A stretch of DNA of 64,000 nucleotides from Amphiscolops sp. MND2022 (Eukaryota), in contig OZ076409.1 in assembly GCA_964187785.1 (NCBI GenBank), positions 6,326,001 to 6,390,000 on the forward strand, written 5' to 3'. Positions 1-64,000 of the stretch are shown in pieces; within the stretch, counting starts at the first letter, position 1, and each line of letters opens with the position of its first letter. The notes under the pieces were generated by a model. The model searched no databases. It was not told the origin of the DNA and was given only the letters and a program-made list of their open reading frames with translations. Both the position numbers and the translations under genes were made by a program.

Positions 1-158
1 TGGTGGTCTCAATCAACGTGTGTAAAAAAAGGACAACAAACAAAAAACTAAACAACACATATCATGTCATCCAATGATGTCATCATCTCAGCAGCACAAG
101 AAGAACAAACACGCTTCCACGAATTCAAACATCTCAACAGCAGCAGGCATTACCCTTA

Positions 159-552
159 CAGGCTCTTTTCTGAACCCCCTCCCCCCACCATAAAAAATTT
201 TAGTATGAATTGCATGCAACTTTTTCGAACTTTGACTAAATTGAAACTCAATTTTTTTCAGTAAGAAAAAATTAATTTCTCCTGGAATATTTTTTGTATG
301 AACAGAACATTTTCCACGCATTTTGACTGTGATTATGCTGAAAATTAAGCGTTTTTTCATGACTCAAGACCGGAAGCTGGTGATTTCCTCATTCACAATG
401 CGTAACTTCATCAAAAATAGTGTGAACAAACTTCATATCTGGATCCTAAATTGACATCTTGAAATCAAAATCCGAAATTGGTTTGGCATCCTGTTTTTGT
501 TGTAATAGTATTTTTACTGATTTTTCAAAAAAAAATTGGTGTTGGGGAGAAA
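159..552. mobile_element. MITE-like dispersed repeat (same family as 15289-15692)
   Basis: Starts CAGGCTCTTTT..CCCCCCAC and ends GTGTTGGGGAGAAAA. Internal GACTCAA..GGAAGCTG.TGATTTC..AATGCGTAACT..GTGTGAACAAA is shared with 15490-15590. Confidence 0.55.
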
Positions 553-3303
553 ATTGCATTGCTTTTACAGGCTCTTTTCCATTTTCTTACCTACCATCAA
601 CATTTTTTGATGGTAATTTACAGAAAAATTTTCAAACTGGTTGATTTCGAAGTGAAGTTTTCCCATAACAGGAAGTTAACTTCTATTGAAATAGTATTTC
701 GTTTGAACGAAACATTTTTCAAACATTTTGTTTGTGAACAATTCACGCTTGTTTTGGCAATCCAATGAAAAGTGTTTTCTGCAAAAACTGTTGGAAAATT
801 GTACTTTTTTTGAAAACTTGAACAGATTTTTTGGTCATGCTTGCTCTAAACACTCTAAACAGCCGGTGCATCCGAGTCTTCTTCCTGCTTATCAACTTCT
901 CTTCCGTCTCTGCAACCCTCCACTTCACAAACCAGGATAGTGTTCGTCCCCAAAATCAAGTTTTCCCTCGGCCCTATCACTATCATATTGCTCCTTGTTG
1001 AATTGTTCCTTGAGCTCTAGAATTTCTTGAGAGAAGATAAGTTTTTGTTTCTTTGAAATGAGCAAAACTGAAAATATCACCCTACAATGAGAATAACAAA
1101 AAAACACTGTATTATACCTTTTAAAAGTTCACATAATTAAAATAAAACGAAGTAAAAATTATTGTTATTGTAACTTTATAAAAGGGACAGTGTAATTCAA
1201 TTGATGCAAGTTTAAAAAAGTAATAAGAGTAATAAGAAAAATAATAAACAACATAAGAGCAACTGACATGTTGATGCGTTGCTCCATTGAGAAAAGTGTA
1301 GCGAGTGCCAAAAAAAATCAACCAGAATATTGAAGATACAAGGAACTTTTATACGTTCCTTTTCTGATTCTGCAAGTCTAAAGTGTCGGAAAAACGGATG
1401 GAATTTTGTTCTGAGCTTTTAATCCCACCGTACTCCGAAAACTGAACCTTTCCCAGTTCTGCACAGAAAAACGACTCGAAGTGCTGACGCGATAACTCAA
1501 GGACTCCCAAGACTGCCAAGGGAAACTCCAGTTTTCGAAAATTCTCGTGTTTTTATCAGATTTGGCCCAGCCCTTGGCAGTCAGGGCCACAATTTGCTTC
1601 ATATGACCGCGTTTTGGTAAAATGAATCAAAATTCACTGCCATCTGGTGAAACAAGAACTCGAAAGAAAAGAAGTAAAAAAGTAATTTCATTGGATGATT
1701 CGAAACAACGCATAACATTACATATGGCATTAGACTTTTACCAACCAAAATGGACCACGAAGGGGCATAACTGCTCTTCGAGTCTTTGCCTCTAGAAGCA
1801 AGTTTGAATCAACTTTTTACCGAACAACTTATGAGAAAAATGAAAACAGGATTTGATATTTACAGTATACAAATGAAGAAGTTTTGCTAGATTGGTACCC
1901 GGATCGAACTAAATCTTTCCAAGTTTTCAGCAATTAAAAACATCTATTTCAACCAATTAAACGCTCTACTAAACAAGATTTCGAGAGGTGTTGTCTTAGT
2001 CAACGTTCTGGCGTTGCCGAACTGAAAAAATCATCAATGGCTCCATCGCGTGGCTTGGTTTGTTTCTGACGTGGCTAGATTTTCAAAATAAATCACGAGC
2101 GCCTCGGTACCGATTTGCTTGGAATTTCTTTTAACGATTTCAATAATATAAAGATCAATTACTGTAAGTATTCAGTTTGCAACTGAAGGTATCATTCATT
2201 GATTCATAGTGCTTGCTGAAGATCGCTCGTGTGATTCGCCTCTGAGCAACCTATTTTTTTTTCAAATTTGTTTCGCTGCTAATCCTTAAGCTAATAATCC
2301 GTTTAAAAATATTCATTTAGCAAACAAATTGTAAAACTTGAAACGACATTCGCTTGGGTACAGATCTCTCACCCTGTTCATCAAAGTTCAGACCTTGTTT
2401 AGTTTCTTAAGAACATAATAAATATTTTCTTTAAATCAGAGGCACTTGTCCCGATGTATACCAAGATACTTGCAAGATCTTTATAAACTAGCTTTTTTCC
2501 AATAGGATTTCTTTCTATTCGGTCTAAATGACATCGCTTCAGAATTCTTGCTTTGAACCTATTGGTGAATTCAGATAAACTGATCCATATAGTTACATTC
2601 ATCAAATCTTGAGACTCCAAAGGGTCAGATTGTTACCAGAGCCTATAAGAGTACTGTCATCATCTCACATAACTACTGGATGATTTTTGATGACATTGTG
2701 CATACCATTGACGTAGAAAAGAGAAAAAGGAGACCCAGGAGAAATTATTGAGGCACTTTTGTAGTTTTCACTTTTTCAATGGTTTTCGAAACATGTGGAT
2801 AAATTTTGCCATCGATCATTTAGATAACGTTTTAAACACCCCTCTAGAGTGACCACAAGAGTGACCCGTCTTAACCCGTAATTTTCTATTTTTCCCATGA
2901 TCGATGGTGTCGAACGCTTTCTCGATGTCAGTGGAGCAATCTTGTACCGTCTTTTTTCCAGCAAATTTTTTCTCATGTATTCGGTGCCAGAATTAATTGC
3001 ATCTACACATGAGATCTAAAACCATTTTGTAATGCAATGAGAATGTTGTGTTTTCGACAAAATTTGATCATTCTCTTCTGCATTTTCTCTAAAATCACTC
3101 TTCTGATGTAAACGGATCTAAAATCACTGCATTTTGGTGAATAAGGACAAAAATCACTAAATATAGTCGAATCAGCCCTGAAACTACTATTCTGTTGAAA
3201 AAAGCGAAAAAATACTATCCTGTGGATTGAGGCCTAAAATTATAGCATGGAACGAGCCATCATAATTGTGCTGCAGCTGTTGTGAGATCTGTGTCTGCGT
3301 GTC

Positions 3304-4392
3304 TGTCAGAACGCAGTGACTTCCCGAGGTTGTGGACGTTTTGCTCGTTCTCTTCTTTACTGTTCGTCACCTCAGTATGGGCTCTCACCATACTTGTTAA
3401 TTCTCCAATTTGTTTGTTCATTGCTAAAAATCTCTGTTCAATTCTGAACTCTTCGTGGTCCCTAGAGATCCCCTCAGTGAAAGAAATTCCAGAGTAATGA
3501 TCAGCAACGCAAATTATGTCGTCATCATCAGCGAATCGGCCTACTCCTGACTGTTCGTTTCGATTCTCTTTATTATTCTAAGATCTAGAATTTACCATTG
3601 TTGAAAAAAACGGCTCGTTTTTTTTCGTCAAATTGAGTTTAAATTTTAAAGCCACGAATGTACGTTTTACTAAGTTGGAGGCAAAGAAGGATTTGGCGAT
3701 AAGAGTAAGCAGCACGTCTGATTATCACGGTAACAATTGGTTTAATAGTCAAGTTCTGTTTCGTAATAGCACCTTCATAATTTTCAGTCCAGTCGCGCGT
3801 TAGTAACGCCTAATTGACTGCGTCTATTTATTCAGTCTTATTGGGTGAGTCAGCAATCACACTTCATGGTGCGTTAGATACCTTCATCGTGGTTACTTCA
3901 GTAATCACTAACCCTCACCACAGCACTTTAGCACCCGTTTTTGTACCAGTTCATGTTACTGATCTTTCCACTTTTTAGAACCGACTCATTTACGACTAAT
4001 GGTTATGGCACAACAATAATTTCACATAATCATGGTAATATAAATCGATGCATTAATTGTTGATGACGACTGAATTTTGTGGTAGTAAAAGTTAATTCCT
4101 TCGACGTACAAGTTTACCCACTATATAGTTTTGACTGCTGCTACTCGTGGTTGTTATTTTTTAAGAAGATGAATGAAAGATGATTATCACAAACACTAAT
4201 CGATGCTCTATTTTTCATGTATTATATAATGAACTGCATGCAAAATGTTGGGTAAAAGTGACGACTGGATAGATCGGTCGTTCTTTTCGTTAATATAAAC
4301 TATGAAATGTTAGTTTGTATTGAGCTGAAACTAAAGTCCTCAGCGCCTGGGATGTGTCGTCGTGAAATTCTATCACGCCATCCGGCATGACA
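3304..4392 (-). mobile_element. Solo LTR of a long-LTR Gypsy family, carrying a decayed gag-like N-terminus
   Basis: TGTCA...TGACA termini. Flanks GTGTC/GTTTC (4/5 TSD). Minus-strand frame from ~3598 (MVNSRS*NNKEN..IEQRFLAMNKQIGELTSMVRA) runs to the LTR end, as in Gypsy-C LTRs. Confidence 0.6.
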
Positions 4393-4476
4393 GTTTCTAA
4401 ACCTAGTGTTTCAAAATCGAAATTTTGAGAATATCGAAGAAATTTTTTTAACTAACACTTTTTTAGGCTAGCATTA

Positions 4477-7400
4477 TGTGAGGCCTTATGCTGACACAAA
4501 ACACAAAAGGTGCTAATAATCATTGAATCTGGAACTGTAAATATTCAACAACGTACCTGTCAACTTTCGTCGTCGAAACGACACTTGTTCTGTTCATTGC
4601 AGAACACAAAGTTGCCTTGAACGTTTGAAGTTGTAAATTCATAAAACATTATTGTTAGCCCGCAGTTTTCATCTATAATATGACGCTGCGACAAAACAAA
4701 CTTGAAGAAAACGAAACAAAAGACGGAAAATCCGCCGTCGCGGGGTTGACCCCGTACTGGAGTGACTATCAGAAAAAGCTCAGCATGGAGTGGCGAAAAT
4801 GGAGCGAACTTTCTGCTGTCGCGATGACAGCAAAACATCCTTTATTCATCAGTGAAGTTCTCAGAGTGATCGCAAACGAAGCAGATAGAAACAAAGCTCT
4901 GCTTAACAACTTGGATTATGCTGTAGGAGAGAGAAAATCAGCCAGCGTGCTCCATCTTTCTTTGGGATCTGCTGCAAGAAAAACCTTTACCGAAAAATTT
5001 CCGACAGCCAAATTTGCAGAGATGTCACTTCAAGATCTGATGACAAACTGCAAAGACACTTTTGATACTAAACGTAATCGAAACCTCGATAGTTTCAGAT
5101 TCTCGTCCAGAAAGCAGTCGGAAGCTGAGACATTGGAACAGTTTTGGCATTCGCTAAATGGGTTGGCAGCGGAGTTTTCGGAACACAAACCGAATTTCCT
5201 GCACACGACATTTTCGTACTCAACATAAGATATCTCGCAGTACAGGAAAGACTCTGTACTGAGCATAAATCAACGCCACAAGACGCTTTGGAATTTGCCA
5301 TAGCTTTTGGGGAGGGAACACTGCGGCAGAAGTCATATGATGAAACAAAACTGGAAATAAAAGCTGAAAAGAAAAGCTGCGCAACAAATAAAAGGTAGTA
5401 CTGTCTCAGATGCGGGATGGAGAATTTCAACATGAATCACGTAATGCTTTGCCGTGCAAAAGGTAAACAATGAAACAAGTGTGGTGTGATGGGACACTTT
5501 GGTAAGGTGTGCACAAGAAATCTCAAACAGAACCAACAAGGCCAACCGTCGCAGCGTGTAAATTGGATTCAAGAAGACCAAAACAACAAAAGACGAAGAG
5601 GACAGTGAAGAACAATACGTGTTGGGAATAGATAGCAGTCACCTCCCTTTATGGTGAAAAGAAAAATATATCGGATTGAATATTGCCCCATGATCGACTC
5701 GGGATGACCAGTCACTATAATCAGCCATGAAGAACATCAAAAGATCCTCCAGTACGATGCACTATTCGATCGTCCACTACCATAAGATGAGAAGTATGTG
5801 GATTTCAATAAAAGACCAATGAGCCTGTTGGGTTACATATTTTGCGAATTAGAGGTGGGCGAAACATACAACCGAAAAGCAAGGATATTTGTGACACGCC
5901 CTGGGGAAAAATCCATAGTTGGGAGAAACTGGATCAACTACTTACAGTTCAGCATTGAACCCAAAACAAAGGATAAGGTATATAACTCTATGAAAATTTT
6001 CAGTAAAGAAGAAGTAAAGCAAAATCGAAAACGAAAGGAGGAAATGAAGGTGCAGTTCCCAAACCTCTTTCATCGAAGTGGTAAAATAAAACATCATAAA
6101 ATTCATGCCAGATTCCACGAAGGTGCGATGGTGAAAAAACAAAAGGGCAGCCGCGTACCCATTCAGAAACAAGAGTCTGTGAAAAAAGAAATCAACAGGC
6201 GACTGCAGGAAGATCACATCGTCAAATTAGGCGATATCAAAGAAGACATTTTTCTGCAGCTCACAGTTATCACGGTGAAAAAAGACAGTAGTGTAAAAAT
6301 TGCGTTGGATGCACGAGAATTAAACAAAAAGGTTGTAAAAGACAAATATCCAATGCCGAATCTGGACAACCTCATGGACACGATGGCTGAACGCGTTCGT
6401 AGAGGACCCGGTAAAAATTTTTTCTCCACGTTGGACAAGACATACGATTATGGGCAAGTGGAACTCATCTCAGATACATCCAGACAGTGTAACGTCCAAA
6501 TAATTGGCGGTGAAGCAACAGGGGTATACGGATTTCCGACAGGGATCTATGGACTGACGACAATGCCAACTGGGTTCCATAGAAAAAAAATAGAAAAAAA
6601 ACTTCGCAAAAATATGTTAACCTTTCAGATAACTACTAAAAAAAGTTAACATTTGGAATTGGAAAAAAGATGACGAGGAGGCATTCGAACAAACAAAAGG
6701 AGAACTAAAGAAAGTCACAATGCTAAATCATTTCTACAGAAAATGTCCGCTACGGATCTTTTGTGATGCAAGTAAAGCTGGATTAGGAGCAGTACTCAAA
6801 CAAAAAGGAAACGGAGAATGGAAACCAATATCATTCGCATCACGAGCTTTAACTGAATTAGACTCGAAATCCTCAATACATTGACTTGAACTGCTCGTCA
6901 TTGTCTGGTCGGTAGAGTATGTCCGCAGGTACGTTTACGGCGAAATGTTAACAAAACTGTGGGATCACGAAGCAATCGCCACGGTTTTAAGGGACAAAAG
7001 GCGAATAAAACGTACTCTAGTAGGCTCACGAGGTGGGTTGATAGGTAGTTACCTTATGAGTGTGAAGTTGTACACGGTCCCGGGCGCACACTAGGTATCG
7101 CAAAATATTCGTCACGAAATCTAACGGAATTGAACGAAAGTTCAATAAACGCTGAAACAAAATATTATGGGAAGAGTGGTTCACAAAAAAGTTGTTTCAG
7201 AAAGGAAGAACAGCGTGCTGACAAATCAGAAAGCAACCCGCGGCGGCCGGCAACCAATAACAATCGAGAACGGCGCAACGGAAGACGAAGGTGTGAAAGA
7301 AAGTGTCCACGCCGCCGCGTCCATTAAACAAACAATTAAAGCTATTTGCATTAAACAGAACGACAAAATGAGGGCGAACGAAAGCAAATTGCAACAACTG

Positions 7401-8743
7401 GCAATTAAAACACGAGTGAAAATACCTTTTACAATTGCACTTAACGACAGAATTACAAATATTCCTCTTAAGCCTAGCATTTAGAGAATCAGCGAGATTT
7501 TCCTAGCTGGAACATATAAGCACGACTCTCTATTGCAAACCGTCATTAGTTTGCTGAAAGAATTCGAGTAAAAGAAACGACGATCATTACCAAAGGTATG
7601 GCGACAAGCGTATCAGGGAGTTCAGTCTCGACGAGAATGATTTCCTCTACGTCGATGAAAAGCTAGTTATTCTTGAGTAACTTTGCAAGCCGATCTTTAG
7701 GAGCTTACATTGGGTGAATGCTGGCCAGGACGCTATGATTCAAGCAGAGATGGCCACAAATTCACAGAGATGTAGTGTTGTTGGCTCAATCATGCAGTCA
7801 ATGTCAGAATGCAGGTAAAAATGTAAAAACATTTTTTCCACAATCAGATTTTGGAAAATTACTCGCGGCGGAAAGTCAAATCGATGAGATAGCATTAGAT
7901 TTCGCAGGACCGTTCAATTTAGCACCGGAAAATAAAAAGTACCGATTTGTAGCAATTGATCACAAAACAAACCCGGCCGAATGCCATGTTTGTGAGAAAA
8001 CCTACATCAAAGAGGGTTTTAGTGTTTCTGCAGGGACAAATAGCACAATTTGGCATTCCCTAAGAAATAAGAACCGACCCGGCAACCATTTTCCGCGGCG
8101 AAAAGGTTAGATAATTTCGTAAAGGATTCTTTATCAAACAAAGAGAATGCCCCGTATGTGAACATCGCGGAAACTGAAAAATTGAACAACTAATTCGAAC
8201 AATAAACGAACGGCTAAGAGCAGAAATGTCGATAGTAACTGAGATGGGAAGCACTTGATTAGCACGCCTCCTTTTCGCTCTTCGAACGGCCGCGGCAGCC
8301 AATTGCAATAGTCCATTTGAGAACTTATTCGGACGTAAGCCAAATAACATAATGAATTTACTGACAGAAAAACTGCAAACTTGTTTAGAAAATGACAATC
8401 CGCTCCAACTGTCACCCGACGACTTCCCCAAGAACGACGATTCAACGGAGTTCTTGAGAGACAGAACAAAGAATCCAAAACTGGAAAGTCAATTTTGAAA
8501 AAAAAGTGCAATAACCCAAGAAACAGCCCACATCCTCACGCAGCACACCAATCGCCGCCATCAAGTAGTAGTTTCCAAGCGAGATGTGGCGAAAGTAAAT
8601 ACAAAAACTGCCTCGTATAGAATCCGAACGGACAAGCAAAGAGGAGACAGTCGTTCTCTAGAAAAAAAGTGAGATGGAGCTCAAACAACATCTGAAATAT
8701 TTTGCGGCCAAAGACTATAAAAAAAGAAAATCTAAAAAACCAA
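4477..8743 (+). mobile_element. Gypsy-A, 3'-truncated duplicated copy (5' LTR 4477-4648, decayed gag-pol)
   Basis: TG..CA LTR similar to 16127-16298. Frameshifted gag, protease (IDSG), RT (ALDARELN, KYPMPNLD), RNase H (CDAS) and integrase (IALDFAGP) fragments. Confidence 0.88.
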
Positions 8744-11700
8744 CCTATCAGAGTACTGTCATCATCTCACATAACTACTGGATGATTTTTGATGACATTG
8801 TGCATATCATTGACGTAGAAAAGAGAAAAAGGAGACCCAGGAGAAATTATTGAGGCACTTTTGTGGTTTTCACTTTTTCAATGGTTTTCGAAACATGTGG
8901 ATAAATTTTGCCATCGATCATTTAGATAACGTTTTAAACACCCCTCTAGAGTGACCACAAGAGTGACCCGTCTTAACCCGTATTTTTCTATTTTTCCCCT
9001 GATCGATGGTGTCGAACGCTTTCTCGATGTCAGTGGAGCAATCTTGTACCGTCTTTTTTCCAGCAAATTTTTTCTCATGTATTCGGTGCCAGAATTAATT
9101 GCATCTACACATGAGATCTAAAACCATTTTGTAGTGCAATGAGAATGTTGTGTTTTCGACAAAATTTAATCATTCTCTTCTGCATTTTCTCTAAAATCAC
9201 TCTTCTGATGTAAACGGATCTAAAATCACTGCATTTTGGTGAATAAGGACAAAAATCACTAAATATAGTCGAATCAGCCCTGAAACTACTATTCTGTTGA
9301 AAAAAGCGAAAAAATACTATCCTGTGGATTGAGGCCTAAAATTATAGCATGGAACGAGCCATCATAATTGTGCTGCAGCTGTTGTGAGATCTGTGTCTGC
9401 GTGTCTGTCAGAACGCAGTGACTTCCCGAGGTTGTGGACGCTTTGCTCGTTCTCTTCTTTACTGTTCGTCACCTCAGTATGGGCTCTCACCATACTTGTT
9501 AATTCTCCAATTTGTTTGTTCATTGCTAAAAATCTCTGTTCAATTCTGAACTCTTCGTGGTCCCTAGAGATCCCCTCAGTGAAAGAAATTCCAGAGTATT
9601 GATCAGCAACGCAAATTATGTCGTCATCATCAGCGAATCGGCCTACTCCTGACTGTTCGTTTCGATTCTCTTTATTATTCTAAGATCTAGAATTTACCAT
9701 TGTTGAAAAAAACGGCTCGTTTTTTTTCGTCAAATTGAGTTTAAATTTTAAAGCCACGAATGTACGTTTTACTAAGTTGGAGGCAAGGAAGGATTTGGCG
9801 ATAAGAGTAAGCAGCACGTCTGATTATCACGGTAACAATTGGTTTAATAGTCAAGTTCTGTTTCGTTATAGCACCTTCATAATTTTCAGTCCAGTCGCGC
9901 GTTAGTAACGCCTAATTGACTGCGTCTATTTATTCAGTCTTATTGGGTGAGTCAGCAATCACACTTCATGGTGCGTTAGATACCTTCATCGTGGTTACTT
10001 CAGTAATCACTAACCCTCACCACAGCACTTTAGCACCCGTTTTCGTACCAGTTCATGTTATTGATCTTTCCACTTTTTAGAACCGACTCATTTACGACTA
10101 ATGGTTATGGCACAACAATAATTTCACATAATCATGGTAATATAAATCGATGCATTAATTGTTGATGACGACTGAATTTTGTGGTAGTAAAAGTTAATTC
10201 CTTCGACGTACAAGTTTACCCACTATATAGTTTTGACTGCTGCTACTCGTGGTTGTTATTTTTTAGGATGATGAATGAAAGATGATTATCACAAACACTA
10301 ATCGATGCTCTATTTTTCATGTATTATTTATTGAACTGCATGCAAAATTTTGGGTGAAAGTGACGACTGGATAGGTCGGTCGTTCTTTTCGTTAATATAA
10401 ACTATGAAATGTTAGTTTGTATTGAGCTGAAATTAAAGTCCTCAGCGCCTGGGATGTGTCGTCGTTAAATTCTATCAAGCCATCCGGCATGACAGTTTCT
10501 AAACCTAGTGTTTCAAAATCGAAATTTTGAGAATTTCGAAGAAATTTTTTTAACTAACACTTTTCTAGGCTAGCATTATGTGAGGCCTTATGCTGACACA
10601 AAACACAAAAGGTGCTAATAATCATTGAATCTGGAACTGTAAATATTCAACAAAGTACCTGTCAACTTTCGTCGTCGAAACGACACTTGTTCTGTTCATT
10701 GCAGAACACAAAGTTGCCTTGAACGTTTGAAGTTGTAAATTCATAAAACATTATTGTTAGCCCGCAGTTTTCATCTATAACATGACGCTGCGACAAAACA
10801 AACTCGAAGAAAACGAAACAAAAGACGGAAGATCCGCCGTCGCGGGGTTGACCCCGTACTGGAGTGACTATCAGAAAAAGCTCAGCATGGAGTGGCGAAA
10901 ATGGAGCGAACTTTCTGCTGTCGCGATGACAGCAAAACATCCTATATTCATCAGTGAAGTTCTCAGAGTGATCGCAAACGAAGCAGATAGAAACAAAGCT
11001 CTGCTTAACAACTTGGATTATGCTGTAGGAGAGAGAAAATCAGCCAGCGTGCTCCATCTTTCTTTGGGATCTGCTGCAAGAAAAACGTTTACCGAAAAAT
11101 TTCCGACAGCCAAATTTGCAGAGATGTCACTTCAAGATCTGATGACAAACTGCAAAGACACTTTTGATACTAAACGTAATCGAAACCTCGATAGTTTCAG
11201 ATTCTCGTCCAGAAAGCAGTCGGAAGCTGAGACATTGGAACAGTTTTGGCATTCGCTAAATGGGTTGGCAGCGGAGTTTTCGGAACACAAACCGAATTTC
11301 CTGCACACGACATTTTCGTACTCAACATAAGATATCTCGCAGTACAGGAAACACTCTGTACTGAGCATAAATCAACGCCACAAGACGCTTTGGAATTTGC
11401 CATAGCTTTTGGGGAGGGAACACTGCGGCAGAAGTCATATGATGAAACAAAACTGGAAATAAAAGCTGAAAAGAAAAGCTGCGCAACAAATAAAAGGTAG
11501 TACTGTCTCAGATGCGGGATGGAGAATTTCAACATGAATCACGTAATGCTTTGCCGTGCAAAAGGTAAACAATGAAACAAGTGTGGTGTGATGGGACACT
11601 TTGGTAAGGTGTGCACAAGAAATCTCAAACAGAACCAACAAGGCCAACCGTCGCAGCGTGTAAATTGGATTCAAGAAGACCAAAACAAAAAAAGACGAAA

Positions 11701-14700
11701 AGGACAGTGAAGAACAATACGTGTTGGGAATAGATAGCAGTGGGTCACCTCCCTTTATGGTGAAAAGAAAAATATATCGGATTGAATATTGCCCCATGAT
11801 CGACTCGGGATGACCAGTCACTATAATCAGCCATGAAGAACATCAAAAGATCCTCCAGTACGATGCACTATTCGATCGTCCACTACCATAAGATGAGAAG
11901 TATGTGGATTTCAATAAAAGACCAATGAGCCTGTTGGGTTACATATTTTGCGAATTAGAGGTGGGCGAAACATACAACCGAAAAGCAAGGATATTTGTGA
12001 CACGCCCTGGGGAAAAATCCATAGTTGGGAGAAACTGGATCAACTACTTACAGTTCAGCATTGAACCCAAAACAAAGGATAAGGTATATAACTCTATGAA
12101 AATTTTAGGCAAATTCGAAAACGAAAAGAGGAAATGAAGGTGCAGTTCCCAAACCTATTTCATCGAAGTGGTAAAACAAAACATCATAAAATTCATGCCA
12201 GATTCCACGAAGGTGCGATGGTGAAAAAACAAAAGGGCAGCCGCGTACCCATTCAGCAACAAGAGTCTGTGAAAAAAGAAATCAACAGGCGACTGCAGGA
12301 AGATCTTATCGTCAAATTAGGCGATATCAAAGAAGACATTTTTTTGCAGCTCACAGTTATCACGGTGCAAAAAGACAGTAGTGTAAAAATTGCGTTGGAT
12401 GCACGAGAATTAAACAAAAAGGTTGTAAAAGACAAATATCCAATGCCGAATCTGGACAACCTCATGGACACGATGGCTGAACACGTTCGTAGAGGACCCG
12501 TTAAAAATTTTTTCTCCACGTTGGACAAGACATACGATTATGGGCAAGTGGAACTCATCTCAGATACATCCAGACAGTGTAACGTCCAAATAATTGGCGG
12601 TGAAGCAACAGGGGTATACGGATTTCCGACAGGGTTCTATGGACTGACGACAATGCCAACTGGGTTCCATAGAAAAATGGGTCTAACTCTTGCAGGTATT
12701 TCAAAAACATTTTGATTCCTAGACGACATCCGCATAGTTACGCACTGAATTGAGGAAGAACACTCTGAGACAGTCCTTGACGTACTGTAGAGATTGGACG
12801 AAGCAAACATCAATTCGAAATTGGACAAATGTAAATTCTTGGTGGACAATATTGAGTGGGTTGGGTCCAAGCTCTCAGAACAAGGTGTAGAGCCAATAAA
12901 CAGGAAAGTTCAGGGTATTTCAGAACGATTGAAACACACAAACCTAAAAGAACTTAGGTCATACTTGCGGCCAAATAATCAGTTTAATATAATTATCCTC
13001 GACTTCGCAAAAAATATGTTAACCTTTCAGATAACTACTAAAAAAAGTTAACATTTGGAATTGGAAAAAAGATGACGAGGAGGCATTTGAACAAACAAAA
13101 GGAGAACTAAAGAAAGTCACAATGCTAAATCATTTCTACAGAAAATGTCCGCTACGGATCTTTTGTGATGCAAGTAAAGCTGGATTAGGAGCAGTACTCA
13201 AACAAAAAGAAAACGGAGAATGGAAACCAATATCATTCGCATCACGAGCTTTAACTGAATTAGACTCGAAATCCTCAATACATTGACTTGAACTGCTCGT
13301 CATTGTCTGGTCGGTAGAGTATGTCCGCAGGTACGTTTACGGCGAAATGTTAACAAAACTGTGGGATCACGAAGCAATCGCCACGGTTTTAAGGGACAAA
13401 AGGCGAATAAAACGTACTCTAGTAGGCTCACGAGGTGGGTTGATAGGTAGTTACCTTATGAGTGTGAAGTTGTACACGGTCCCGGGCGCACACTAGGTAT
13501 CGCAAAATATTCGTCACGAAATCTAACGGAATTGAACGAAAGTTCAATAAACGCTAAAACAAAATATTATGGGAAGAGTGGTTCACAGAAAAAGTTGTTT
13601 CAGAAAGGAAGAACAGCGTGCTGACAAATCAGAAAGCAACCCGTGGCGGCCGGCAACCAATAACAATCGAGAACGGCGCAACGGAAGACGAAGGTGTGAA
13701 AGAAAGTGTCCACGCCGCCGCGTCCATTAAACAAACAATTAAAGCTTTTTGCATTAAACAGAACGACAAAATGAGGGCGAACGAAAGCAAATTGCAACAA
13801 CTGGCAATTAAAACACGAGTGAAAATACCTTTTACAATTGCACTTAACGACAGAATTACAAATATTCCTCTTAAGCCTAGCATTTAGAGAATCAGCGAGA
13901 TTTTCCTAGCTGGAACCTATAAGCACGACTCTTTATTGCAAACCGTCATTAGTTTGCTGAAAGAATTCGAGTAAAAGAAACGACGATAATTACCAAAGGT
14001 ATGGCGACAAGCGTATCAGGGAGTTCAGTCTCGACGAGAATGATTTCCTCTACGTCGATGAAAAGCTAGTTATTCTTGAGTAACTTTGCAAGCCGATCTT
14101 TAGGAGCTTACATTGGGTGAATGCTGGCCAGGACGCTATGATTCAAGCAGTTGCCGACATCTGATGGCCACAAATTCACAGAGATGTAGTGTTGTTGGCT
14201 CAATCATGCAGTCAATGTCAGCAAGCAGGTAAAATTGTAAAAACATTTTTTCCACAATCAAATTTTGGAAAATTACTCGCGGCGGAAAGTCAAATCGATG
14301 AGATAGCATTAGATTTCGCAGGACCGTTCAAATTAGCACCGGAAAATAAAAAGTACCTATTTGTAGCAATTGATCACAAAACAAACCCGGCCAAATGCCA
14401 TGTTTGTGAGAAAACCTACATCGAAGAGGGTTTTAATGTTTCTGCAGGGACAAATATCACAATTTGGCATTCCCTAAGGAATAAGAACCGACCCGGCAAC
14501 CATTTTCCGCGGCGAAAAGGTTAGATAATTTCGTAAGGGATTCTTTATCAAACAAAGAGAATGCCCCGTATGTGAACAACGCGGAAACTGAAAAATTGAA
14601 CAATTAATTTGAACAATAAACGAACGGCTAAGAGCAGAAATGTCGATAGTAACTGAGATGGGAAGCACTTGATCAGCACGCCTCCTTTTCGCTCTTCGAA

Positions 14701-15157
14701 CGGCCGCGGCAGCCAATTGCAATAGTCCATTTGAGAACTTATTCGGACGTAAGCCAAATAACATAATGAATTTACTGACAGAAAAACCGCAAACTTTTTT
14801 GGAAAATGACAATCCGCTCCAACTGTCACCCGACGACTTCCCCAAGAACGACGATTCAACGGAGTTCTTGAGAGACAGAACAAAGAATCCAAAACGGGAA
14901 AGTCAATTTTGAAAAAAGAAAAGTGCAATAACCCAAGAAACAGCCCACATCCTCACGCAGCACACCAATCGCCGCCATCAAGTAGTTTCCAAGCGAGATG
15001 TGGCGAAAGTAAATACAAATCTGCCTCGTATAGAATCCGAACGGACTAGCAAAGAGGAGACAGTCGTTCTCTAGAAAAAAAGTGAGATGGAGCTCAAACA
15101 ACATCTGAAATATTTTGCGGCCAAAGACTATAAAAAAAGAAAAACTAAAAAACCAAC
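8744..15157. repeat. Tandem segmental duplication, copy 2
   Basis: Junction ..AACCAAC|CTATCAGAGTACTG. ORFs are duplicated (4680/10782, 2776/8878, 7775/14189). Confidence 0.95.
9406..10494 (-). mobile_element. Solo LTR, duplicated copy
   Basis: Copy of 3304-4392 within the tandem duplication. Confidence 0.6.
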
Positions 15158-15941
15158 GCTTTCTACGGAAACACTGAAGGCTCCGAAAATCTTTGTCAGG
15201 ACTACCCGAAAAAAAGGTACAAGAAATAAATCCTGTGGGAAGAACTAAATTATCCCACAAAATGAACAAACAGCACCCCCAAAGCTATCAGGCTCTTTTT
15301 TCCCCCCACACTTTTTTACAGAAAACGCACGCAACATAAAGGATTGTATTTGACTATATCATTCAATATTTCTTCAAATAAGTCTCTTCCTCTGTTTTGT
15401 TGTCTCCACTTTACTAGAGTAGTTTTCCGCTTGAACAAAACATTGTTCACACATTTTGACTAATTATGTTCGTATTGAGTGTTTATTGATGACTCAAAAC
15501 AGGAAGCTGTTGATTTCTTCATCAAAAATGCGTAACTGCATAGAGAAAAAGTGTGAACAAAGTTTGTATCTGAATCCTAAACTATCACCCTGAGAATAAA
15601 TTTAAAACTAAACTGTTTCATTGAAAACGCAATTGAGATATAATTATTTGCAAAAACATCATCTTGAAAAGTGTGGGGGGGGAAGGAAAAAGTTCCAACA
15701 ATCAACCCCGAAAACTGAAATAAACGAACCTTCGACCTCCCATGGTCAACCTACATCATACCGCCAAAGTCAACGGTCCAAAAGGAAACCCAATTGGTAT
15801 GGGCAGAACATAATGGTCTCAAAGGTAGAAGAAGAGGAGAAGGATCACGGGGAGCAAACACAGAGCGAGACAAAATCGAAAAAAATTCGAAATGAACTCG
15901 AAGAAATGCCAATCTTCTTTGAAATGTCCCAAAAAAAATAA
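10782..15941 (+). pseudogene. Gypsy-A gag-pol pseudogene
   Basis: Many stops and frameshifts. RT FLDD at ~12716, RNase H, integrase. The C-terminal RSKRKPNWYGQN tail resembles that of the 1477-aa ORF. Interrupted by a MITE at 15289-15692. Confidence 0.88.
15289..15692. mobile_element. MITE-like insertion in Gypsy-A
   Basis: Inverted ends TTTTTCCCCCCACACTTTT / AAAAGTGTGGGGGGGGAAGGAAAAAG. Homologous to 159-552. Confidence 0.65.
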
Positions 15942-16280
15942 ACGAATGGATAAAGAATTGGAAAAAATCTTAACCAATCTGAAACCGAAAACATTTAAAA
16001 AACATTCAACATTGTATCTGAAATACAAAAATTTGAGTAGAATTAAATATCGCTACATGTTTACAGTTATGTATTTATAATTTATTTACCCTAAACTTAA
16101 TAAACCTTAACCCGTAGTGGAGGAGGTGTGGTCGAGGCCTTATGCTGAGACAAAACAGAAAATGCGCTAACTATCAATTGAATCTGAAACTGTAAATATT
16201 TAATAAAGTACCTGTCAACACTCGTCGTCAAAACGACACTTGTTCTATTAATTGCAGAAAATTGCCTTGAAAGTTTACAG

Positions 16281-16582
16281 TCGTTCACTCATAATACATA
16301 TTCGGATGAGAGTACAACATATCCGGGAAAACGGGTTAAATGGGGTACCAGCCACTGCGGTGATTTGAGTGCAAACAGTAGAAGCACTTCCTCAGTATCG
16401 ATCCTGAGTTCTATGCTTGGGGGCAGTTGCGTCAACGGGGGTCTTTTCGACGTGAACGGACTAGCCACCAATTCCAGGCTGTGCTGTAGGGGCTTCGAGG
16501 AACAACAAGCCGCCTTTTACCATCATGACTATTCATGCTCGCACTCCGGGTTGGATGGCGGAGGAGGGGTGATAGAACACAG
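16281..16582 (+). CDS. Candidate host-gene exon A (5' boundary uncertain)
   Basis: Open frame ..MLGGSCVNGG..GGGGVIEH(R). Donor AG|GTTAGG is phase 2, matching the exon at 21004. Confidence 0.4.
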
Positions 16583-17351
16583 GTTAGGTTCAATTTGGAA
16601 GAAAAACTGGACCATGTGTTCATTTCCCCCCCCCCCAGAAATACCTTGTTGCGAATCCCCCCCCCCTCAACACAAAAGCACGTTTTGTTGTTGAATAAAA
16701 ATATTTCACTAACAAGAGAATATTATATGAATGTATTTGAGGATTGTCTCTGCAACTGTATTGACACTTCAGGCAAAAAAATTTACCCGAATAAAAAGGC
16801 CCCAATTTCAACGCAAGTTTTCTCCGCCATAACAGCTAATGAGCAACTGCCAAATGACAGTCAATGTAATGGATAGGATAATGTCGACATCAATTTTTTT
16901 ATTGGACCAAAATTCCAACGCAAACGATGTCGACATGATGGTATTTGAACCTGCGTCTTATCCCCCCCTGCGGCCGCTTGGGGAATACTGAACACATGGT
17001 CCGAAAAACTTTCTATTCTGCCCAAAAAGGCTAGTTATCTTGTTTCCCTATACTTGTAATACTTCGATTCCACGCTCGAATGACGGAGCGTTTTCCATAG
17101 AATAGAAAAACGAAAAAAAGTTAGTTCCATAACATTTATTAAGGTAAATAATTAAACTTTTTTAAAGAAAAAGTGGCAAAATTGAAAAGTGCCTAGCAAT
17201 GTTCGCTTCTATTTTTGATGAAGTTTTTAAACCAGTTGTGAAAGTACGTTGCTGAAGAAGAAAAATTATTTTCCCAATTCCGCAGAGTGGACGCCGAAGT
17301 ATCAGATTGCGTTTTAAGATAGGCACCCTTTCGGATAGAACCTCCCCCATA

Positions 17352-17529
17352 CAGTAAACCCTCGATTATCCGCCACTCGAATATCCGCCACCTTTGGTCA
17401 ACCGCCACAAATCTACGGGGACATTTTGCTATAACACCCGTGTCTAAGCTTCCTTGATTAACCGCCACTCTCACTTATCCGCCATAATTCGTGCTGGACC
17501 GATGGTGTCGGATAATCGAGGGTTTACTT
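17352..17529. mobile_element. pogo/Tigger-like MITE
   Basis: TA-preceded TIR CAGTAAACCCTCGATTATCCG and reverse CGGATAATCGAGGGTTTACT. Internal ATCCGCCAC repeats. Confidence 0.75.
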
Positions 17530-17537
17530 AGTACCAA

Positions 17538-17768
17538 ATAGGCTAAGAGTGAAGGGTTTGCTTAAGGCCCAATACTGGTGAGTTGAGACAGATTCGAACC
17601 TGTTACAACCATGTTCAGGCCGAATGCTCTTATAAGAGCATTCGGCCTGAACATGGTTGTAACAGGTTCGAATCTGTCTCAACTCACCAGTATTGGGCCT
17701 TAAACAAACCCTTCACTCTTAGCCTATACCACTACACTATGCTCTCACCACTACACTATGCTCTCACA
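17538..17768 (-). repeat. tRNA-derived SINE with 190-bp spacerless palindrome (17538-17727) and 19-bp tandem duplication
   Basis: 95-bp arms with one mismatch, centred at 17632/17633. B box GGTTCGAATC. A-box-like TAGTGTAGTGG on the minus strand at 17729-17768 (twice). Confidence 0.75.
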
Positions 17769-18502
17769 AGAAACAGGCGTCTCAAATTATTCTTGTGCCT
17801 TCAATCTCTCGTTCATGTCTATAAAATGTCTATAGAATAATTATAATTAAACAAACTGAGAAAAACAACGAAGTGATAATCAAAAGTTTGAGAGACCTTG
17901 TTTATGATGTTTTCTCTATCAGAGGTGTTTACTGGTCCCCATAAGGTTGTCGTCTCCATTTTCCGATCAGAGTATTACTTTCGAATGTACTTTAGGTTCA
18001 ACTTCTCAAAATCAATCTTAGTTCTTTTCAAACCTAATCCACTTAACTAGAGCTCAACGTTTTCCTGCGTTTGAAAATTGCTTCCTACGTCATAATTGCT
18101 TATCCGCAAGAAAATATCTGTTTTCCTTCATTCCAGTGGCGCTGTTACAATGGGTTGCTCTTTGATTGGTGCCACGTGTGTACTTTTCCAGTGGTGTCAA
18201 TTCTTCGTAAGCACAATTTACTACTTGTTAAAGTTCAATCTTTTTTAAAATCAATTTTCAGGCCTCATCCGAGCACTATGCAATCAAAATTGGCCGGTTT
18301 AGTACAAAAGCAAATCTCGCTTAGCCAGGTCATTAAGTTGTGTCCAAATTTATTGGGTTTGTTTTTTTTCCACTTGTCATTTTTATCTTAATTGATGAGG
18401 AAATCCGTTATGTCGGTTCACTTTCGTTCAAGATGCATAAGCAATTCCTACGACTATGTTAGTCATTTCGCCATTGTCGCTTCATCATTTTCGTTTTGGT
18501 TA

Positions 18503-19447
18503 CCCAGTGTAAAAACTCTTGAATCTCTTGCCAAGATCTTGCATATTCTTACATATTCCCGTTTACTCTTGAAAGTCTTGATAAGATCTTGTTTATTCTT
18601 GCTTCACACAAACCTCTTGAAATTCTTGATAGGAATCTTGGTAAAAGTCTTATCAAGAGTGTCAAGAGAATGAATAAGTTGTAAAACAAACAGCAGTTTT
18701 GTTTACAAGTATTTTGCTGTTGTTCGCACTACCAGCTACACTATCATTCTTTGAAGTATTGGACATAGGACGACAGGTGACTATTCAAATCCTGGAATAT
18801 TCAAACCGTCAAAAAAATCAATGCTATTCAACGCGTCGAAAGAATTCCATAGCAGCGATTATTTTCAGGTTATAATTTGAAGAGGTTAGCATATTTGTTG
18901 TATGGCTCGGTCGCTTCGCTCCCTTCGCCAAGTAGCACATTGAGGCATGGCCATATGGCATGTCGCTCCGCTCCTGCATTTAGGGCACTAGAAGTATGTG
19001 GACATAGCTGACTACGTTATCGTAATTAGTTCGTCGCTTGTGCTGTATTCATTTTACTGAATTTGATTGGTTCATTGAATGAAAGTTTGGTCACGTGACT
19101 ATGACGCGCAGTATTTACTGCGAATAAACTGCTTTCGACGCTTTGAATATTCTACGATTTGAATCGTCCCCAGGACGACACAAAGTAATGAAATTCAGAA
19201 CGTGATAGCTTGGTTGGTACCGCGAAAAGCTGCTGTAGAATATGTACGCTGATCAAGCCGCAGTTGACGTCGGTTTTTGATTGTTTTCATTCACTTTTGT
19301 TAGTTCATCTCTTGTATTTCTTGGCACGATCTTGCAAAATCTTGCAAATTCGTTGATTTCTTGGTAAGAATCTCGGCAAGATTCTAACCAAGAAATCCAG
19401 GAATATCCAAGATTCTTATAAAGAGTTGCATGAGTTTTTACACTGGG
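18503..19447. mobile_element. Non-autonomous DNA transposon (CCC..GGG ends, TA flanks)
   Basis: TIR CCCAGTGTAAAAACTC / GAGTTTTTACACTGGG. TCTTG/CAAGA-rich subterminal arms. Confidence 0.75.
18776..19171. mobile_element. Mutator-like MITE nested in 18503-19447
   Basis: ~40-bp imperfect TIRs (GGTGACTATTCAAATC.. / ..GATTTGAATCGTCCCC). Perfect 9-bp TSD AGGACGACA (18767-18775, 19172-19180). Confidence 0.8.
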
Positions 19448-21003
19448 TAGTCTTCATCATTTTATTTTCTTCCCGTATGTCAAAGGGTTCAATTAGTTCA
19501 GGAACTGTAATTATTATGAGCTGTGTTTTTTATTTGCTTTGATTATGTCAAGTTTTGACTTCATTTTTGATGGTCAGAATTTAAATGAACTTGTTTAGTG
19601 AACTCGAATCACCTCCAGTTTCCAGACTGACGCAATTGGTTTCAGATCACCAGAAGGAAAATTCTTTTTTGCTTTCTCACGAATATGTTCGCGAATGCTC
19701 TTGGTTTTAGAGCGTTTGAATCATTCTCTTGGTGTGTTGAATTGTTCTTTTGTTGTTTCTTCTCTTCCCGATAAGTGCTGTTCGCTAGGTTATGTCGTGT
19801 CTCATAAGTGATTGGTGGGTGGTTTGTTTCTTGGTTTTGTGTTGTTCTCAGGTCTTTTCTGCAGTTGAGCTTGATTTGATGTCGTAGACTATTATTGATG
19901 CATTCTTTTCGTGTGTAAAGTTTCGTCCTCACAGGTGTTGTAGCTCCAGGTACGGTGGTAGTATGTTTTTGGTTGTAACTCTTGTTTTGGTTTTTTTCTT
20001 GTACAGTTGAAAAGCGGAACAAATGGTTTTAGTTGAAAAATAGATGCGAATCGTGTTGATTGTGCATTTTCATGTCCCGGGTGAAAAAAGACAAGATAAA
20101 AACTTGAGAACCTAATACTATTTGTTTGAAAACATTTTTTGAAAACAGTTTTTGCCTTTCAATGTTTTTTCTAGAGCTTATAACATCTGTAAATTCCATT
20201 CTTAAATGATGAAATCAATTTTTACGTTGACAAGTAAATTATAAACTGTCTATAGATGTATTTTAGCACTTCACTCCAAAAGCACATTTTTTTTCTTTCA
20301 ATTCAGTTTTTGAACAAATTCGAAGTGCATGATAAGTTTCAAAAATTGCCAAAGTCAAAGTCAAAATTGGCCAAAGTCAAATAGGAGTCGCTATGTTTGT
20401 AATTTTTGTCTCATTTCCAAACAAAGCTGAGGCTATGCTATAATTCTCAACTAAATTTTGAGAATTTTTTACTTCTTGGAATTTTTGTGTCAATTGAACA
20501 TGTGGAAATTTATTGCGATTTGATCTTTGTCAGCGAAATAGCCATTTTTGCCTTCATCAAACTTTTCATTTGACTGAATTTAAATCACAAGCGATGTCGA
20601 CATAATGGTAGTCCTACAGTTCTTCCTGAATTGCTTTCAAAAATTTTTTCGTGGTATTCGTTAAGTTTTTCAAATAGAACTAGGGTCATAATTGTTACTA
20701 CAGATTATCCCGTTTCCTTATTCCGGTATTTTGATTTATTTTTCTTAATTCTTAGAAAATTTTTAATTTTCTCCTACAAGTTCCAATTTTACGATTGCCT
20801 GTGTGCTAGATTCACTATGACTACAAATATAGAACTAATCGATTTCAAATAAAAACCAACAGAAATACGTTATCCAATCATTCCATTCATAAATTCCCCT
20901 CCACTTTCATTATCTTTGTATCGAAATTTTGAATTTTTCCGAAACTTGTCATAATGATCAAACTCTCTAAATTACTTTACACTTTTTGTAATTTGTTTCT
21001 CAG

Positions 21004-21157
21004 AAGGTCATCGAGTTTGCTGAAAGGTCACTTGGAAGAATACGAGAGGTCATGCAACTTATCCAGTGTGGGTGACCCCGGAAGTTGTTCCAGCAACCGA
21101 GGATCCAAAAATAGAGCCGAAAAATGTGTCCAGACCGAATTTAGTCGCACGTACAAG
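21004..21157 (+). CDS. Candidate host-gene exon B
   Basis: TTTCTCAG acceptor (phase 2), RSSSLLKGHLEEYER..TEFSRTYK, donor AAG|GTAAAT (phase 0). Confidence 0.55.
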
Positions 21158-21817
21158 GTAAATTTGCAGTACAATAGCGTTTTAAAATATCGCAACCTCA
21201 TTGCTTAAAATTGCAAATTTCAAATCTAAATATCTTCAAAACTGCCACGAATACGAAGACAGCTAGGAAAGTTTTCAAGAATTTTATCTAGTTTACAAAA
21301 ATTTTTGTGTGAATTTTCTGCAACCAAAATTACGAAAATTAGAAATTGAAAATTTTTACAAAATTTAATTAAATTTGCGCTGTTCTATTTCTTGGTATGA
21401 TAAGAAAACAATAGAGTTTATTTAAAAGCTTCTTTTCTGAACATAAATACTGTCAATTGTACGATCTATTCTCTAACTACGTATCGTATCCAAATGATGC
21501 GATCTCAGTACAAAGTATGATGTTTACAAACATATAAACATATGTATAAATAGGTGTCTATGAGAATGATCTAAAGTTTGGTGATTGACAGTGTCAACCG
21601 AAAGGATCGGTTCGGTATATGTACCGTATTACATTTCCTCCCTTCTAAATTCCTTTCGGTCACTGCTTCGAGGTTCCCGGTGTTGGGGTCTTTTCTCGAA
21701 TGAAGTCGGCTGGTTTCGTTAATGGTTTTGGCGGGTCTTTTCGGCTGTTCCATTTCTCGGTGAAACCTGTAACAATTTTACTTCTTCAACGTTATACCCA
21801 AAAATGCTTTGTATAGG

Positions 21818-23494
21818 TGTGATAATCCTCTATTTCTGCTTCTGAATCTTCGTCAGAATGTATAGTTACGTCTACGTCTGATTCACTTCGAAACAGAGGT
21901 TTCGCAGGATGCTTAAAGTCCTTCATTTTAGAAGCCCTAAGAGGATAATCGTCGCTTTCAGAATCTGAATTTTGTTTATTAGATGCGTGAACTCCTATAG
22001 GCGGGTCTATCCTGGATCCCGATGGTTGTGGTTCTTGTATTTCATTTGCTTCAGATCTTGGATTTGTTGTTATTGAAGCACTTTTATTGCATTTTATCTC
22101 TTTTAGAATTGCTTCTAGTTTACTGTCCATTTCTTCTCTCATTCTCTCTATCCTTTCTGTATTTTTCCGTTCAACGATCTGAGTCCAAACTTGTATCTCA
22201 TCACTATTTTGACTGGGTTCTCTTAGTTGGTTTTCAAGGTTCGGTTCACTTAGATTTTCTTGGACATTTAGATTAGAATTAGTTTAAGTTATATTACCTG
22301 TTTCTGAAGAATCAACTCTAGTTTCGCTCACTTCTCTCTCAGGAGATGGGGTTGCTAGTCTCCTTGATCTTCGGCTTCTTTTATTTCCCATTTCACTTAG
22401 CAGAAAACGAGTTATGTTTGCTGGGGAAGAATTTGAATTATGTTCTCAGTATGGAAAAGTCCAAACTTTGGAAAACAATGAAAACTGATGGTATTTGCAA
22501 GAGTCTGGATAAATTGATACAACTGAACTTCAGGAGGGTTATTTCAATTGTGTCTTGCATTTAGGAAACCCCCTCTTCAAAATATAAAAAGAATGACAGT
22601 CATTTTTACAAGTATCATGTAGTCCTGGAAAACACGAAAATAGGATAACGTCAAATCACGTAATTCTATTTATATCGCTCCCACAATAATGCAAATGCGT
22701 CTAGTCATCCTTAAAACCCTAAAGAAAATACTGTAAAATGATATAATAAGCACCCCAAATGCTATTTGATAATGTACAATTGCATGACGTTCAAAACTAC
22801 ACATTTAGCTGAAAACCGCATAACTCCGCATATACTTTGTACCCGAATTCGTAGGGTGACGTATAACACACGTGAACGTTTTCCTCACGTCTGGTTAGTA
22901 GTGTATATACAGCACAATGCGATACGCACAATATTTTGATCAAAAACGTATGTTAACGTATGTTCGTCACTGCGGGAATCGTATAGTGACGTATACTATG
23001 AATGATGGAAAAGCATATTACCGTATACCCTGATAGTTTAAAAACGTATCTTTATGCATATTCAAAAAACGTATAACACCGCATACTCAAAAATCAGTTC
23101 ACGCATAATGGTGTATGCTCATAAAGCCATTTTATGTATAATGACGCATCCTTGTTAATTGAAAAGTGTCTAATGACGTATGTCCCCAGTTCTAATTGTA
23201 GCATGATTACGCATAATGTGGAATCAGAAGTCACAGATTGATCTTGCTTATGTAGTTTTTAAGCACATGTTACTTTTATGAATGAAATTCTGATGAATTT
23301 GACATCACTGAAGGGTTCAGAAAATATCCTAGAATGAAATTCATCAATGGAGAGAAACAAATAATCAGCATCATAATATAAAAATACCATCAACATGAGA
23401 ATTAATCGGAGTTTAAAATGTTTTGTTATCAGGTCTTTCAGGTGTTCCTTTCACTGTTGCACAACGGAACCATCGCACCTCGAGGGATGCGACA
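21818..23494 (-). repeat. Gypsy-C 3' LTR
   Basis: Direct repeat of 36815-38491. Confidence 0.95.
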
Positions 23495-24479
23495 GTCCCG
23501 CATTTTTGAAAAGGAACAACGCTGCTTCGAAGCCATGGATAAATGCCCTTGATCGGATTGTCCTTTCCTTGACTGTTTCCCCCTCATATTCCGTTGCAAC
23601 CAAATATTCGCCTAGTGTCTCTAGCGCGATCTGGTCGTAACATTTTCCGCATAGGTCGCAAAAACCGGCAACATTTGGCATTACCGTGGGTATCAGTCTG
23701 ATACCATGTCTCTCTTGGGCGGGGATTAGCTGGGAGTTCATGCTGTGAGTCATGTTGAATGGGAATCCCAACTGAATCGCTGGCTGCACCAGTTGTGTCA
23801 TATGTTGGGTCCCATGGCTCGTTCCGCTAAAATTAAGAGGGAACAGCATCGGGGATAAATTGAACCCCGTGAAATTTGTTTGTGCCGTTCCTTGTTGTGG
23901 AGCTATATCATTTCGTACCTCTTGCTCCATTGGCACACTTGTCTGTTGTTGCTGGAAATCAGTCAATTCCTGCCTGTAATTTGGCGGGTATACCGGGGTA
24001 GGAGGAGGCAAGAACCCCCTGTCGCCAGGACTTGTCCTTGGATTTGGTGGGACCCTAGCTGTAGGACGACCATAGTTGTTAGTAGTCCTTTCAGGCCCGT
24101 TGCTTATGGTCCATGGAAAAAGGTTTGCTTCTTCAAACTCGCTATCTATAAATGAGTTCGGCGAGTCCATTAATTCGTTCTGAGGAGTTCCGATCAGGTC
24201 CATTAGTTCCCTTTCCAATTGGGTGCCAGACGTGATTGCCGTAAAGTCTTGCCTTGACGATGACTCCGTGTCAGGGTACAGGGTAGCTGCTGCAGCTCCC
24301 ATAAACGCTGACATTAAGTTGCTCCCTGTCGTGTCTATACGGAATCTTTCGTCGAGTTGAGCAATGTCTCCGGGTGCAATGGAGAAATCACCTTCAGACC
24401 CGCTCGAAATATCCACCACGTCGGGAGATATAGGAGAATATAGCGAATCTTCATCAATATCAAACTGAAGTTTGTTCAT
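23451..24479 (-). CDS. Gypsy-C accessory ORF, 342 aa, unknown function
   Basis: Intact ATG ORF. Acidic then P/Q-rich N-terminus, C-terminal CDLCGKC plus helical segment. Ends inside the 3' LTR. Confidence 0.75.
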   Translation of the reverse strand: MNKLQFDIDEDSLYSPISPDVVDISSGSEGDFSIAPGDIAQLDERFRIDTTGSNLMSAFMGAAAATLYPDTESSSRQDFTAITSGTQLERELMDLIGTPQNELMDSPNSFIDSEFEEANLFPWTISNGPERTTNNYGRPTARVPPNPRTSPGDRGFLPPPTPVYPPNYRQELTDFQQQQTSVPMEQEVRNDIAPQQGTAQTNFTGFNLSPMLFPLNFSGTSHGTQHMTQLVQPAIQLGFPFNMTHSMNSQLIPAQERHGIRLIPTVMPNVAGFCDLCGKCYDQIALETLGEYLVATEYEGETVKERTIRSRAFIHGFEAALFLFKNAGLSHPSRCDGSVVQQ

Positions 24480-25435
24480 TTTTGATTTGCAAAGAGATTA
24501 TTCAGTGATTTAGATTTTCAAAACTTTTACAAAGCAACTGATTTATAAAGTTGTAAAGACCATATGGTGAATCTTCTCTTCAGTTTCACCTGATTTTGAC
24601 AAAACCCGCCAAAAAAGTTGGGTGTCATGGTTGCTTGGGTTTGACAAAGCCTTATAGAGGATGGGGATGGCGGGTTGCCATATAAATGAGGGGTTAAGTT
24701 TTGATATCTTCCATAAAGGTAAATAAACAAAATGAGCATAGGTTCATCTGCCTTATCTTTCATCGGCAGCTTCCTTTTGATGTTCCTAGTTTCGTTTCAG
24801 TTACATTTAAATATGATGTAAACAAAGATCATCACCTAAGAATCCACAGGAATGAGTGAATTAATTGCCGAATATAATTTTATCTAGAAGCATCAATGAA
24901 ACTCATATCAATAAAAAACATATTACATGACTATTTAAATGTTTCATCATGTTTGAAATCACATGATCGAACCATGGTAAATCAATTATTGTCCTGCATT
25001 TGAAGAATGCACAATCTTCTATGGTGGGAATGAAGGGGAGACCCTCGCGACTAGGTAGATTGTTAGGAATCCGTTCGTTAGGGTTAACTCAGTGTATATT
25101 ACCACTGTATGTATTGCTACAGACGCCGCCATGCTTTCTCTTTTCTCCAAAATAAGTCAGGTTGTTTATACGTTAATGTCAGAATCCGTATACTACCGCT
25201 TGTTCACCATCGTTCAATGTAATTAGCGACATGGATTTGTCCGCTTCAAATCGGTGTCATGCTACATATCCAATTCTAATGATTACGTAACATCCAATTT
25301 CCTCTCTCTTTCATTTTGCATATTGGCACGTGCTTCTCTCTTAATTTCACATAGTGTCGCGTAGACTACATTCATATTTCCGCGTATTGCCGCGTGTTTG
25401 TAAGTTGCAAATACGCATTCTGCCGCACATCATTC

Positions 25436-25810
25436 GTTTGTGGATCCGCATATATACTCATAATCCCAATTGTAAATCCGCATACTGTTGTATATTGTCC
25501 ATCTATAAATCCGTATAATCACGCATAATCATAATTGAGAGTCCGCATGTTACTGTATATTGTTCATCTGTAAATCCGTATAACCACGCATGATTACAAA
25601 TGTAAATCCGCATATTGCTGTAACTTGTTCATCTGTAAATCCGTATAACCACGCTTGATTACAAATGTAAATCCGCATATTGCTGTAACTTGTTCATCTG
25701 TAAATCCGTATAATCACGCATGATTACACACGTGAGTCCGCATGTTGCCGTATATGGTTCTTCCGTATATCTGTATAATCACGCATGATTACACACGTGA
25801 GTTCGCATAT
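25436..25810. repeat. 65-bp tandem repeat (~5.5 copies) between the divergent accessory genes
   Basis: Unit ATCTGTAAATCCGTATAACCACGCATGATTACAAATGTAAATCCGCATATTGCTGTAACTTGTTC at 25501, 25566, 25631 and 25696. Confidence 0.9.
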
Positions 25811-26243
25811 TTGCGCTCATTTGATACTATCGTCTCGTAAGTTAACACTTATACGCATACCACAAATCTGTGAATTGCCGCAGGTTTGTTTGTTTTCATT
25901 CTTCCGCGTGATGTTGTAATGTCAATTACGTAATCAGACATTCTGGCAGAAGTGACTGACATATTAATTGGCCAATCAGAACGAAGTATTCCATATACTT
26001 TGGTACAAACTTTGTATACATTTGCTCTTTGCCTTTTGTCCCGTCAAGCCACGCCTTTCAATTTTGTTATATCGAAGACTTTCCATTGTATTATATATTC
26101 ATAACATCTTTATTTTTCAGTCAGTTTTACAGTTTACAGAACTTGTTTCTCACTTCCCATCCCAGGATTCTTCCCAGATAGTTTTCCTTTTATTTGTATC
26201 CCCATCGCTCGACAGTGGTAATTGATTTGAACTCAGTTCATCA

Positions 26244-29200
26244 ATGGAAAGCAGCAGGAGTCGGAAGATTGATCGTGAGGACGTTCCAAGGATGCGGACC
26301 AGGTCTTGGGGACACAAATCCCCAGCTACTTCTTCACCCCGTAAGTTCGAATTTGTTTATTAGTTTCAGTTTAGAGTTTCTGTGAGAAAATAGCTGGCCA
26401 GGCTAAAACCTCAAGATTTTCAGATCAATGCATGCTTTTGATCATAATTTGATTTTCGAAAGTTTCTACACTTCCGGTTTCATGTTCATTCGACTTCCGC
26501 TTCCGTGTATTTTCTTTTACAGTTTAATACGGACTTGTTAGACGGTTTAGTCGCATTTGATTCATTACTTTATCGTTGAATAAAGCATATGTTTCAGTCG
26601 AACTTGGAGCTACAATCAAGTCGCCTACCCAGTCACCTACAAAGATATATACTCCTCTGCAGGTCGTCTCACCCAGCCATTCCGAACCCTCGATTTATAG
26701 TATTCCCCTACCAGCTGATCTTCCTCTGAACCACGCGAGGGAAGATATTGAACAACTTCTCTCCGAATCAGGCGGCCTAACGACTGACACAACCATGGAT
26801 GAGGAAACGGTGACCCAAACCTCACTTCTTAACCTCATGCAATTAGTTGAACAAGAACAACCACCAGAGACTCCACTGGCTGATGATGATGACACCCCTA
26901 GTGATGCTGCTGATCAGGATATAGATGAAAACATTGAGCCTCCAATTTTCGGAACCTTTTCTCCTCGTTATAGCCAATTTTTGACTGCTGAATTACGAGC
27001 CGCCATTTCTCAACCCAATACTCCCCCCGTAGAACATAGTCAGACACACAATGTCGATCCTACGTTAACTTTACCGCGCCAAATTTTGAGTGAGGGAATT
27101 AAGGAGGTTCCAACCGGGTCTGGACTCAATATTAACATTACGCAAAATGAAGTAGCGATTTTGAGAAACGTCTTGGATCGGATACCACAGTCCCTTTTGG
27201 TCAGGAGCACAGATGAGCCCAATCCGGAATTTTCAGTATCTGTGGTCGCGAACCCCCCTGTACCGGTTTTCAGTCCCACCCGTAATCCCGAACCAGGAGT
27301 GGGAACAAGTGAACGTCCGCTCAGAGATATTACTGAGTATGAGGAAGAAGATTCGTCTGCTAGACCCGCCAAGCGCCCAAGACCACGATACTGTCTCACT
27401 GAAGCCATGTTCAGGAAACATCCTGTTCTGAAATTTTTCGCAACAGGGCCAATAGACCGCGAAAAGACACCATATAAGTGGTGGTGTAGGGTCTGTCGGG
27501 TTGAATTGTCCCTCATGAGCCGCGGCCCACTCGAACTGTTGTCGCATTACAAAACTGAATCACACCTCTTGAAGGAACACCGAATTAGAATGGAGACGCC
27601 TGGCCTACCATTATATGACAGGGAAGAGATGGAGTTACAAGGAATTGCTCTACAGGAAGCTAAGCGATCGGCTAAAGACATGCACCCCATCGCCCCACAA
27701 CGTGACTTATGTCGATTACTTGTTGGACAAGAAAAACTCCCTGAGCTTAGAAGTGATTCTACGCCGATTGATGTCGTATTGTCCCAGATACGGGTTCTTG
27801 AACTTGGACTCAAACACGGGGGCAATGTTGCGAGTTTGGTAGCAATACACGACGAGATACTGCAACACTCAGCCGGAGGAAGTGCAATCCAGACCCTCGA
27901 TTGGAGTGATTCGCGAATTTTTGTTAGTATTTATTGCATTTATTATAGAATTATACCTCTGACAGCATGGCATGATTTAATGAGATAAGAATATCCAAAC
28001 TCTAATTCCTATTGACATCACTCAATCATTAGTTTTTGTTTCAGGGGATGTTGGTGTACATGTTTCGCGAGCTTGTCAATTATTGTGTTACCCATATTGG
28101 CTCGTCTCAGAATTACTCTTTGTCTTTGTATCGGACCCCAACCAAAATTCTGCTCTTCATTAGCTTTTGGTCTGGAAATGTTTACCAGCGAGTCTGTATC
28201 GGGGCAGGGCCAAGAGGAGTGTTAGTTCCAAGGAAACTACTCGACTTGTTATCTTCTTTCATTACCCTCTTTCAAGCGCCGCCAACTTGTGTGACTCTTA
28301 TTGGCATGTGTGAAAGACTCAATGTAAGCCTTACTGCAACACTACCTGGTAGCTTCCGGCCTAGTACAGTCAACAGTTTTGGACCGAATGAGTTTGAGAA
28401 GTGTCTATCACTTCCTACTGCCAGGATAATAGAGAGGCATGATTTTCGGACCATAATCGATTTTTTGTTGACAAAGTTACGAACTGCCCTTGATCGTGAC
28501 TGGTTACAGTCCTTGCCACTACTACACAAGGTAAGATATTTCCCGTCTCTTCTAATAGTTGATTGATTTTTGTAGTTTCCACATCATAAAAATTTCTTTA
28601 CAGGCAGTACTCAGTCTCGAGTATACTCTAGTTGAAGCTTCCTCCCTGATCGAGTGTTTTTCTTCCAACTGGGACAGAATCAGAGATCATCTGACCCAAG
28701 TTTCTCGATTGCCGGCATATCGCTTCCATATGAAAGAAGTACGTAACTCTCATTGCTGGATTTTACATTTGTAAGACTTTTGTTTTAATTTCGATTTTCG
28801 TTCTAGCCCAGCGCGCTCGACGAATGCTTTCGCCTGGATACGGCTTATCTAGCTCGATTATTTGTCATCCGTTGCATCATCGACAATTGTTAGTACAACC
28901 TCATCATTTTCACTCCTTTAGCACTATTTCGCTAGTTCCATTCCATTTTCGCTATCATCCAGTTCCATTTTTGTCTCCATCTTTTAAAAGATTTTGGTCT
29001 TTAAAACTCGCTGAAAAACTCCAATTTCTATTTCAACAATAGATTACTCTGTGTTTCTTCTTTATGAGGCCATAGAGGATATTTCCACGTGCTTTCAATT
29101 ATTTCCGCATAATCACGCACATGCAGTTTACCATAATCCGTCTAATGACGTATATATGTGCTAATACCCCACGTCCGCTGACACACAGTTTAGATTCATA

Positions 29201-30656
29201 ATCCGCCTAGGGACGTTCCTACGTCATTCGGGATTCCGCATAGTGACGCATTATCCATATTCAATTTCCGCATGATAGCGCAGTGCTTCATGCTTGGTTT
29301 CGTGAAGTGACGTAGTGCTGAGAATCATTTTCTGCATAGTGACGTAGTACATTATACTAAATTCCGCATATTAACGTATTGTTGAGAATCATTTTCCGCA
29401 TAGTGACGCATATGCGCCACTGAAGGTTCCGCAATGTCACATATCTTTAGCTTCAGCTTCCGTATGATGACGTGTAATCTCGATCACTAATTCTGCATCG
29501 AAGTGTATTTCTCATTCAAAGGATGATCCATCTTCATGCGATATGTTTTGTTTTAGACACTTCCGCGTTTTCCGATTTGCAGAGCCATCTCGACCAAGGA
29601 TTCAGAATCTTTAACCAGTTTTCTGTATTTATATACAGTCAGTTACAGCTGATATTGCCAGATAGTTTTCTCGGGGATATTTCTGAATGGGATTCCTACT
29701 TGAAGGTTGACCTGACACAGACTGATCTTCCTTTCAAGACCCCCGCAGATTTCATTCTGAACCCGGATTACCACCATTTGATTACTTCCAGCCGTTTACC
29801 ACGTCCTAGCAAGTTTGTGGAGCAATCAATGGCGTTCTGCAAATCTTTCTGTGGTGTACTTTTATCCCACAACATTTTGAAATCACCTCTGATTCGTGGT
29901 TTATCTTCTTTTGATAGCGCTGTCATGTTAGATGGGCCTGAGCGTCATTACATAGCCGCTATAGAAGATCTCACAAGCTATTTTGTATCTTCCAGTTTGA
30001 TTACTCCTGGGGACAAAACCAAATGTGTCAGTCAGTATCGATCATTGGTGACCAAATTCCGTACTGCTAGTGACGTCCCGAGAGGTGATTGGGTTCTATT
30101 CCTTGGGGCTTATTACGAGATGCAGAGCCGACCGGAACTTTCTAGTGTGTTTCGGTATGCCAGTCTATGTTTACCGCCAACTGTTACGATGCCAACTTCC
30201 TTCAAGATTTCAGTCCCAGATCTTGCTTCCGACCAAGAGGTGTTCCAGTCCGTAGTCAGCAGTTTGCAGCTTTCATATGTCACCGTTCCCAACGTTTCTA
30301 GTCTTTACCAGGATCCTCGATCCGTTTATCGTATATTTCGTTTGTTGGGGCGGGGACGGGAGTTGCTCAGTGACAAAAAGTTTTCTGTTTGGACCTTTTC
30401 ACGTGGCAGTGTACCTAAACGGCTTGCCTTACGAGAAAAAATGGAGACTGCGTATAAAAAGACAGTTTTACATGGTGAAGGATTGCCTATCTTTTTGGAT
30501 GTGTCTTCACCAAGTGGTAGTGCTCCTTCTAGTAGCAACAGTTCTCCGCTTCCTGGTCCTTCTCTGGGGCTCGTTTCTGTGAGTGTCGCTCGTTGTGGTG
30601 AGGCAGAGGTAAACAATGACAAGACCAAGAAGAAAACCAAGGCTAAGAAGTCTTGA
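26244..30656 (+). CDS. Six-exon antisense gene of Gypsy-C, ~1074 aa, BED-like zinc finger / hAT-transposase-derived protein
   Basis: Exons 26244-26340, 26598-27922, 28045-28530, 28604-28738, 28807-28888, 29557-30656. All five introns are GT-AG with matching phases (1,0,0,0,1), giving 3225 nt open. WWCRVC-x16-H-x5-H. NLS-like RPAKRPRPR and KKKTKAKKS. Confidence 0.8.
29095..29480. repeat. Degenerate TTCCGCATAGTGACGYA motif array in intron 5
   Basis: About ten copies spaced roughly 30-45 bp. Same motif family as in the 65-bp array and the LTRs. Confidence 0.75.
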
Positions 30657-30851
30657 TCGAATGAGCTCGCTTCACAACTTTTATATTAGTTGACTTTTTG
30701 ATGGTTATAAACTGTGTTCTCTTATGTTTTGTTTGTATTTATTTTATAGTTATGTTGTTTGCTACCACAAAGGTACTGTTTTTGAGGGAAATTCTGTATT
30801 ACTCAATTCCCAGGAAGGAAGTTAGAAACAAAATTTTGTAGAAGTTTGTTT

Positions 30852-33800
30852 TTAGTATCTATAGGAGTCTGAGTAGTTTGGGTTAGGGTTGGGGCGTAAG
30901 TTGTATTTTTCACCACGAGTATTTATGGGTTCTTCTTGCAATGGAGTTTTTTGTGAGTTTTCTGGAGTATTTTGAATGTCGTTCACTGGTGAATTTTCGA
31001 TATCTTTTTGGGTTTTTTGGGTAATTTGGGCATCCTCTCCACTTTGTTGTGGACTTTCATTTTCATGATTTTCATTTGGTTCAGTGGTCTGTTCCACTGG
31101 GCTCCCCTCACTACTTTTTGGAAATTTGGGGGAGGGAGGGTGGTTATTTTCAGGTACTTCAACAGGTATGTATTCGATATCATCAGTATTTTGTGTATGA
31201 TCTGGAGGGCTATCCTCAAATGGGTTAGGTCCAAAATTTGTATTCCATGATTGGGCATATAAGTCATCATGAGCTACTGGCATCTGATCATCTTTTTGCC
31301 AATCAGTTTCGCGAACGAAAATGTCTGCTAATGGCGCTTGCGGGGTAAATTTCCGTGAACGGATCCTGTGTAGTAATTGCGTTTTGTTAGTTCCAAGTCT
31401 CCGAACAATATAATTATTGTTAGGGAGTACTTTTTCTATTTTATATGGACCACACCATCTGAATTCTCGGAATGGTATTTTTGTCGCTTGAGTATCTGCT
31501 TTTGGGTTAAGAATATAACAATAGTCCGTCGTTTCAAGCGGAGCTGCTTTGGCTTTTCGATCATAGTAAGCTTTGTATTTGAGGTACGATTGCATAATGT
31601 TCTTCTTAGTTTGATCCAAGAGGATTTTCATTCGTTTTTGAATTTCTTCTGCCACATCTGACTGTGGTTGGTATCGTGGGTTAGGGTTATATCCGAGTTT
31701 GTAGTCGAGGATATTATGTGGTATTCTACCATGGAAAACTCGTGAAGGTTCACAGCCGAGTGATGCATGGTATGTTGTATTGTGGTTGAGGACTGCCAGT
31801 GGGAGATATTTATGCCAATTATTTCTGAATTCGCCTGTTGCAGCTTTCAGATGTGTTTTCACTGAGGCATGGGTTCTCTCGAGGAGTCCTATTGTTTGGG
31901 CATGTTTCATTGTGGCATGTTTAAGTTCAATTCCTAGCACTGCTGCAGTTTCGTGAGTCACCTGTGCGTTGAACTGGGTTCCTAAATCCGTGATTATTGT
32001 CGTTGGTAGGTAGGTGTGTTTGCATAATATATCCATGACGACTCTTGATACTGCTGTTGCAGTGATACGAGTTACGGGATATGCGAACAAATACCTCGAG
32101 AAAACATCTATGGCTGTGATAATATGGTCATATCCTCCGCTCGGGAGGGAGGTTTGGTAGGATGTCCATCTGTAGGATGTCTTCCGGACCTAGATCCCAT
32201 TCTGGACAATTAAGGAGTTCTGTCCTTAGGAGGTCATTGTTAATACGTTTGGTTTGGATGCAGGTTTGACAGTTACTGCCCCACTTTTTTATGTACTTTG
32301 CCATACAAGGATAGTAATATTTTTGTCTTGCTTCTTGTATCATTTTCGTGATACCTGGGTGGTTTGAATTATGGCCATGTAGGGCTTGGAGGAATTCGTC
32401 TACGAGTTGAATCGGAAGGAGAATTTGGTAATGTTATACTGTTCCAGTATCCGTATAGTATTTCCTGGTCAGGACTTCTTGTTTTATCTCAATCCGTGTT
32501 ATGTTTTGCAGATAGTGGTGGTATCGGTAGTCAGATGCTAAATCGTTTTCGTCAAAGGGTTCGCCCTCTATTTTCGCTCTGAGATTTCTGAGAACAATGT
32601 CATTATTTTGTTCGAGGCGAATCCTTGCATTGTCTCTGAAGTATCCTGATGATACCGAGATCAAACCCGATGTGGGTTTGTGGAAATGTTGTAGTTCAGA
32701 GATGTCATTTTCTGGTTCGTTGTGGGTTTCAGTTTGAGCTTGTGTACGTACATTTTGTTTTTCTTCCCAAAGTTGATTCTCGTCTATTTCATCATCGGGG
32801 AGAATGTAGATTTGTTCTTCTTCTACGATACCTGATGATTGGATGTTGACTTCTATTGCCTTTGTGTAGATGTCATCGCGGATAGTCATTTCTAGCTTTT
32901 CTTTTGGGTTTACTTCTGTTCTGGATAAAAAATCTGCTGCAGTGTTCAAGGAACCAGCAACGTGGGCAATGACAAAATTATATTGCAATACATAATCGCA
33001 GGCGTTCCAGAGTGCTGGAGGAATCATTTTTGTTTGAAAGAATCGGGTTACCGAGCGATTGTCAGTAAACACGATTACCGGGAAGGTGTTGCCCCACATC
33101 AGGTGTCCAAATTCCACAAATGCGAAGTGTATGGAAAGGAATTCTTTTGCGTAGATTGACATCTTGGTTTGTGAGGGATTGAATGTTTTGGATCCAAACG
33201 CTATGGGTGCATAGGTTTTTCGTTTGGATTGTAACGTCTGGTTCGGGTCATCTTCTATCATGATTGCATAGCCCGCCGCAGTAAAACTAGCATCAGACAT
33301 GACTATGAGCTGTTTGTGTTTTAGTGGTTATTTCAGTGCCAGTTGGCAGCAATTTTCGAGAAGTTTGTTTAAGCTTGCAAAGTCGTCGACTAAATTTGTT
33401 GGTACATAGAACTTGGAAGTTTCTTTGAGGAGTTTGAAAAACGGGGTTAGACGTTCTGAGAGGCGAGGAATGTAGTTTCGGTAATAATTCAAAAATCCGA
33501 TATACCTTTGTAATGCCTTTTTTGATTTAGGAAAACGAAGCTTTGAGAGGAAGTCTTTAACCTTGTCGGCTTGTGGGGCGACTCCATCTGGGGTGATTGT
33601 ACGACCCAGAAAGTCGACTTGTTTGACTCCGAAATGACATCTAGACATTGAGAGTTTTAATCCTGCGTTGCGGATGCATTCAAACACTGTTTTGATGTTA
33701 AGACACAATTGTTTGGTGTCGTTGGCTGCTATGCCTATGTCATCGACATATTGGGCACATTGGTCTGCTTTAATCGCTTTGTCTAGGTAGTCTCTCATGA

Positions 33801-35706
33801 AACTCGAAAATGCTGAAAGGGATCTGCTGAGACCCTGGGCAAGCCTACGGTATGCGAATGTTCTGCTTGCAAAGTTAAAAGCGAGCATTTGTATGGACTG
33901 ATAATCTGCCATTTGGAGGCAGTGGTAAGCCTGGGAGCAGACTAGTTTACAGAAAAGTTTTTTCCCCGCCATATGTTGGGCTGCATCCGATAATGTGCTT
34001 ACCGGGTGGTTGTTGTTGGCGTAATCTTCTGTGATTAAGTTGTTGATTTTTCGTAGGTCGACTAGAAGTCTGAGCCGCCCGTTAGGTTTGCGTTGTGCAA
34101 AGAATGGGCTTGCGTATTTTGAGAAGGGTAGAGTTGTTATGATGCCATACTTGTGTAGAAGTGCGAGTTCTACAGTGATATCATCTTTGAGGGTAATTGG
34201 AGTCGGTAGACTTTGGCTATAAGCAGGTCTGTCATCGTTGGGTGTGAGTTTTACTTTGAATTCGCGATTTATGCCAATATCAAAACGATGTCTGGCAAAA
34301 ATATCGTGAAACTCAATGAGGATTTCTTCAATTGCTTTGCGTTCATCTGAGGTGAGTGTTGTGTCAGACCAATCGAAGTGTGAGAGAAATGCTGTTCTGG
34401 AGGTTTCACTATCATGTGGGTTTAGTTTCTCGAGTTCTTTGAGTTCGAGAAGTTCATTATATATACGTTGCTGAATTGGGGTGTATGTTGTAGGGTCGCC
34501 TGGTTCTTCAGGTGTAGGGAACCAGTATGTTTCTTGGTCTGAATGTTGTTGTGGTACTTTAAGGAGTTCATTTATGTGGACTTCAGTTGTTTCCTCATAT
34601 TGTATCATGAAGGATAGTAACGCTGGATCAACTGGTTGTATATGTTTGATTTGTTCTGGGGTTAGTATCTTAAAATCTGCTAAATGGGTATCCATTGTGA
34701 TTGTATGGGGCAGTTCTGAAAAGTTGATAATTTGATAACCGATAGCATTGTTGTTAACAGTACTGAGTGATGCAGTAATGAAAATGCTATCATGATTTTC
34801 GTATTGTTGTGATGGGGTAACTATGCCAGTGGCATTATGGTCCATTAGGTGAGGCATTCTGCTTGCTATTGCAAGGGTTTCGCCTGGTTGTAATGTGTAA
34901 GTGTTTTCGGCAAATAATGGTGTTGCTTGGCGTATTGCTGTTTGGGTATCGGGTTTAAGTTGCATTGACAGGTAGGGAAATGTTAAGATGCCTTGGTTGA
35001 CATCGAAAATTGCATTGTTTCTGCGGAGGAAGCACAGTCCTATCAGTGGGTTCGGTAGATTTTTCATGATGATGAAATTTTCTTTTAACATGAAATCAGC
35101 CACTTCGAATTCCAGTAGTACCGTACCAATGGGGACTTCTAGTTGTCCATTTTCCACCATGATTTGGAAGTTTGGTGGGGGACCAGTTTCTTTAATTGCT
35201 TCGTTTGCTAACAACTTTATTTTATTAAGATCTTGTTCGGAGATCGCACTTGTAAGGGCTCCGGTATCAATAAGACCATCAAGTGTAAGCTTTTCGAAGT
35301 CCATTGGGATATAGTACATATGGCGTTTTCGTTTTAATGTCAAAGAGGTTGAGATCGGAAGATATGACAAATTTCGTTCCTTGTCAAATTGTATGTGTTC
35401 GGTGAGGTCTTCATTGAGAAGAGGTTGTTTTTCATCATTGCCAGAAGTTTTAATTAGGACATAATTTTTTGGTGATTGTGGGGATTCTGGGGTTGAGTCA
35501 GTTGTGGGACAGGTTGGTTGTTGTGTAAAGTAGTTGTCTGGTGCGTCATGTAAGAGTTCATATATATCTTCAGGTTGAGTTTCTTGTGTTGTGGAATCAT
35601 TTTTGTTGTTTATGATTTTTGTAGATTTTGGGCTCGGCTGATGCTGCCAGACATCTGCAGGGCTTAATTTTTGTAGTGGGTTTTTGCAAAGGCGTGGCGA
35701 TTCTAG
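30852..35706 (-). pseudogene. pol: Gypsy-C pol (PR, dUTPase-like spacer, RT, RNase H, IN), -1 frame to gag
   Basis: LIDTGA, YVDD, SDASF, integrase HHCC and D..D..E, GPY. Stops at 33328 and 32434, frameshift at ~32140. The first RT Asp position reads Val (KLVCSQAY). Confidence 0.93.
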
Positions 35707-37388
35707 TTTAAATCCTTCGAAGTGGATTGTTGTGGGCGTTCGATTTTTGGTTTTATTGGTTTTCGAGCTTGTTTGTATTCTTCAATAACTTTCTTTTGGG
35801 CGTCGGTGAGATTCCACTTAGGTGGGCGATTTTCCATGTTGGCGCCAAAGTAGCAATTTTCTTCCTCGTGACCTGGTGTGTTGCAGTTTTCACACTTTGC
35901 CGCATCCGGGTCTTCTTCAAGTTTTCGTCGTTTTGCTAGTTTGGGGCAATCGGCCATCATATGTCCTGCCTCTTTGCAATAACGGCATTGGTTATTTTTG
36001 AGTGTTTTGTCAGGTACTGTTTTAGGCGTTTGTTTTTTGGTTTTTTCGTTCGGTTTTTTGTTAGTCTTCTCAGTGTTTTGCTCTTTTTTAGTAGCGGTCA
36101 TTTGGGTTTTAACTAGGGGTTCATCTGCTTCGAGACCGTTAAGTTCCATCTCTCTTTCGAGATGTTTAACTATCTGATCGTATGTTCCATTTTCGAGGTA
36201 GGCTTGGTTTATGGACTTTTTGAGATGTGGGGGCATTTTTGCGTAAAGTAGATTCTCTATCATTTGATGGGCGTTGTCCCCAAACGCTTTCTCGGCACTT
36301 TTTTGGAGTTCTTCCAGGAAATCCGGGAGTTTTTGGTTCTCTGGGTCAAATGAGAGTCTGTTGAATCGATGCTTGGCAGATGCGCTAGACTCTGGTTTGA
36401 CGTATTTTCTGCGGAAGACCTTTAGAATATCATCTAAGGTTGTATTTGGGGTTCTTTGTAAGTTTTTGAATGTTTTGAGAGCCAAACCTCTTAGATGTGC
36501 GTGAAAATGGTTGATTTTCATTTCCTCTGTTAGGTTTGGTTGCATTCGAAGTGTTGTGTGGAATAAGTCTTCAAAGTATTCGAATTTCTCATTTTTCTCA
36601 TTTTTCCCATTGAAGGTGAGTGTATTTTTAGGATGAAATAATGACTGTGGAGAATTTTTGTTTGCCAATTTTTCGATTGCTAATGCAATCTGATTTACTG
36701 GATCGAGAGGCTTCGGTGTCATATTCGACGAGTTTTGGTCTGCGCGGGATCCTAATGTGTCGTTTAGCTTCTGTGAGCTTTGTCTATGGAGTTGTCGGTT
36801 GGCTCCTGTCACCATGTGATAATCCTCTATTTCTGCTTCTGAGTCTTCGTCAGAATGTATAGTTACGTCTACGTCTGATTCACTTCGAAACAGAGGTTTC
36901 GCAGGATGCTTAAAGTCCTTCATTTTAGAAGCCCTAAGAGGATAATCGTCGCTTTCAGAATCTGAATTTTCTTTATTAGATGCGTGAACTCCTATAGGCG
37001 GGTCTATCCTGGATCCCGATGGTTGTGGTTCTTGTATTTCATTTGCTTCAGATCTTGGATTTGTTGTTATTGAAGCACTTTTATTGCATTTTATCTCTTT
37101 TAGAATTGCTTCTAGTTAACTGTCCATTTCTTCTCTCATTCTCTCTATCCTTTCTGTCTTTTTCCGTTCAACGATCTGAGTCCAAACTTGTATCTCATCA
37201 CTAATTTGACTGGGTTCTCTTAGTTGGTTTTCAAGGTTCGGTTCACTTAGATTTTCTTGGACATTTAGATTAGAATTAGTTAAAGTTATATTACCTGTTT
37301 CTGAAGAATCAACTCTAGTTTCGCTCACTTCTCTCTAAGGAGATGGGGTTGCTAGTCTCCTTGATCTTCGGCTTCTTTTATTTCCCAT
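35703..37388 (-). pseudogene. gag: Gypsy-C gag (~561 codons, starts inside the LTR, two stops in this copy)
   Basis: ATG at 37388 (MGNKRSRRSRR) is in frame with ORFs 37116-37328 and 35703-36923. Two CCHC knuckles (CRYCKEAGHMMADC, CENCNTPGHEEENC). Both stops are sense codons in the 3' LTR copy. Confidence 0.88.
35706..35712 (-). promoter_or_regulatory. -1 ribosomal frameshift slippery site T TTA AAC
   Basis: XXXYYYZ heptamer directly before the gag TAG. The -1 frame is open from here into the protease. Confidence 0.8.
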
Positions 37389-38491
37389 TTCACTTAGCAG
37401 AAAACGAGTTATGTTTGCTGGGGAAGAATTTGAATTATGTTCTCAGTATGGAAAAGTCCAAACTTTGGAAAACAATGAAAACTGATGGTATTTGCAAGAG
37501 TCTGGAGAAGTTGATACAACTGCACTTCAGGAGGGTTATTTCAATTGTGTCTTGCATTTAGGAAATCCCCTCTTCAAAATATAAAAAGAATGACAGTCAT
37601 TTTTACAAGTATCATGTAGTCCTGGAAAACACGAAAATAGGATAACGTCAAATCACGTAATTCTATTTATATCGCTCCCACAATAATGCAAATGCGTCTA
37701 GTCATCATTAAAACCCTAAAGAAAATACTGTAAAATGATATAATAAGCACCCCAAATGCTATTTGATAAAGTACAATTGCATGACGTTCAAAACTACACA
37801 TTTAGCTGAAAACCGCATAAATCCGCATATACTTTGTACCCGAATTCGTAGGGTGACGTATAACACACGTGAACGTTTTCCTCACGTCTGGTTAGTAGTG
37901 TATATACAGCACAATGCGATACGCACAATATTTTGATCAAAAACGTATGTTAACGTATGTTCGTCACTGCGGGAATCGTATAGTGACGTATACTATGAAT
38001 GATGGAAAAGCATATTACCGTATACCCTGATAGTTTAAAAACGTATCTTTATGCATATTCAAAAAACGTATAACACCGCATACTCAAAAATCAGTTCACG
38101 CATAATGGTGTATGCTCAGAAAGCCATTTTATGTATAATGACGCATCCTTGTTAATTGAAAAGTGTCTAATGACGTATGTCCACAGTTCTAATTGTAGCA
38201 TGATTACGCATAATGTGGAATCAGAAGTCACAGATTGATCTTGCTTATGTAGTTTTTAAGCACATGTTACTTTTATGAATGAAATTCTGATGAATTTGAC
38301 ATCACTGAAGGGTTCAGAAAATATCCTAGAATGAAATTCATCAATGGAGAGAAACAAATAATCAGCATCATAATATAAAAATACCATCAACATGAGAATT
38401 AATCGGAGTTTAAAATGTTTTGTTATCAGGTCTTTCAGGTGTTCCTTTCACTGTTGCACAACGGAACCATCGCACCTCGAGGGATGCGACA
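36815..38491 (-). repeat. Gypsy-C 5' LTR
   Basis: Ends CA immediately before the PBS TGG on the minus strand. Confidence 0.95.
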
Positions 38492-38496
38492 ATAGG

Positions 38497-39651
38497 TAAC
38501 CCTCCGTATCTGTTCGGTTGTTTACTTTCGCGGTTGGACCGTCTTTTTTTGTTTTCGGTAGTTTTATCTTTTGTTTGATTCTCACCGGGATTTATCTCAC
38601 CGTCCGTATGGAGGTTTAGTTCGTCTTCTGGGGATGTTGTGACGGGTTTGTATCTACCGTCCTTTTCTGAAGTGTCGTGGTTTTCAAAGTCACTTTCTTC
38701 ATCCTCTATTTCGCCCTCCTCACTTTCAGATTCGGATTCGTTCCGCTGATTTTGTACGATTTTTAGTTTTCCGTTTAATACATCTCTCAGTATCTCGTTC
38801 CACTGGATGTATTTTCCGTCAACTCCCCTCAGACAGTGTCGGTTTTTCGGAGTGATGGTGTCTCCGATCTTCGGTGCTGTTCTCTTATCTCTGTGAAATA
38901 TAATTGCTTCCGAAATAAATTTTCGGTGGATTACTTTTCCGGTATCGGTGGTTACGGTGTGTTCCGTACCGCTTACTGCCGTTTGTAATTTTCTTTGAAA
39001 TCTACCTTCAAGTGATTTCCTATTATGGTTTTTTTCGAAGAATTGAAAAGGGTATTTACCAACCGAATTTTTCTTCTTTGGCGATTTTTCGGTCATTGCT
39101 TTTTCTTCCGTTTTTGTTCGGGCCATGATCAGATGATTTGATACCTCTCCCTCACCATTTCGGTTACGTAGATTGGTATCTTTGGTCGGTTGTTTGCTGA
39201 AACAGTTAATTCCGACCATTTAGAAAGGAAAGTTTTTCCGTCTTTTATTATATTTGTTAGTTCGGTTCGTGTCTTCCGACCGTGATGTAATTCAAATGGT
39301 GTTCTTTTTAATCCCGTATCTATCACACTCCTTGACTAAAATACGGTTGGAGACTATTTTACACTGAAAACATACTACACTTGATGATAAAAATTCACTT
39401 ATGCGGCTCATGTATCGTAATGATTGTAAATCGCATTACGTTTAATGCTTTATTTACATATTCGGTTAGGCACGTTTCGTCCTCCAAGTTCGCGATTATA
39501 AGATTTTTCAATGTTTGGATCGCGCGTTCTACCGCTCCCGTACCGGTGTGTAGCCTCGGCGTGCTGTATCCAATTTCAATATTTTTCGATTTGCAAAATT
39601 CCTTGTATTCTTTTGAAACGAACGCTCCACCTTTGTCCGTTTTTATTTTCT
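38497..39651 (-). pseudogene. Gypsy-B integrase 3' part
   Basis: EKIKTDKGGAF..TGAVERAIQTLK resumes after the BEL TSD. Cut by Gypsy-C at NRYGGLP; the last codons (YTKHFWV*) are at 21792-21817. Confidence 0.88.
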
Positions 39652-40714
39652 CCAGTTGTTGGCGCCAGTCATCCGAAGGCAAAGAAACGCGATTCAGAAC
39701 ATGCTGAGTGAGAAACAAGACTTAAACTCTTAAAAACTTACATGGAAATTTGAAGAAATTCCAATCATCACAAAATCGGCGAAACCCCCCCCCCCCCGTC
39801 GAAGTTTTCTCGACGACTATAAGTCATTGAGCCACGAAACTTGGCACACATATGCAGGTACGTAACACAAACACACCGGCTAAATTTCAAGGTCATCCAC
39901 CTATAATAACCCCCTTTACCCCTCACATGTGTAGTATTCAAGGTGATTGAGACAAAAATGTAAACATTGCTAATTACCCCTATGACCACATCAGATTGTC
40001 ACTCTGTTGCAATTGATGATATTTACATTGTGTAAACATGCTTTAGAGCCCACCTAACCAACATGCTATACCCACAGTATGGTTTGTTTACATAGCCTAT
40101 AACTTTAATAATTCACTTGAATGTCGTTTATTTATACCACATATTTTAACTTATATTCGCTCTAAATTTACTGTAGAATTGTAAACGATATGTATACCAT
40201 TATTAGATAGAGATTTTCTCCACTGAATAGCTATGGTCAAGTTGGGTCTCAGGACCAAGAGACTAATTAATCAACTTCTCATTCTTGACAACTTTTCGCT
40301 AGAGTCAGAGCGACTAAGTAGCTACTCTCATAGTTGGAGAGCCGGAGCGCGTGAAGATACAGTGAGGGAAGTGTGTTCAGGATCACATCGGATCCAATTC
40401 AGTGCAAAGCGGAATCGCAGGAGATTCCACAGGTCACATCGGACCCGTGGTGTCAAAAGATACAGTCCTTTAAACAAGAAAACCAGGAATTGTTTAGTGA
40501 CGGTCCACAGCACTAAGCAACGGATCAGGGCGGCGTAAAGTTTGTCAAGCCTCAGCGCAGAATAAGGGCAAGCAGCCGTTACATTTGGTCCGCTGACCCG
40601 GACAATTCGTTGGTCCGCCCACCCGGACGACTCGTTGGTGGACGATCCGGACTAGAAGAAGACGACTCGTTGGTGGACAACTGAGAAGATTGCCCAAGAA
40701 GAACAAGTGTCTGG

Positions 40715-40875
40715 ATCTTGGAGTCTCTGAGTTTGTGTCTCTGGGAGATTGGGCTACAGTGTCTCTGGGAGATTGGGCTACTGTGTCTCTGGGAGATTGG
40801 GCTATTGTGACTCTGGGTGTTTGGACTATAGTGACTCTGGAGTTGGGAATAATGTGTTCTCTGGGAGTTGGGCTT
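40715..40875. repeat. 24-bp minisatellite in the BEL 5' UTR
   Basis: GTGTCTCTGGGAGATTGGGCTAC(A/T) and variants, ~6 copies. Confidence 0.8.
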
Positions 40876-41413
40876 TAGCGGCACTCTGGAGGTATTTGTG
40901 CATCAATTCTAGTTTTGAGACGAATTGTATTCTTTGGGAACGTATTCCTGATTGAAGCAAAGATCTGGTCTAAGACGTCATTGCAAAAAAATCCACCAAG
41001 TAAAGCCAAGGGATCAAGTCAGAGGGACAAGATCCACCGAAACAATCAAGTTCGTCAAACAAGGCAAGTATAATCGACAGTATTGGGTTGATTCTTCAAG
41101 AATTGGCGATTGATTACCGGATTGAGCAGTTGACACTTTGTATCTGAGAAATTGCAGAATTCGGAAAAGTGACAAAGCCTACAAGAAACAATTGCGAAGT
41201 TCGAAAGCCCTCAGTGGAACAAAAGAGTCATATGAACAAATGAAAGCCAAAAAGAAAGAAAGGCAAGTGATGCAGCACCCTCGAATGACAAATGTGTTTG
41301 AAGGAAGAAACACAAAGCAGAGCCAACAACTGATGGAAATCAGACCAAAAGATTTGGAAAATGTGTCAGATTGGTAGCCATGGAGCCTCTATTGGAATAC
41401 TGTACCCCTACAT

Positions 41414-43384
41414 GTGGAAAAGCTCCATACGTTAGTAAAAGACTTGGATGACAAGCTCGATGAGGAAAGAGCTGTTGTATCCAAAAGAAACTTGATTGAT
41501 TGGGTAATTGAATACCGCGAGAGAAGACAGGCGTTGCTGTTCTGTGTAGACTTTATGTTGAGTCTTACAAATGAAGAAACGCAAAGACAGCTCAGTCGAA
41601 GTGTGACTGAATGGGACGAATGCTTTGCGAAACTGGAATCGAGTTGGGGATATTGGTTCCCCGATGTGCAGCAAATGTTGAAGTGTCCAATTGATGGGAA
41701 AAAAGAGTTGAAACTGAGTCAGATGACAAATGGAACATCTGCCGACGCAGCTATGAGATGCCCTCGCACAAGAAAGTTGAGGCAAAGACGTGTCCAACAG
41801 GCAAAACATAATTGTGTAAAGAAAACAGCTAATGAAAAGGAATCACTGAAACGGTCAAGAAGGACCAATGACCAAGCAAGTTGCTGTGTTATGAGAGACA
41901 GCATATCAGAATGGGAAAACTCAATCAACGTTGTGACATCACTACTCGAAGAAAACAGTAAGGTGTCTGACGTAACAATCCAGATGGACAACAGAACAAC
42001 AGTTAACACGAAGCGGTCTAATGGAGATCGACTGGTTCCTCTAGCATTAGAGAAAGCGGAAGACCAGAAATCGGGTGAAGTCCAAGGCCAAAGAAGCGAG
42101 ACTGGACAATTGGAAATAGAGGAACTGGGCAAACATCCACAACTGGTTGAAACCAGAAGCAACAGAAGCTCAGTGATTTCGAAAAGTTCAAGTGCCAGAC
42201 GAGTTCTTTATTTGAAAGTAAAAGCTCAGAAAGAGCAAGAAGAACTGCAAATCCGACTCGAGAAACTAAAGCGTGAAGCAATACAAATGGAAATAGCTGA
42301 CTTGCATGAACAGCTTGCCCGCAAAGCCAGAATAGCTGAAAAGGAAAGAGAAATAGCGGAAGTGTCGAGCAGTCAGGGGACTAGCTTCCCAAGTGTCTCA
42401 TCAGTCGACAGATTCACGGAGGACTCAAGATCCATGGTTGAGACAGAAACAGTCGAAGACGGGGCTAAGTCCAATTTTGCACTATCAGTTCATTCGAAAT
42501 CAGAGAATGCAGTGAAATTAGTTCACGAAGGAAAATTCTCCGCGCTTAGGAGAGACTCAAAACCTCCCACAGAAGCCGATGAGCAAGCTGATCGGAACGA
42601 CAGAACCAGAACCAATGCTGATAACGGAACATGCAGACAAGGAGCAACAACACAACCAGACGTGAAAGTTGCAAACAAAGGAACCTCGAAGTTCCTCACA
42701 GCGGAATGCATACAGAACTGGTCAAAAACATTCATTGTAGACAACAGTCGGCAAGACGTCCGTTCAGAAACCCTCCTCATGGATACGAAACAGGTTTTGG
42801 AAGAAAAGGATCACATGTTCATGAGTCAGCAATCAATAGTGCAAACAGAGGAGATCTTGAAGTTCACATTGACGGAAACAAGGAAGGAGCATAGATTCTT
42901 ATCATTCGCATCTAGCAAGCAAACTTTGGGAGAATCGAGTGTCCAACTTGAACTGCTGCAAGACAGTGAAGAAAATACCGCCGTACAACAGGACATACAA
43001 CAAGGGAAAATATTCGAAGTGACGATGTTTCATGACAGTACTCTACTTCTTGAAGAAGGAAACAATTGTTTTGAATTCGACAAAAGTTATGTCTTTGTGC
43101 ATGAGCAACAGTTTGCACTGCTTAATGATTGTAATGAAGAAGCAATGTATCGAAAGCTATGCCATGTTGCAGCGAAACATGACAAACCCGTTGAATGCAA
43201 TGCCAAAGGTGAAACAGGTACCATGATTGCAACCTTTGGAAAGAAATTTGATTTTGACTTCAAAGTAAGCCTTGTAGAAGAAACTATCCGAGTAATAACG
43301 ATATGTGGAACCCTCGGATTGGAAATGGAAACTCTGGGATGGACGCCGTGGCACAAGCTAATGGCATGGATAAAATTCAATTGA
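41414..43384 (+). CDS. BEL/Pao gag-like ORF, 656 aa
   Basis: Long open frame. Ser-rich then coiled-coil segment (RSNRSSVISKSSSARR..EQEELQIRLEKLKRE) typical of BEL gag. No RT motif. Confidence 0.6.
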   Translation: MEKLHTLVKDLDDKLDEERAVVSKRNLIDWVIEYRERRQALLFCVDFMLSLTNEETQRQLSRSVTEWDECFAKLESSWGYWFPDVQQMLKCPIDGKKELKLSQMTNGTSADAAMRCPRTRKLRQRRVQQAKHNCVKKTANEKESLKRSRRTNDQASCCVMRDSISEWENSINVVTSLLEENSKVSDVTIQMDNRTTVNTKRSNGDRLVPLALEKAEDQKSGEVQGQRSETGQLEIEELGKHPQLVETRSNRSSVISKSSSARRVLYLKVKAQKEQEELQIRLEKLKREAIQMEIADLHEQLARKARIAEKEREIAEVSSSQGTSFPSVSSVDRFTEDSRSMVETETVEDGAKSNFALSVHSKSENAVKLVHEGKFSALRRDSKPPTEADEQADRNDRTRTNADNGTCRQGATTQPDVKVANKGTSKFLTAECIQNWSKTFIVDNSRQDVRSETLLMDTKQVLEEKDHMFMSQQSIVQTEEILKFTLTETRKEHRFLSFASSKQTLGESSVQLELLQDSEENTAVQQDIQQGKIFEVTMFHDSTLLLEEGNNCFEFDKSYVFVHEQQFALLNDCNEEAMYRKLCHVAAKHDKPVECNAKGETGTMIATFGKKFDFDFKVSLVEETIRVITICGTLGLEMETLGWTPWHKLMAWIKFN

Positions 43385-43947
43385 GCAAAGGCCACCGCAA
43401 GCGACCGAAGAAACAAGCTTGGAAGTTTGAACATAGCTCAAACCGATTACATGAAATGGTCGAAAGTGTTCAATTGACAACTGGCATCCTATATGCAAGG
43501 ATTGTGATAGATGAATTTCCAGACGAAATATCGCTAATGAAAACGCCATTAGGTTCTTCAAAAGCACGAACAACAACAAGTTCGGAAAATGGGCCTTGCA
43601 TAGGGCCGGCTGCAACATTGGAAGAAAAGATGATGCAACTTGAACCTTTGGGAAAATGGAACAAAGAAGACGTTCGACAACTGGGAGTCAATGATTTGGT
43701 TTGGGTAGTGGACGAGATGATAAAAAGAGCACACTACAAGATGGGTAGAGTGTTAGAAGTCTTTCATGGAAGCGATGGGCGAGTGAGATCAGCGCTGGTG
43801 AAAACGGAAGATGGAAAACTCAAAAGAACAGTAGTGAAACTGGCACCCATGTTCTACGAAAGTGTTTTTCGGGAGAAAAACAGGGCCGGCAATGTTGGCG
43901 CCAGTCATCAAAAGGCAAAGAAACGCGATTCAGAACATGTTGAGTGA
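43303..43947 (+). pseudogene. BEL/Pao integrase C-terminal remnant (DUF5641-like)
   Basis: KW..LGVNDLVWV..YKMGRVLEVFHGSDGRVRSALVKT..RTVVKLAP. Confidence 0.8.
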
Positions 43948-44817
43948 GAAACAAGACTTAAACTCTCAAAACCTTACATGGAAATTTGAAGAAATTCCAA
44001 TCATCACAAAATCGGTGAACCCCCCCAGTCTAAGTTTTCTCCACGACTATAAGTCATAGAGCCACGAAACTTGGCACACATATGCAGGTACATAACACAA
44101 ACACACCGGCTAAGTTTCAAGGTCATCCACCTATTATAACCCCCTTAGCCTTCACATGTGTAGTATTCAAGGTCATTGAGACAAAAAAGTAAACATTGCT
44201 ATTTACCCCTATGACCACATTAGATTGTGACTCTGTTGCAATTGATGATATTTACATTGTGTAAACATGCTTCAGAGCCCACCTAACCAACATGCTATAC
44301 CCACAGTATGGTTTATTTACATAGCCTATAACGTTAATAATTCACTTGAATGTCGTTTATTTATACCACATATTTTAACTTATATTCGCTCTATATTTAC
44401 TGTAGAATTGTAAACGATATGTATACCATTATTAGATAGAGATTTTCTCCACTGAATAGCTATGGTCAAGTTGGGTCTCAGGACCAAGAGACTAATTAAT
44501 CAACTTCTCATTCTTCACAAATTTTCGCTAGAGTCAGAGCGACTAAGTAGCTACTCTCATAGTTGGAGAGCCGGAGCGCGTGAAGATACAGTGAGGGAAG
44601 TGTGTTCAGGATCACATCGGATCCAATTCAGTGCAAAGCGGAATCGCAGGAGATTCCACGGGTCACATCGGACCCGTGGTGTCAAAAGATACAGTCCTTT
44701 AAACAAGAAAACCAGGAATTGTTTAGTGACGGTCCACAGCACTAAGCAACGGATCAGGGCGGCGTAAAGTTTTTCAAGCCTCATCGCAGGATAAAGGCAA
44801 GCAGCCGTTACACCAGT

Positions 44818-47800
44818 AGTCCGTACAAATTAAAGTTTTGATTCAGAAACATTATTACCTCTTTGGTTTCTGAGGATTTGCAGATTTTCGCCGTCGGCCA
44901 TTTACTGAATCTGTCTATTGCGATTAGAATTTGGTGGTCGCCGTTGAGTTTTTTGTTATTTAATTTTCCGGAAAAATCAATTTGAATTTCTTGTCCCGGT
45001 TCCGTTAGTGTTTTTAGTTTCCCGAATTCGTGTTTCGGTAATTGATATTTTAAATTCTTACCCGATGACATGCAGGCCACACAGTTTTTTGTTTTGTCTT
45101 GTATTTCCTTCTGCATATTTGGCCACCAAAAAATTTTGGCTTCGGCTGTCATTCTGGTAGCTCCGGCATGCCCGAAATGTAAGGTGTCTAACAGCTTCTT
45201 CCTCAGTTCTGTAGGTACAACGATTCGGTCATCGTTGATTGTCAATCCCCATTTATTGTTTAGCTTGTCGAAACTTGTTCGGTAATGTTCCAGGGCCGTG
45301 TCCTTATCATCTCGTCTCATTGCGTCGCGCACTCGATTTAGTTCGGCGTCCGTTGATGATTTTGCAATCAACGTCTTCAGGTCGTGCATGAAGTTGAATT
45401 CGGCCTTTTTAATCGTTTCTTCGGTGTTCTTTTGGTTTCCGGTTACTTTTTCAATGACTTGGGTAATTTGAATGAACTGGGACTCTTTCCCTTCGGTTTT
45501 GTAAGCCTTTAGGTCTACGATGGGAAAGTTGTCACCACGGATTATTTGGCTTTCGCCTTCACTTTCTTGTTCGGTTTCTTCGGCCATCTCCGCTTGTGGC
45601 GCTTCTTGTTCTTCTCTCCTTTTCTCTAGGGGTTGGTAGCCACCGCCGAATCTATTTGCTCTTGTCAGCAGTTCGCCGTCTATCTCGGCGATTTCTTGGC
45701 GGCTTCTTTTATTCGGTCTTGAAGGGACCCAGATCTGTCTTTGCGCGTTCAAATCAAATTTTCGGCGCATTGTTCCGGGTCGGGAGATCTCCAACCGTCT
45801 TTCCACGAGTCTAAGGGTTTCCGGGCTTTATCTTTGTCTTCGGATTATTTCCATAATTTCGGTCGTCGCGCCCCAATGGAAGTAATCTCTGTCCTTTTTG
45901 CTCTTAAATAGAGATAAATTATTTAACAATTTTGAATTTTGATTTGAATTGGAATTTAGATTTCGGATTGAACTTTCCGTTTTAACTTTTCGTTGGCGTT
46001 TGTTTGGTGCGTTGTTCGTTTGTTTGTTAATTTTGTTCACGTCTCGGTTGTTCTCGAGTATTCTATTTTGATGTGATTGGTTATTTGAATCCTCGTCGGT
46101 TGTTTTATTTCTTTCCGGTGCGATTTGTGATTGGTCGGCGAACAACGTACCGTATTTTGCGTTTAATTCGGCTTGTTCGGAGAGAATATTGATGACGTAT
46201 TGCTCATCGTATACCTCTTCGTTTGATGCGTTCTCTACCGGATATCTACTCAAGAAGTCGGTAAATTTCAGATTACTTCCTGCAATGTGTTGAATAGCAA
46301 TGTCAAAGTGCGCAAGCCGGTCTAACCATCTAGTTAGTCTTGCGCTGTATTGTCTGTTGCATCGGTTTCTTTTAATCAAACGCTCAAGTGCTTGGTGGTC
46401 TGTATATAAAAAGACTTTCTTTCCGTATAAGTAAAATCGGAACTTTTCTAATCCCCAAACAACTGCGAGTAATTCTAACTCTCCGATTGAGTAGTTTTTT
46501 TGCTGTCATTCAAGTATCTGCTGCCGAATGCTATCGGTATTATTTCTCCGTCCGATTGTTTTTGCCATAGAGTTATGCCAAGTCCGGTTTTACTTGCATC
46601 GGTTGTAACAATATTCTCTCGGTCTTTTGCGTAGTGTGCCAGGCAAGGTTCTTCGGTTAACATTTCTTTTTTGTTTTTGAAATCTTCCTCTTGTTGTTTC
46701 CCCCAATTCCATACCGAGTCCTTTTTTAGGAGTTTTCGTAGTCTGTCGGTTTTTTCCGATAACCTCGGTAGGAATTTTGCCAGGTATTGTATCGCACCGA
46801 GGAATGATTTTGGTTGTTTTTGGTTTTCCGGGTGTTCCAATTCTAGGATCGCTTTTACTTTTTCATTGTTCGGTTTTATTCCCGTTTCGTCAATTTCGTG
46901 TCCCAACCATTTTGTACTGTTTACTGAATTCGGATTTTCGTTCACTCGCTCGGTAGCCTGCATCTTCCAGTTTCTTTATGACGTCAAACAATTTCTTCTC
47001 GTGTTCTTTCCTGTCACCTCGGGTCACCACTTTTATGTCATCTAGCCATGCCGGTGTGGAGTATTCTAAAGTTCGGTCAATTTGCTCTTGAAATATCGTT
47101 GGTATATCTGCTAGACCGTAAAATCTTTTCTTGAATCGGTAGTATCCGCTAAATTTTCCTCCGGTTATTGCGAATACACATTGTCGGCTTGTTTCTTTTG
47201 ATAACTTCATTTGGCCATATGCATAATCAAGGTCGATCTTTGACATCATTAGTTCTTTTGTTCGGTCTTTAGTAATCTCTACCGAAATTTGATTTAACAG
47301 TTCTTCCATGTTCGGCATGTGGGGTCGGATATTTATACAACTATCATTTAATTTTCTTGAGTCCAATGCAATTTTTACTGATTTACCGTTCTTTACCGTA
47401 ATTACTACCGGTGAAACAAAACAATCTTCATCCACATGTTTTACTTTTTCGAGATGTCCGGTTTTTATTAGTCTTTCCAGTTCTTTTCCGACGTCTTCTT
47501 GTAGATGTAGTGGGATCGGTCTCGCTTTCTGTTTCACCGGATAGTGTCCCGGTTTTAGTTGAATGTTTATCACGGTATCTTTTATTGTGGTGTTGTTTTT
47601 AAATAGGTCAGGAAATTTCTCAAATACTCTTTTTTTTCTGATTGATTGTTTTCTTCTGTTCGGATGTTACCGATTGTTAGTTTGAACTTTTTCATCCAAT
47701 CCATTCCGAGTAGTGGTGTAATGTCGTTTCTTTCGGTTATCAATATTTGCATTTTCTGTTTGTTATTCTCATATTCAACGTCCGCAGGTATTTTCCCCCG

Positions 47801-48915
47801 AATTTCACTTCGTTTTTGGTCACGTCTTGATACCGGTGTTTAATTTTCTGTATCTCGGTTTGTTTCATTATGTTTTCATCTGCGGGCATTATTGAAATCG
47901 GTGATCCGGTATCCACTATGAATTCTTTTTCAATTCCGTTAACTTTCTTTGTTGTTGTCAAGTATTTATTTCTGTCGGTAATTATGTGATTCTTTTAATT
48001 CTGTTTATGCTTGTTTCTGATTCGTCAGATTCTCCTCCAATTACTTCGGATTCATCGTCGGTCACGTTGCGTACTTTGCGTTTGTAATTCTTTCTTTGTT
48101 TGCATACGCGTGCGAAGTGTCCTTTCCTTCCGCAATTATTGCAGAGTTTCCCTAATGCCGGGCATTTGTGGGTTGGATTCCAGTTCGGTGCGTTGCAAAA
48201 TCTGCAAGGTTTTTCGTTTGTAAATTTGTTTTTTGGTCTTGTGTCCGATCTTTCCATTCTTTGTATTGGTTCTTCTTTTATTTCTTTTTCTCGGTTTGAT
48301 ATCACGGCTTCCGGTATAGTGTTTTTCCGATTTTTTCTTTCGTACGTGTTTTGTTTGATCATTTCGATTGTTTTCTTCAGTTCAAGTTTCTTCTCTTTCT
48401 TTAATTTATCTCGGAGTTTCGTATCCGTAATTGCGGTCATAAATTTTGAAATGAGTAAATCTTCGGCTGTTATTCCTTCGAATGTACATTCTTTCTCTAT
48501 CTCTATCAGTCTCCGCCAGAAATCCTCCGGTGTTTCGGATTCGGTCTGTTTCGACCAGAAGAATTCTCCGCGGTTATGGTAGGTGTTCCGCTTCGGTAAG
48601 AAATATTCATTGAACAGTCAGATTAGGTCTTTTACCGCTATTTTGTCTGGTTTGGTTTTATACTCCGCTCGTGTCATTTGATATAAAGCTTCGGGGCCGA
48701 TTCCCCATATAAAATTTTTTGGATTTCGGTTTCTTTTCCGGACCAACCGGTTTGTGTCATCTCAGCTCCCCGTATCAATTCGGTGATGTCTATTTTGTGT
48801 TTCCTCTTTGCATATTACCGAAATATTTCGAGCCATTGTTTCGGTGTGAATATCTTCTTTCCGTCTGATGTGGCTTCGAAATTCGGTACTTCAATCTTGC
48901 TTTCTTCCATCATTT
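44818..48915 (-). pseudogene. Gypsy-B gag-pol, 5' part (gag knuckle, PR, RT, RNase H, IN N-terminus)
   Basis: CNNCGRKGHFARVC, VDTGS, WLDD, TDASK, H..H..C..C, IDFSG. Several frameshifts. Cut by the BEL insertion at NLYGL. Confidence 0.92.
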
Positions 48916-49840
48916 CTTTGTTTTGTTGAAATATTCTTGGGTAATTTCAATTTGCTGACTGCGCCATGTTCTATTTCTTGGTATGATAAGAAAACAATAG
49001 AGTTTATTTAAAAGCTTCTTTTCTGAACATAAATACTGTCAATTGTACGATCTATTCTCTAACTACGTATCGTATCCAAATGATGCGAGCTCAGTACAAA
49101 GTATGATGTTTACAAATATATAAACATATGTATAAATAGGTGTCTATGAGAATGATCTAAAGTTTGGTGATTGACAGTGTCAACCGAAAGGATCGGTTCG
49201 GTATATGTACCGTATTACATGCGCTTTTACTCGATTTTCACAAAGCTGAAAAATATTTTTGGTAGTTGGTTTGGACCAAAAGTGGAAAGAATTTGTTTGG
49301 TAGGTTAAACTGACACTGTGGACCGACTCTTACAGTGACTAGTTTTTCGGATTACCGTAAAGCGTCCGTTTTTTAAAAATTTACCATTACAAGTGGATGA
49401 TTTTAAACTGATGAAACAAAAAGATTCATCTAACCACCACCTTACTGAAATTTTCATTTTTTAGAGCTATACCTGATCGTTATTGATTCAAGGTTATCCA
49501 ACAGATGCGATGACTGTACTTTTATCAACTTTCATTTATAATTGTCTTGTTTCTTCGTAAAAAAATGATTTTTTCATCTTCCAAGTTTGTTAGTGCAATT
49601 TTGTGCACAGTGTTATAGTGATATGTTATTTGCATAGAAAAATTGTGAATTGCCAGAACATTTTGGGCTTCATTGGAAGATTTTCAACTCTTAAAGAAAG
49701 GATCGATGAAAATAGAAAAACCTTTAGTTTTTGTTCAAGTACAAACTTAGTTGAAACATTCCAGTTCAAATTTAGTTCTAGTTTCCCAAGTTTATTTCTT
49801 ATAAGCAATCATAGTGCTTTAAGAATGCTGTTTTTTCAAG

Positions 49841-49934
49841 GACGAATTTCTGAGGAGCTTAGCCGAAATTGAGGGTCTGAAAATGAAGATTTCGAATCTG
49901 TCGAAAGAGTTGAAGGCTATCAAAGAGAATCAGC

Positions 49935-50022
<88 letters not shown>

Positions 50023-50162
50023 GAATAGTAATAATAACACTAGCAGCAGTGATCCGTCCAATCACACGCAGTGTGAGGAGAATCTCAACAGAGTAAGAAG
50101 GGCGTTGGAATCGAGAGAGATCGCTGTTTTAGAGAGAGATTTCCTCTGTTACGAGTACCAAG
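49841..50162 (+). CDS. Candidate host-gene exon C (coiled-coil plus polyQ)
   Basis: TTTTTTCAAG acceptor (phase 0), DEFLRSLAEIEGLKMKISNLSKELKAIKEN-polyQ..YEYQ, donor G|GTTTGT (phase 1). Confidence 0.6.
49931..50023 (+). repeat. (CAA)n microsatellite, 31 Gln codons
   Basis: CAG, pure CAA run, CAG. Confidence 0.97.
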
Positions 50163-51817
50163 GTTTGTTTCCTAATATCCAATTTTTTGTAGACAAGATT
50201 TTTTGATTTCCAAGATTTTCGGTGATTGGTTTCGGTAAAAAATCAGAAACTATTTGGTACGTTAAACTGGTGACAATGTGGCATAACTCTTACAATTACT
50301 AGTTTTTAAATTTAGAAGCATTCTTAAACTTAAAAGCGCCCATTTATAAAAATTATAATGTTAGTGGATTATTTTAAACTCATGAAACCAGAAATCTGAT
50401 CTAACCACCTTACAGAAAATTTCATTTTTAAGCAATATTGTATAACTCTCATGCACAATTTTATACTTTATTAATCTAATGTATACAGGACCATTCGTAT
50501 TTTTCGGCACTTTGTGACTTTTTCCGAAAAATGTTGTACTTGACAGAAAACTCATTCTGTATTTTGGTTAATTTTAGTCAGCAAAAAGCTTTTGTGTGAG
50601 TAGCAAGGGTCTCTTTTTGCGCTTTCATGGCACTCTGAGACTTTTTTGAAAGTGTTTCAATTCACTGCAGGGTCCTTTCCTTGGTATGTCAAAACATTTC
50701 ATAAGTGAAGACGTTTTTTGAGCTTTTTGAGTCCGACTTTTCTGAGTTTGTTTCGGCACTGTGAGATTTGTTACTTTTTCAATAACTTTCTTGAGCATGG
50801 TTACGACCATTTTCCTTTTCTGAGCTTTAAACGGAGGGTCAACGTTAGCCTTTCTCGTTTTGCTGTTTCTCGCCGTTCGGTAAGTGTAACATCGTTTCAG
50901 TTGATTACCCAGTGGTGGTCTGAATTGACAAACAAAATTGGTGAAACGTTGAGAACATGGCAAAATACCGTGTATCATTAGGCGGTGATATAGTGACCTC
51001 ATATTCGTTTAGGAATGTTCGTGTCACAACTATCGTTCGCTACCGAAGAAGTTCCTTTTATTGGTTCCGAGTTCCGTTAGATAACACCAAGATACTTAGA
51101 ATGCGTAACTGTGGAAGAACTCAAATATGTAATGAACTGGTTTCTAATTGTTGTATATTTAATTTCAAAATGCTGTACATAACATTTTGAGAATCAGAGA
51201 ACTAGAATTGGGCTAGAATCTTAAACAAATTCGTATCAAACCGCATTATGACAATCGGTGTCCACAGCAACGACACGTTTCAAAACGGAAAGTTAAATCA
51301 GCAGAGTTCTTACAGTTAAATGAACTAAAGCGAAAGGAAGAAGGATACGCCTAATTCGATTCGTTCTGTGGGCCTGTTGAAATACATGCAACGAAGACTG
51401 AAAATTGAACTTCTCTTCACGAACCCGAAACTGCTCTAACCTAGATAGATGCATTCGAAGTGCGATGTCGGGTCGGAATGAAAGCTAAAATTAACGAATG
51501 ATTTTTTCTCCGTTGCAGTGTAGAGAGTCTAATAGAAGTCAAATCGCTTGTAGCATGCACAAAAAGGAAACAACAGCTTTGTTCGAGATTCAAGCAGTAC
51601 TCAAAAACTTTCTGTAGCGGAGAAAAAGGCTTGTGACTCCTGAACAATCCAAATTAATATCTAGCACTCAAAAAAGTTCTGAAGCATCACGCATGTTTCT
51701 TGCACGTCTGAAGGCAGCAACACGAAATTGTATTAGTTCTGTTTTATGCTGACTTCCGAGTGTTTCGGTTTTCGCATTTTCTTTAGTTTTTTTTCTGTAG
51801 AATTTTAAAAACTTGTT

Positions 51818-53240
51818 AGGAGTCGGAAAAAACGTTCGACTACTTATGCAATCGTGTCGTTTTTTGTTTTTTTTTCCCTAGCCTTTCATGAGAAGTTTAC
51901 ATTTCTCGAAAACTGTCCATAGAATTTTCATAAAATTTTGCGCAGTCATTCTACGCCCAAAGGGGCCCCTGCGTGCGCAAGGGCAGCAAAATCGGAAGAC
52001 TATAATGTGAGAAACATAGCCAAAATTAGCCCAAAACAGCCATTATTAGACTTTTTTCGATTTTCACAAAAACTCTCCATACGATTTGAACGGAATTTTG
52101 TACAGTCATTCTTCTACACCATATTAGAATCCTTCATGAGCAATAACATACTATATAATACATCCTACGACTGGAATGTGAAAAACATTAGCCAAAATTA
52201 ACCCAAAAATCGCCAAAAAACAGCCAATTTTCGACTTTTTTGACTTTCGCAAAAAATGCCCATACAATTCGAACGAATTTTTCTACAGTCATTCTGCACC
52301 ATGTTAGAGTCCTATATGTGCAATGGCATCAAAATCGTATGGCTGGGACGTGAGAAACAACCAAATTTAGCCCAAAAATGGCCAAAAAACAGTCATTTTT
52401 TGACTTTTTTCGATTTTCTCAAAAACTTTCTATACGATTCGAACGAAATTTTCTGCAGTCATTCTACTCTATATTAGAGTACTATTTGTACAAAGGCAAC
52501 AAAAACGTATGGCTGGGATGTGAGACACGTAGCCAAAATTAACCCAAAAGTGGCCAAAAAACCGCCATTCTCGACATTTTCGATTTTCTCAGATTCGAAC
52601 GAAATTTTCAGCAGTCATTCTATTCTATATTACAGTACTATTTTTACAATGGCAACTAAAACGTACGGCTGGGATGTGAGAAACGTAGCCAAAATTACCC
52701 CAAAAGTGGCCAAAAAACGGCCATTTTTTGATTTTTTCTTTCAATTTTCTCAAAAACTATACGATTCGATCGAAACTTTCTACAGTCATTCTACACTATA
52801 TTAGAGTCCCATGTGTGCAATGGCATCACAGTCGTATAGCTGGGGTGCGAGAAACAGCCAAAATTAACCCAAAATGACCAAAAAACAGCCATTTTTTGAT
52901 TTTCTCAAAAACTCTCCGCACGATTCGAACGAAAATTTCTTCAGTCATTCTACTCTATATTAGAGTACTATTTGTACAATGGCAACAGAAACGTATGGGT
53001 CGGATGTGAGAAACATAGCCTAAATTAACGCAAAAATGACCAAAAAAAAACATTTTTCGACTTTTTTTCGATTTTCTGAAAAACTTTCCATACGATTCGA
53101 ACGAAATTTTCTACAGTCATTCTACACCATAATATTGTCCTATGTGTGCAGTTTCAATAAATTCGTATGAATGGGATTGGAGCGAGTCAGAAGGAAAAAT
53201 ACCTAAGCCCACTCCTTTACCGCATATGCGGCTCTGGTTA
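51818..53240 (+). mobile_element. Helentron/DINE-like non-autonomous element with internal ~170-180-bp tandem repeats
   Basis: About 7 units sharing CAGTCATTCTAC..GCCAAAA..CGATTCGAACGAA. 5' stem GAGTCGGAAAA..TTCGACT. 3' palindrome CCGCATATGCGG. A second 5' end occurs at 55760-55940. Confidence 0.55.
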
Positions 53241-53885
53241 CATCTTGTGCTCTCTCTGGGTTTCCGAGCTTTTTATGTAGATATTTGTTGTCAGTTATTT
53301 CAATTTTGAATATTTAGTTGTTTTTTGTTTCAAAGAACTGAAAGATTTATTTTTGTTCGATGTCCAGTAATTGTTTTCATGTCTGTAGGGGTTTCTAAAA
53401 ATCGATATGGCTAGAGGTTTCTTTGTCCTGGAGCTTTGATTTTTCGAAAATTTTGGATGGGTTTTTTCTGGGTGTAAAAATATGTGGGTCGGGTGAAGCT
53501 AAACATGACCTCATTGTTTCGTATTCTGAAAATTAACTCAGTAAAAGAAAAGATTTGTAAAGATAGGCGTTTCTTTGACATATGATTCATACAAATTCAA
53601 CTAAATCACAGTCATTAAAATTTATTTTTCATTCTCATGGGTTTAATTGTATGATAGTACCAGTTACAGTTAGGAAGGTTCAGTTTTAGACATTTGATAG
53701 TCTAGACATACACCCTCAATCCCATTGATCGCAAAAAACTTGGCTGATTGTTGCAAAGTTCAAGGTTTTGTTCCATATTGATAATAATGTACCAACCAAG
53801 GTGTTCGCCACTCACATTTGACAGAGTACCAATAACTTTCAGCTGCATACTTATTTTTTGCAAATACGACATGTTCTATTGCAAC

Positions 53886-54858
53886 ATGGGAGGAGCCAAC
53901 AATACATCGCTAGGAATGCGAAAAACATTTCTAAAAATTACTGACGGAATTGCGCCAAAAGATAATCCCGCACATTTGGATGCTGGAGTTTACAGTGTCT
54001 AACGAGGTATTTTGGCCTACAAAAAAAGAAGAGAGGTTAAAAAAACGAAAAGTCCCAAAGTCGACCAAAAACTCACAAGCTTGTTTACAACGCATGTCAG
54101 GTATTCGTCCAAAATTGACACCAAGACCTATACGAGCCAGTTGATGCGATGGCCACCTATGAAGTGTTAGCCAGATTTCGCAGATACGACTTTTACGGTA
54201 GATGAGCGACGAAAAACTGCTTTTGTCAGAAACGCAACGGAAAAACTCTTTGACCTTGTGTAAGCTGAAACGCAAAAACACCGCTCAAGCTTGGCAAAAA
54301 TTGATCTACACTGATTAAGACAGAACATAAAGGCAGTCGTGTTCACTGTGTCCGTCGCCCTAGAGGGTCGAAATAGCCTTCACAGTTAAAATATCTGTAT
54401 TCGAATGCTCCCGGAAGACAAAAATCAAAAATGGTGTATGGCGCTATTCGATATATGGGCATCAGAATATTAGATAATTTCGGAGGAACTATGGCACTGG
54501 AGAACTACATCGACACTTTGCGTCACAAAATGCTACCTTTGGATTACGACCATTTACGTCAGCAAGATAACGCCCCTTGTCACAAATCCCGGGCTATAAT
54601 GCATATTTTGAAGTTGAGGGTGTAGCGCTAATACCAGAATGGCCACCCAACTCGCCGGACTTGAATATAATAGAAACCTCTTGTCACTTCTCGAAAGAAA
54701 GCTCAAAGGACCAAAAAATCCATAATAAACACGATTTATAGACTTTTATTGAACAAGAGATTTACCTAGTCCCTAACGAATTTACCAAGTTTTATTTTAT
54801 TCAATTCAAGAACGAATATAGGAAGTTATCCAAGCCGACGGATCTACCATGTATTGAT
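53886..54858 (+). pseudogene. Tc1-family transposase relic
   Basis: LIYTD*, MVYGAI, QQDNAPCHKSR and WPPNSPDLNIIE across frameshifts. Confidence 0.85.
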
Positions 54859-55094
54859 AGACCCTGCCATAATGGCACGATTCTTTTTTCACCTGATGTT
54901 TTGTTCCAAAATTCTTTTCCCTAGACTTTTTTGAAACTTAGGCGATTTATGATCAATATGATTAAGGTTGTAATATACACTCCATGTCACAAACAGTGTT
55001 TTGTATTTACCGATATGTGTTCTTCGAATTTAGAGTTTTTGATCTTTTAAAATGTGAAATGCAACATATTACAACAAGACGCCCGCAAAGCACC

Positions 55095-55170
55095 GTTTAT
55101 TTTCCCCTGAAAATGTAACGCATCGGCCCGGGTTTGAACCCACGACCTCGTGTCTGCCAGTAAGCAGTAA
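55095..55170 (-). repeat. tRNA-derived SINE-like fragment
   Basis: Minus strand GGTCGTGGGTTCAAACCCGG (B box / T-arm). Confidence 0.45.
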
Positions 55171-55967
55171 CGAGAATAGTTACTAAGTATCTATAATAGT
55201 CAAGTAACTCTAAGTGAGGTGAAACTGGGAGGAGATTTGGCAGATTTTGGAAAAAAACCCAACACAGATCATGATTTTCCTCCCCCATTTATGTGGACGA
55301 AAAATAACAACTATTGGCTTAAAAGTTTTTCGAGTTAGTCACATTCAAGAGTTGTAATCTAATAGCCTGCCTGTCCTCATTTTGGAAAAACGTTTTCATT
55401 TCTCAGGTCAAACTTTTATCGAGAAAATTTAGTTCAATGAGTTGCTATTTGGGTAAAATCGAAACGGTTCGCTCATGAAATTGGACCAAAATTTGGGCCT
55501 AGAGTTATGTCATTGGGCATGACCCTTGATGACATTTTGACTAGACTCAGTAATTGTTATTTTTTACCCACAGAAATTTTTTACCCAGTGACACAAATTT
55601 CATGTCACTTTAAATTTTAAAGTAAGCATTTCAACTGGAATCAAATTATTCCTGGTTATTTGACTCATGACAGTTATTTCACAGCTTTAGAGTCACGAGA
55701 TACAGGTAGTTTTTTGGTAATCAGTGATGGTTGAGACAAGTTTTATTAATATATATTTAAGAGTCGGAAAAATGTTTCGACTACTTATGCAATCGTACCT
55801 TTTTTCTCCCGACCTTTCATGAAAAATTTAAATGTCTCAAAAACTGTCCATACGTTTTTTTTAAACTTTAGCATAGTCATTCTACGCCCAAAGGTGCTCC
55901 TGTGTGCACAATAACATCAAAATCGTACGACTGGATCTGAAAAGATAGATAGCTAGATAGATAGCAT

Positions 55968-56476
55968 AAACAAGCCGGGACCGGCCCAAGTCGGCGCCAT
56001 ATCTTAGGCTCAAAAATAGCAAAAGGACTTCAATATGTCAAAGTATTGGTGAGTTGGGGACCCTTTTATGAAAAAAAATTTTTGGAAAAAAGTCTCACAA
56101 TGCCGGAAAAAACTGAAAGGGTGGACCCTTTGGGGGTTTTCAACATCCATTTTGTCGGAAAACATCAAAAAATTGAAGGGGGGACCCTTTGGGGACAATT
56201 TTTTTCCGGAAAAAAAGTCTCACAATGCCGAAAAAAAACTGAAAGGGGGGACCCTTTGGTCTCGCCCGGTATGGTATGTTACGCGGGAAAACAGGAAAAA
56301 CCTTTTTGGTTCAGTTCGCTAGGCCAAATAGTGCAATTTGGTGCAATAATATTTTGTAGAACTTTTGTAGAACTTTTGTAGAACTATTTTGGTCAGTTCA
56401 GGTGGTCTTTAAAAAAACACTGAAGAAAAGCTATGACTATAGTCGACTCTTTTTTAAAGAAAAGCGCCGACTAAAA
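55968..56476. mobile_element. Non-autonomous DNA element with short subterminal IRs; relatives at ~63630-64000 and ~50490-50880
   Basis: AGTCGGCGC / GCGCCGACT IRs, GACTATAGTC palindrome, internal GGGGACCCTTT and AAAAAGTCTCACAATGCCG repeats. Confidence 0.55.
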
Positions 56477-56575
56477 ATGACCAATTGACAATAAAATGCG
56501 TGATTTGATACGTTTCGTACTTTTTCACCGCACATGCAGCTCTGGCTTATACTGGAACAACTGTGCAATTTTCAG

Positions 56576-56812
56576 AGCAGGAGAAAGTGTACAAAAAGCG
56601 ACTGGCAGACTTGGAAGTGGGAATCGTTCTGGGCAGACAGAATTACGCTCTCAAGTCGATCACGTGTGAGAAAGTACAAGCGGATGCAGCAGTGAAGACT
56701 TTGTCTCTCATTTTGGACAGAAGACCCTCGTGTTTGGCTGATTACGTCAAAAAGTTCGAGAAAAGTCACTCACAGTGGACCAAACTAGCCGCTGAGTTGA
56801 CTTCTCTTTCAG
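56576..56812 (+). CDS. Candidate host-gene exon D
   Basis: TTTTCAG acceptor (phase 1, matches exon C), EQEKVYKKRLADLEVG..ELTSLS, donor G|GTAACA. Confidence 0.55.
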
Positions 56813-57752
56813 GTAACATCACCCTCAAATTACGTAATCACATCTTGGACAGAAAATGATTCTAACCTTGCGAAAAAGTCTAGACGTCTTTACAGGTCGT
56901 TTCGTTCACACTTTAGATGTGTGAAAGTTGATTTGCTGCTTCGAAGAATAGTTGTCAAAGTTTTGAAACGTTTGTTGACAAATACAGTATTGTGATCAAG
57001 AAAACGTCCCTCGACCCGAATTTAGGCTCGATTTTCTCGAAACCTATTGAGAATTTTAAAAAACATCAGGAACAAAAGTTTCTTAGAATTTCATCTAGTT
57101 CATATTAGTGTTTTTTAAAGTTTTCTAGGACAAAATTTCAGAAAGTTACATGTAGCTGATTTTGAGCAAACTTGGGATTTTTTCCGTTTTTTCAAATTTT
57201 TGACCGTTTCATCCACAGTTGCTTTGACAAGGTTTATAACTCGAACAAATCTACTGAATCTATGGATATTTTTCGATTTATAAAATAACCAACCAACATG
57301 TATTAAGATAGGAAATGAACGTTACGCGGCGAAAAACTGCGATTATTATTTCATTTAGAATGTTTTTGAAGCAAAAAATATATCATTGAATTTTATACAA
57401 TCTGCAGAATTCTATGAATTTAAAATTTTCATTAAAAAATTTCAAAAACCTTCCCAAAACTGGGAAAATAGCAGAAGTGTTCTTTCTGCACCTGAGATTT
57501 CACTTGATGCACCAATCAGAATTGAAAGTGAGAGCAAATAAGCAATTCTAATTGGTTGATAACGACGCTCAGCGCATAGGGGGACAATTTTTTAGTCACA
57601 GTACTGGACTGTCAAGTTGTAATCGGTGTACATTTAGTGCGATCAGTGCACTGTTTCCACGAAAAGTTGGAACTTTCAAGGACCTTGTGAAGACTTTCAC
57701 GGTGTAAAATGTTGAAAAGAAATGACTCTTTTGAACTGCAGATTTTGGGAAG

Positions 57753-60700
57753 TGTTATAGCTATGCTATCTCGAAGAAGAATCAAAACAATAGAGCTGTT
57801 AATACTGTATTGTATGTAGACCATATGGTAAATGGCCGCTCTCACTTTTCTTGTGAGCACTCTTTTTGTTGGTAAACAACTTTAATAAAGTGTTACACAA
57901 CCTGTTTCTTTTTTAGTTTGAGTGTTCGAGAGTGCACTCTCTCACATCCCCCAGTTTATAGGTGATTGGACAATCAAGGTTATTACAATTGTAATACAGA
58001 TTTACAGCTTTTGATGAACTAAAATTGTACATTGATTCTGTATAGTAATAGTAATGTACTCGGTTTAATTTGTTTACATGTATGGTATTTGTTATACCAA
58101 TTGACTCAATTAACTAAATGTAGCGCCAATAATATGGTTAGTGTTTTGGCTGGTTACTAATTTGTACCAGTTTTGAGTTTGTTGTCATGTCACCGTGAGA
58201 TGACGGCTTCTTTGGAGTTGGCAACTCCTGGCTTATTGCTTTTCCGGGCTCTTGTCGATGTTGGTTATCATCACATTGTGGCCGTAGAATTCGGTTTTGT
58301 TTCGGCTCCTTTCCCCCCTTCTTAGCTCTGCCTTCTGTTGTTTTTCTGCCTTGGGCTGGTTCTGCTCGTTCTTCTCTTCGTGCGCGGTGATTGTTTCTTC
58401 ATTCTGCTCGTTCTTCTCTTCGTGCGCGGTGATTGTTTCTTCATTTGGCTTTTCTGGTTTTTGTTCTTCTTCTTCTTCTGAGTCTGAATTTTCTAATTGT
58501 TCCCAGATTGTGGGTCGTTTTTCGATTTTGCTTTTCTTTTGCTTTTTGTTTCTCTTTGCTATTTTCTCCTTGAACTGTTTCCTTGCTGGCGCTTTCTTTT
58601 CGTTCTGTCTTTTTATTGGCTCGTGCGCGCGTTCAACTTCTGCATATGGCGGTAAACTTTTGCTGCTTGTCTCATTTCTATTTGTTCGCTCGCTTGTAGT
58701 TGACAGCTCGCTTGTAGTTGGCGGCTCCACTATTTCTGTCTGCTTTCTCTTATCTGCCTCTTTTGAGCAGCATGGCTGGTTTTCGTTGCTGTATCCGATG
58801 TCCCTTTTTGACAGGACCGATGGATTGTTGCTACCTGCGGGTAGGAACGTGATTGTGTGATTCGACTGTTCTAAGAGCACGCCTTTTCTTTTCTTGAAGC
58901 TGCCTTCTAGCTTGCTTCCCCTGGCTCGTTCCCTTACCAGTATTGTTGAGTCTTGGCCACTCTCGAAGTCCGTCTCTGTAAGGGGGAATTCTGGGTTTTC
59001 TGAAATGAATTTGTCACGATTTATGACTAATTTCTTTATCGTGTTCGGTTCTACTCCAGTGTATTTTTCAAACGGCGATTTTCCTGTTCTTGATGGGTTC
59101 ATTCTCAAGGCAAATAATATTTCTGATAACCCAGACTTGTCTCTCCTTACCACTATTTCCTTATTTGTTCTTAACCGTTCGTTTATCGTTCTTATTAGCC
59201 GTTCTATTTTTCCGTTTCCACGGTGATCGCTTATTGGGCACTCGATATGTTTTATCAGCCACTTGTTACAAAATTCCTTGAATTTTCTACTCCGAAAGAT
59301 TGTGGCTGGGTCCGTCCTAATTATCTTAGGGATCCCGTGTCTTGATATATAATTTCTCAAGAACTCTATTACGTTGTCAGTTGTTGGCTTGCTTAAAAAT
59401 TTTGCTTCTGGCCAACCTGAAAAATGATCTTTTGAGACTAGTAAATATTTTCTTGCATGAATTGCATTTTGAAACGGGCCCGCGAAGTCTATCGCTATCT
59501 CTTGGTTATTTTCGGAACAACTAGGTAGTTTACCAACTTGTTTTTGCCTTAGTATAGTTTTAATATTCTTACCGGCGTTACAGCATTGGGGGCAGTTCTT
59601 TGCGATTGTTACGACTTCTCTGTGTAACTTCGGCCACCATACGTTGCTGACTGTGGCGAGCATTTTGTCCCTACCGGGATGGCCATAATGCAGTGACCGC
59701 ATGATAATTGGTCGCAATAGTTTTGGAATGACGAGGCGCTCGTCCATATACATAAAGTCGTGCTCGTCTAAGCTAAGGCATCGAAACTTTTCGCGCCACG
59801 GTGTTGGCAGTCGATTAATTTTGGTTGCGTCTGGCTTTTTTATTAGCCCAATTACTCTTTGTAGGAACTCATCGGATTCATATTGTGAGGCAAATGTAAA
59901 ATTGCCCAGAGATTGCAGAACCTCGATTTGGTTCACCGAGTAGCATTGTGGCGTTTTTATTGGTGGCTTGTTAGCCTCTTGTATTAGCTCGTCGCTCATT
60001 TGTTCGCTGTCGCTGGAATTTGCGTTATTGTTAATCTGTTCGCTGTCGCTTGAATTCGCACTGTGATTGCTTTCTTGCGCGTTTGTTATGGTTGCTGCTA
60101 TTTGCCTAATTGTTTGTTTATTTGCACTTGTTATCTCGCTCACTTTCTCCGCCTTCACCTTCGCGTGCCGTTCGCTCGAAGTTGCCAACTTCTCTCTCAT
60201 TGGCTGTTTTGCCTCTTCTCGTTGAATTCTATTGGCTGTGTCTAAAACAGAATTGGATTGTTTAGTTATTTCATTAACGGTGAACCAATTGTGCCACAAT
60301 TCCTCTGCTTTAATTTTGTTATCGTTACCCTTAATTTCCGACGGATGCCGGGACAAATAATCAGCCATTCCCATGGTGCGGCCTGGGGCGTGGACTACCC
60401 TGAATTGGAACGGAAGTAGCCGATCCACCCACCTAGTAAGTCTTGACGAATATGTTTTATTTCCTCTGTTACCTCTTAGTATAGTCGTTAGGGCTTTATG
60501 ATCTGATACTACCTCGAATTCTGTGCCGTATACAAAATTTCGGAAATATTCCACGGCCCACACAACGGCCAACAATTCTAACCCGTTGATCGAGTATTTT
60601 TGTTCAAACTCCGTCAAAAATCTTGAAGCGTAGTGGGTCGTTTCCCAACCTTCTTCTTGTTCCTGTTGTAACATCGCCCCCAGCCCTTCTCTGCTAGCAT

Positions 60701-62707
60701 CACGGATAATTCTTAGGGGCAAGTCTCTTTTGAAGTGTTTCAACTCGGTGATCTTTCGAATTGCTTCCTTTATTTTCTCGAAAGCTTCTTCATGCTCTTT
60801 TTCCCACTTCCATTCGTTATCGTGTTTTAGGAGAGGTCTCAAGGGGGCACATATGTTGGCTAGGTTCGGTATAAATTTATTTAGCTGATTTATTGCCCCC
60901 ATGAAGGACCGCAAGTCTTTTAAATTCTTTGGTCTTAATTTCTCAGTGATAGCCTGTACCTTTTCGTTGATGGGTTTTATTCCTTCAGCCGACAATATGT
61001 ATCCCAGCCATTCGGTTTCTCTTTTGGCTATCATGCATTTTTCTACTTTCAGCCTGACTCCTGCTTCATCTAAAACTTTGATGGTTTCTTCCACTTTCTT
61101 CAGGTGATCGTCTTTTGTCCCTTTTGTCACAATTAATATATCATCGATAAATGTGAATGTATTGTTTAGTTCGTGTAAAATGTTGTCCATGATCTTCTGG
61201 AATTCCGGGGGCATTGTCGTTAACCCGTAAAATCCTGTGTTGAATGCGTATGTGCACGTCGTTTCTCCTCCCACAATTTGGAAGTTGCAGTGCTTCGCCG
61301 TCTCGGGGTGTAATTGTGTCTGGCCATATGCGTATTGCATATCTAATGAAGTGAAAAATACTTCGCCTTCTTGTTTGCTGTTAATTACCTCAGCGATCTT
61401 ATCCATCAGGCTTTCCAGATCTGGCATTTGATATTTATTCTTCAAAATGGCATTGTTGAGCGACCTGGCATCTAGCGCAATTTTGACACTTCTGTCCTTC
61501 TTGACAGTAATTACCACCGGTTGTATGAACATCTCGTCTGTCACTTTGTCGATCTTCCTGATATGTCCTGCCTCCAGTAGGTTCTTTATTTCTTTATCCA
61601 CTGCTTGCTGTAGTTGTAATGGCACTCGTCTGCCCTTCTGTTGCGTGATTTTGGCCCCTTCTTTGAATTCGATCTTGATCGTGTGTCCGATGATCTTACC
61701 TGTTCTTTTGAAAACCTTTGGAAACTTTTTCTGAATTTGTTTTAGTTCCGGGGACAGTTCCGCTTTTCTTACAATGTTATTTACAATGTTTTTGCACTCA
61801 CCTTCATTTTGTGTTTCTGAGAGTCGGTAGTTTAGTTTTGTTAGCCAGTCGCGACCAATCAGTGACTTCTTCCCGTCTCTTGATATCACTATGCGTGCTC
61901 GTGTCATCTTTTGTTTCCCCACTTCTACGTCAACTGTGATGTATCCTACCAGATTAAGTGGTCTGCCGTTGTAGTCAACGTATTCTTCGTTTTTCGGGAG
62001 GGGTCTTGCAAAGATTAGGTCTGTTTTCAGTATTTGGCATAAGTCTTCCTTCGTGAAGATCGTTATGGGCGACCCTGAGTCTATCATGGTTGAAAATTGT
62101 TGTTTGTTTATCTTTCCTTTCAACACAAATGGTTTAACACCTACCCCGTTTACGTGTAGTACAATGTTGTCCTCGTCCCATTCCGAGCTGCCTCCTGATT
62201 GGTCGGCTGATTGTTCAATCATATTCACTCTCCGCATGTTGCCACTATTTTGATTTCTGCCAGCTCCGCGCGAGTTGCCAGCTCTTGGTCTCTTGCACAT
62301 TCTTGCGAAGTGTCCCGTTACTCCGCAGTTTCTGCATTTCTCTGTTTTCGCTTTACATGCTGCTAAGTGGTTTTGCGAAAATTCGAACCCGCATCGTGTA
62401 CATGGATTTCTTGTTGTTCTTCCTTCTACTGCCATTACTGGTTCTGTTTTTATTTCTGCGCCTCCTGCGAAATTCTTTTGTTGGCTTATACCTTCTTCAT
62501 ATGCGATCGCGAATCGCAGTGCTTCCTGTGGATTTTCTTTTGGCTCAGTACACAGGCGTTCCTGTACTGTCTTGTGTCGCATGTTCTGGATAAATGCGTC
62601 CATGATAAGTCCCTCTGTTTGTTCACCAAATTCACATCTTGCCGCTAATCCCGTGGTTTGGCACACTTCTTTTTTAGTTTGAGTGTTCGAGAGTGCACTC
62701 TCTCACA
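57753..62707 (-). mobile_element. Gypsy-D LTR retrotransposon with internal 5' deletion
   Basis: 3' LTR 57753-57946 (TG..CA). Only 41 bp of the 5' LTR remain (62667-62707). TSD GGAAG on both sides. PPT GGGGGA next to 57946. Confidence 0.9.
58233..62666 (-). CDS. Gypsy-D single-frame gag-pol, N-terminally truncated (1477 aa open)
   Basis: Knuckle CRNCGVTGHFARMC, IDSGS, FIDD, DASR, HHCC, IDFAGP..TDP..IER. In-frame 42-bp tandem duplication (EETITAHEEKNEQN twice). Confidence 0.92.
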   Translation of the reverse strand: MCQTTGLAARCEFGEQTEGLIMDAFIQNMRHKTVQERLCTEPKENPQEALRFAIAYEEGISQQKNFAGGAEIKTEPVMAVEGRTTRNPCTRCGFEFSQNHLAACKAKTEKCRNCGVTGHFARMCKRPRAGNSRGAGRNQNSGNMRRVNMIEQSADQSGGSSEWDEDNIVLHVNGVGVKPFVLKGKINKQQFSTMIDSGSPITIFTKEDLCQILKTDLIFARPLPKNEEYVDYNGRPLNLVGYITVDVEVGKQKMTRARIVISRDGKKSLIGRDWLTKLNYRLSETQNEGECKNIVNNIVRKAELSPELKQIQKKFPKVFKRTGKIIGHTIKIEFKEGAKITQQKGRRVPLQLQQAVDKEIKNLLEAGHIRKIDKVTDEMFIQPVVITVKKDRSVKIALDARSLNNAILKNKYQMPDLESLMDKIAEVINSKQEGEVFFTSLDMQYAYGQTQLHPETAKHCNFQIVGGETTCTYAFNTGFYGLTTMPPEFQKIMDNILHELNNTFTFIDDILIVTKGTKDDHLKKVEETIKVLDEAGVRLKVEKCMIAKRETEWLGYILSAEGIKPINEKVQAITEKLRPKNLKDLRSFMGAINQLNKFIPNLANICAPLRPLLKHDNEWKWEKEHEEAFEKIKEAIRKITELKHFKRDLPLRIIRDASREGLGAMLQQEQEEGWETTHYASRFLTEFEQKYSINGLELLAVVWAVEYFRNFVYGTEFEVVSDHKALTTILRGNRGNKTYSSRLTRWVDRLLPFQFRVVHAPGRTMGMADYLSRHPSEIKGNDNKIKAEELWHNWFTVNEITKQSNSVLDTANRIQREEAKQPMREKLATSSERHAKVKAEKVSEITSANKQTIRQIAATITNAQESNHSANSSDSEQINNNANSSDSEQMSDELIQEANKPPIKTPQCYSVNQIEVLQSLGNFTFASQYESDEFLQRVIGLIKKPDATKINRLPTPWREKFRCLSLDEHDFMYMDERLVIPKLLRPIIMRSLHYGHPGRDKMLATVSNVWWPKLHREVVTIAKNCPQCCNAGKNIKTILRQKQVGKLPSCSENNQEIAIDFAGPFQNAIHARKYLLVSKDHFSGWPEAKFLSKPTTDNVIEFLRNYISRHGIPKIIRTDPATIFRSRKFKEFCNKWLIKHIECPISDHRGNGKIERLIRTINERLRTNKEIVVRRDKSGLSEILFALRMNPSRTGKSPFEKYTGVEPNTIKKLVINRDKFISENPEFPLTETDFESGQDSTILVRERARGSKLEGSFKKRKGVLLEQSNHTITFLPAGSNNPSVLSKRDIGYSNENQPCCSKEADKRKQTEIVEPPTTSELSTTSERTNRNETSSKSLPPYAEVERAHEPIKRQNEKKAPARKQFKEKIAKRNKKQKKSKIEKRPTIWEQLENSDSEEEEEQKPEKPNEETITAHEEKNEQNEETITAHEEKNEQNQPKAEKQQKAELRRGERSRNKTEFYGHNVMITNIDKSPEKQ

Positions 62708-62969
62708 GGAAGAGAATGTTGAATGAATCATTCGTTTACAAGGTGGCCCTTCAGAAACTGGACACTTATTTTGTTCGATAAAACCTGAAAACCAAATACG
62801 AGTAAACGAAACATCAAAACAAGTTCATAAAACAAATGTGAACTTGATTTAAGCTGTCAATAAAAAATGAGAAGTTAATTTTAAGCTGTCTCATTTCAGG
62901 AATTGTATAACAAAACAGCAAGGTATATAATAATAGGGGATGATAAGATATTTGACGAGCTTCAGTGCA

Positions 62970-63240
62970 TACCCTTTAGTGTGAAATCTCTTGAAACTCT
63001 TACCAAGAATCCTACATATTCCTGAAACTCTTGGACTCTTGGTAAGAACATTGGCAAGATTCATACCAAGAGCGCCAAGAATATGTACAAATCGCAAGAT
63101 CTTGCCGAGAACATCAAGAAAATGGCTAATTTTTTTGACCGAATAGAAGCACAAAAAGCGTTGTTAGTACAGAAATCATCTCAGGAAAAACCAAGAAGTA
63201 TCAAGAATCTTGTCAAGAAATCCAGGAAAAGCGAATAATG
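62970..63240. repeat. Decayed relative of the 18503-19447 element
   Basis: AGTGTGAAATCTCTTGAAACTCTT start and TCTTG/CAAGA arrays. Confidence 0.45.
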
Positions 63241-64000
63241 AGCTGGAACGAAACAAAAGATCTCAATATTCCCGTTTACAACCTAGACAACCGCAAAAAA
63301 AATCTGAACAACAAAAAGTTCGGGAAGGCAGTCTAGAGTCACTGGAAATAAGATTTATAGGCATCGAAAAGTCGATCAGATTGTTGTCGGATATGGTTTC
63401 CAACCGCAAGCAAAGTTTGCAGCTATCTCAAACCATATTCCGTTTATTGAGTTTGGAAGATCTCAGCTGGTAAAACCATTTTGATTCCACGGGACATAAC
63501 AAAATCGGGATACATAATTGTTTACTGTGAGGTTCAAAAGCGTAAAGTTTTTTGAATTTGCAAAAAGACACTATTGTTCAAATTTTATCAAAATTTCAAG
63601 ACAAAAATGTTCATTTTGAAAAATTTCAAGGCCAAAAATTGTAAAAGGGGGACCCTTGGGTTTTTTGAAAATCCAGTTTGTTGCAAAATATCGAAAAAAT
63701 GAAGGGGGCCCTTTGGAGACTTCAAAAAATTTTCGAGAAAAAGTCTCACAAAGCTGGAAAAAATTGAATGGGGTTGGACCCCTTAGTCTTGTCCGGTTTT
63801 GCAAATGCACGAAAAAGATTTTGCAATTACACGAAAATGGTTTGTCCATGAAGCAGGGACTCGAACCCGCGACCGCTATGTTCCCCCTAAACTGAAAAAC
63901 CTCTGTACCAAAAAGTTGTACATACAGTCTGAGCTGTGTGGTCCGACGAGAACAAAGAAAAAAACTAGCCACTGTAATAGTCGGGCACTTTTTGTCAAAA

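Follow-up and report, generated by a model that had tools for sequence, protein, structure and literature searches.

In the pX region of HTLV-1, the sense genes for Tax and Rex are accompanied by a spliced antisense gene, HBZ, and in foamy viruses an internal promoter drives Tas and Bet. Retroviral antisense and accessory genes are summarised in the available sections of PMC7264820, which also describe counterparts in plants. Antisense ORFs are conserved in most family copies of the plant elements Grande (maize), RIRE2 (rice), Retand (Silene) and PvRetro13 (Phaseolus) according to the available text of PMC7264820 and PMC11963269, and maize Grande gene23 is an antisense ORF with its own internal promoter and a nuclear protein (PMC7264820). 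In fungi, brtn is an antisense gene of Boty-like Gypsy elements in Botrytis cinerea and Sclerotinia (Zhao et al., 2011, as cited in the same sections of PMC7264820). Gypsy-like elements of the Juno/Vesta type in bdelloid rotifers, with env, DEDDy, GDSL, coiled-coil or TM ORF3, and planarian Burro have conserved extra coding capacity downstream of pol or in the polyprotein (PMC5408684, PMC6431247). The available parts of these two papers mention no antisense or intron-bearing gene in the elements, and in that of PMC5408684 the word antisense occurs once, about small RNAs, and intron nowhere.

We describe here an element, found in a 64,000-nucleotide stretch of DNA (the window), in which pol and the 3′ LTR are separated by 7.3 kb containing two genes and two motif arrays. 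Like the plant Gypsy elements, as the available text presents them, it combines a conserved coding region in antisense orientation, downstream of pol and ahead of the 3′ LTR, with a lack of database homology and a long internal region; Silene Retand also has a tandem repeat (PMC7264820). In contrast to the plant elements, the one found here is non-plant, to judge by a BEL/Pao-type neighbour, its antisense gene is, compared by description, far larger (976 aa in five exons) and has a C2H2-like finger, and there is a second accessory gene, in sense orientation, that interlocks with the PPT and LTR. Boty brtn likewise lies between pol and the 3′ LTR and has been suggested to be the element's own regulator (available sections of PMC7264820), but it is fungal, and the comparison by description sets it apart from the CxxC...H-x5-H finger, 976-aa length, second sense gene and arrays seen here. 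Whereas the extra ORFs of the rotifer and planarian elements have recognisable domains or are polyprotein parts in the text available, the two proteins found here are orphans, one of them antisense with four introns.

With complex retroviruses, the element shares accessory genes of both orientations crowded into the region that follows pol/env and precedes the 3′ LTR, a 3′ gene lying over the PPT and U3, probable internal or antisense promoters and a role presumed to be regulatory and not structural. Unlike them, it is a Gypsy (Metaviridae-type) element with no env, and its antisense gene begins well inside the element and not in the LTR. The analogy is organisational only, and no retroviral accessory protein is similar in sequence or fold; by that analogy, two conserved orphan genes after pol would place the organisation nearer to a complex retrovirus than to an ordinary jumping gene. 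The preliminary description of this locus had pointed to antisense extra ORFs in plant elements, which are indeed already described, and knew of no animal Gypsy element with this layout; our literature searches found none either, nor any antisense accessory gene in an animal Gypsy element. Because such genes were already described in plants and in fungal Boty, the novelty lies in degree and host range, and the kind itself is not new.

Anatomy of the element

The 16.7-kb element at 21818-38491 is a Ty3/Gypsy LTR retrotransposon on the minus strand. Paired LTRs, a target-site duplication and a PBS around gag-pol had been reported in the preliminary description, and all were borne out by blastn of the LTRs, the flank sequences and a domain search.

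21818..23494, minus strand: 3′ LTR (element orientation), 1677 bp, TG...CA ends
36815..38491, minus strand: 5′ LTR (element orientation), 1677 bp, TG...CA ends
21813..21817 (left) and 38492-38496 (right), no strand: target-site duplication ATAGG, 5 bp, from the flank sequences
36797..36814, minus strand: PBS TGGTGACAGGAGCCAACC, adjoining the 5′ LTR without a spacer
35703..36796, minus strand: gag, Retrotrans_gag / Ty3 capsid-like, one CCHC knuckle
30852..35781, minus strand: pol, with PR, RT, RNase H and integrase with a GPY/F-like motif

The two LTRs are 99.05% identical (16 mismatches and 0 gaps over 1677 bp by blastn); judged by them, this copy probably inserted relatively recently. LTR copies are numerous genome-wide, at 84-97% identity. 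The PBS, TGGTGACAGGAG, is identical in eight sequences, comprising the window element and seven close or subfamily copies that were read, and its first 11 or 12 bases are retained between diverged flanks in two deep lineages (A and B). Pfam detected zf-CCHC, aspartyl protease, RVT_1, RT_RNaseH and rve domains in Gypsy order on the minus strand. The 5′ bound of gag is approximate, the stop-to-stop frame continuing into the LTR, and gag and pol overlap by ~76-79 nt in a -1 frame. In-frame stops near 33327 and 32433 and a frameshift near 32189 break the pol frame of the window copy, which is therefore unable to supply pol. These lesions are missing from the other copies, and three of the seven other copies read have a single unbroken pol frame of 1617-1684 aa. 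Both accessory genes of the window copy are intact, as are all five exons of the antisense gene.

The accessory genes and motif arrays

The layout is head-to-head as claimed in the preliminary description, with the 342-aa sense ORF (minus strand) and the zinc-finger gene (plus strand) around a 65-bp array that is present between them. The zinc-finger gene had also been called spliced, and its sequence argues convincingly for an intron-bearing structure of five exons and four phase-compatible GT-AG introns, encoding 976 aa, with a TGA stop after 30653.

26795..27922, plus strand: exon 1, 376 aa from the first ATG
28045..28530, plus strand: exon 2, 162 aa; acceptor CAG/G, donor AAG/GTAAGA (slash marks the junction)
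28604..28738, plus strand: exon 3, 45 aa
28807..28888, plus strand: exon 4, 27 codons and 1 nt, phase 1
29557..30656, plus strand: exon 5, 2 nt, 365 codons and TGA

Splice dinucleotides are retained at 47 of 48 sites in six diverged copies. The length of intron 1 varies from 104 to 123 nt among copies, intron length differences are not multiples of three, and identity in the most distant copies is 30-44% for introns as against 54-72% for exons. Distant exon 1 relatives in databases mostly continue into VS, the translation of a GTnAGT donor. Neither AATAAA nor ATTAAA occurs within about 750 nt downstream of the stop codon. Exon 1 encodes, in order, a fast-evolving acidic N-terminal part, KRPRPR, a CxxC-x16-H-x5-H finger and a conserved region; finger residues C78, C81, H98 and H104 are invariant across a 20-row alignment (A1) of the window exon and 19 relatives. 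Exon 1 has 284 representative relatives, and exon 5 has 104 relatives. The AlphaFold2 model of exon 5 is all-alpha (block-mean pLDDT 70-97 over residues 11-210), and a basic tail, KKKTKAKK, at its end forms with KRPRPR the two NLS-like basic runs of the protein. Searches of Pfam and of PDB sequences gave no match for the protein, in which no domain other than the finger was recognised, and a fold search with the exon 5 model gave no clear match among solved structures.

The sense gene is interlocked with the end of the element.

23451..24479 (23454-24479 without the stop), minus strand: sense accessory ORF, 342 aa and stop, in the 3′-most sense position
23495..23507, minus strand: polypurine-tract (PPT) candidate AAAAATGCGGGAC, adjoining the 3′ LTR, within the FKNAGL codons of the 342-aa ORF
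24480..24740, minus strand: blocks of conserved non-coding sequence ahead of the 342-aa ORF, from a five-way alignment of diverged copies

The ORF enters the 3′ LTR by 44 nt, its last 14 codons and stop lying inside the LTR, and it overlaps AAAAATGCGGGAC, whose position makes it a candidate PPT; FKNAGLS is nearly invariant in the ORF alignment (A3). Its 121 unnamed relatives, down to 32% identity, are mostly 340-350 aa long. The protein has an N-terminal acidic motif (DVVDISSGSE), a P/Q-rich middle and a conserved C-terminal region of ~85 aa with CxxC, and is predicted to be mostly disordered (AlphaFold2 mean pLDDT 46.9, helices only at 87-95, 281-295 and 303-326). Pfam and PDB sequence searches gave no match for it. 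The upstream blocks comprise CATATAAGG, then CCATGAC..TTTTTT..GCGGGGTT, then TCACCATATGGTCTTT and a TCAGT-type initiator-like site, and are a candidate internal sense promoter.

Both motif arrays are built on a common conserved core, TCCGCATA; in element sense, the core TATGCGGA is arrayed between the genes and inside an intron.

25444..25811, plus strand: intergenic 65-bp tandem array, 5.7 copies, 85% matches
29104..29408, plus strand: intron-4 motif cluster, with a 32-bp array at 29306-29408 and five TCCGCAT cores

Each 65-bp unit has two (A/T)TCCG(C/T)ATA cores. TCCGCAT occurs 17 times in the window, compared with 5.3 expected, a count reached in 0 of 100 shuffles, and 15 of the 17 occurrences are inside the element. 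The intergenic array keeps its position, strand and core in 4/4 diverged copies, the unit being otherwise different, and intron-4 arrays with the common core (3-10 copies) are likewise found in 4/4. The core occurs in lineage A in arrays within an intron and in the LTR; no motif arrays were found in lineages B and C.

Inheritance and constraint of the module

At least ten other copies in the same genome carry the module. The antisense-gene region is represented by ten near-full-length copies at 96-99% identity and by subfamilies at 75-85% and 66%. LTR, pol and the remaining cassette stand at matching coordinates in nine of the ten copies whose ends were read, the tenth lying outside the 25 pol candidates scored. 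The preliminary description had proposed to see whether the cassette always lies between pol and an LTR in insertions with differing target duplications; 10/10 copies have distinct 5-bp duplications, each enclosing the whole element. Three deep lineages in the same genome, with finger-exon amino-acid identities of 45, 29 and 31% and RT identities of 58-80%, all have the order LTR, gag, pol, antisense finger gene, sense ORF342-like gene, LTR. The cassette is thus not unique to the window copy, and the whole-element duplications together with the deep lineages contradict a later DNA-transposon insertion with its own TIRs and TSD, two of the outcomes that the preliminary description had set against itself. 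Its reading of a complex retroelement lineage encoding nuclear regulators was supported in part: the sequence comparisons support the module as an integral, inherited part of the element, and neither a later insertion nor a one-off capture.

Compared with three diverged copies covered in full, the 342-aa ORF had a dN/dS of 0.07-0.08 with no stops or gaps; the value was 0.14 against a fourth copy with partial coverage only. In the antisense gene, dN/dS was 0.04-0.05 for the conserved part of exon 1 (0.17-0.19 for its N-terminal part), 0.04 for exon 2, 0.05-0.06 for exon 3, 0.02-0.05 for exon 4 and 0.05-0.06 for exon 5. The reference values within the same element were 0.03 for RT and 0.06 for integrase, and three segments read in the wrong frame, an unplanned control, gave 0.7-4.7 with stops. 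These values indicate that both accessory genes are, over their conserved parts, under purifying selection as strong as that on RT and integrase. Many copies have a lesion in one or other gene, as expected of a transposon, so we infer selection between lineages and not within the window copy. We read the element as a member of a large, old clade in which the two-gene accessory module belongs to the element's own genome; this account as a whole, with the expression and roles proposed below, has a probability of about 75%.

Competing readings and possible roles

The introns of the antisense gene, like those of a host gene, and the orphan status of both proteins would also suit a foreign cassette, be it a nested DNA transposon, another element or a transduced host gene, carried without serving the retrotransposon. 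In an ESM Atlas feature search, the finger region fell close to clusters with zf-C2H2_12 and to a "FAM200B-like" cluster in which 10% of members have zf-BED (scores 0.90-0.92), and the Hermes hAT transposase, in its C-terminal part, is among the best-scoring structures for exon 5 (Z 5.0). However, a Z of 5 is within noise for helical models by the search tool's own note, and profile-profile comparison with four hAT transposase ORFs of the same genome gave exon 5 a probability of 0.1% and the finger alone one of 2.1%. The identical order of the module in every lineage examined, three deep ones included, also speaks against foreign cargo, as do the interlocking of the sense ORF with the PPT and LTR end and a constraint equal to that of RT and integrase, which idle cargo would not be expected to keep; a present-day nested insertion is contradicted by the target duplications. 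We consider foreign cargo very unlikely, although in an ancient form of this reading the module may originally have been captured long ago.

The gene is antisense to the genomic RNA over 3.9 kb, and the available sections of PMC7264820 discuss regulatory roles of antisense transcription in micropia, TART, IAP and plant elements. The main product might accordingly be an RNA that pairs with genomic RNA and leads to small-RNA silencing or self-limitation, the ORF being secondary. Selection on the protein is shown, however, by a dN/dS of 0.02-0.06 over about 820 codons, by frames that stay intact in diverged lineages, by the conservation of the splice sites and by introns that evolve much faster, making RNA an unlikely main product; as a side effect, it could coexist with a protein function. 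We also consider it very unlikely that the 342-aa ORF represents env or a movement protein in degenerate or unconventional form, which would make the element an endogenous retrovirus-like agent and not an intracellular transposon with regulators. The ORF does occupy the 3′-most sense position by the PPT, the place of retroviral env/nef-like genes, and envelope-carrying Gypsy elements are widespread in metazoans according to the available part of PMC13524379. The protein, however, has no TM-like or hydrophobic segment (maximum Kyte-Doolittle 19-residue mean 1.07), a net charge of -21 and the predicted disorder noted above, and none of 46 relatives matched a Pfam env family, even at a threshold of E <= 1.

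For a module belonging to the element itself, we infer transcription, splice junctions, promoters and poly(A) sites from sequence. An internal promoter near 26.1-26.7 kb would drive the antisense gene, the transcript of which would be spliced; the introns, which run antisense to the genomic RNA and hence are not spliceable from it, would for that reason survive retrotransposition. The 342-aa gene would be expressed from an internal sense promoter beside the array, a spliced subgenomic RNA being the less likely source, and its transcript would be polyadenylated using the 3′ LTR. The zinc-finger protein might enter the nucleus and act on the DNA of the element itself, with the motif arrays as the most plausible site, tuning sense and antisense transcription like accessory regulators of complex retroviruses, and the disordered 342-aa protein might be an adaptor acting via short linear motifs. 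The suggestion of nuclear regulators stems solely from one C2H2-like finger, KRPRPR, KKKTKAKK and the conserved motif arrays; since no domain was recognised beyond the finger, DNA binding and nuclear action are guesses from the finger and the basic runs. Given that the arrays are missing from lineages B and C, the idea that they are the protein's target would not apply clade-wide.

Elsewhere in the window lies a BEL/Pao-type ORF with DUF5641, which is compatible with a metazoan host; to our knowledge, BEL/Pao elements are restricted to metazoans.

Structure of the element

Alignment of the LTRs, the ATAGG duplication at each side and Pfam matches confirmed what the preliminary description had reported from the sequence, namely matched 1677-bp LTRs, a target duplication, a PBS and gag-pol. 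The two LTRs differ by 16 mismatches without gaps (99.05% identity), and both have TG...CA termini. The retrotransposon features are as follows, in window coordinates:

21818-23494 and 36815-38491, element on the minus strand: LTR pair, 1677 bp
30852-32189 (-): rve (Pfam)
32434-33327 (-): RT_RNaseH (Pfam)
33328-35781 (-): RVT_1 and aspartyl protease, gag-asp_proteas (Pfam)
35703-37115 (-): CCHC knuckle and weak capsid-like matches (Pfam)

According to Pfam, pol runs in the Gypsy order PR-RT-RNase H-integrase, with integrase last, and the integrase ORF contains no Chromo domain. In gag, zf-CCHC was found above the Pfam cut-off, and Ty3_capsid and Retrotrans_gag were detected below it. The PBS, TGGTGACAGGAG, directly abuts the 5′ LTR with no spacer and is the same in all seven other copies read; its first 11-12 bases are retained in two deeply diverged lineages in which the flanks have diverged. 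A PPT candidate, AAAAATGCGGGAC, with purines at 10 of its 13 bases, precedes the 3′ LTR. By its LTRs and target duplication, its pol order, and its gag, PBS and PPT candidate, the element is thus of the Ty3/Gypsy (Metaviridae) structural type. In this copy, two in-frame stops and a single frameshift break the pol frame. Scanning the whole window for Rfam families and tRNAs returned no matches.

The accessory module in other copies and lineages

Four pieces of the element served as queries against the genome holding the window (G000; 1929 contigs, 1.07 Gb). For the antisense-gene region (26500-30700), ten further copies match over nearly the full length at 96-99% identity; one subfamily matches at 75-85% and another at about 66%. 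The ends of ten copies were then read. Nine of them have the order LTR, ORF342 region, array, antisense gene, pol, LTR at consistent coordinates; for the tenth, pol was absent from the 25 pol candidates scored. Each of the ten has its own 5-bp target duplication (GCTGT, CGTAT, GTTCG, ATCAT, GTTCC, GCATC, ATCTA, AATGT, GCATA and GCTAG), all distinct from each other and from ATAGG. A cassette private to the window copy, or one that had arrived as a later nested insertion, would have spoken against the retroelement lineage first proposed; because independent copies share the same order and carry different target duplications, the ten copies instead favor a module that is integral to the element.

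More distant relatives extend this picture. Two of the database relatives of the finger exon, one 46% and the other 34% identical to it, match loci of the same genome at 98% identity, and each has dozens of copies there. The best genome match to each of these two relatives was taken as lineage A and lineage B, respectively, and one of many 73% genome matches to the second (34%) relative as lineage C. The amino acid identity of their finger exons to that of the window is 45% for A, 29% for B and 31% for C. The surrounding 17-20 kb of each contains an LTR, gag, pol, an antisense finger gene and a sense ORF342-like gene ending at the LTR. The ten independent insertions and three deep lineages support the earlier proposal that a retroelement lineage carries the cassette, and support the conclusion that the accessory module is old and part of the retrotransposon clade's own genome.

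Several arrangements of related copies were recorded along the way. A mosaic subfamily, represented by G000:C7:15745935-15762882 and G000:C2:10504864-10521855 (loci L037-L041, L048 and L049; C denotes a contig), has gag-pol 98% identical to that of the window copy, whereas its LTRs are only 84%, its antisense gene about 66% and its ORF342 region about 75% identical. Its gag-pol seems to have been exchanged between lineages as a block, an outcome that template switching between co-packaged RNAs would be expected to produce. Finger-exon matches occur at an exact spacing of 14,673 bp at G000:C7:62495965, 62510638 and 62525311, and of 15,161 bp at G000:C13:16095246, 16110407 and 16125568; at the C7 site, a 2328-bp direct repeat of 99.9% identity was read within one period. 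These spacings suggest tandem arrays of elements sharing LTRs. Two inverted copies about 345 kb apart, at G000:C11:37352062-37367031 (+) and G000:C11:37696650-37713300 (-), have identical internal alignment breakpoints (query 1-2909 and 2809-4200), and look more like the product of an inverted segmental duplication than like a pair of independent insertions.

Two accessory genes and their motif arrays

The module between pol and the 3′ LTR comprises the following features:

23454-24479 (-): ORF342, the sense accessory ORF of 342 aa
25444-25811: 65-bp array, 5.7 units
26795-27922 (+): antisense gene, exon 1
28045-28530 (+): antisense gene, exon 2
28604-28738 (+): antisense gene, exon 3
28807-28888 (+): antisense gene, exon 4
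29306-29408: 32-bp array
29557-30653 (+), then TGA: antisense gene, exon 5; the complete protein has 976 aa

The preliminary description had called the antisense gene a spliced zinc-finger gene, a claim that is consistent with the five-exon model, the conservation of its splice sites and its low dN/dS. All four introns are GT-AG, with phases 0, 0, 0 and 1. In six diverged copies, 47 of 48 splice dinucleotides are retained, the first donor of one degenerate copy being shifted by one base. Among copies, the introns are 104-123, 71-76, 68-72 and 647-1070 nt long, with differences that are not multiples of three, and in the most distant copies intron identity is 30-44% compared with an exon identity of 54-72%. 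Distant exon-1 relatives (23-28% identity) are predicted as plain ORFs, most of which continue into 'VS', the translation of a GTnAGT donor, and the position of the first intron is therefore ancient. By these comparisons the introns are judged genuine. All five exons are intact in the window copy and in three of 11 close copies examined; the remaining eight each have a stop, frameshift or truncation. Neither AATAAA nor ATTAAA occurs in 30601-31400, a stretch that covers about the first 750 nt after the antisense stop codon.

The antisense-gene protein contains a single C2H2-like finger of the pattern CxxC...H-x5-H. An alignment of 20 rows shows no variation at its residues C78, C81, H98 and H104, which are numbered along the conserved part of exon 1. 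A basic run, KRPRPR, lies upstream of the finger, and KKKTKAKK is found at the C-terminal end of the protein. Exon 5 alone is predicted to fold as an all-helical domain, with a block-mean pLDDT of 70-97 over residues 11-210. This model had no Foldseek match at E <= 0.001, and the best Z in a wide VIA-align search was 5.0, which is within noise for helical models according to the tool's note. Pfam found no matches in the accessory ORFs of the window and, at E <= 1, no consistent family among 42 exon-5 relatives; on the finger, sub-threshold matches to zf-C2H2_ZN292 were obtained in five of 16 distant relatives, and to no other family. PDB sequence profile searches with the accessory proteins gave no meaningful match, and longer exon-5 relatives were sought among proteins of 640-2000 aa and none found.

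Two weak leads pointed to a hAT transposase as the origin of the antisense protein: the Hermes transposase was among the exon-5 structure matches (Z 5.0, rmsd 8.3), and ESM Atlas neighbors of the finger region included clusters with zf-C2H2_12 and a 'FAM200B-like' one (scores 0.90-0.92). Alignment by hhalign with four hAT ORFs of this genome gave exon 5 a probability of 0.1% and the finger alone one of 2.1%, and so did not support such an origin; Pfam found no hAT family in the exons or, at E <= 1, in the 42 exon-5 relatives. As a separate observation, the hAT dimerisation domain PF05699 has at least 150 matches in this genome, several within open frames of 600-700 aa; hAT transposons are abundant here, and some look intact.

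ORF342 lies on the minus strand, head to head with the antisense gene and with the 65-bp array between them. Its last 14 codons are inside the 3′ LTR, and the codons for FKNAGLS, a stretch that hardly varies, are made up of the PPT candidate and the LTR tip, an arrangement in which the gene is physically interlocked with the element's replication signals. Its position invites comparison with an env-type ORF3 encoding an errantivirus-like fusion glycoprotein. That identity was rejected: the protein has no TM-like segment and is predicted to be mostly disordered, and Pfam at E <= 1 on 46 ORF342 relatives found nothing consistent and no env family. The protein is acidic (net charge -21) and has a predicted C-terminal helix hairpin. 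A conserved stretch, DVVDISSGSE, resembles a SUMO-interaction motif. An ESM Atlas search with ORF342 gave nothing usable.

Selection was measured against the 75-85% subfamily, at dS of 0.5-1.8.

Table. dN/dS of accessory and pol segments in comparison with the 75-85% subfamily.
ORF342: 0.07-0.08
Exon 1, conserved part: 0.04-0.05
Exon 1, acidic N-terminal part: 0.17-0.19
Exon 2: 0.04
Exon 3: 0.05-0.06
Exon 4: 0.02-0.05
Exon 5: 0.05-0.06
RT, same comparison: 0.03
Integrase, same comparison: 0.06

Three out-of-frame segments, an unplanned negative control, gave dN/dS of 0.7-4.7 and many stops. Going by the ratios in the table, strong purifying selection has preserved both accessory genes across a large radiation of elements within one genome. 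Representative relatives number 284 for the finger exon, 104 for exon 5 and 121 for ORF342. Those with stated sources are all unnamed ORFs on unannotated ENA contigs, two of them also being in JGI or MGnify, and none of ten relative clusters looked up had a name. One relative, P0065, is at most 36% identical to any sequence of this genome, and the family therefore exists elsewhere as well.

The heptamer TCCGCAT occurs 17 times in the window, compared with 5.3 expected, a count reached in none of 100 shuffles. Fifteen of the 17 are within the element; among these, the 65-bp array contributes six, intron 4 five and the two LTRs one apiece. The two arrays recur at the same places in four diverged copies, with cores that are all on the plus strand and all retain TCCGCATA, while the rest of the unit differs. 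The core of lineage A, TATGCGG in the sense of the element, is the same as that of the window arrays, and the intronic and LTR arrays of this lineage all start with it. At lineage A loci L058+L059 (G000:C1:96146000-96165999) the arrays are:

locus 9864-10597: 18 units of 40 bp, inside an antisense-gene intron
locus 557-758 and 15939-16100: 4-unit, 50-bp arrays, in both LTRs

Neither lineage B nor lineage C has the arrays. Conserved non-coding blocks are also found directly upstream of ORF342, and we read the arrays and these blocks as candidate cis-regulatory sites.

Relation to known elements and proposed working

LTR retrotransposons are usually taken to need gag and pol alone; accessory regulators are seen as a hallmark of complex retroviruses, and antisense ones occur in some plant and fungal elements. 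Additional antisense ORFs have been described in the plant elements Grande (maize), RIRE2 (rice), Retand (Silene) and PvRetro13 (Phaseolus), where they lie between pol and the 3′ LTR, and brtn of the Botrytis element Boty is placed likewise; a regulatory role is suspected for these ORFs (PMC7264820). With the plant Tat/Retand type our element shares a layout in which most copies have a conserved antisense ORF after pol and ahead of the 3′ LTR, a likeness that does not show membership. From Boty and its brtn the element differs in its single C2H2-like finger with C78, C81, H98 and H104 and in its protein of 976 aa. Extra ORFs are also described in LTR elements of animals, namely rotifers and planarians, but the available portions of these sources mention no antisense or intron-bearing gene, which the window element has (PMC5408684, PMC6431247). 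To complex retroviruses, the 3′ region bears a resemblance by analogy only. The preliminary description knew of no animal Gypsy with such a layout; searches of open-access full texts likewise yielded none with an antisense spliced gene. An antisense accessory gene is a known strategy of Gypsy elements; here it takes an unusually elaborate form, probably in an animal genome. The elaboration consists of a pair of orphan genes, a set of four conserved introns, a module interlocked with PPT and LTR, and motif arrays that are likewise conserved.

For the working of the module, we propose that the antisense gene would be transcribed from an internal promoter and then spliced; its introns may be retained because replication goes through RNA of the other strand. 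ORF342 would be expressed from an internal sense promoter or by a subgenomic splice, ending at the terminator of the 3′ LTR. The finger protein may be nuclear and act on the element's DNA, with the disordered ORF342 protein as a putative adaptor. From their sequence features, a role of the accessory proteins as nuclear regulators is plausible. The full reading is that an old and highly diversified Gypsy clade, probably of an animal, runs its own transcriptional circuit, in which the finger protein made from a spliced antisense mRNA binds the internal TATGCGGA arrays and controls a bidirectional internal promoter that also drives a disordered adaptor with a SUMO-interaction-like motif. Such a circuit would be a Tas/HBZ-like module of independent origin outside retroviruses, built on two new protein families; we give this reading as a whole roughly one chance in five. 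If the proteins do act on the element's own arrays, a retroelement would here have independently gained transcriptional control that it encodes itself, and the two proteins would be new families whose DNA target can be tested. Annotation can mistake elements of this kind for a host zinc-finger gene beside a Gypsy fragment.

The window as a whole is a nest of retroelements. At 58233-62702 (-) lies a different Gypsy with one uninterrupted gag-pol frame of 1489 aa (CCHC, RVT_1, RNase H, Integrase_H2C2 and rve). At 41378-43947 (+) and 44808-48617 (-), a 668-aa ORF followed by an ORF with DUF5641 (BEL/Pao-type) lies beside a fragmented Gypsy with CCHC, RVT_1, RNase H and Integrase_H2C2. From the distribution of BEL/Pao, the DUF5641 ORF presumably points to a metazoan host. 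Two ORFs of exactly 189 aa each, at 4659-5228 and 10761-11330 (+), lie 6102 bp apart in a region of strong positive AT skew; neither has a Pfam match, and they are probably two repeat units or the two ends of another element.

Follow-up and report, generated by a model that had tools for sequence, protein, structure and literature searches.

How does a gene with five introns come to form part of an LTR retrotransposon, on the strand opposite gag and pol, and what might its product do there? These questions are raised by a locus in a window of 64,000 nucleotides from Amphiscolops sp. MND2022 (contig OZ076409.1, positions 6,326,001 to 6,390,000; coordinates below are those of the window), where the sequence-only reading had described an intact six-exon antisense gene and interpreted its product as a BED-like finger on an apparently catalytically dead hAT transposase scaffold, domesticated by a retrotransposon.

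The antisense gene (+ strand) sits within a 16.7-kb Ty3/gypsy element (- strand), with integrase on one side and the 3' LTR on the other. The 3' LTR (21818-23494, - strand, 1677 bp, TG..CA ends) and its blastn partner, the 5' LTR (36815-38491, - strand), are 99.05% identical across 1677 bp (blastn), and identical 5-mers outside both LTRs form the TSD, ATAGG (left copy 21813-21817, right copy 38492-38496). The gag region (35703-36814, - strand) comprises a capsid-like region and a zinc knuckle (weak Pfam matches to zf-CCHC, Ty3_capsid and Retrotrans_gag), and pol (30852-35781, - strand) encodes protease, RT, RNase H and integrase (Pfam RVT_1, RT_RNaseH and rve). The TG..CA LTRs, the TSD and the order gag-protease-RT-RNase H-integrase fit Ty3/gypsy. 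In the window copy pol is broken by in-frame stops at 33328-33330 and 32434-32436 and by a frame change near 32128-32189. The carrier also contains a sense-strand ORF, ORF3 (23451-24497, - strand, 348 aa), the last 44 bp of which lie inside the 3' LTR. Pfam gives no match for ORF3, which belongs to no known family; it has at least 117 genome matches at 57-100% identity, mostly open, and for 28 of the first 30 exon-6 matches (lists compared by eye) it is located about 6 kb from exon 6 of the antisense gene and oriented divergently. ORF3 is a second conserved accessory ORF of the carrier. Elsewhere in the same window there is a DUF5641 of BEL/Pao type, a group that is to our knowledge restricted to animals.

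The exons of the antisense gene, all on the + strand, are exon 1 (26244-26340, 97 nt with the ATG start, placed from the joined CDS and diverged copies), exon 2 (26598-27922, 1325 nt), exon 3 (28045-28530, 162 aa), exon 4 (28604-28738, 45 aa), exon 5 (28807-28888, 82 nt) and exon 6 (29557-30656, 366 aa plus stop). As the sequence-only reading had claimed, they join in frame: the CDS of the window copy spans 3225 nt and 1074 codons, its sole stop is terminal, and introns 1-5 are all GT..AG, with a pyrimidine tract preceding each AG. Exon 2 encodes an acidic, fast-evolving N-terminal region, followed by the two motifs previously reported, which are present as a basic NLS-like stretch, KRPRPRY (27371-27391, + strand), and a CCHH finger, C-x2-C-x16-H-x5-H (27485-27565, + strand). 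Exon 3 encodes a predicted RNase H-like core, and exon 6 a predicted all-alpha domain (exon 6 residues 8-206, 29580-30176, + strand; AlphaFold2 model), a conserved C-terminal segment and a Ser-/Lys-rich tail, the 1074-aa product ending in lysine-rich sequence. The putative order of the product would thus be acidic N-terminal region, NLS-like stretch, CCHH finger, RNase H-like core, all-alpha domain, C-terminal segment and basic tail. Its own promoter, on the strand opposite gag-pol, may drive the gene, and a pattern match places a candidate core promoter at 25972-26098 (+ strand; CCAAT at 25972, TATA-like word at 26092). The antisense gene is a real, intact model of spliced type, beyond chance.

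Within the same genome, 20 of 20 diverged copies retain the full series of six exons in the same order. Conservation of the splice sites and dN/dS across copies had been proposed as checks on the gene, and both came out in its favour. Where splice sites could be placed in diverged copies, GT stands at 96 of 97 donors and AG at 93 of 95 acceptors, and the start codon is ATG in 15 of 16 copies. Exons 1, 3, 4, 5 and 6 have identical lengths across copies while intron lengths vary, and similarity across copies is 0.80-0.89 in exons versus 0.65-0.70 in introns, with intron 1 (0.85) as the exception. Intact products of 1073-1111 aa are obtained from 9 of 14 complete models, and the frame is open in exon 6 of 21/21 copies and in exon 3 of 19/21; exon 6 has at least 112 matches across the genome. 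Between the window copy and copy L041, dN/dS is 0.082 at a dS of 1.03 (Nei-Gojobori), with the finger, exon 3 and exon 6 each at 0.04-0.06 and the N-terminal third at 0.15; in pairs more distant than these two, synonymous sites are saturated and amino-acid identity is 50-63%. Judged from these substitutions, the antisense gene is under strong purifying selection.

The position of the gene is also stable. The coding region, opposite the gag-pol strand and between pol and the 3' LTR, is kept across copies; the integrase C-terminus lies tail-to-tail with exon 6 at 30 of 30 loci, and the arrangement recurs in a copy from a clade whose exon 6 is only ~23% identical. In every copy examined the antisense gene belongs to the element as a fixed component, and for this reason the phrase 'domesticated by a retrotransposon' fits. 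To that extent the earlier proposal agrees with the data; the hAT scaffold that it named has no Pfam hAT family and no hhalign signal behind it. The five introns would have been kept because they are antisense in the genomic RNA of the element, from which they could not be spliced before reverse transcription, and would hence survive it.

Searches for relatives returned the gene only in fragments. Pfam gave no families for the exon ORFs of the window (neither rve nor PF04195), no consistent family for every member of the exon-6, exon-3 and finger alignments at E<=10, and nothing for 14 distant homologues. PDB searches (phmmer/hmmsearch) with exon 2 and four alignments gave nothing beyond endonuclease IV at E 2.1, which was dismissed as noise, and a search for protein homologues of exon 6, restricted to longer proteins, gave none. 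A profile search of 1.84 billion representatives returned 293 matches and further searches 177 and 104, all unnamed ORFs lacking a Pfam domain, which span one exon at most (up to 420, 283 and 718 aa, respectively). One matched ORF and a copy in this genome share 100% identity, and most of these single-exon ORFs probably come from this same species. Five members of one cluster are on MGnify/JGI/ENA contigs of 1.1-4.1 kb; a scan for related loci in metagenomes found none.

The proposed kinship with hAT transposases can be followed along the protein. The CCHH finger and the aromatic residues before its first Cys are invariant in 19/19 sequences. Searched at E<=10, Pfam zf-BED is matched by a single finger region out of 19, with E 2.5, and hhalign places the finger on the BED finger of real hATs with E 0.19 and a probability of 0.3%. 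For exon 6, the AlphaFold2 model of the all-alpha domain reaches pLDDT 75-96 over much of residues 8-206. The likeness of RPELSSVFRYASLCLP to the hAT dimerisation domain did not gain statistical support: Dimer_Tnp_hAT (PF05699) matches 0 of 21 exon-6 sequences at E<=10, the same Pfam model recovering at least 150 true hAT copies from other parts of the genome, and for this domain hhalign gives probabilities of 0.06-0.1%. No hAT Pfam family is matched among the 21 exon-6 or 19 exon-3 sequences at E<=10; when the exon alignments are compared with five hAT transposases from the same genome, hhalign reports 0.06-0.3%, and a 91-row exon-6 alignment (Neff 5.1) against hAT gives less than 1%. DUF4371 has no match in the genome, a result that is little informative as the control genomes are silent too.

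Exon 3 was modelled with AlphaFold2 from a 130-row alignment (mean pLDDT 62.8, no residue reaching 90). Its predicted topology is helix, three strands, helix, strand, helix, strand and helices, which would be RNase H-like; folding was carried out on single exons, and the RNase H core and the alpha insertion are not together in any one model. The block that had been likened to the hAT 'FSxxxDExTD' motif falls on strands 1-2 of this predicted fold (strand 1 at 28111-28134, + strand), and at the strand-1 position where enzymes of this fold have their first carboxylate (column 29), the 123 sequences divide into 87 with Q, 11 with E and 25 with another residue. To this extent the parallel was borne out; the identification of the scaffold as hAT was not, with no Pfam hAT family and the low hhalign values given above. 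In the column after strand 4, 65 of 130 sequences have G, 36 have D and 23 have N. Some residual metal binding is possible, since 113 of 130 sequences carry an acidic residue at position 90 of exon 3. The predicted core has no conserved first catalytic carboxylate, and from this we infer a loss of catalysis.

An intact DDE triad, TIRs and an 8-bp TSD had been named as evidence that would speak against a domesticated protein, and none of the three was found: there is no conserved acidic residue in strand 1 (by column counts, with residue correspondence from the predicted model), a search for inverted repeats flanking the gene gave none, and the TSD of the element is 5 bp, not 8 bp. A nested DNA transposon was likewise rejected, as no TIRs were found and every copy checked has the gene at a fixed place within the LTR element.

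Structural comparison with Hermes, also proposed earlier, did not single out hAT. Foldseek against the PDB gave no match at E<=0.001 for the exon 3 or the exon 6 model, and in the fold search with exon 3 the cores of retroviral integrases score as high as Hermes or slightly above it. The ESM Atlas gave no usable match for exon 6. For exon 3 all named neighbours are hAT-derived, at a score of 0.79, which is below the level where shuffled proteins stop scoring and makes them a lead only. The nearest named clusters by language-model features are ZBED5-like, GTF2IRD2, FAM200 and ZMYM1-like, and these carry hAT-derived Pfam families. Three weak pointers lean towards hAT: the longest structural alignments to the exon 3 and exon 6 models are those with Hermes, the order of the two pieces is colinear with Hermes, and the ESM-Atlas neighbours of exon 3 are hAT-derived. 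On these models, hAT would be the best candidate for the origin of a transposase-derived protein.

The arrays of a 16-nt motif, TCCGCATARTSACGCA, are new here relative to the earlier reading. The motif forms two arrays on the same strand, one upstream of the gene and one in intron 5 (28889-29556, + strand). The upstream tandem array (25444-25811, + strand; TRF) has a 65-bp unit repeated 5.7 times with a sub-period of 32/33 bp, and in the window copy contains five matches to TCCGCATARTSACGCA at 25510-25785; the intron 5 array (29104-29410, + strand) contains seven, all on the + strand. The window holds 15 matches in total against 0.84 expected, a number reached in 0 of 100 shuffles. Both arrays occur in 19/19 copies, with 72 matches upstream and 121 in intron 5 (3-10 per copy), and in these copies the motif is absent from exons, other introns, downstream sequence and the opposite strand, so that 193/193 matches share one strand. 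TRF arrays are found in 13 of 19 upstream regions, and the upstream array is conserved in other subfamilies.

What kind of protein the gene encodes, and whether it encodes one at all, can be judged against three alternatives. That there is no functional gene, the open frames being due to chance or to a recently transduced host fragment carried passively, is hardly credible: the broken pol of the window copy would suit it, but dN/dS is 0.08 at a dS of about 1, subfamilies whose synonymous sites are saturated still agree in splice sites and exon lengths, and the gene adjoins integrase even in the clade ~23% identical in exon 6. It is unlikely that the RNase H-like core is real but comes from outside hAT, from a retroviral-type integrase (e.g. 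an old inverted duplicate of the element's own) or another DDE superfamily such as Mutator/IS256. Alignments with integrases extend over no more than 76-82 residues (strands 1-5), whereas those of Hermes and ISCth4 cover 98-129 and add the helix before strand 1; Hermes is alone in also having the longest alignment with the helical domain of exon 6, in colinear order, the named ESM-Atlas neighbours are hAT-derived and not integrases, and Pfam rve is absent from the exon ORFs, yet found in the element's own integrase. Alternatively, the RNase H-like prediction may be an artefact of folding a 162-residue fragment with moderate confidence, and the protein an orphan zinc-finger nuclear protein lacking transposase ancestry, which we regard as quite improbable.

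We consider it fairly probable that the antisense gene is an accessory gene of this Ty3/gypsy lineage, encoding a transposase-derived, non-catalytic, nuclear DNA-binding protein (with hAT as the best candidate) that acts on the element's own motif arrays. The protein would recognise the two TCCGCATARTSACGCA arrays, upstream of the promoter and in intron 5, and array binding may control transcription from the internal region between the antisense gene and the divergent ORF3. The fuller version, in which the retrotransposon took over a hAT-like protein as a site-specific DNA-binding factor and the disabled transposase recognises the two 16-nt arrays, much as hAT transposases bind their own subterminal repeats, and controls an internal bidirectional promoter or chromatin, is doubtful and offered tentatively. 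There is not quite an even chance that the arrays are unrelated to the encoded protein, being host transcription-factor sites that form an internal enhancer/promoter for the antisense gene and ORF3, or genomic-RNA signals (as the reverse complement), e.g. for export or packaging. The motif contains a TGACGCA/TGACGTA core, which we take to resemble bZIP half-sites, and positions between two divergent genes and within an intron are typical for enhancers; the strict strand polarity would also suit an RNA signal, against which Rfam finds no known RNA family within the element. This alternative touches the cis-elements only and leaves the reading of the gene unaffected.

Host-domesticated hAT proteins are generally described as non-catalytic. 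The order of Hermes is finger, linker, RNase H-like core, helical domain and C-terminal segment. The overall domain order of the predicted product is the same as in Hermes (PDB 8edg, 4d1q, 8sjd), and, as predicted for this product, the domesticated hATs ZBED5-like, GTF2IRD2, FAM200 and ZMYM1-like have a zinc finger at the N-terminus ahead of an RNase-H-like scaffold. These are single-copy host genes, whereas the present gene is a multicopy part of a retrotransposon and has no Pfam hAT domain or hhalign signal.

The closest documented parallel among retrotransposons is the plant Ty3/gypsy lineage Retand, whose antisense ORFs, as described in PMC11963269, encode a 'Transposase 28' (TRP28, PF04195) domain for which a DNA-binding regulatory role is proposed, not demonstrated. 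On that description, Retand and the present element share a long region from pol to the 3' LTR, a conserved antisense coding region and tandem-repeat arrays; arrays between pol and the 3' LTR are a frequent Retand trait, represented here by the 65-bp array at 25444-25811. The present element differs in its animal host and in its five introns, the word 'intron' being absent from the main text of PMC11963269, and its product is much larger than TRP28, with a predicted RNase H-like core and no PF04195 in Pfam scans. An additional antisense gene, brtn, is reported from Boty-like Ty3/gypsy elements of Botrytis cinerea (Zhao et al. 2011, Virology 417:248, cited in PMC8365987). It is likewise an extra antisense gene within a gypsy-type element; compared by description, brtn is fungal, small and cysteine-rich, in contrast to the six exons, 1074 aa, CCHH finger and transposase-like core found here. 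Deltaretroviruses (HTLV-1 and relatives), mentioned in PMC11963269, also have antisense genes; these are of regulatory type, the role proposed for the present gene, and like it lie opposite the gag-pol strand. They differ in genome position and host group, and are not known to be related to it in sequence or structure.

Plants and fungi thus far provide the documented antisense accessory genes of LTR retrotransposons; our literature search found none from an animal. The present case is unusually tractable, as it offers a large intact multi-intron gene under strong purifying selection, hundreds of copies that span deep divergence, a predicted transposase-like core and a conserved candidate binding motif in two arrays. 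For annotation, it means that intron-containing genes can be integral to retroelements, and that masking them or breaking them up into ORF fragments should be avoided; the protein collections searched show this gene only as unnamed single-exon ORFs. Binding of the arrays by the protein, if it occurs, would demonstrate how a retroelement can carry the gene for its own regulator, and would clearly exemplify the recruitment of a protein from one transposon class by another. If the hAT-like reading is true, this would be a cross-class domestication kept over deep divergence, its introns preserved by antisense orientation.

The antisense gene sits within a 16.7-kb minus-strand LTR retroelement, bounded by LTRs of 1677 bp each (21818-23494 and 36815-38491, 99.05% identical, with TG..CA ends) and on both sides by the 5-bp duplication ATAGG. 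The minus strand encodes gag (zinc knuckle, capsid-like) and a pol whose order of protease, reverse transcriptase (RT), RNase H and integrase identifies the carrier as Ty3/gypsy. From the integrase stop (30852) to the 3' LTR lie 7.3 kb, mostly occupied by the antisense gene. In the window copy, pol (30852-35781, minus strand) has two in-frame stops, one at 33328-33330 and one at 32434-32436, and shifts frame near 32128-32189. These lesions contrast with LTRs that are still 99% identical and with an antisense gene and a sense-strand accessory ORF3 that are both intact. Elsewhere the window is crowded with retroelements, and one of its ORFs carries a DUF5641 of BEL/Pao type; BEL/Pao elements are known only from animals, and the host is called an animal on this basis. 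The DUF5641 ORF (43258-43947) and a 668-aa ORF without Pfam match (41378-43384) lie between direct repeats at 39657-40210 and 43893-44439 (~550 bp, 94-96% identical, 4.23 kb apart), which probably represent a short or truncated LTR element. Further gypsy-type elements occur on the minus strand at 44808-48617 and 58233-62702, the latter with gag-pol still in one open frame of 1489 aa that includes a zinc knuckle, RT, RNase H and integrase.

The six-exon model proposed in the sequence-only reading holds. Plus-strand exons 1 (26244-26340, with the ATG at 26244), 2 (26598-27922), 3 (28045-28530), 4 (28604-28738), 5 (28807-28888) and 6 (29557-30656) join in one frame to give a 3225-nt CDS of 1074 codons with a terminal stop only, and all five introns have GT..AG boundaries with a pyrimidine tract before the AG. 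The reported C-x2-C-x16-H-x5-H finger (27485-27565) and basic motifs, a KRPRPRY stretch and a lysine-rich tail, are likewise present in the product. No AATAAA or ATTAAA polyadenylation signal occurs within 250 nt past the stop. An intron antisense in the genomic RNA is not removable and is thus carried through reverse transcription, which accounts for the persistence of five introns in a retroelement.

Related copies are widespread in the 1.07-Gb genome, with 41 matches to an exon 2 DNA query (69-100% identity) and at least 112 to an exon 6 protein query (54-100% identity, mostly open; 6232 candidates). In 20 copies retrieved across the identity range for exon layout, exons 1-6 occur in order in all 20. 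At boundaries placeable from tblastn ends, donors are GT in 96 of 97 and acceptors AG in 93 of 95 (the three others read GA, CG and GG), and the start is ATG in 15 of 16 placeable copies. Complete models comprise 13 loci and the window copy, full modelling of seven other loci being impossible; nine of the 14 are uninterrupted (1073-1111 aa) and five have early stops. Compared with L041, a subfamily B copy, the window copy gives a dN/dS of 0.082 at dS 1.03 (Nei-Gojobori); the N-terminal third stands at 0.15, against 0.04-0.06 for the finger and for exons 3, 4-5 and 6. More distant subfamilies have saturated synonymous sites, yet 50-63% of residues are conserved. Across four compared pairs, exons 1, 3, 4, 5 and 6 keep the same lengths, while introns vary in length and, intron 1 excepted, are less similar than exons. 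Conservation of copy structure, splice sites and exon lengths, together with the dN/dS, rules out chance ORFs or a decaying passenger.

At each of 30 loci, exon 6 faces an integrase C-terminus tail-to-tail. A distant clade, present in the same genome with at least 104 matches (including G000:C2:74539551-74540750), is represented by P0146, which is ~23% identical to the window exon 6 by blastp of the nearest listed relatives and has a profile E-value of 5e-15. In the one copy of this clade examined, the flank again carries an opposite-strand, tail-to-tail integrase of gypsy type, 46-53% identical to that of the window. The antisense gene is therefore an old, fixed part of this lineage of retroelements, with a rate of evolution above that of the integrase.

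Sequence searches do not name the protein. Pfam assigns no family to the exon ORFs, nor a consistent one at E<=10 to every member of three exon alignments; PDB sequence searches give no match, and three large protein collections return only unnamed ORFs at most one exon long and without Pfam domains, most of these homologues probably being from the same species. Structure predictions were made on single exons and all fold scores are modest. From a 21-row alignment, exon 6 is modelled as a confident all-alpha domain (residues 8-206, block means up to 96); outside it model confidence is low though the sequence is conserved, and this part may require the remaining protein. The exon 3 model (130-row alignment; mean pLDDT 62.8, sheet 74-80) comprises helix 2-21, strands 23-30, 34-43 and 46-56, helix 61-73, strand 82-86, helix 90-99, a short strand and terminal helices, an order that in the predicted model is RNase H-like. 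Foldseek top rows (E 0.006-0.02) include an actin-like ATPase, HIV and ASV integrase cores, Argonaute PIWI, Mos1 and Hermes, and the top query TM-score belongs to Hermes 4d1q_G (0.40 over 143 columns). An RNase H-like core of transposase/integrase type is likely; a wrongly predicted fold in what is an orphan finger protein is distinctly improbable.

The evidence on the hAT scaffold proposed from sequence is divided. In its favour, besides Hermes, all named ESM-Atlas clusters for exon 3 are hAT-derived (FAM200/GTF2IRD2, ZBED5-like, ZMYM1-like, Dimer_Tnp_hAT; score 0.75-0.79, a lead only by the tool's rating). Against it, Pfam is blank and hhalign of the exon alignments and a 91-row exon 6 alignment with five hAT transposases of the same genome, all with Pfam Dimer_Tnp_hAT and four also with DUF659, zf-BED or a Hermes DNA-binding domain, gives probabilities of 0.06-0.3%. 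The Pfam model of the hAT C-terminal domain does not see exon 6 but has at least 150 genomic matches above cut-off, several within open frames of 597-697 aa; DUF4371 has no match in the whole genome, nor in the control genomes. Among single candidate sources of the core hAT ranks first, at slightly less than even odds; an RNase H-like core of another origin is unlikely. The suggestion that the scaffold is catalytically dead agrees with the 130-row exon 3 alignment, with residue correspondence taken from the predicted model: strand 1 has no conserved acidic residue (at column 29, 87 of 123 rows have Q and 11 have E; the neighbouring columns are S/A, L/V/F and H/S/R), and the canonical first carboxylate is, as modelled, missing from the core. 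In the column that follows strand 4, G (65 of 130 rows) is commoner than D (36) or N (23), and conserved acids lie elsewhere in exon 3 at positions 77, 90, 116, 118, 130, 133, 139, 150 and 152.

ORF3 (23451-24497, minus strand, element sense) encodes 348 aa, extends 44 bp into the 3' LTR and is Pro/Gln/Ser-rich; Pfam gives it no family name, and no membrane segment is seen by eye. It has at least 117 genomic matches (57-100% identity, mostly open) and, compared by eye, 28 of the first 30 matches to exon 6 have it ~6 kb away in divergent orientation. Between ORF3 and the divergent antisense gene lies a tandem array (25444-25811, 65-bp unit x 5.7), followed before the ATG by a CCAAT at 25972 and a TATA-like word at 26092. 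With up to 3 mismatches, the 16-nt array core TCCGCATARTSACGCA has 15 matches in the window (0.84 would be expected, and no shuffle out of 100 gave as many), 12 of them in two plus-strand clusters, five at 25510-25785 and seven in intron 5 at 29104-29410. All 19 copies with placeable structure (two of 21 were dropped for want of a 5' boundary) carry the motif both upstream (2-7 matches per copy, 72 in total) and in intron 5 (3-10 per copy, 121 in total), and none has it in exons, other introns, downstream or on the opposite strand. Upstream of the gene, TRF detects arrays with a period of 64/65 or 32/33 in 13 of 19 copies, and the motif arrays are kept between subfamilies despite saturated synonymous sites. 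A 15-nt palindrome, AGTGACGCATATGCG / CGCATATGCGCCACT, is located where the intron 5 array ends (29402-29421). Outside the element, a near-perfect motif (1 mismatch; 12729-12744, plus strand) adjoins a repeated unit; ORFs at 4659-5228 and 10761-11330 (189 aa) and others at 5786-6649 and 12092-12715 have no Pfam match.

A similar layout, in which the stretch from pol to the 3' LTR holds an antisense coding region as well as tandem-repeat arrays, is already known from plant Retand elements, where a 'Transposase 28' domain, whose function is not known, is encoded in 97% of clusters (PMC11963269). Fungal Boty-like elements are reported to carry an antisense gene, brtn (PMC8365987), and reviews cited in PMC8220671 give the function of antisense additional ORFs as unknown. 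Bdelloid rotifer LTR elements capture extra ORFs, and the account of them uses 'antisense' solely for small RNAs (PMC5408684). Searches of open-access full texts turned up neither a spliced antisense gene nor a hAT-like one in any animal LTR element. New, as far as checked, are the occurrence in an animal, a transposase-like product of 1074 aa encoded by six exons, the pairing of motif arrays and the accompanying ORF3.

The arrays might be sites for host factors or function in the genomic RNA instead of acting with the encoded protein, a reading independent of that of the gene and quite possible, if on the doubtful side. In the mechanism we propose, the antisense-gene product would enter the nucleus via its basic stretches, bind DNA via the finger and perhaps also the transposase-like body without cutting it, and, through the arrays of its own element, control the divergent promoter region inside that element. 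The product would then be a retroelement-encoded regulator.
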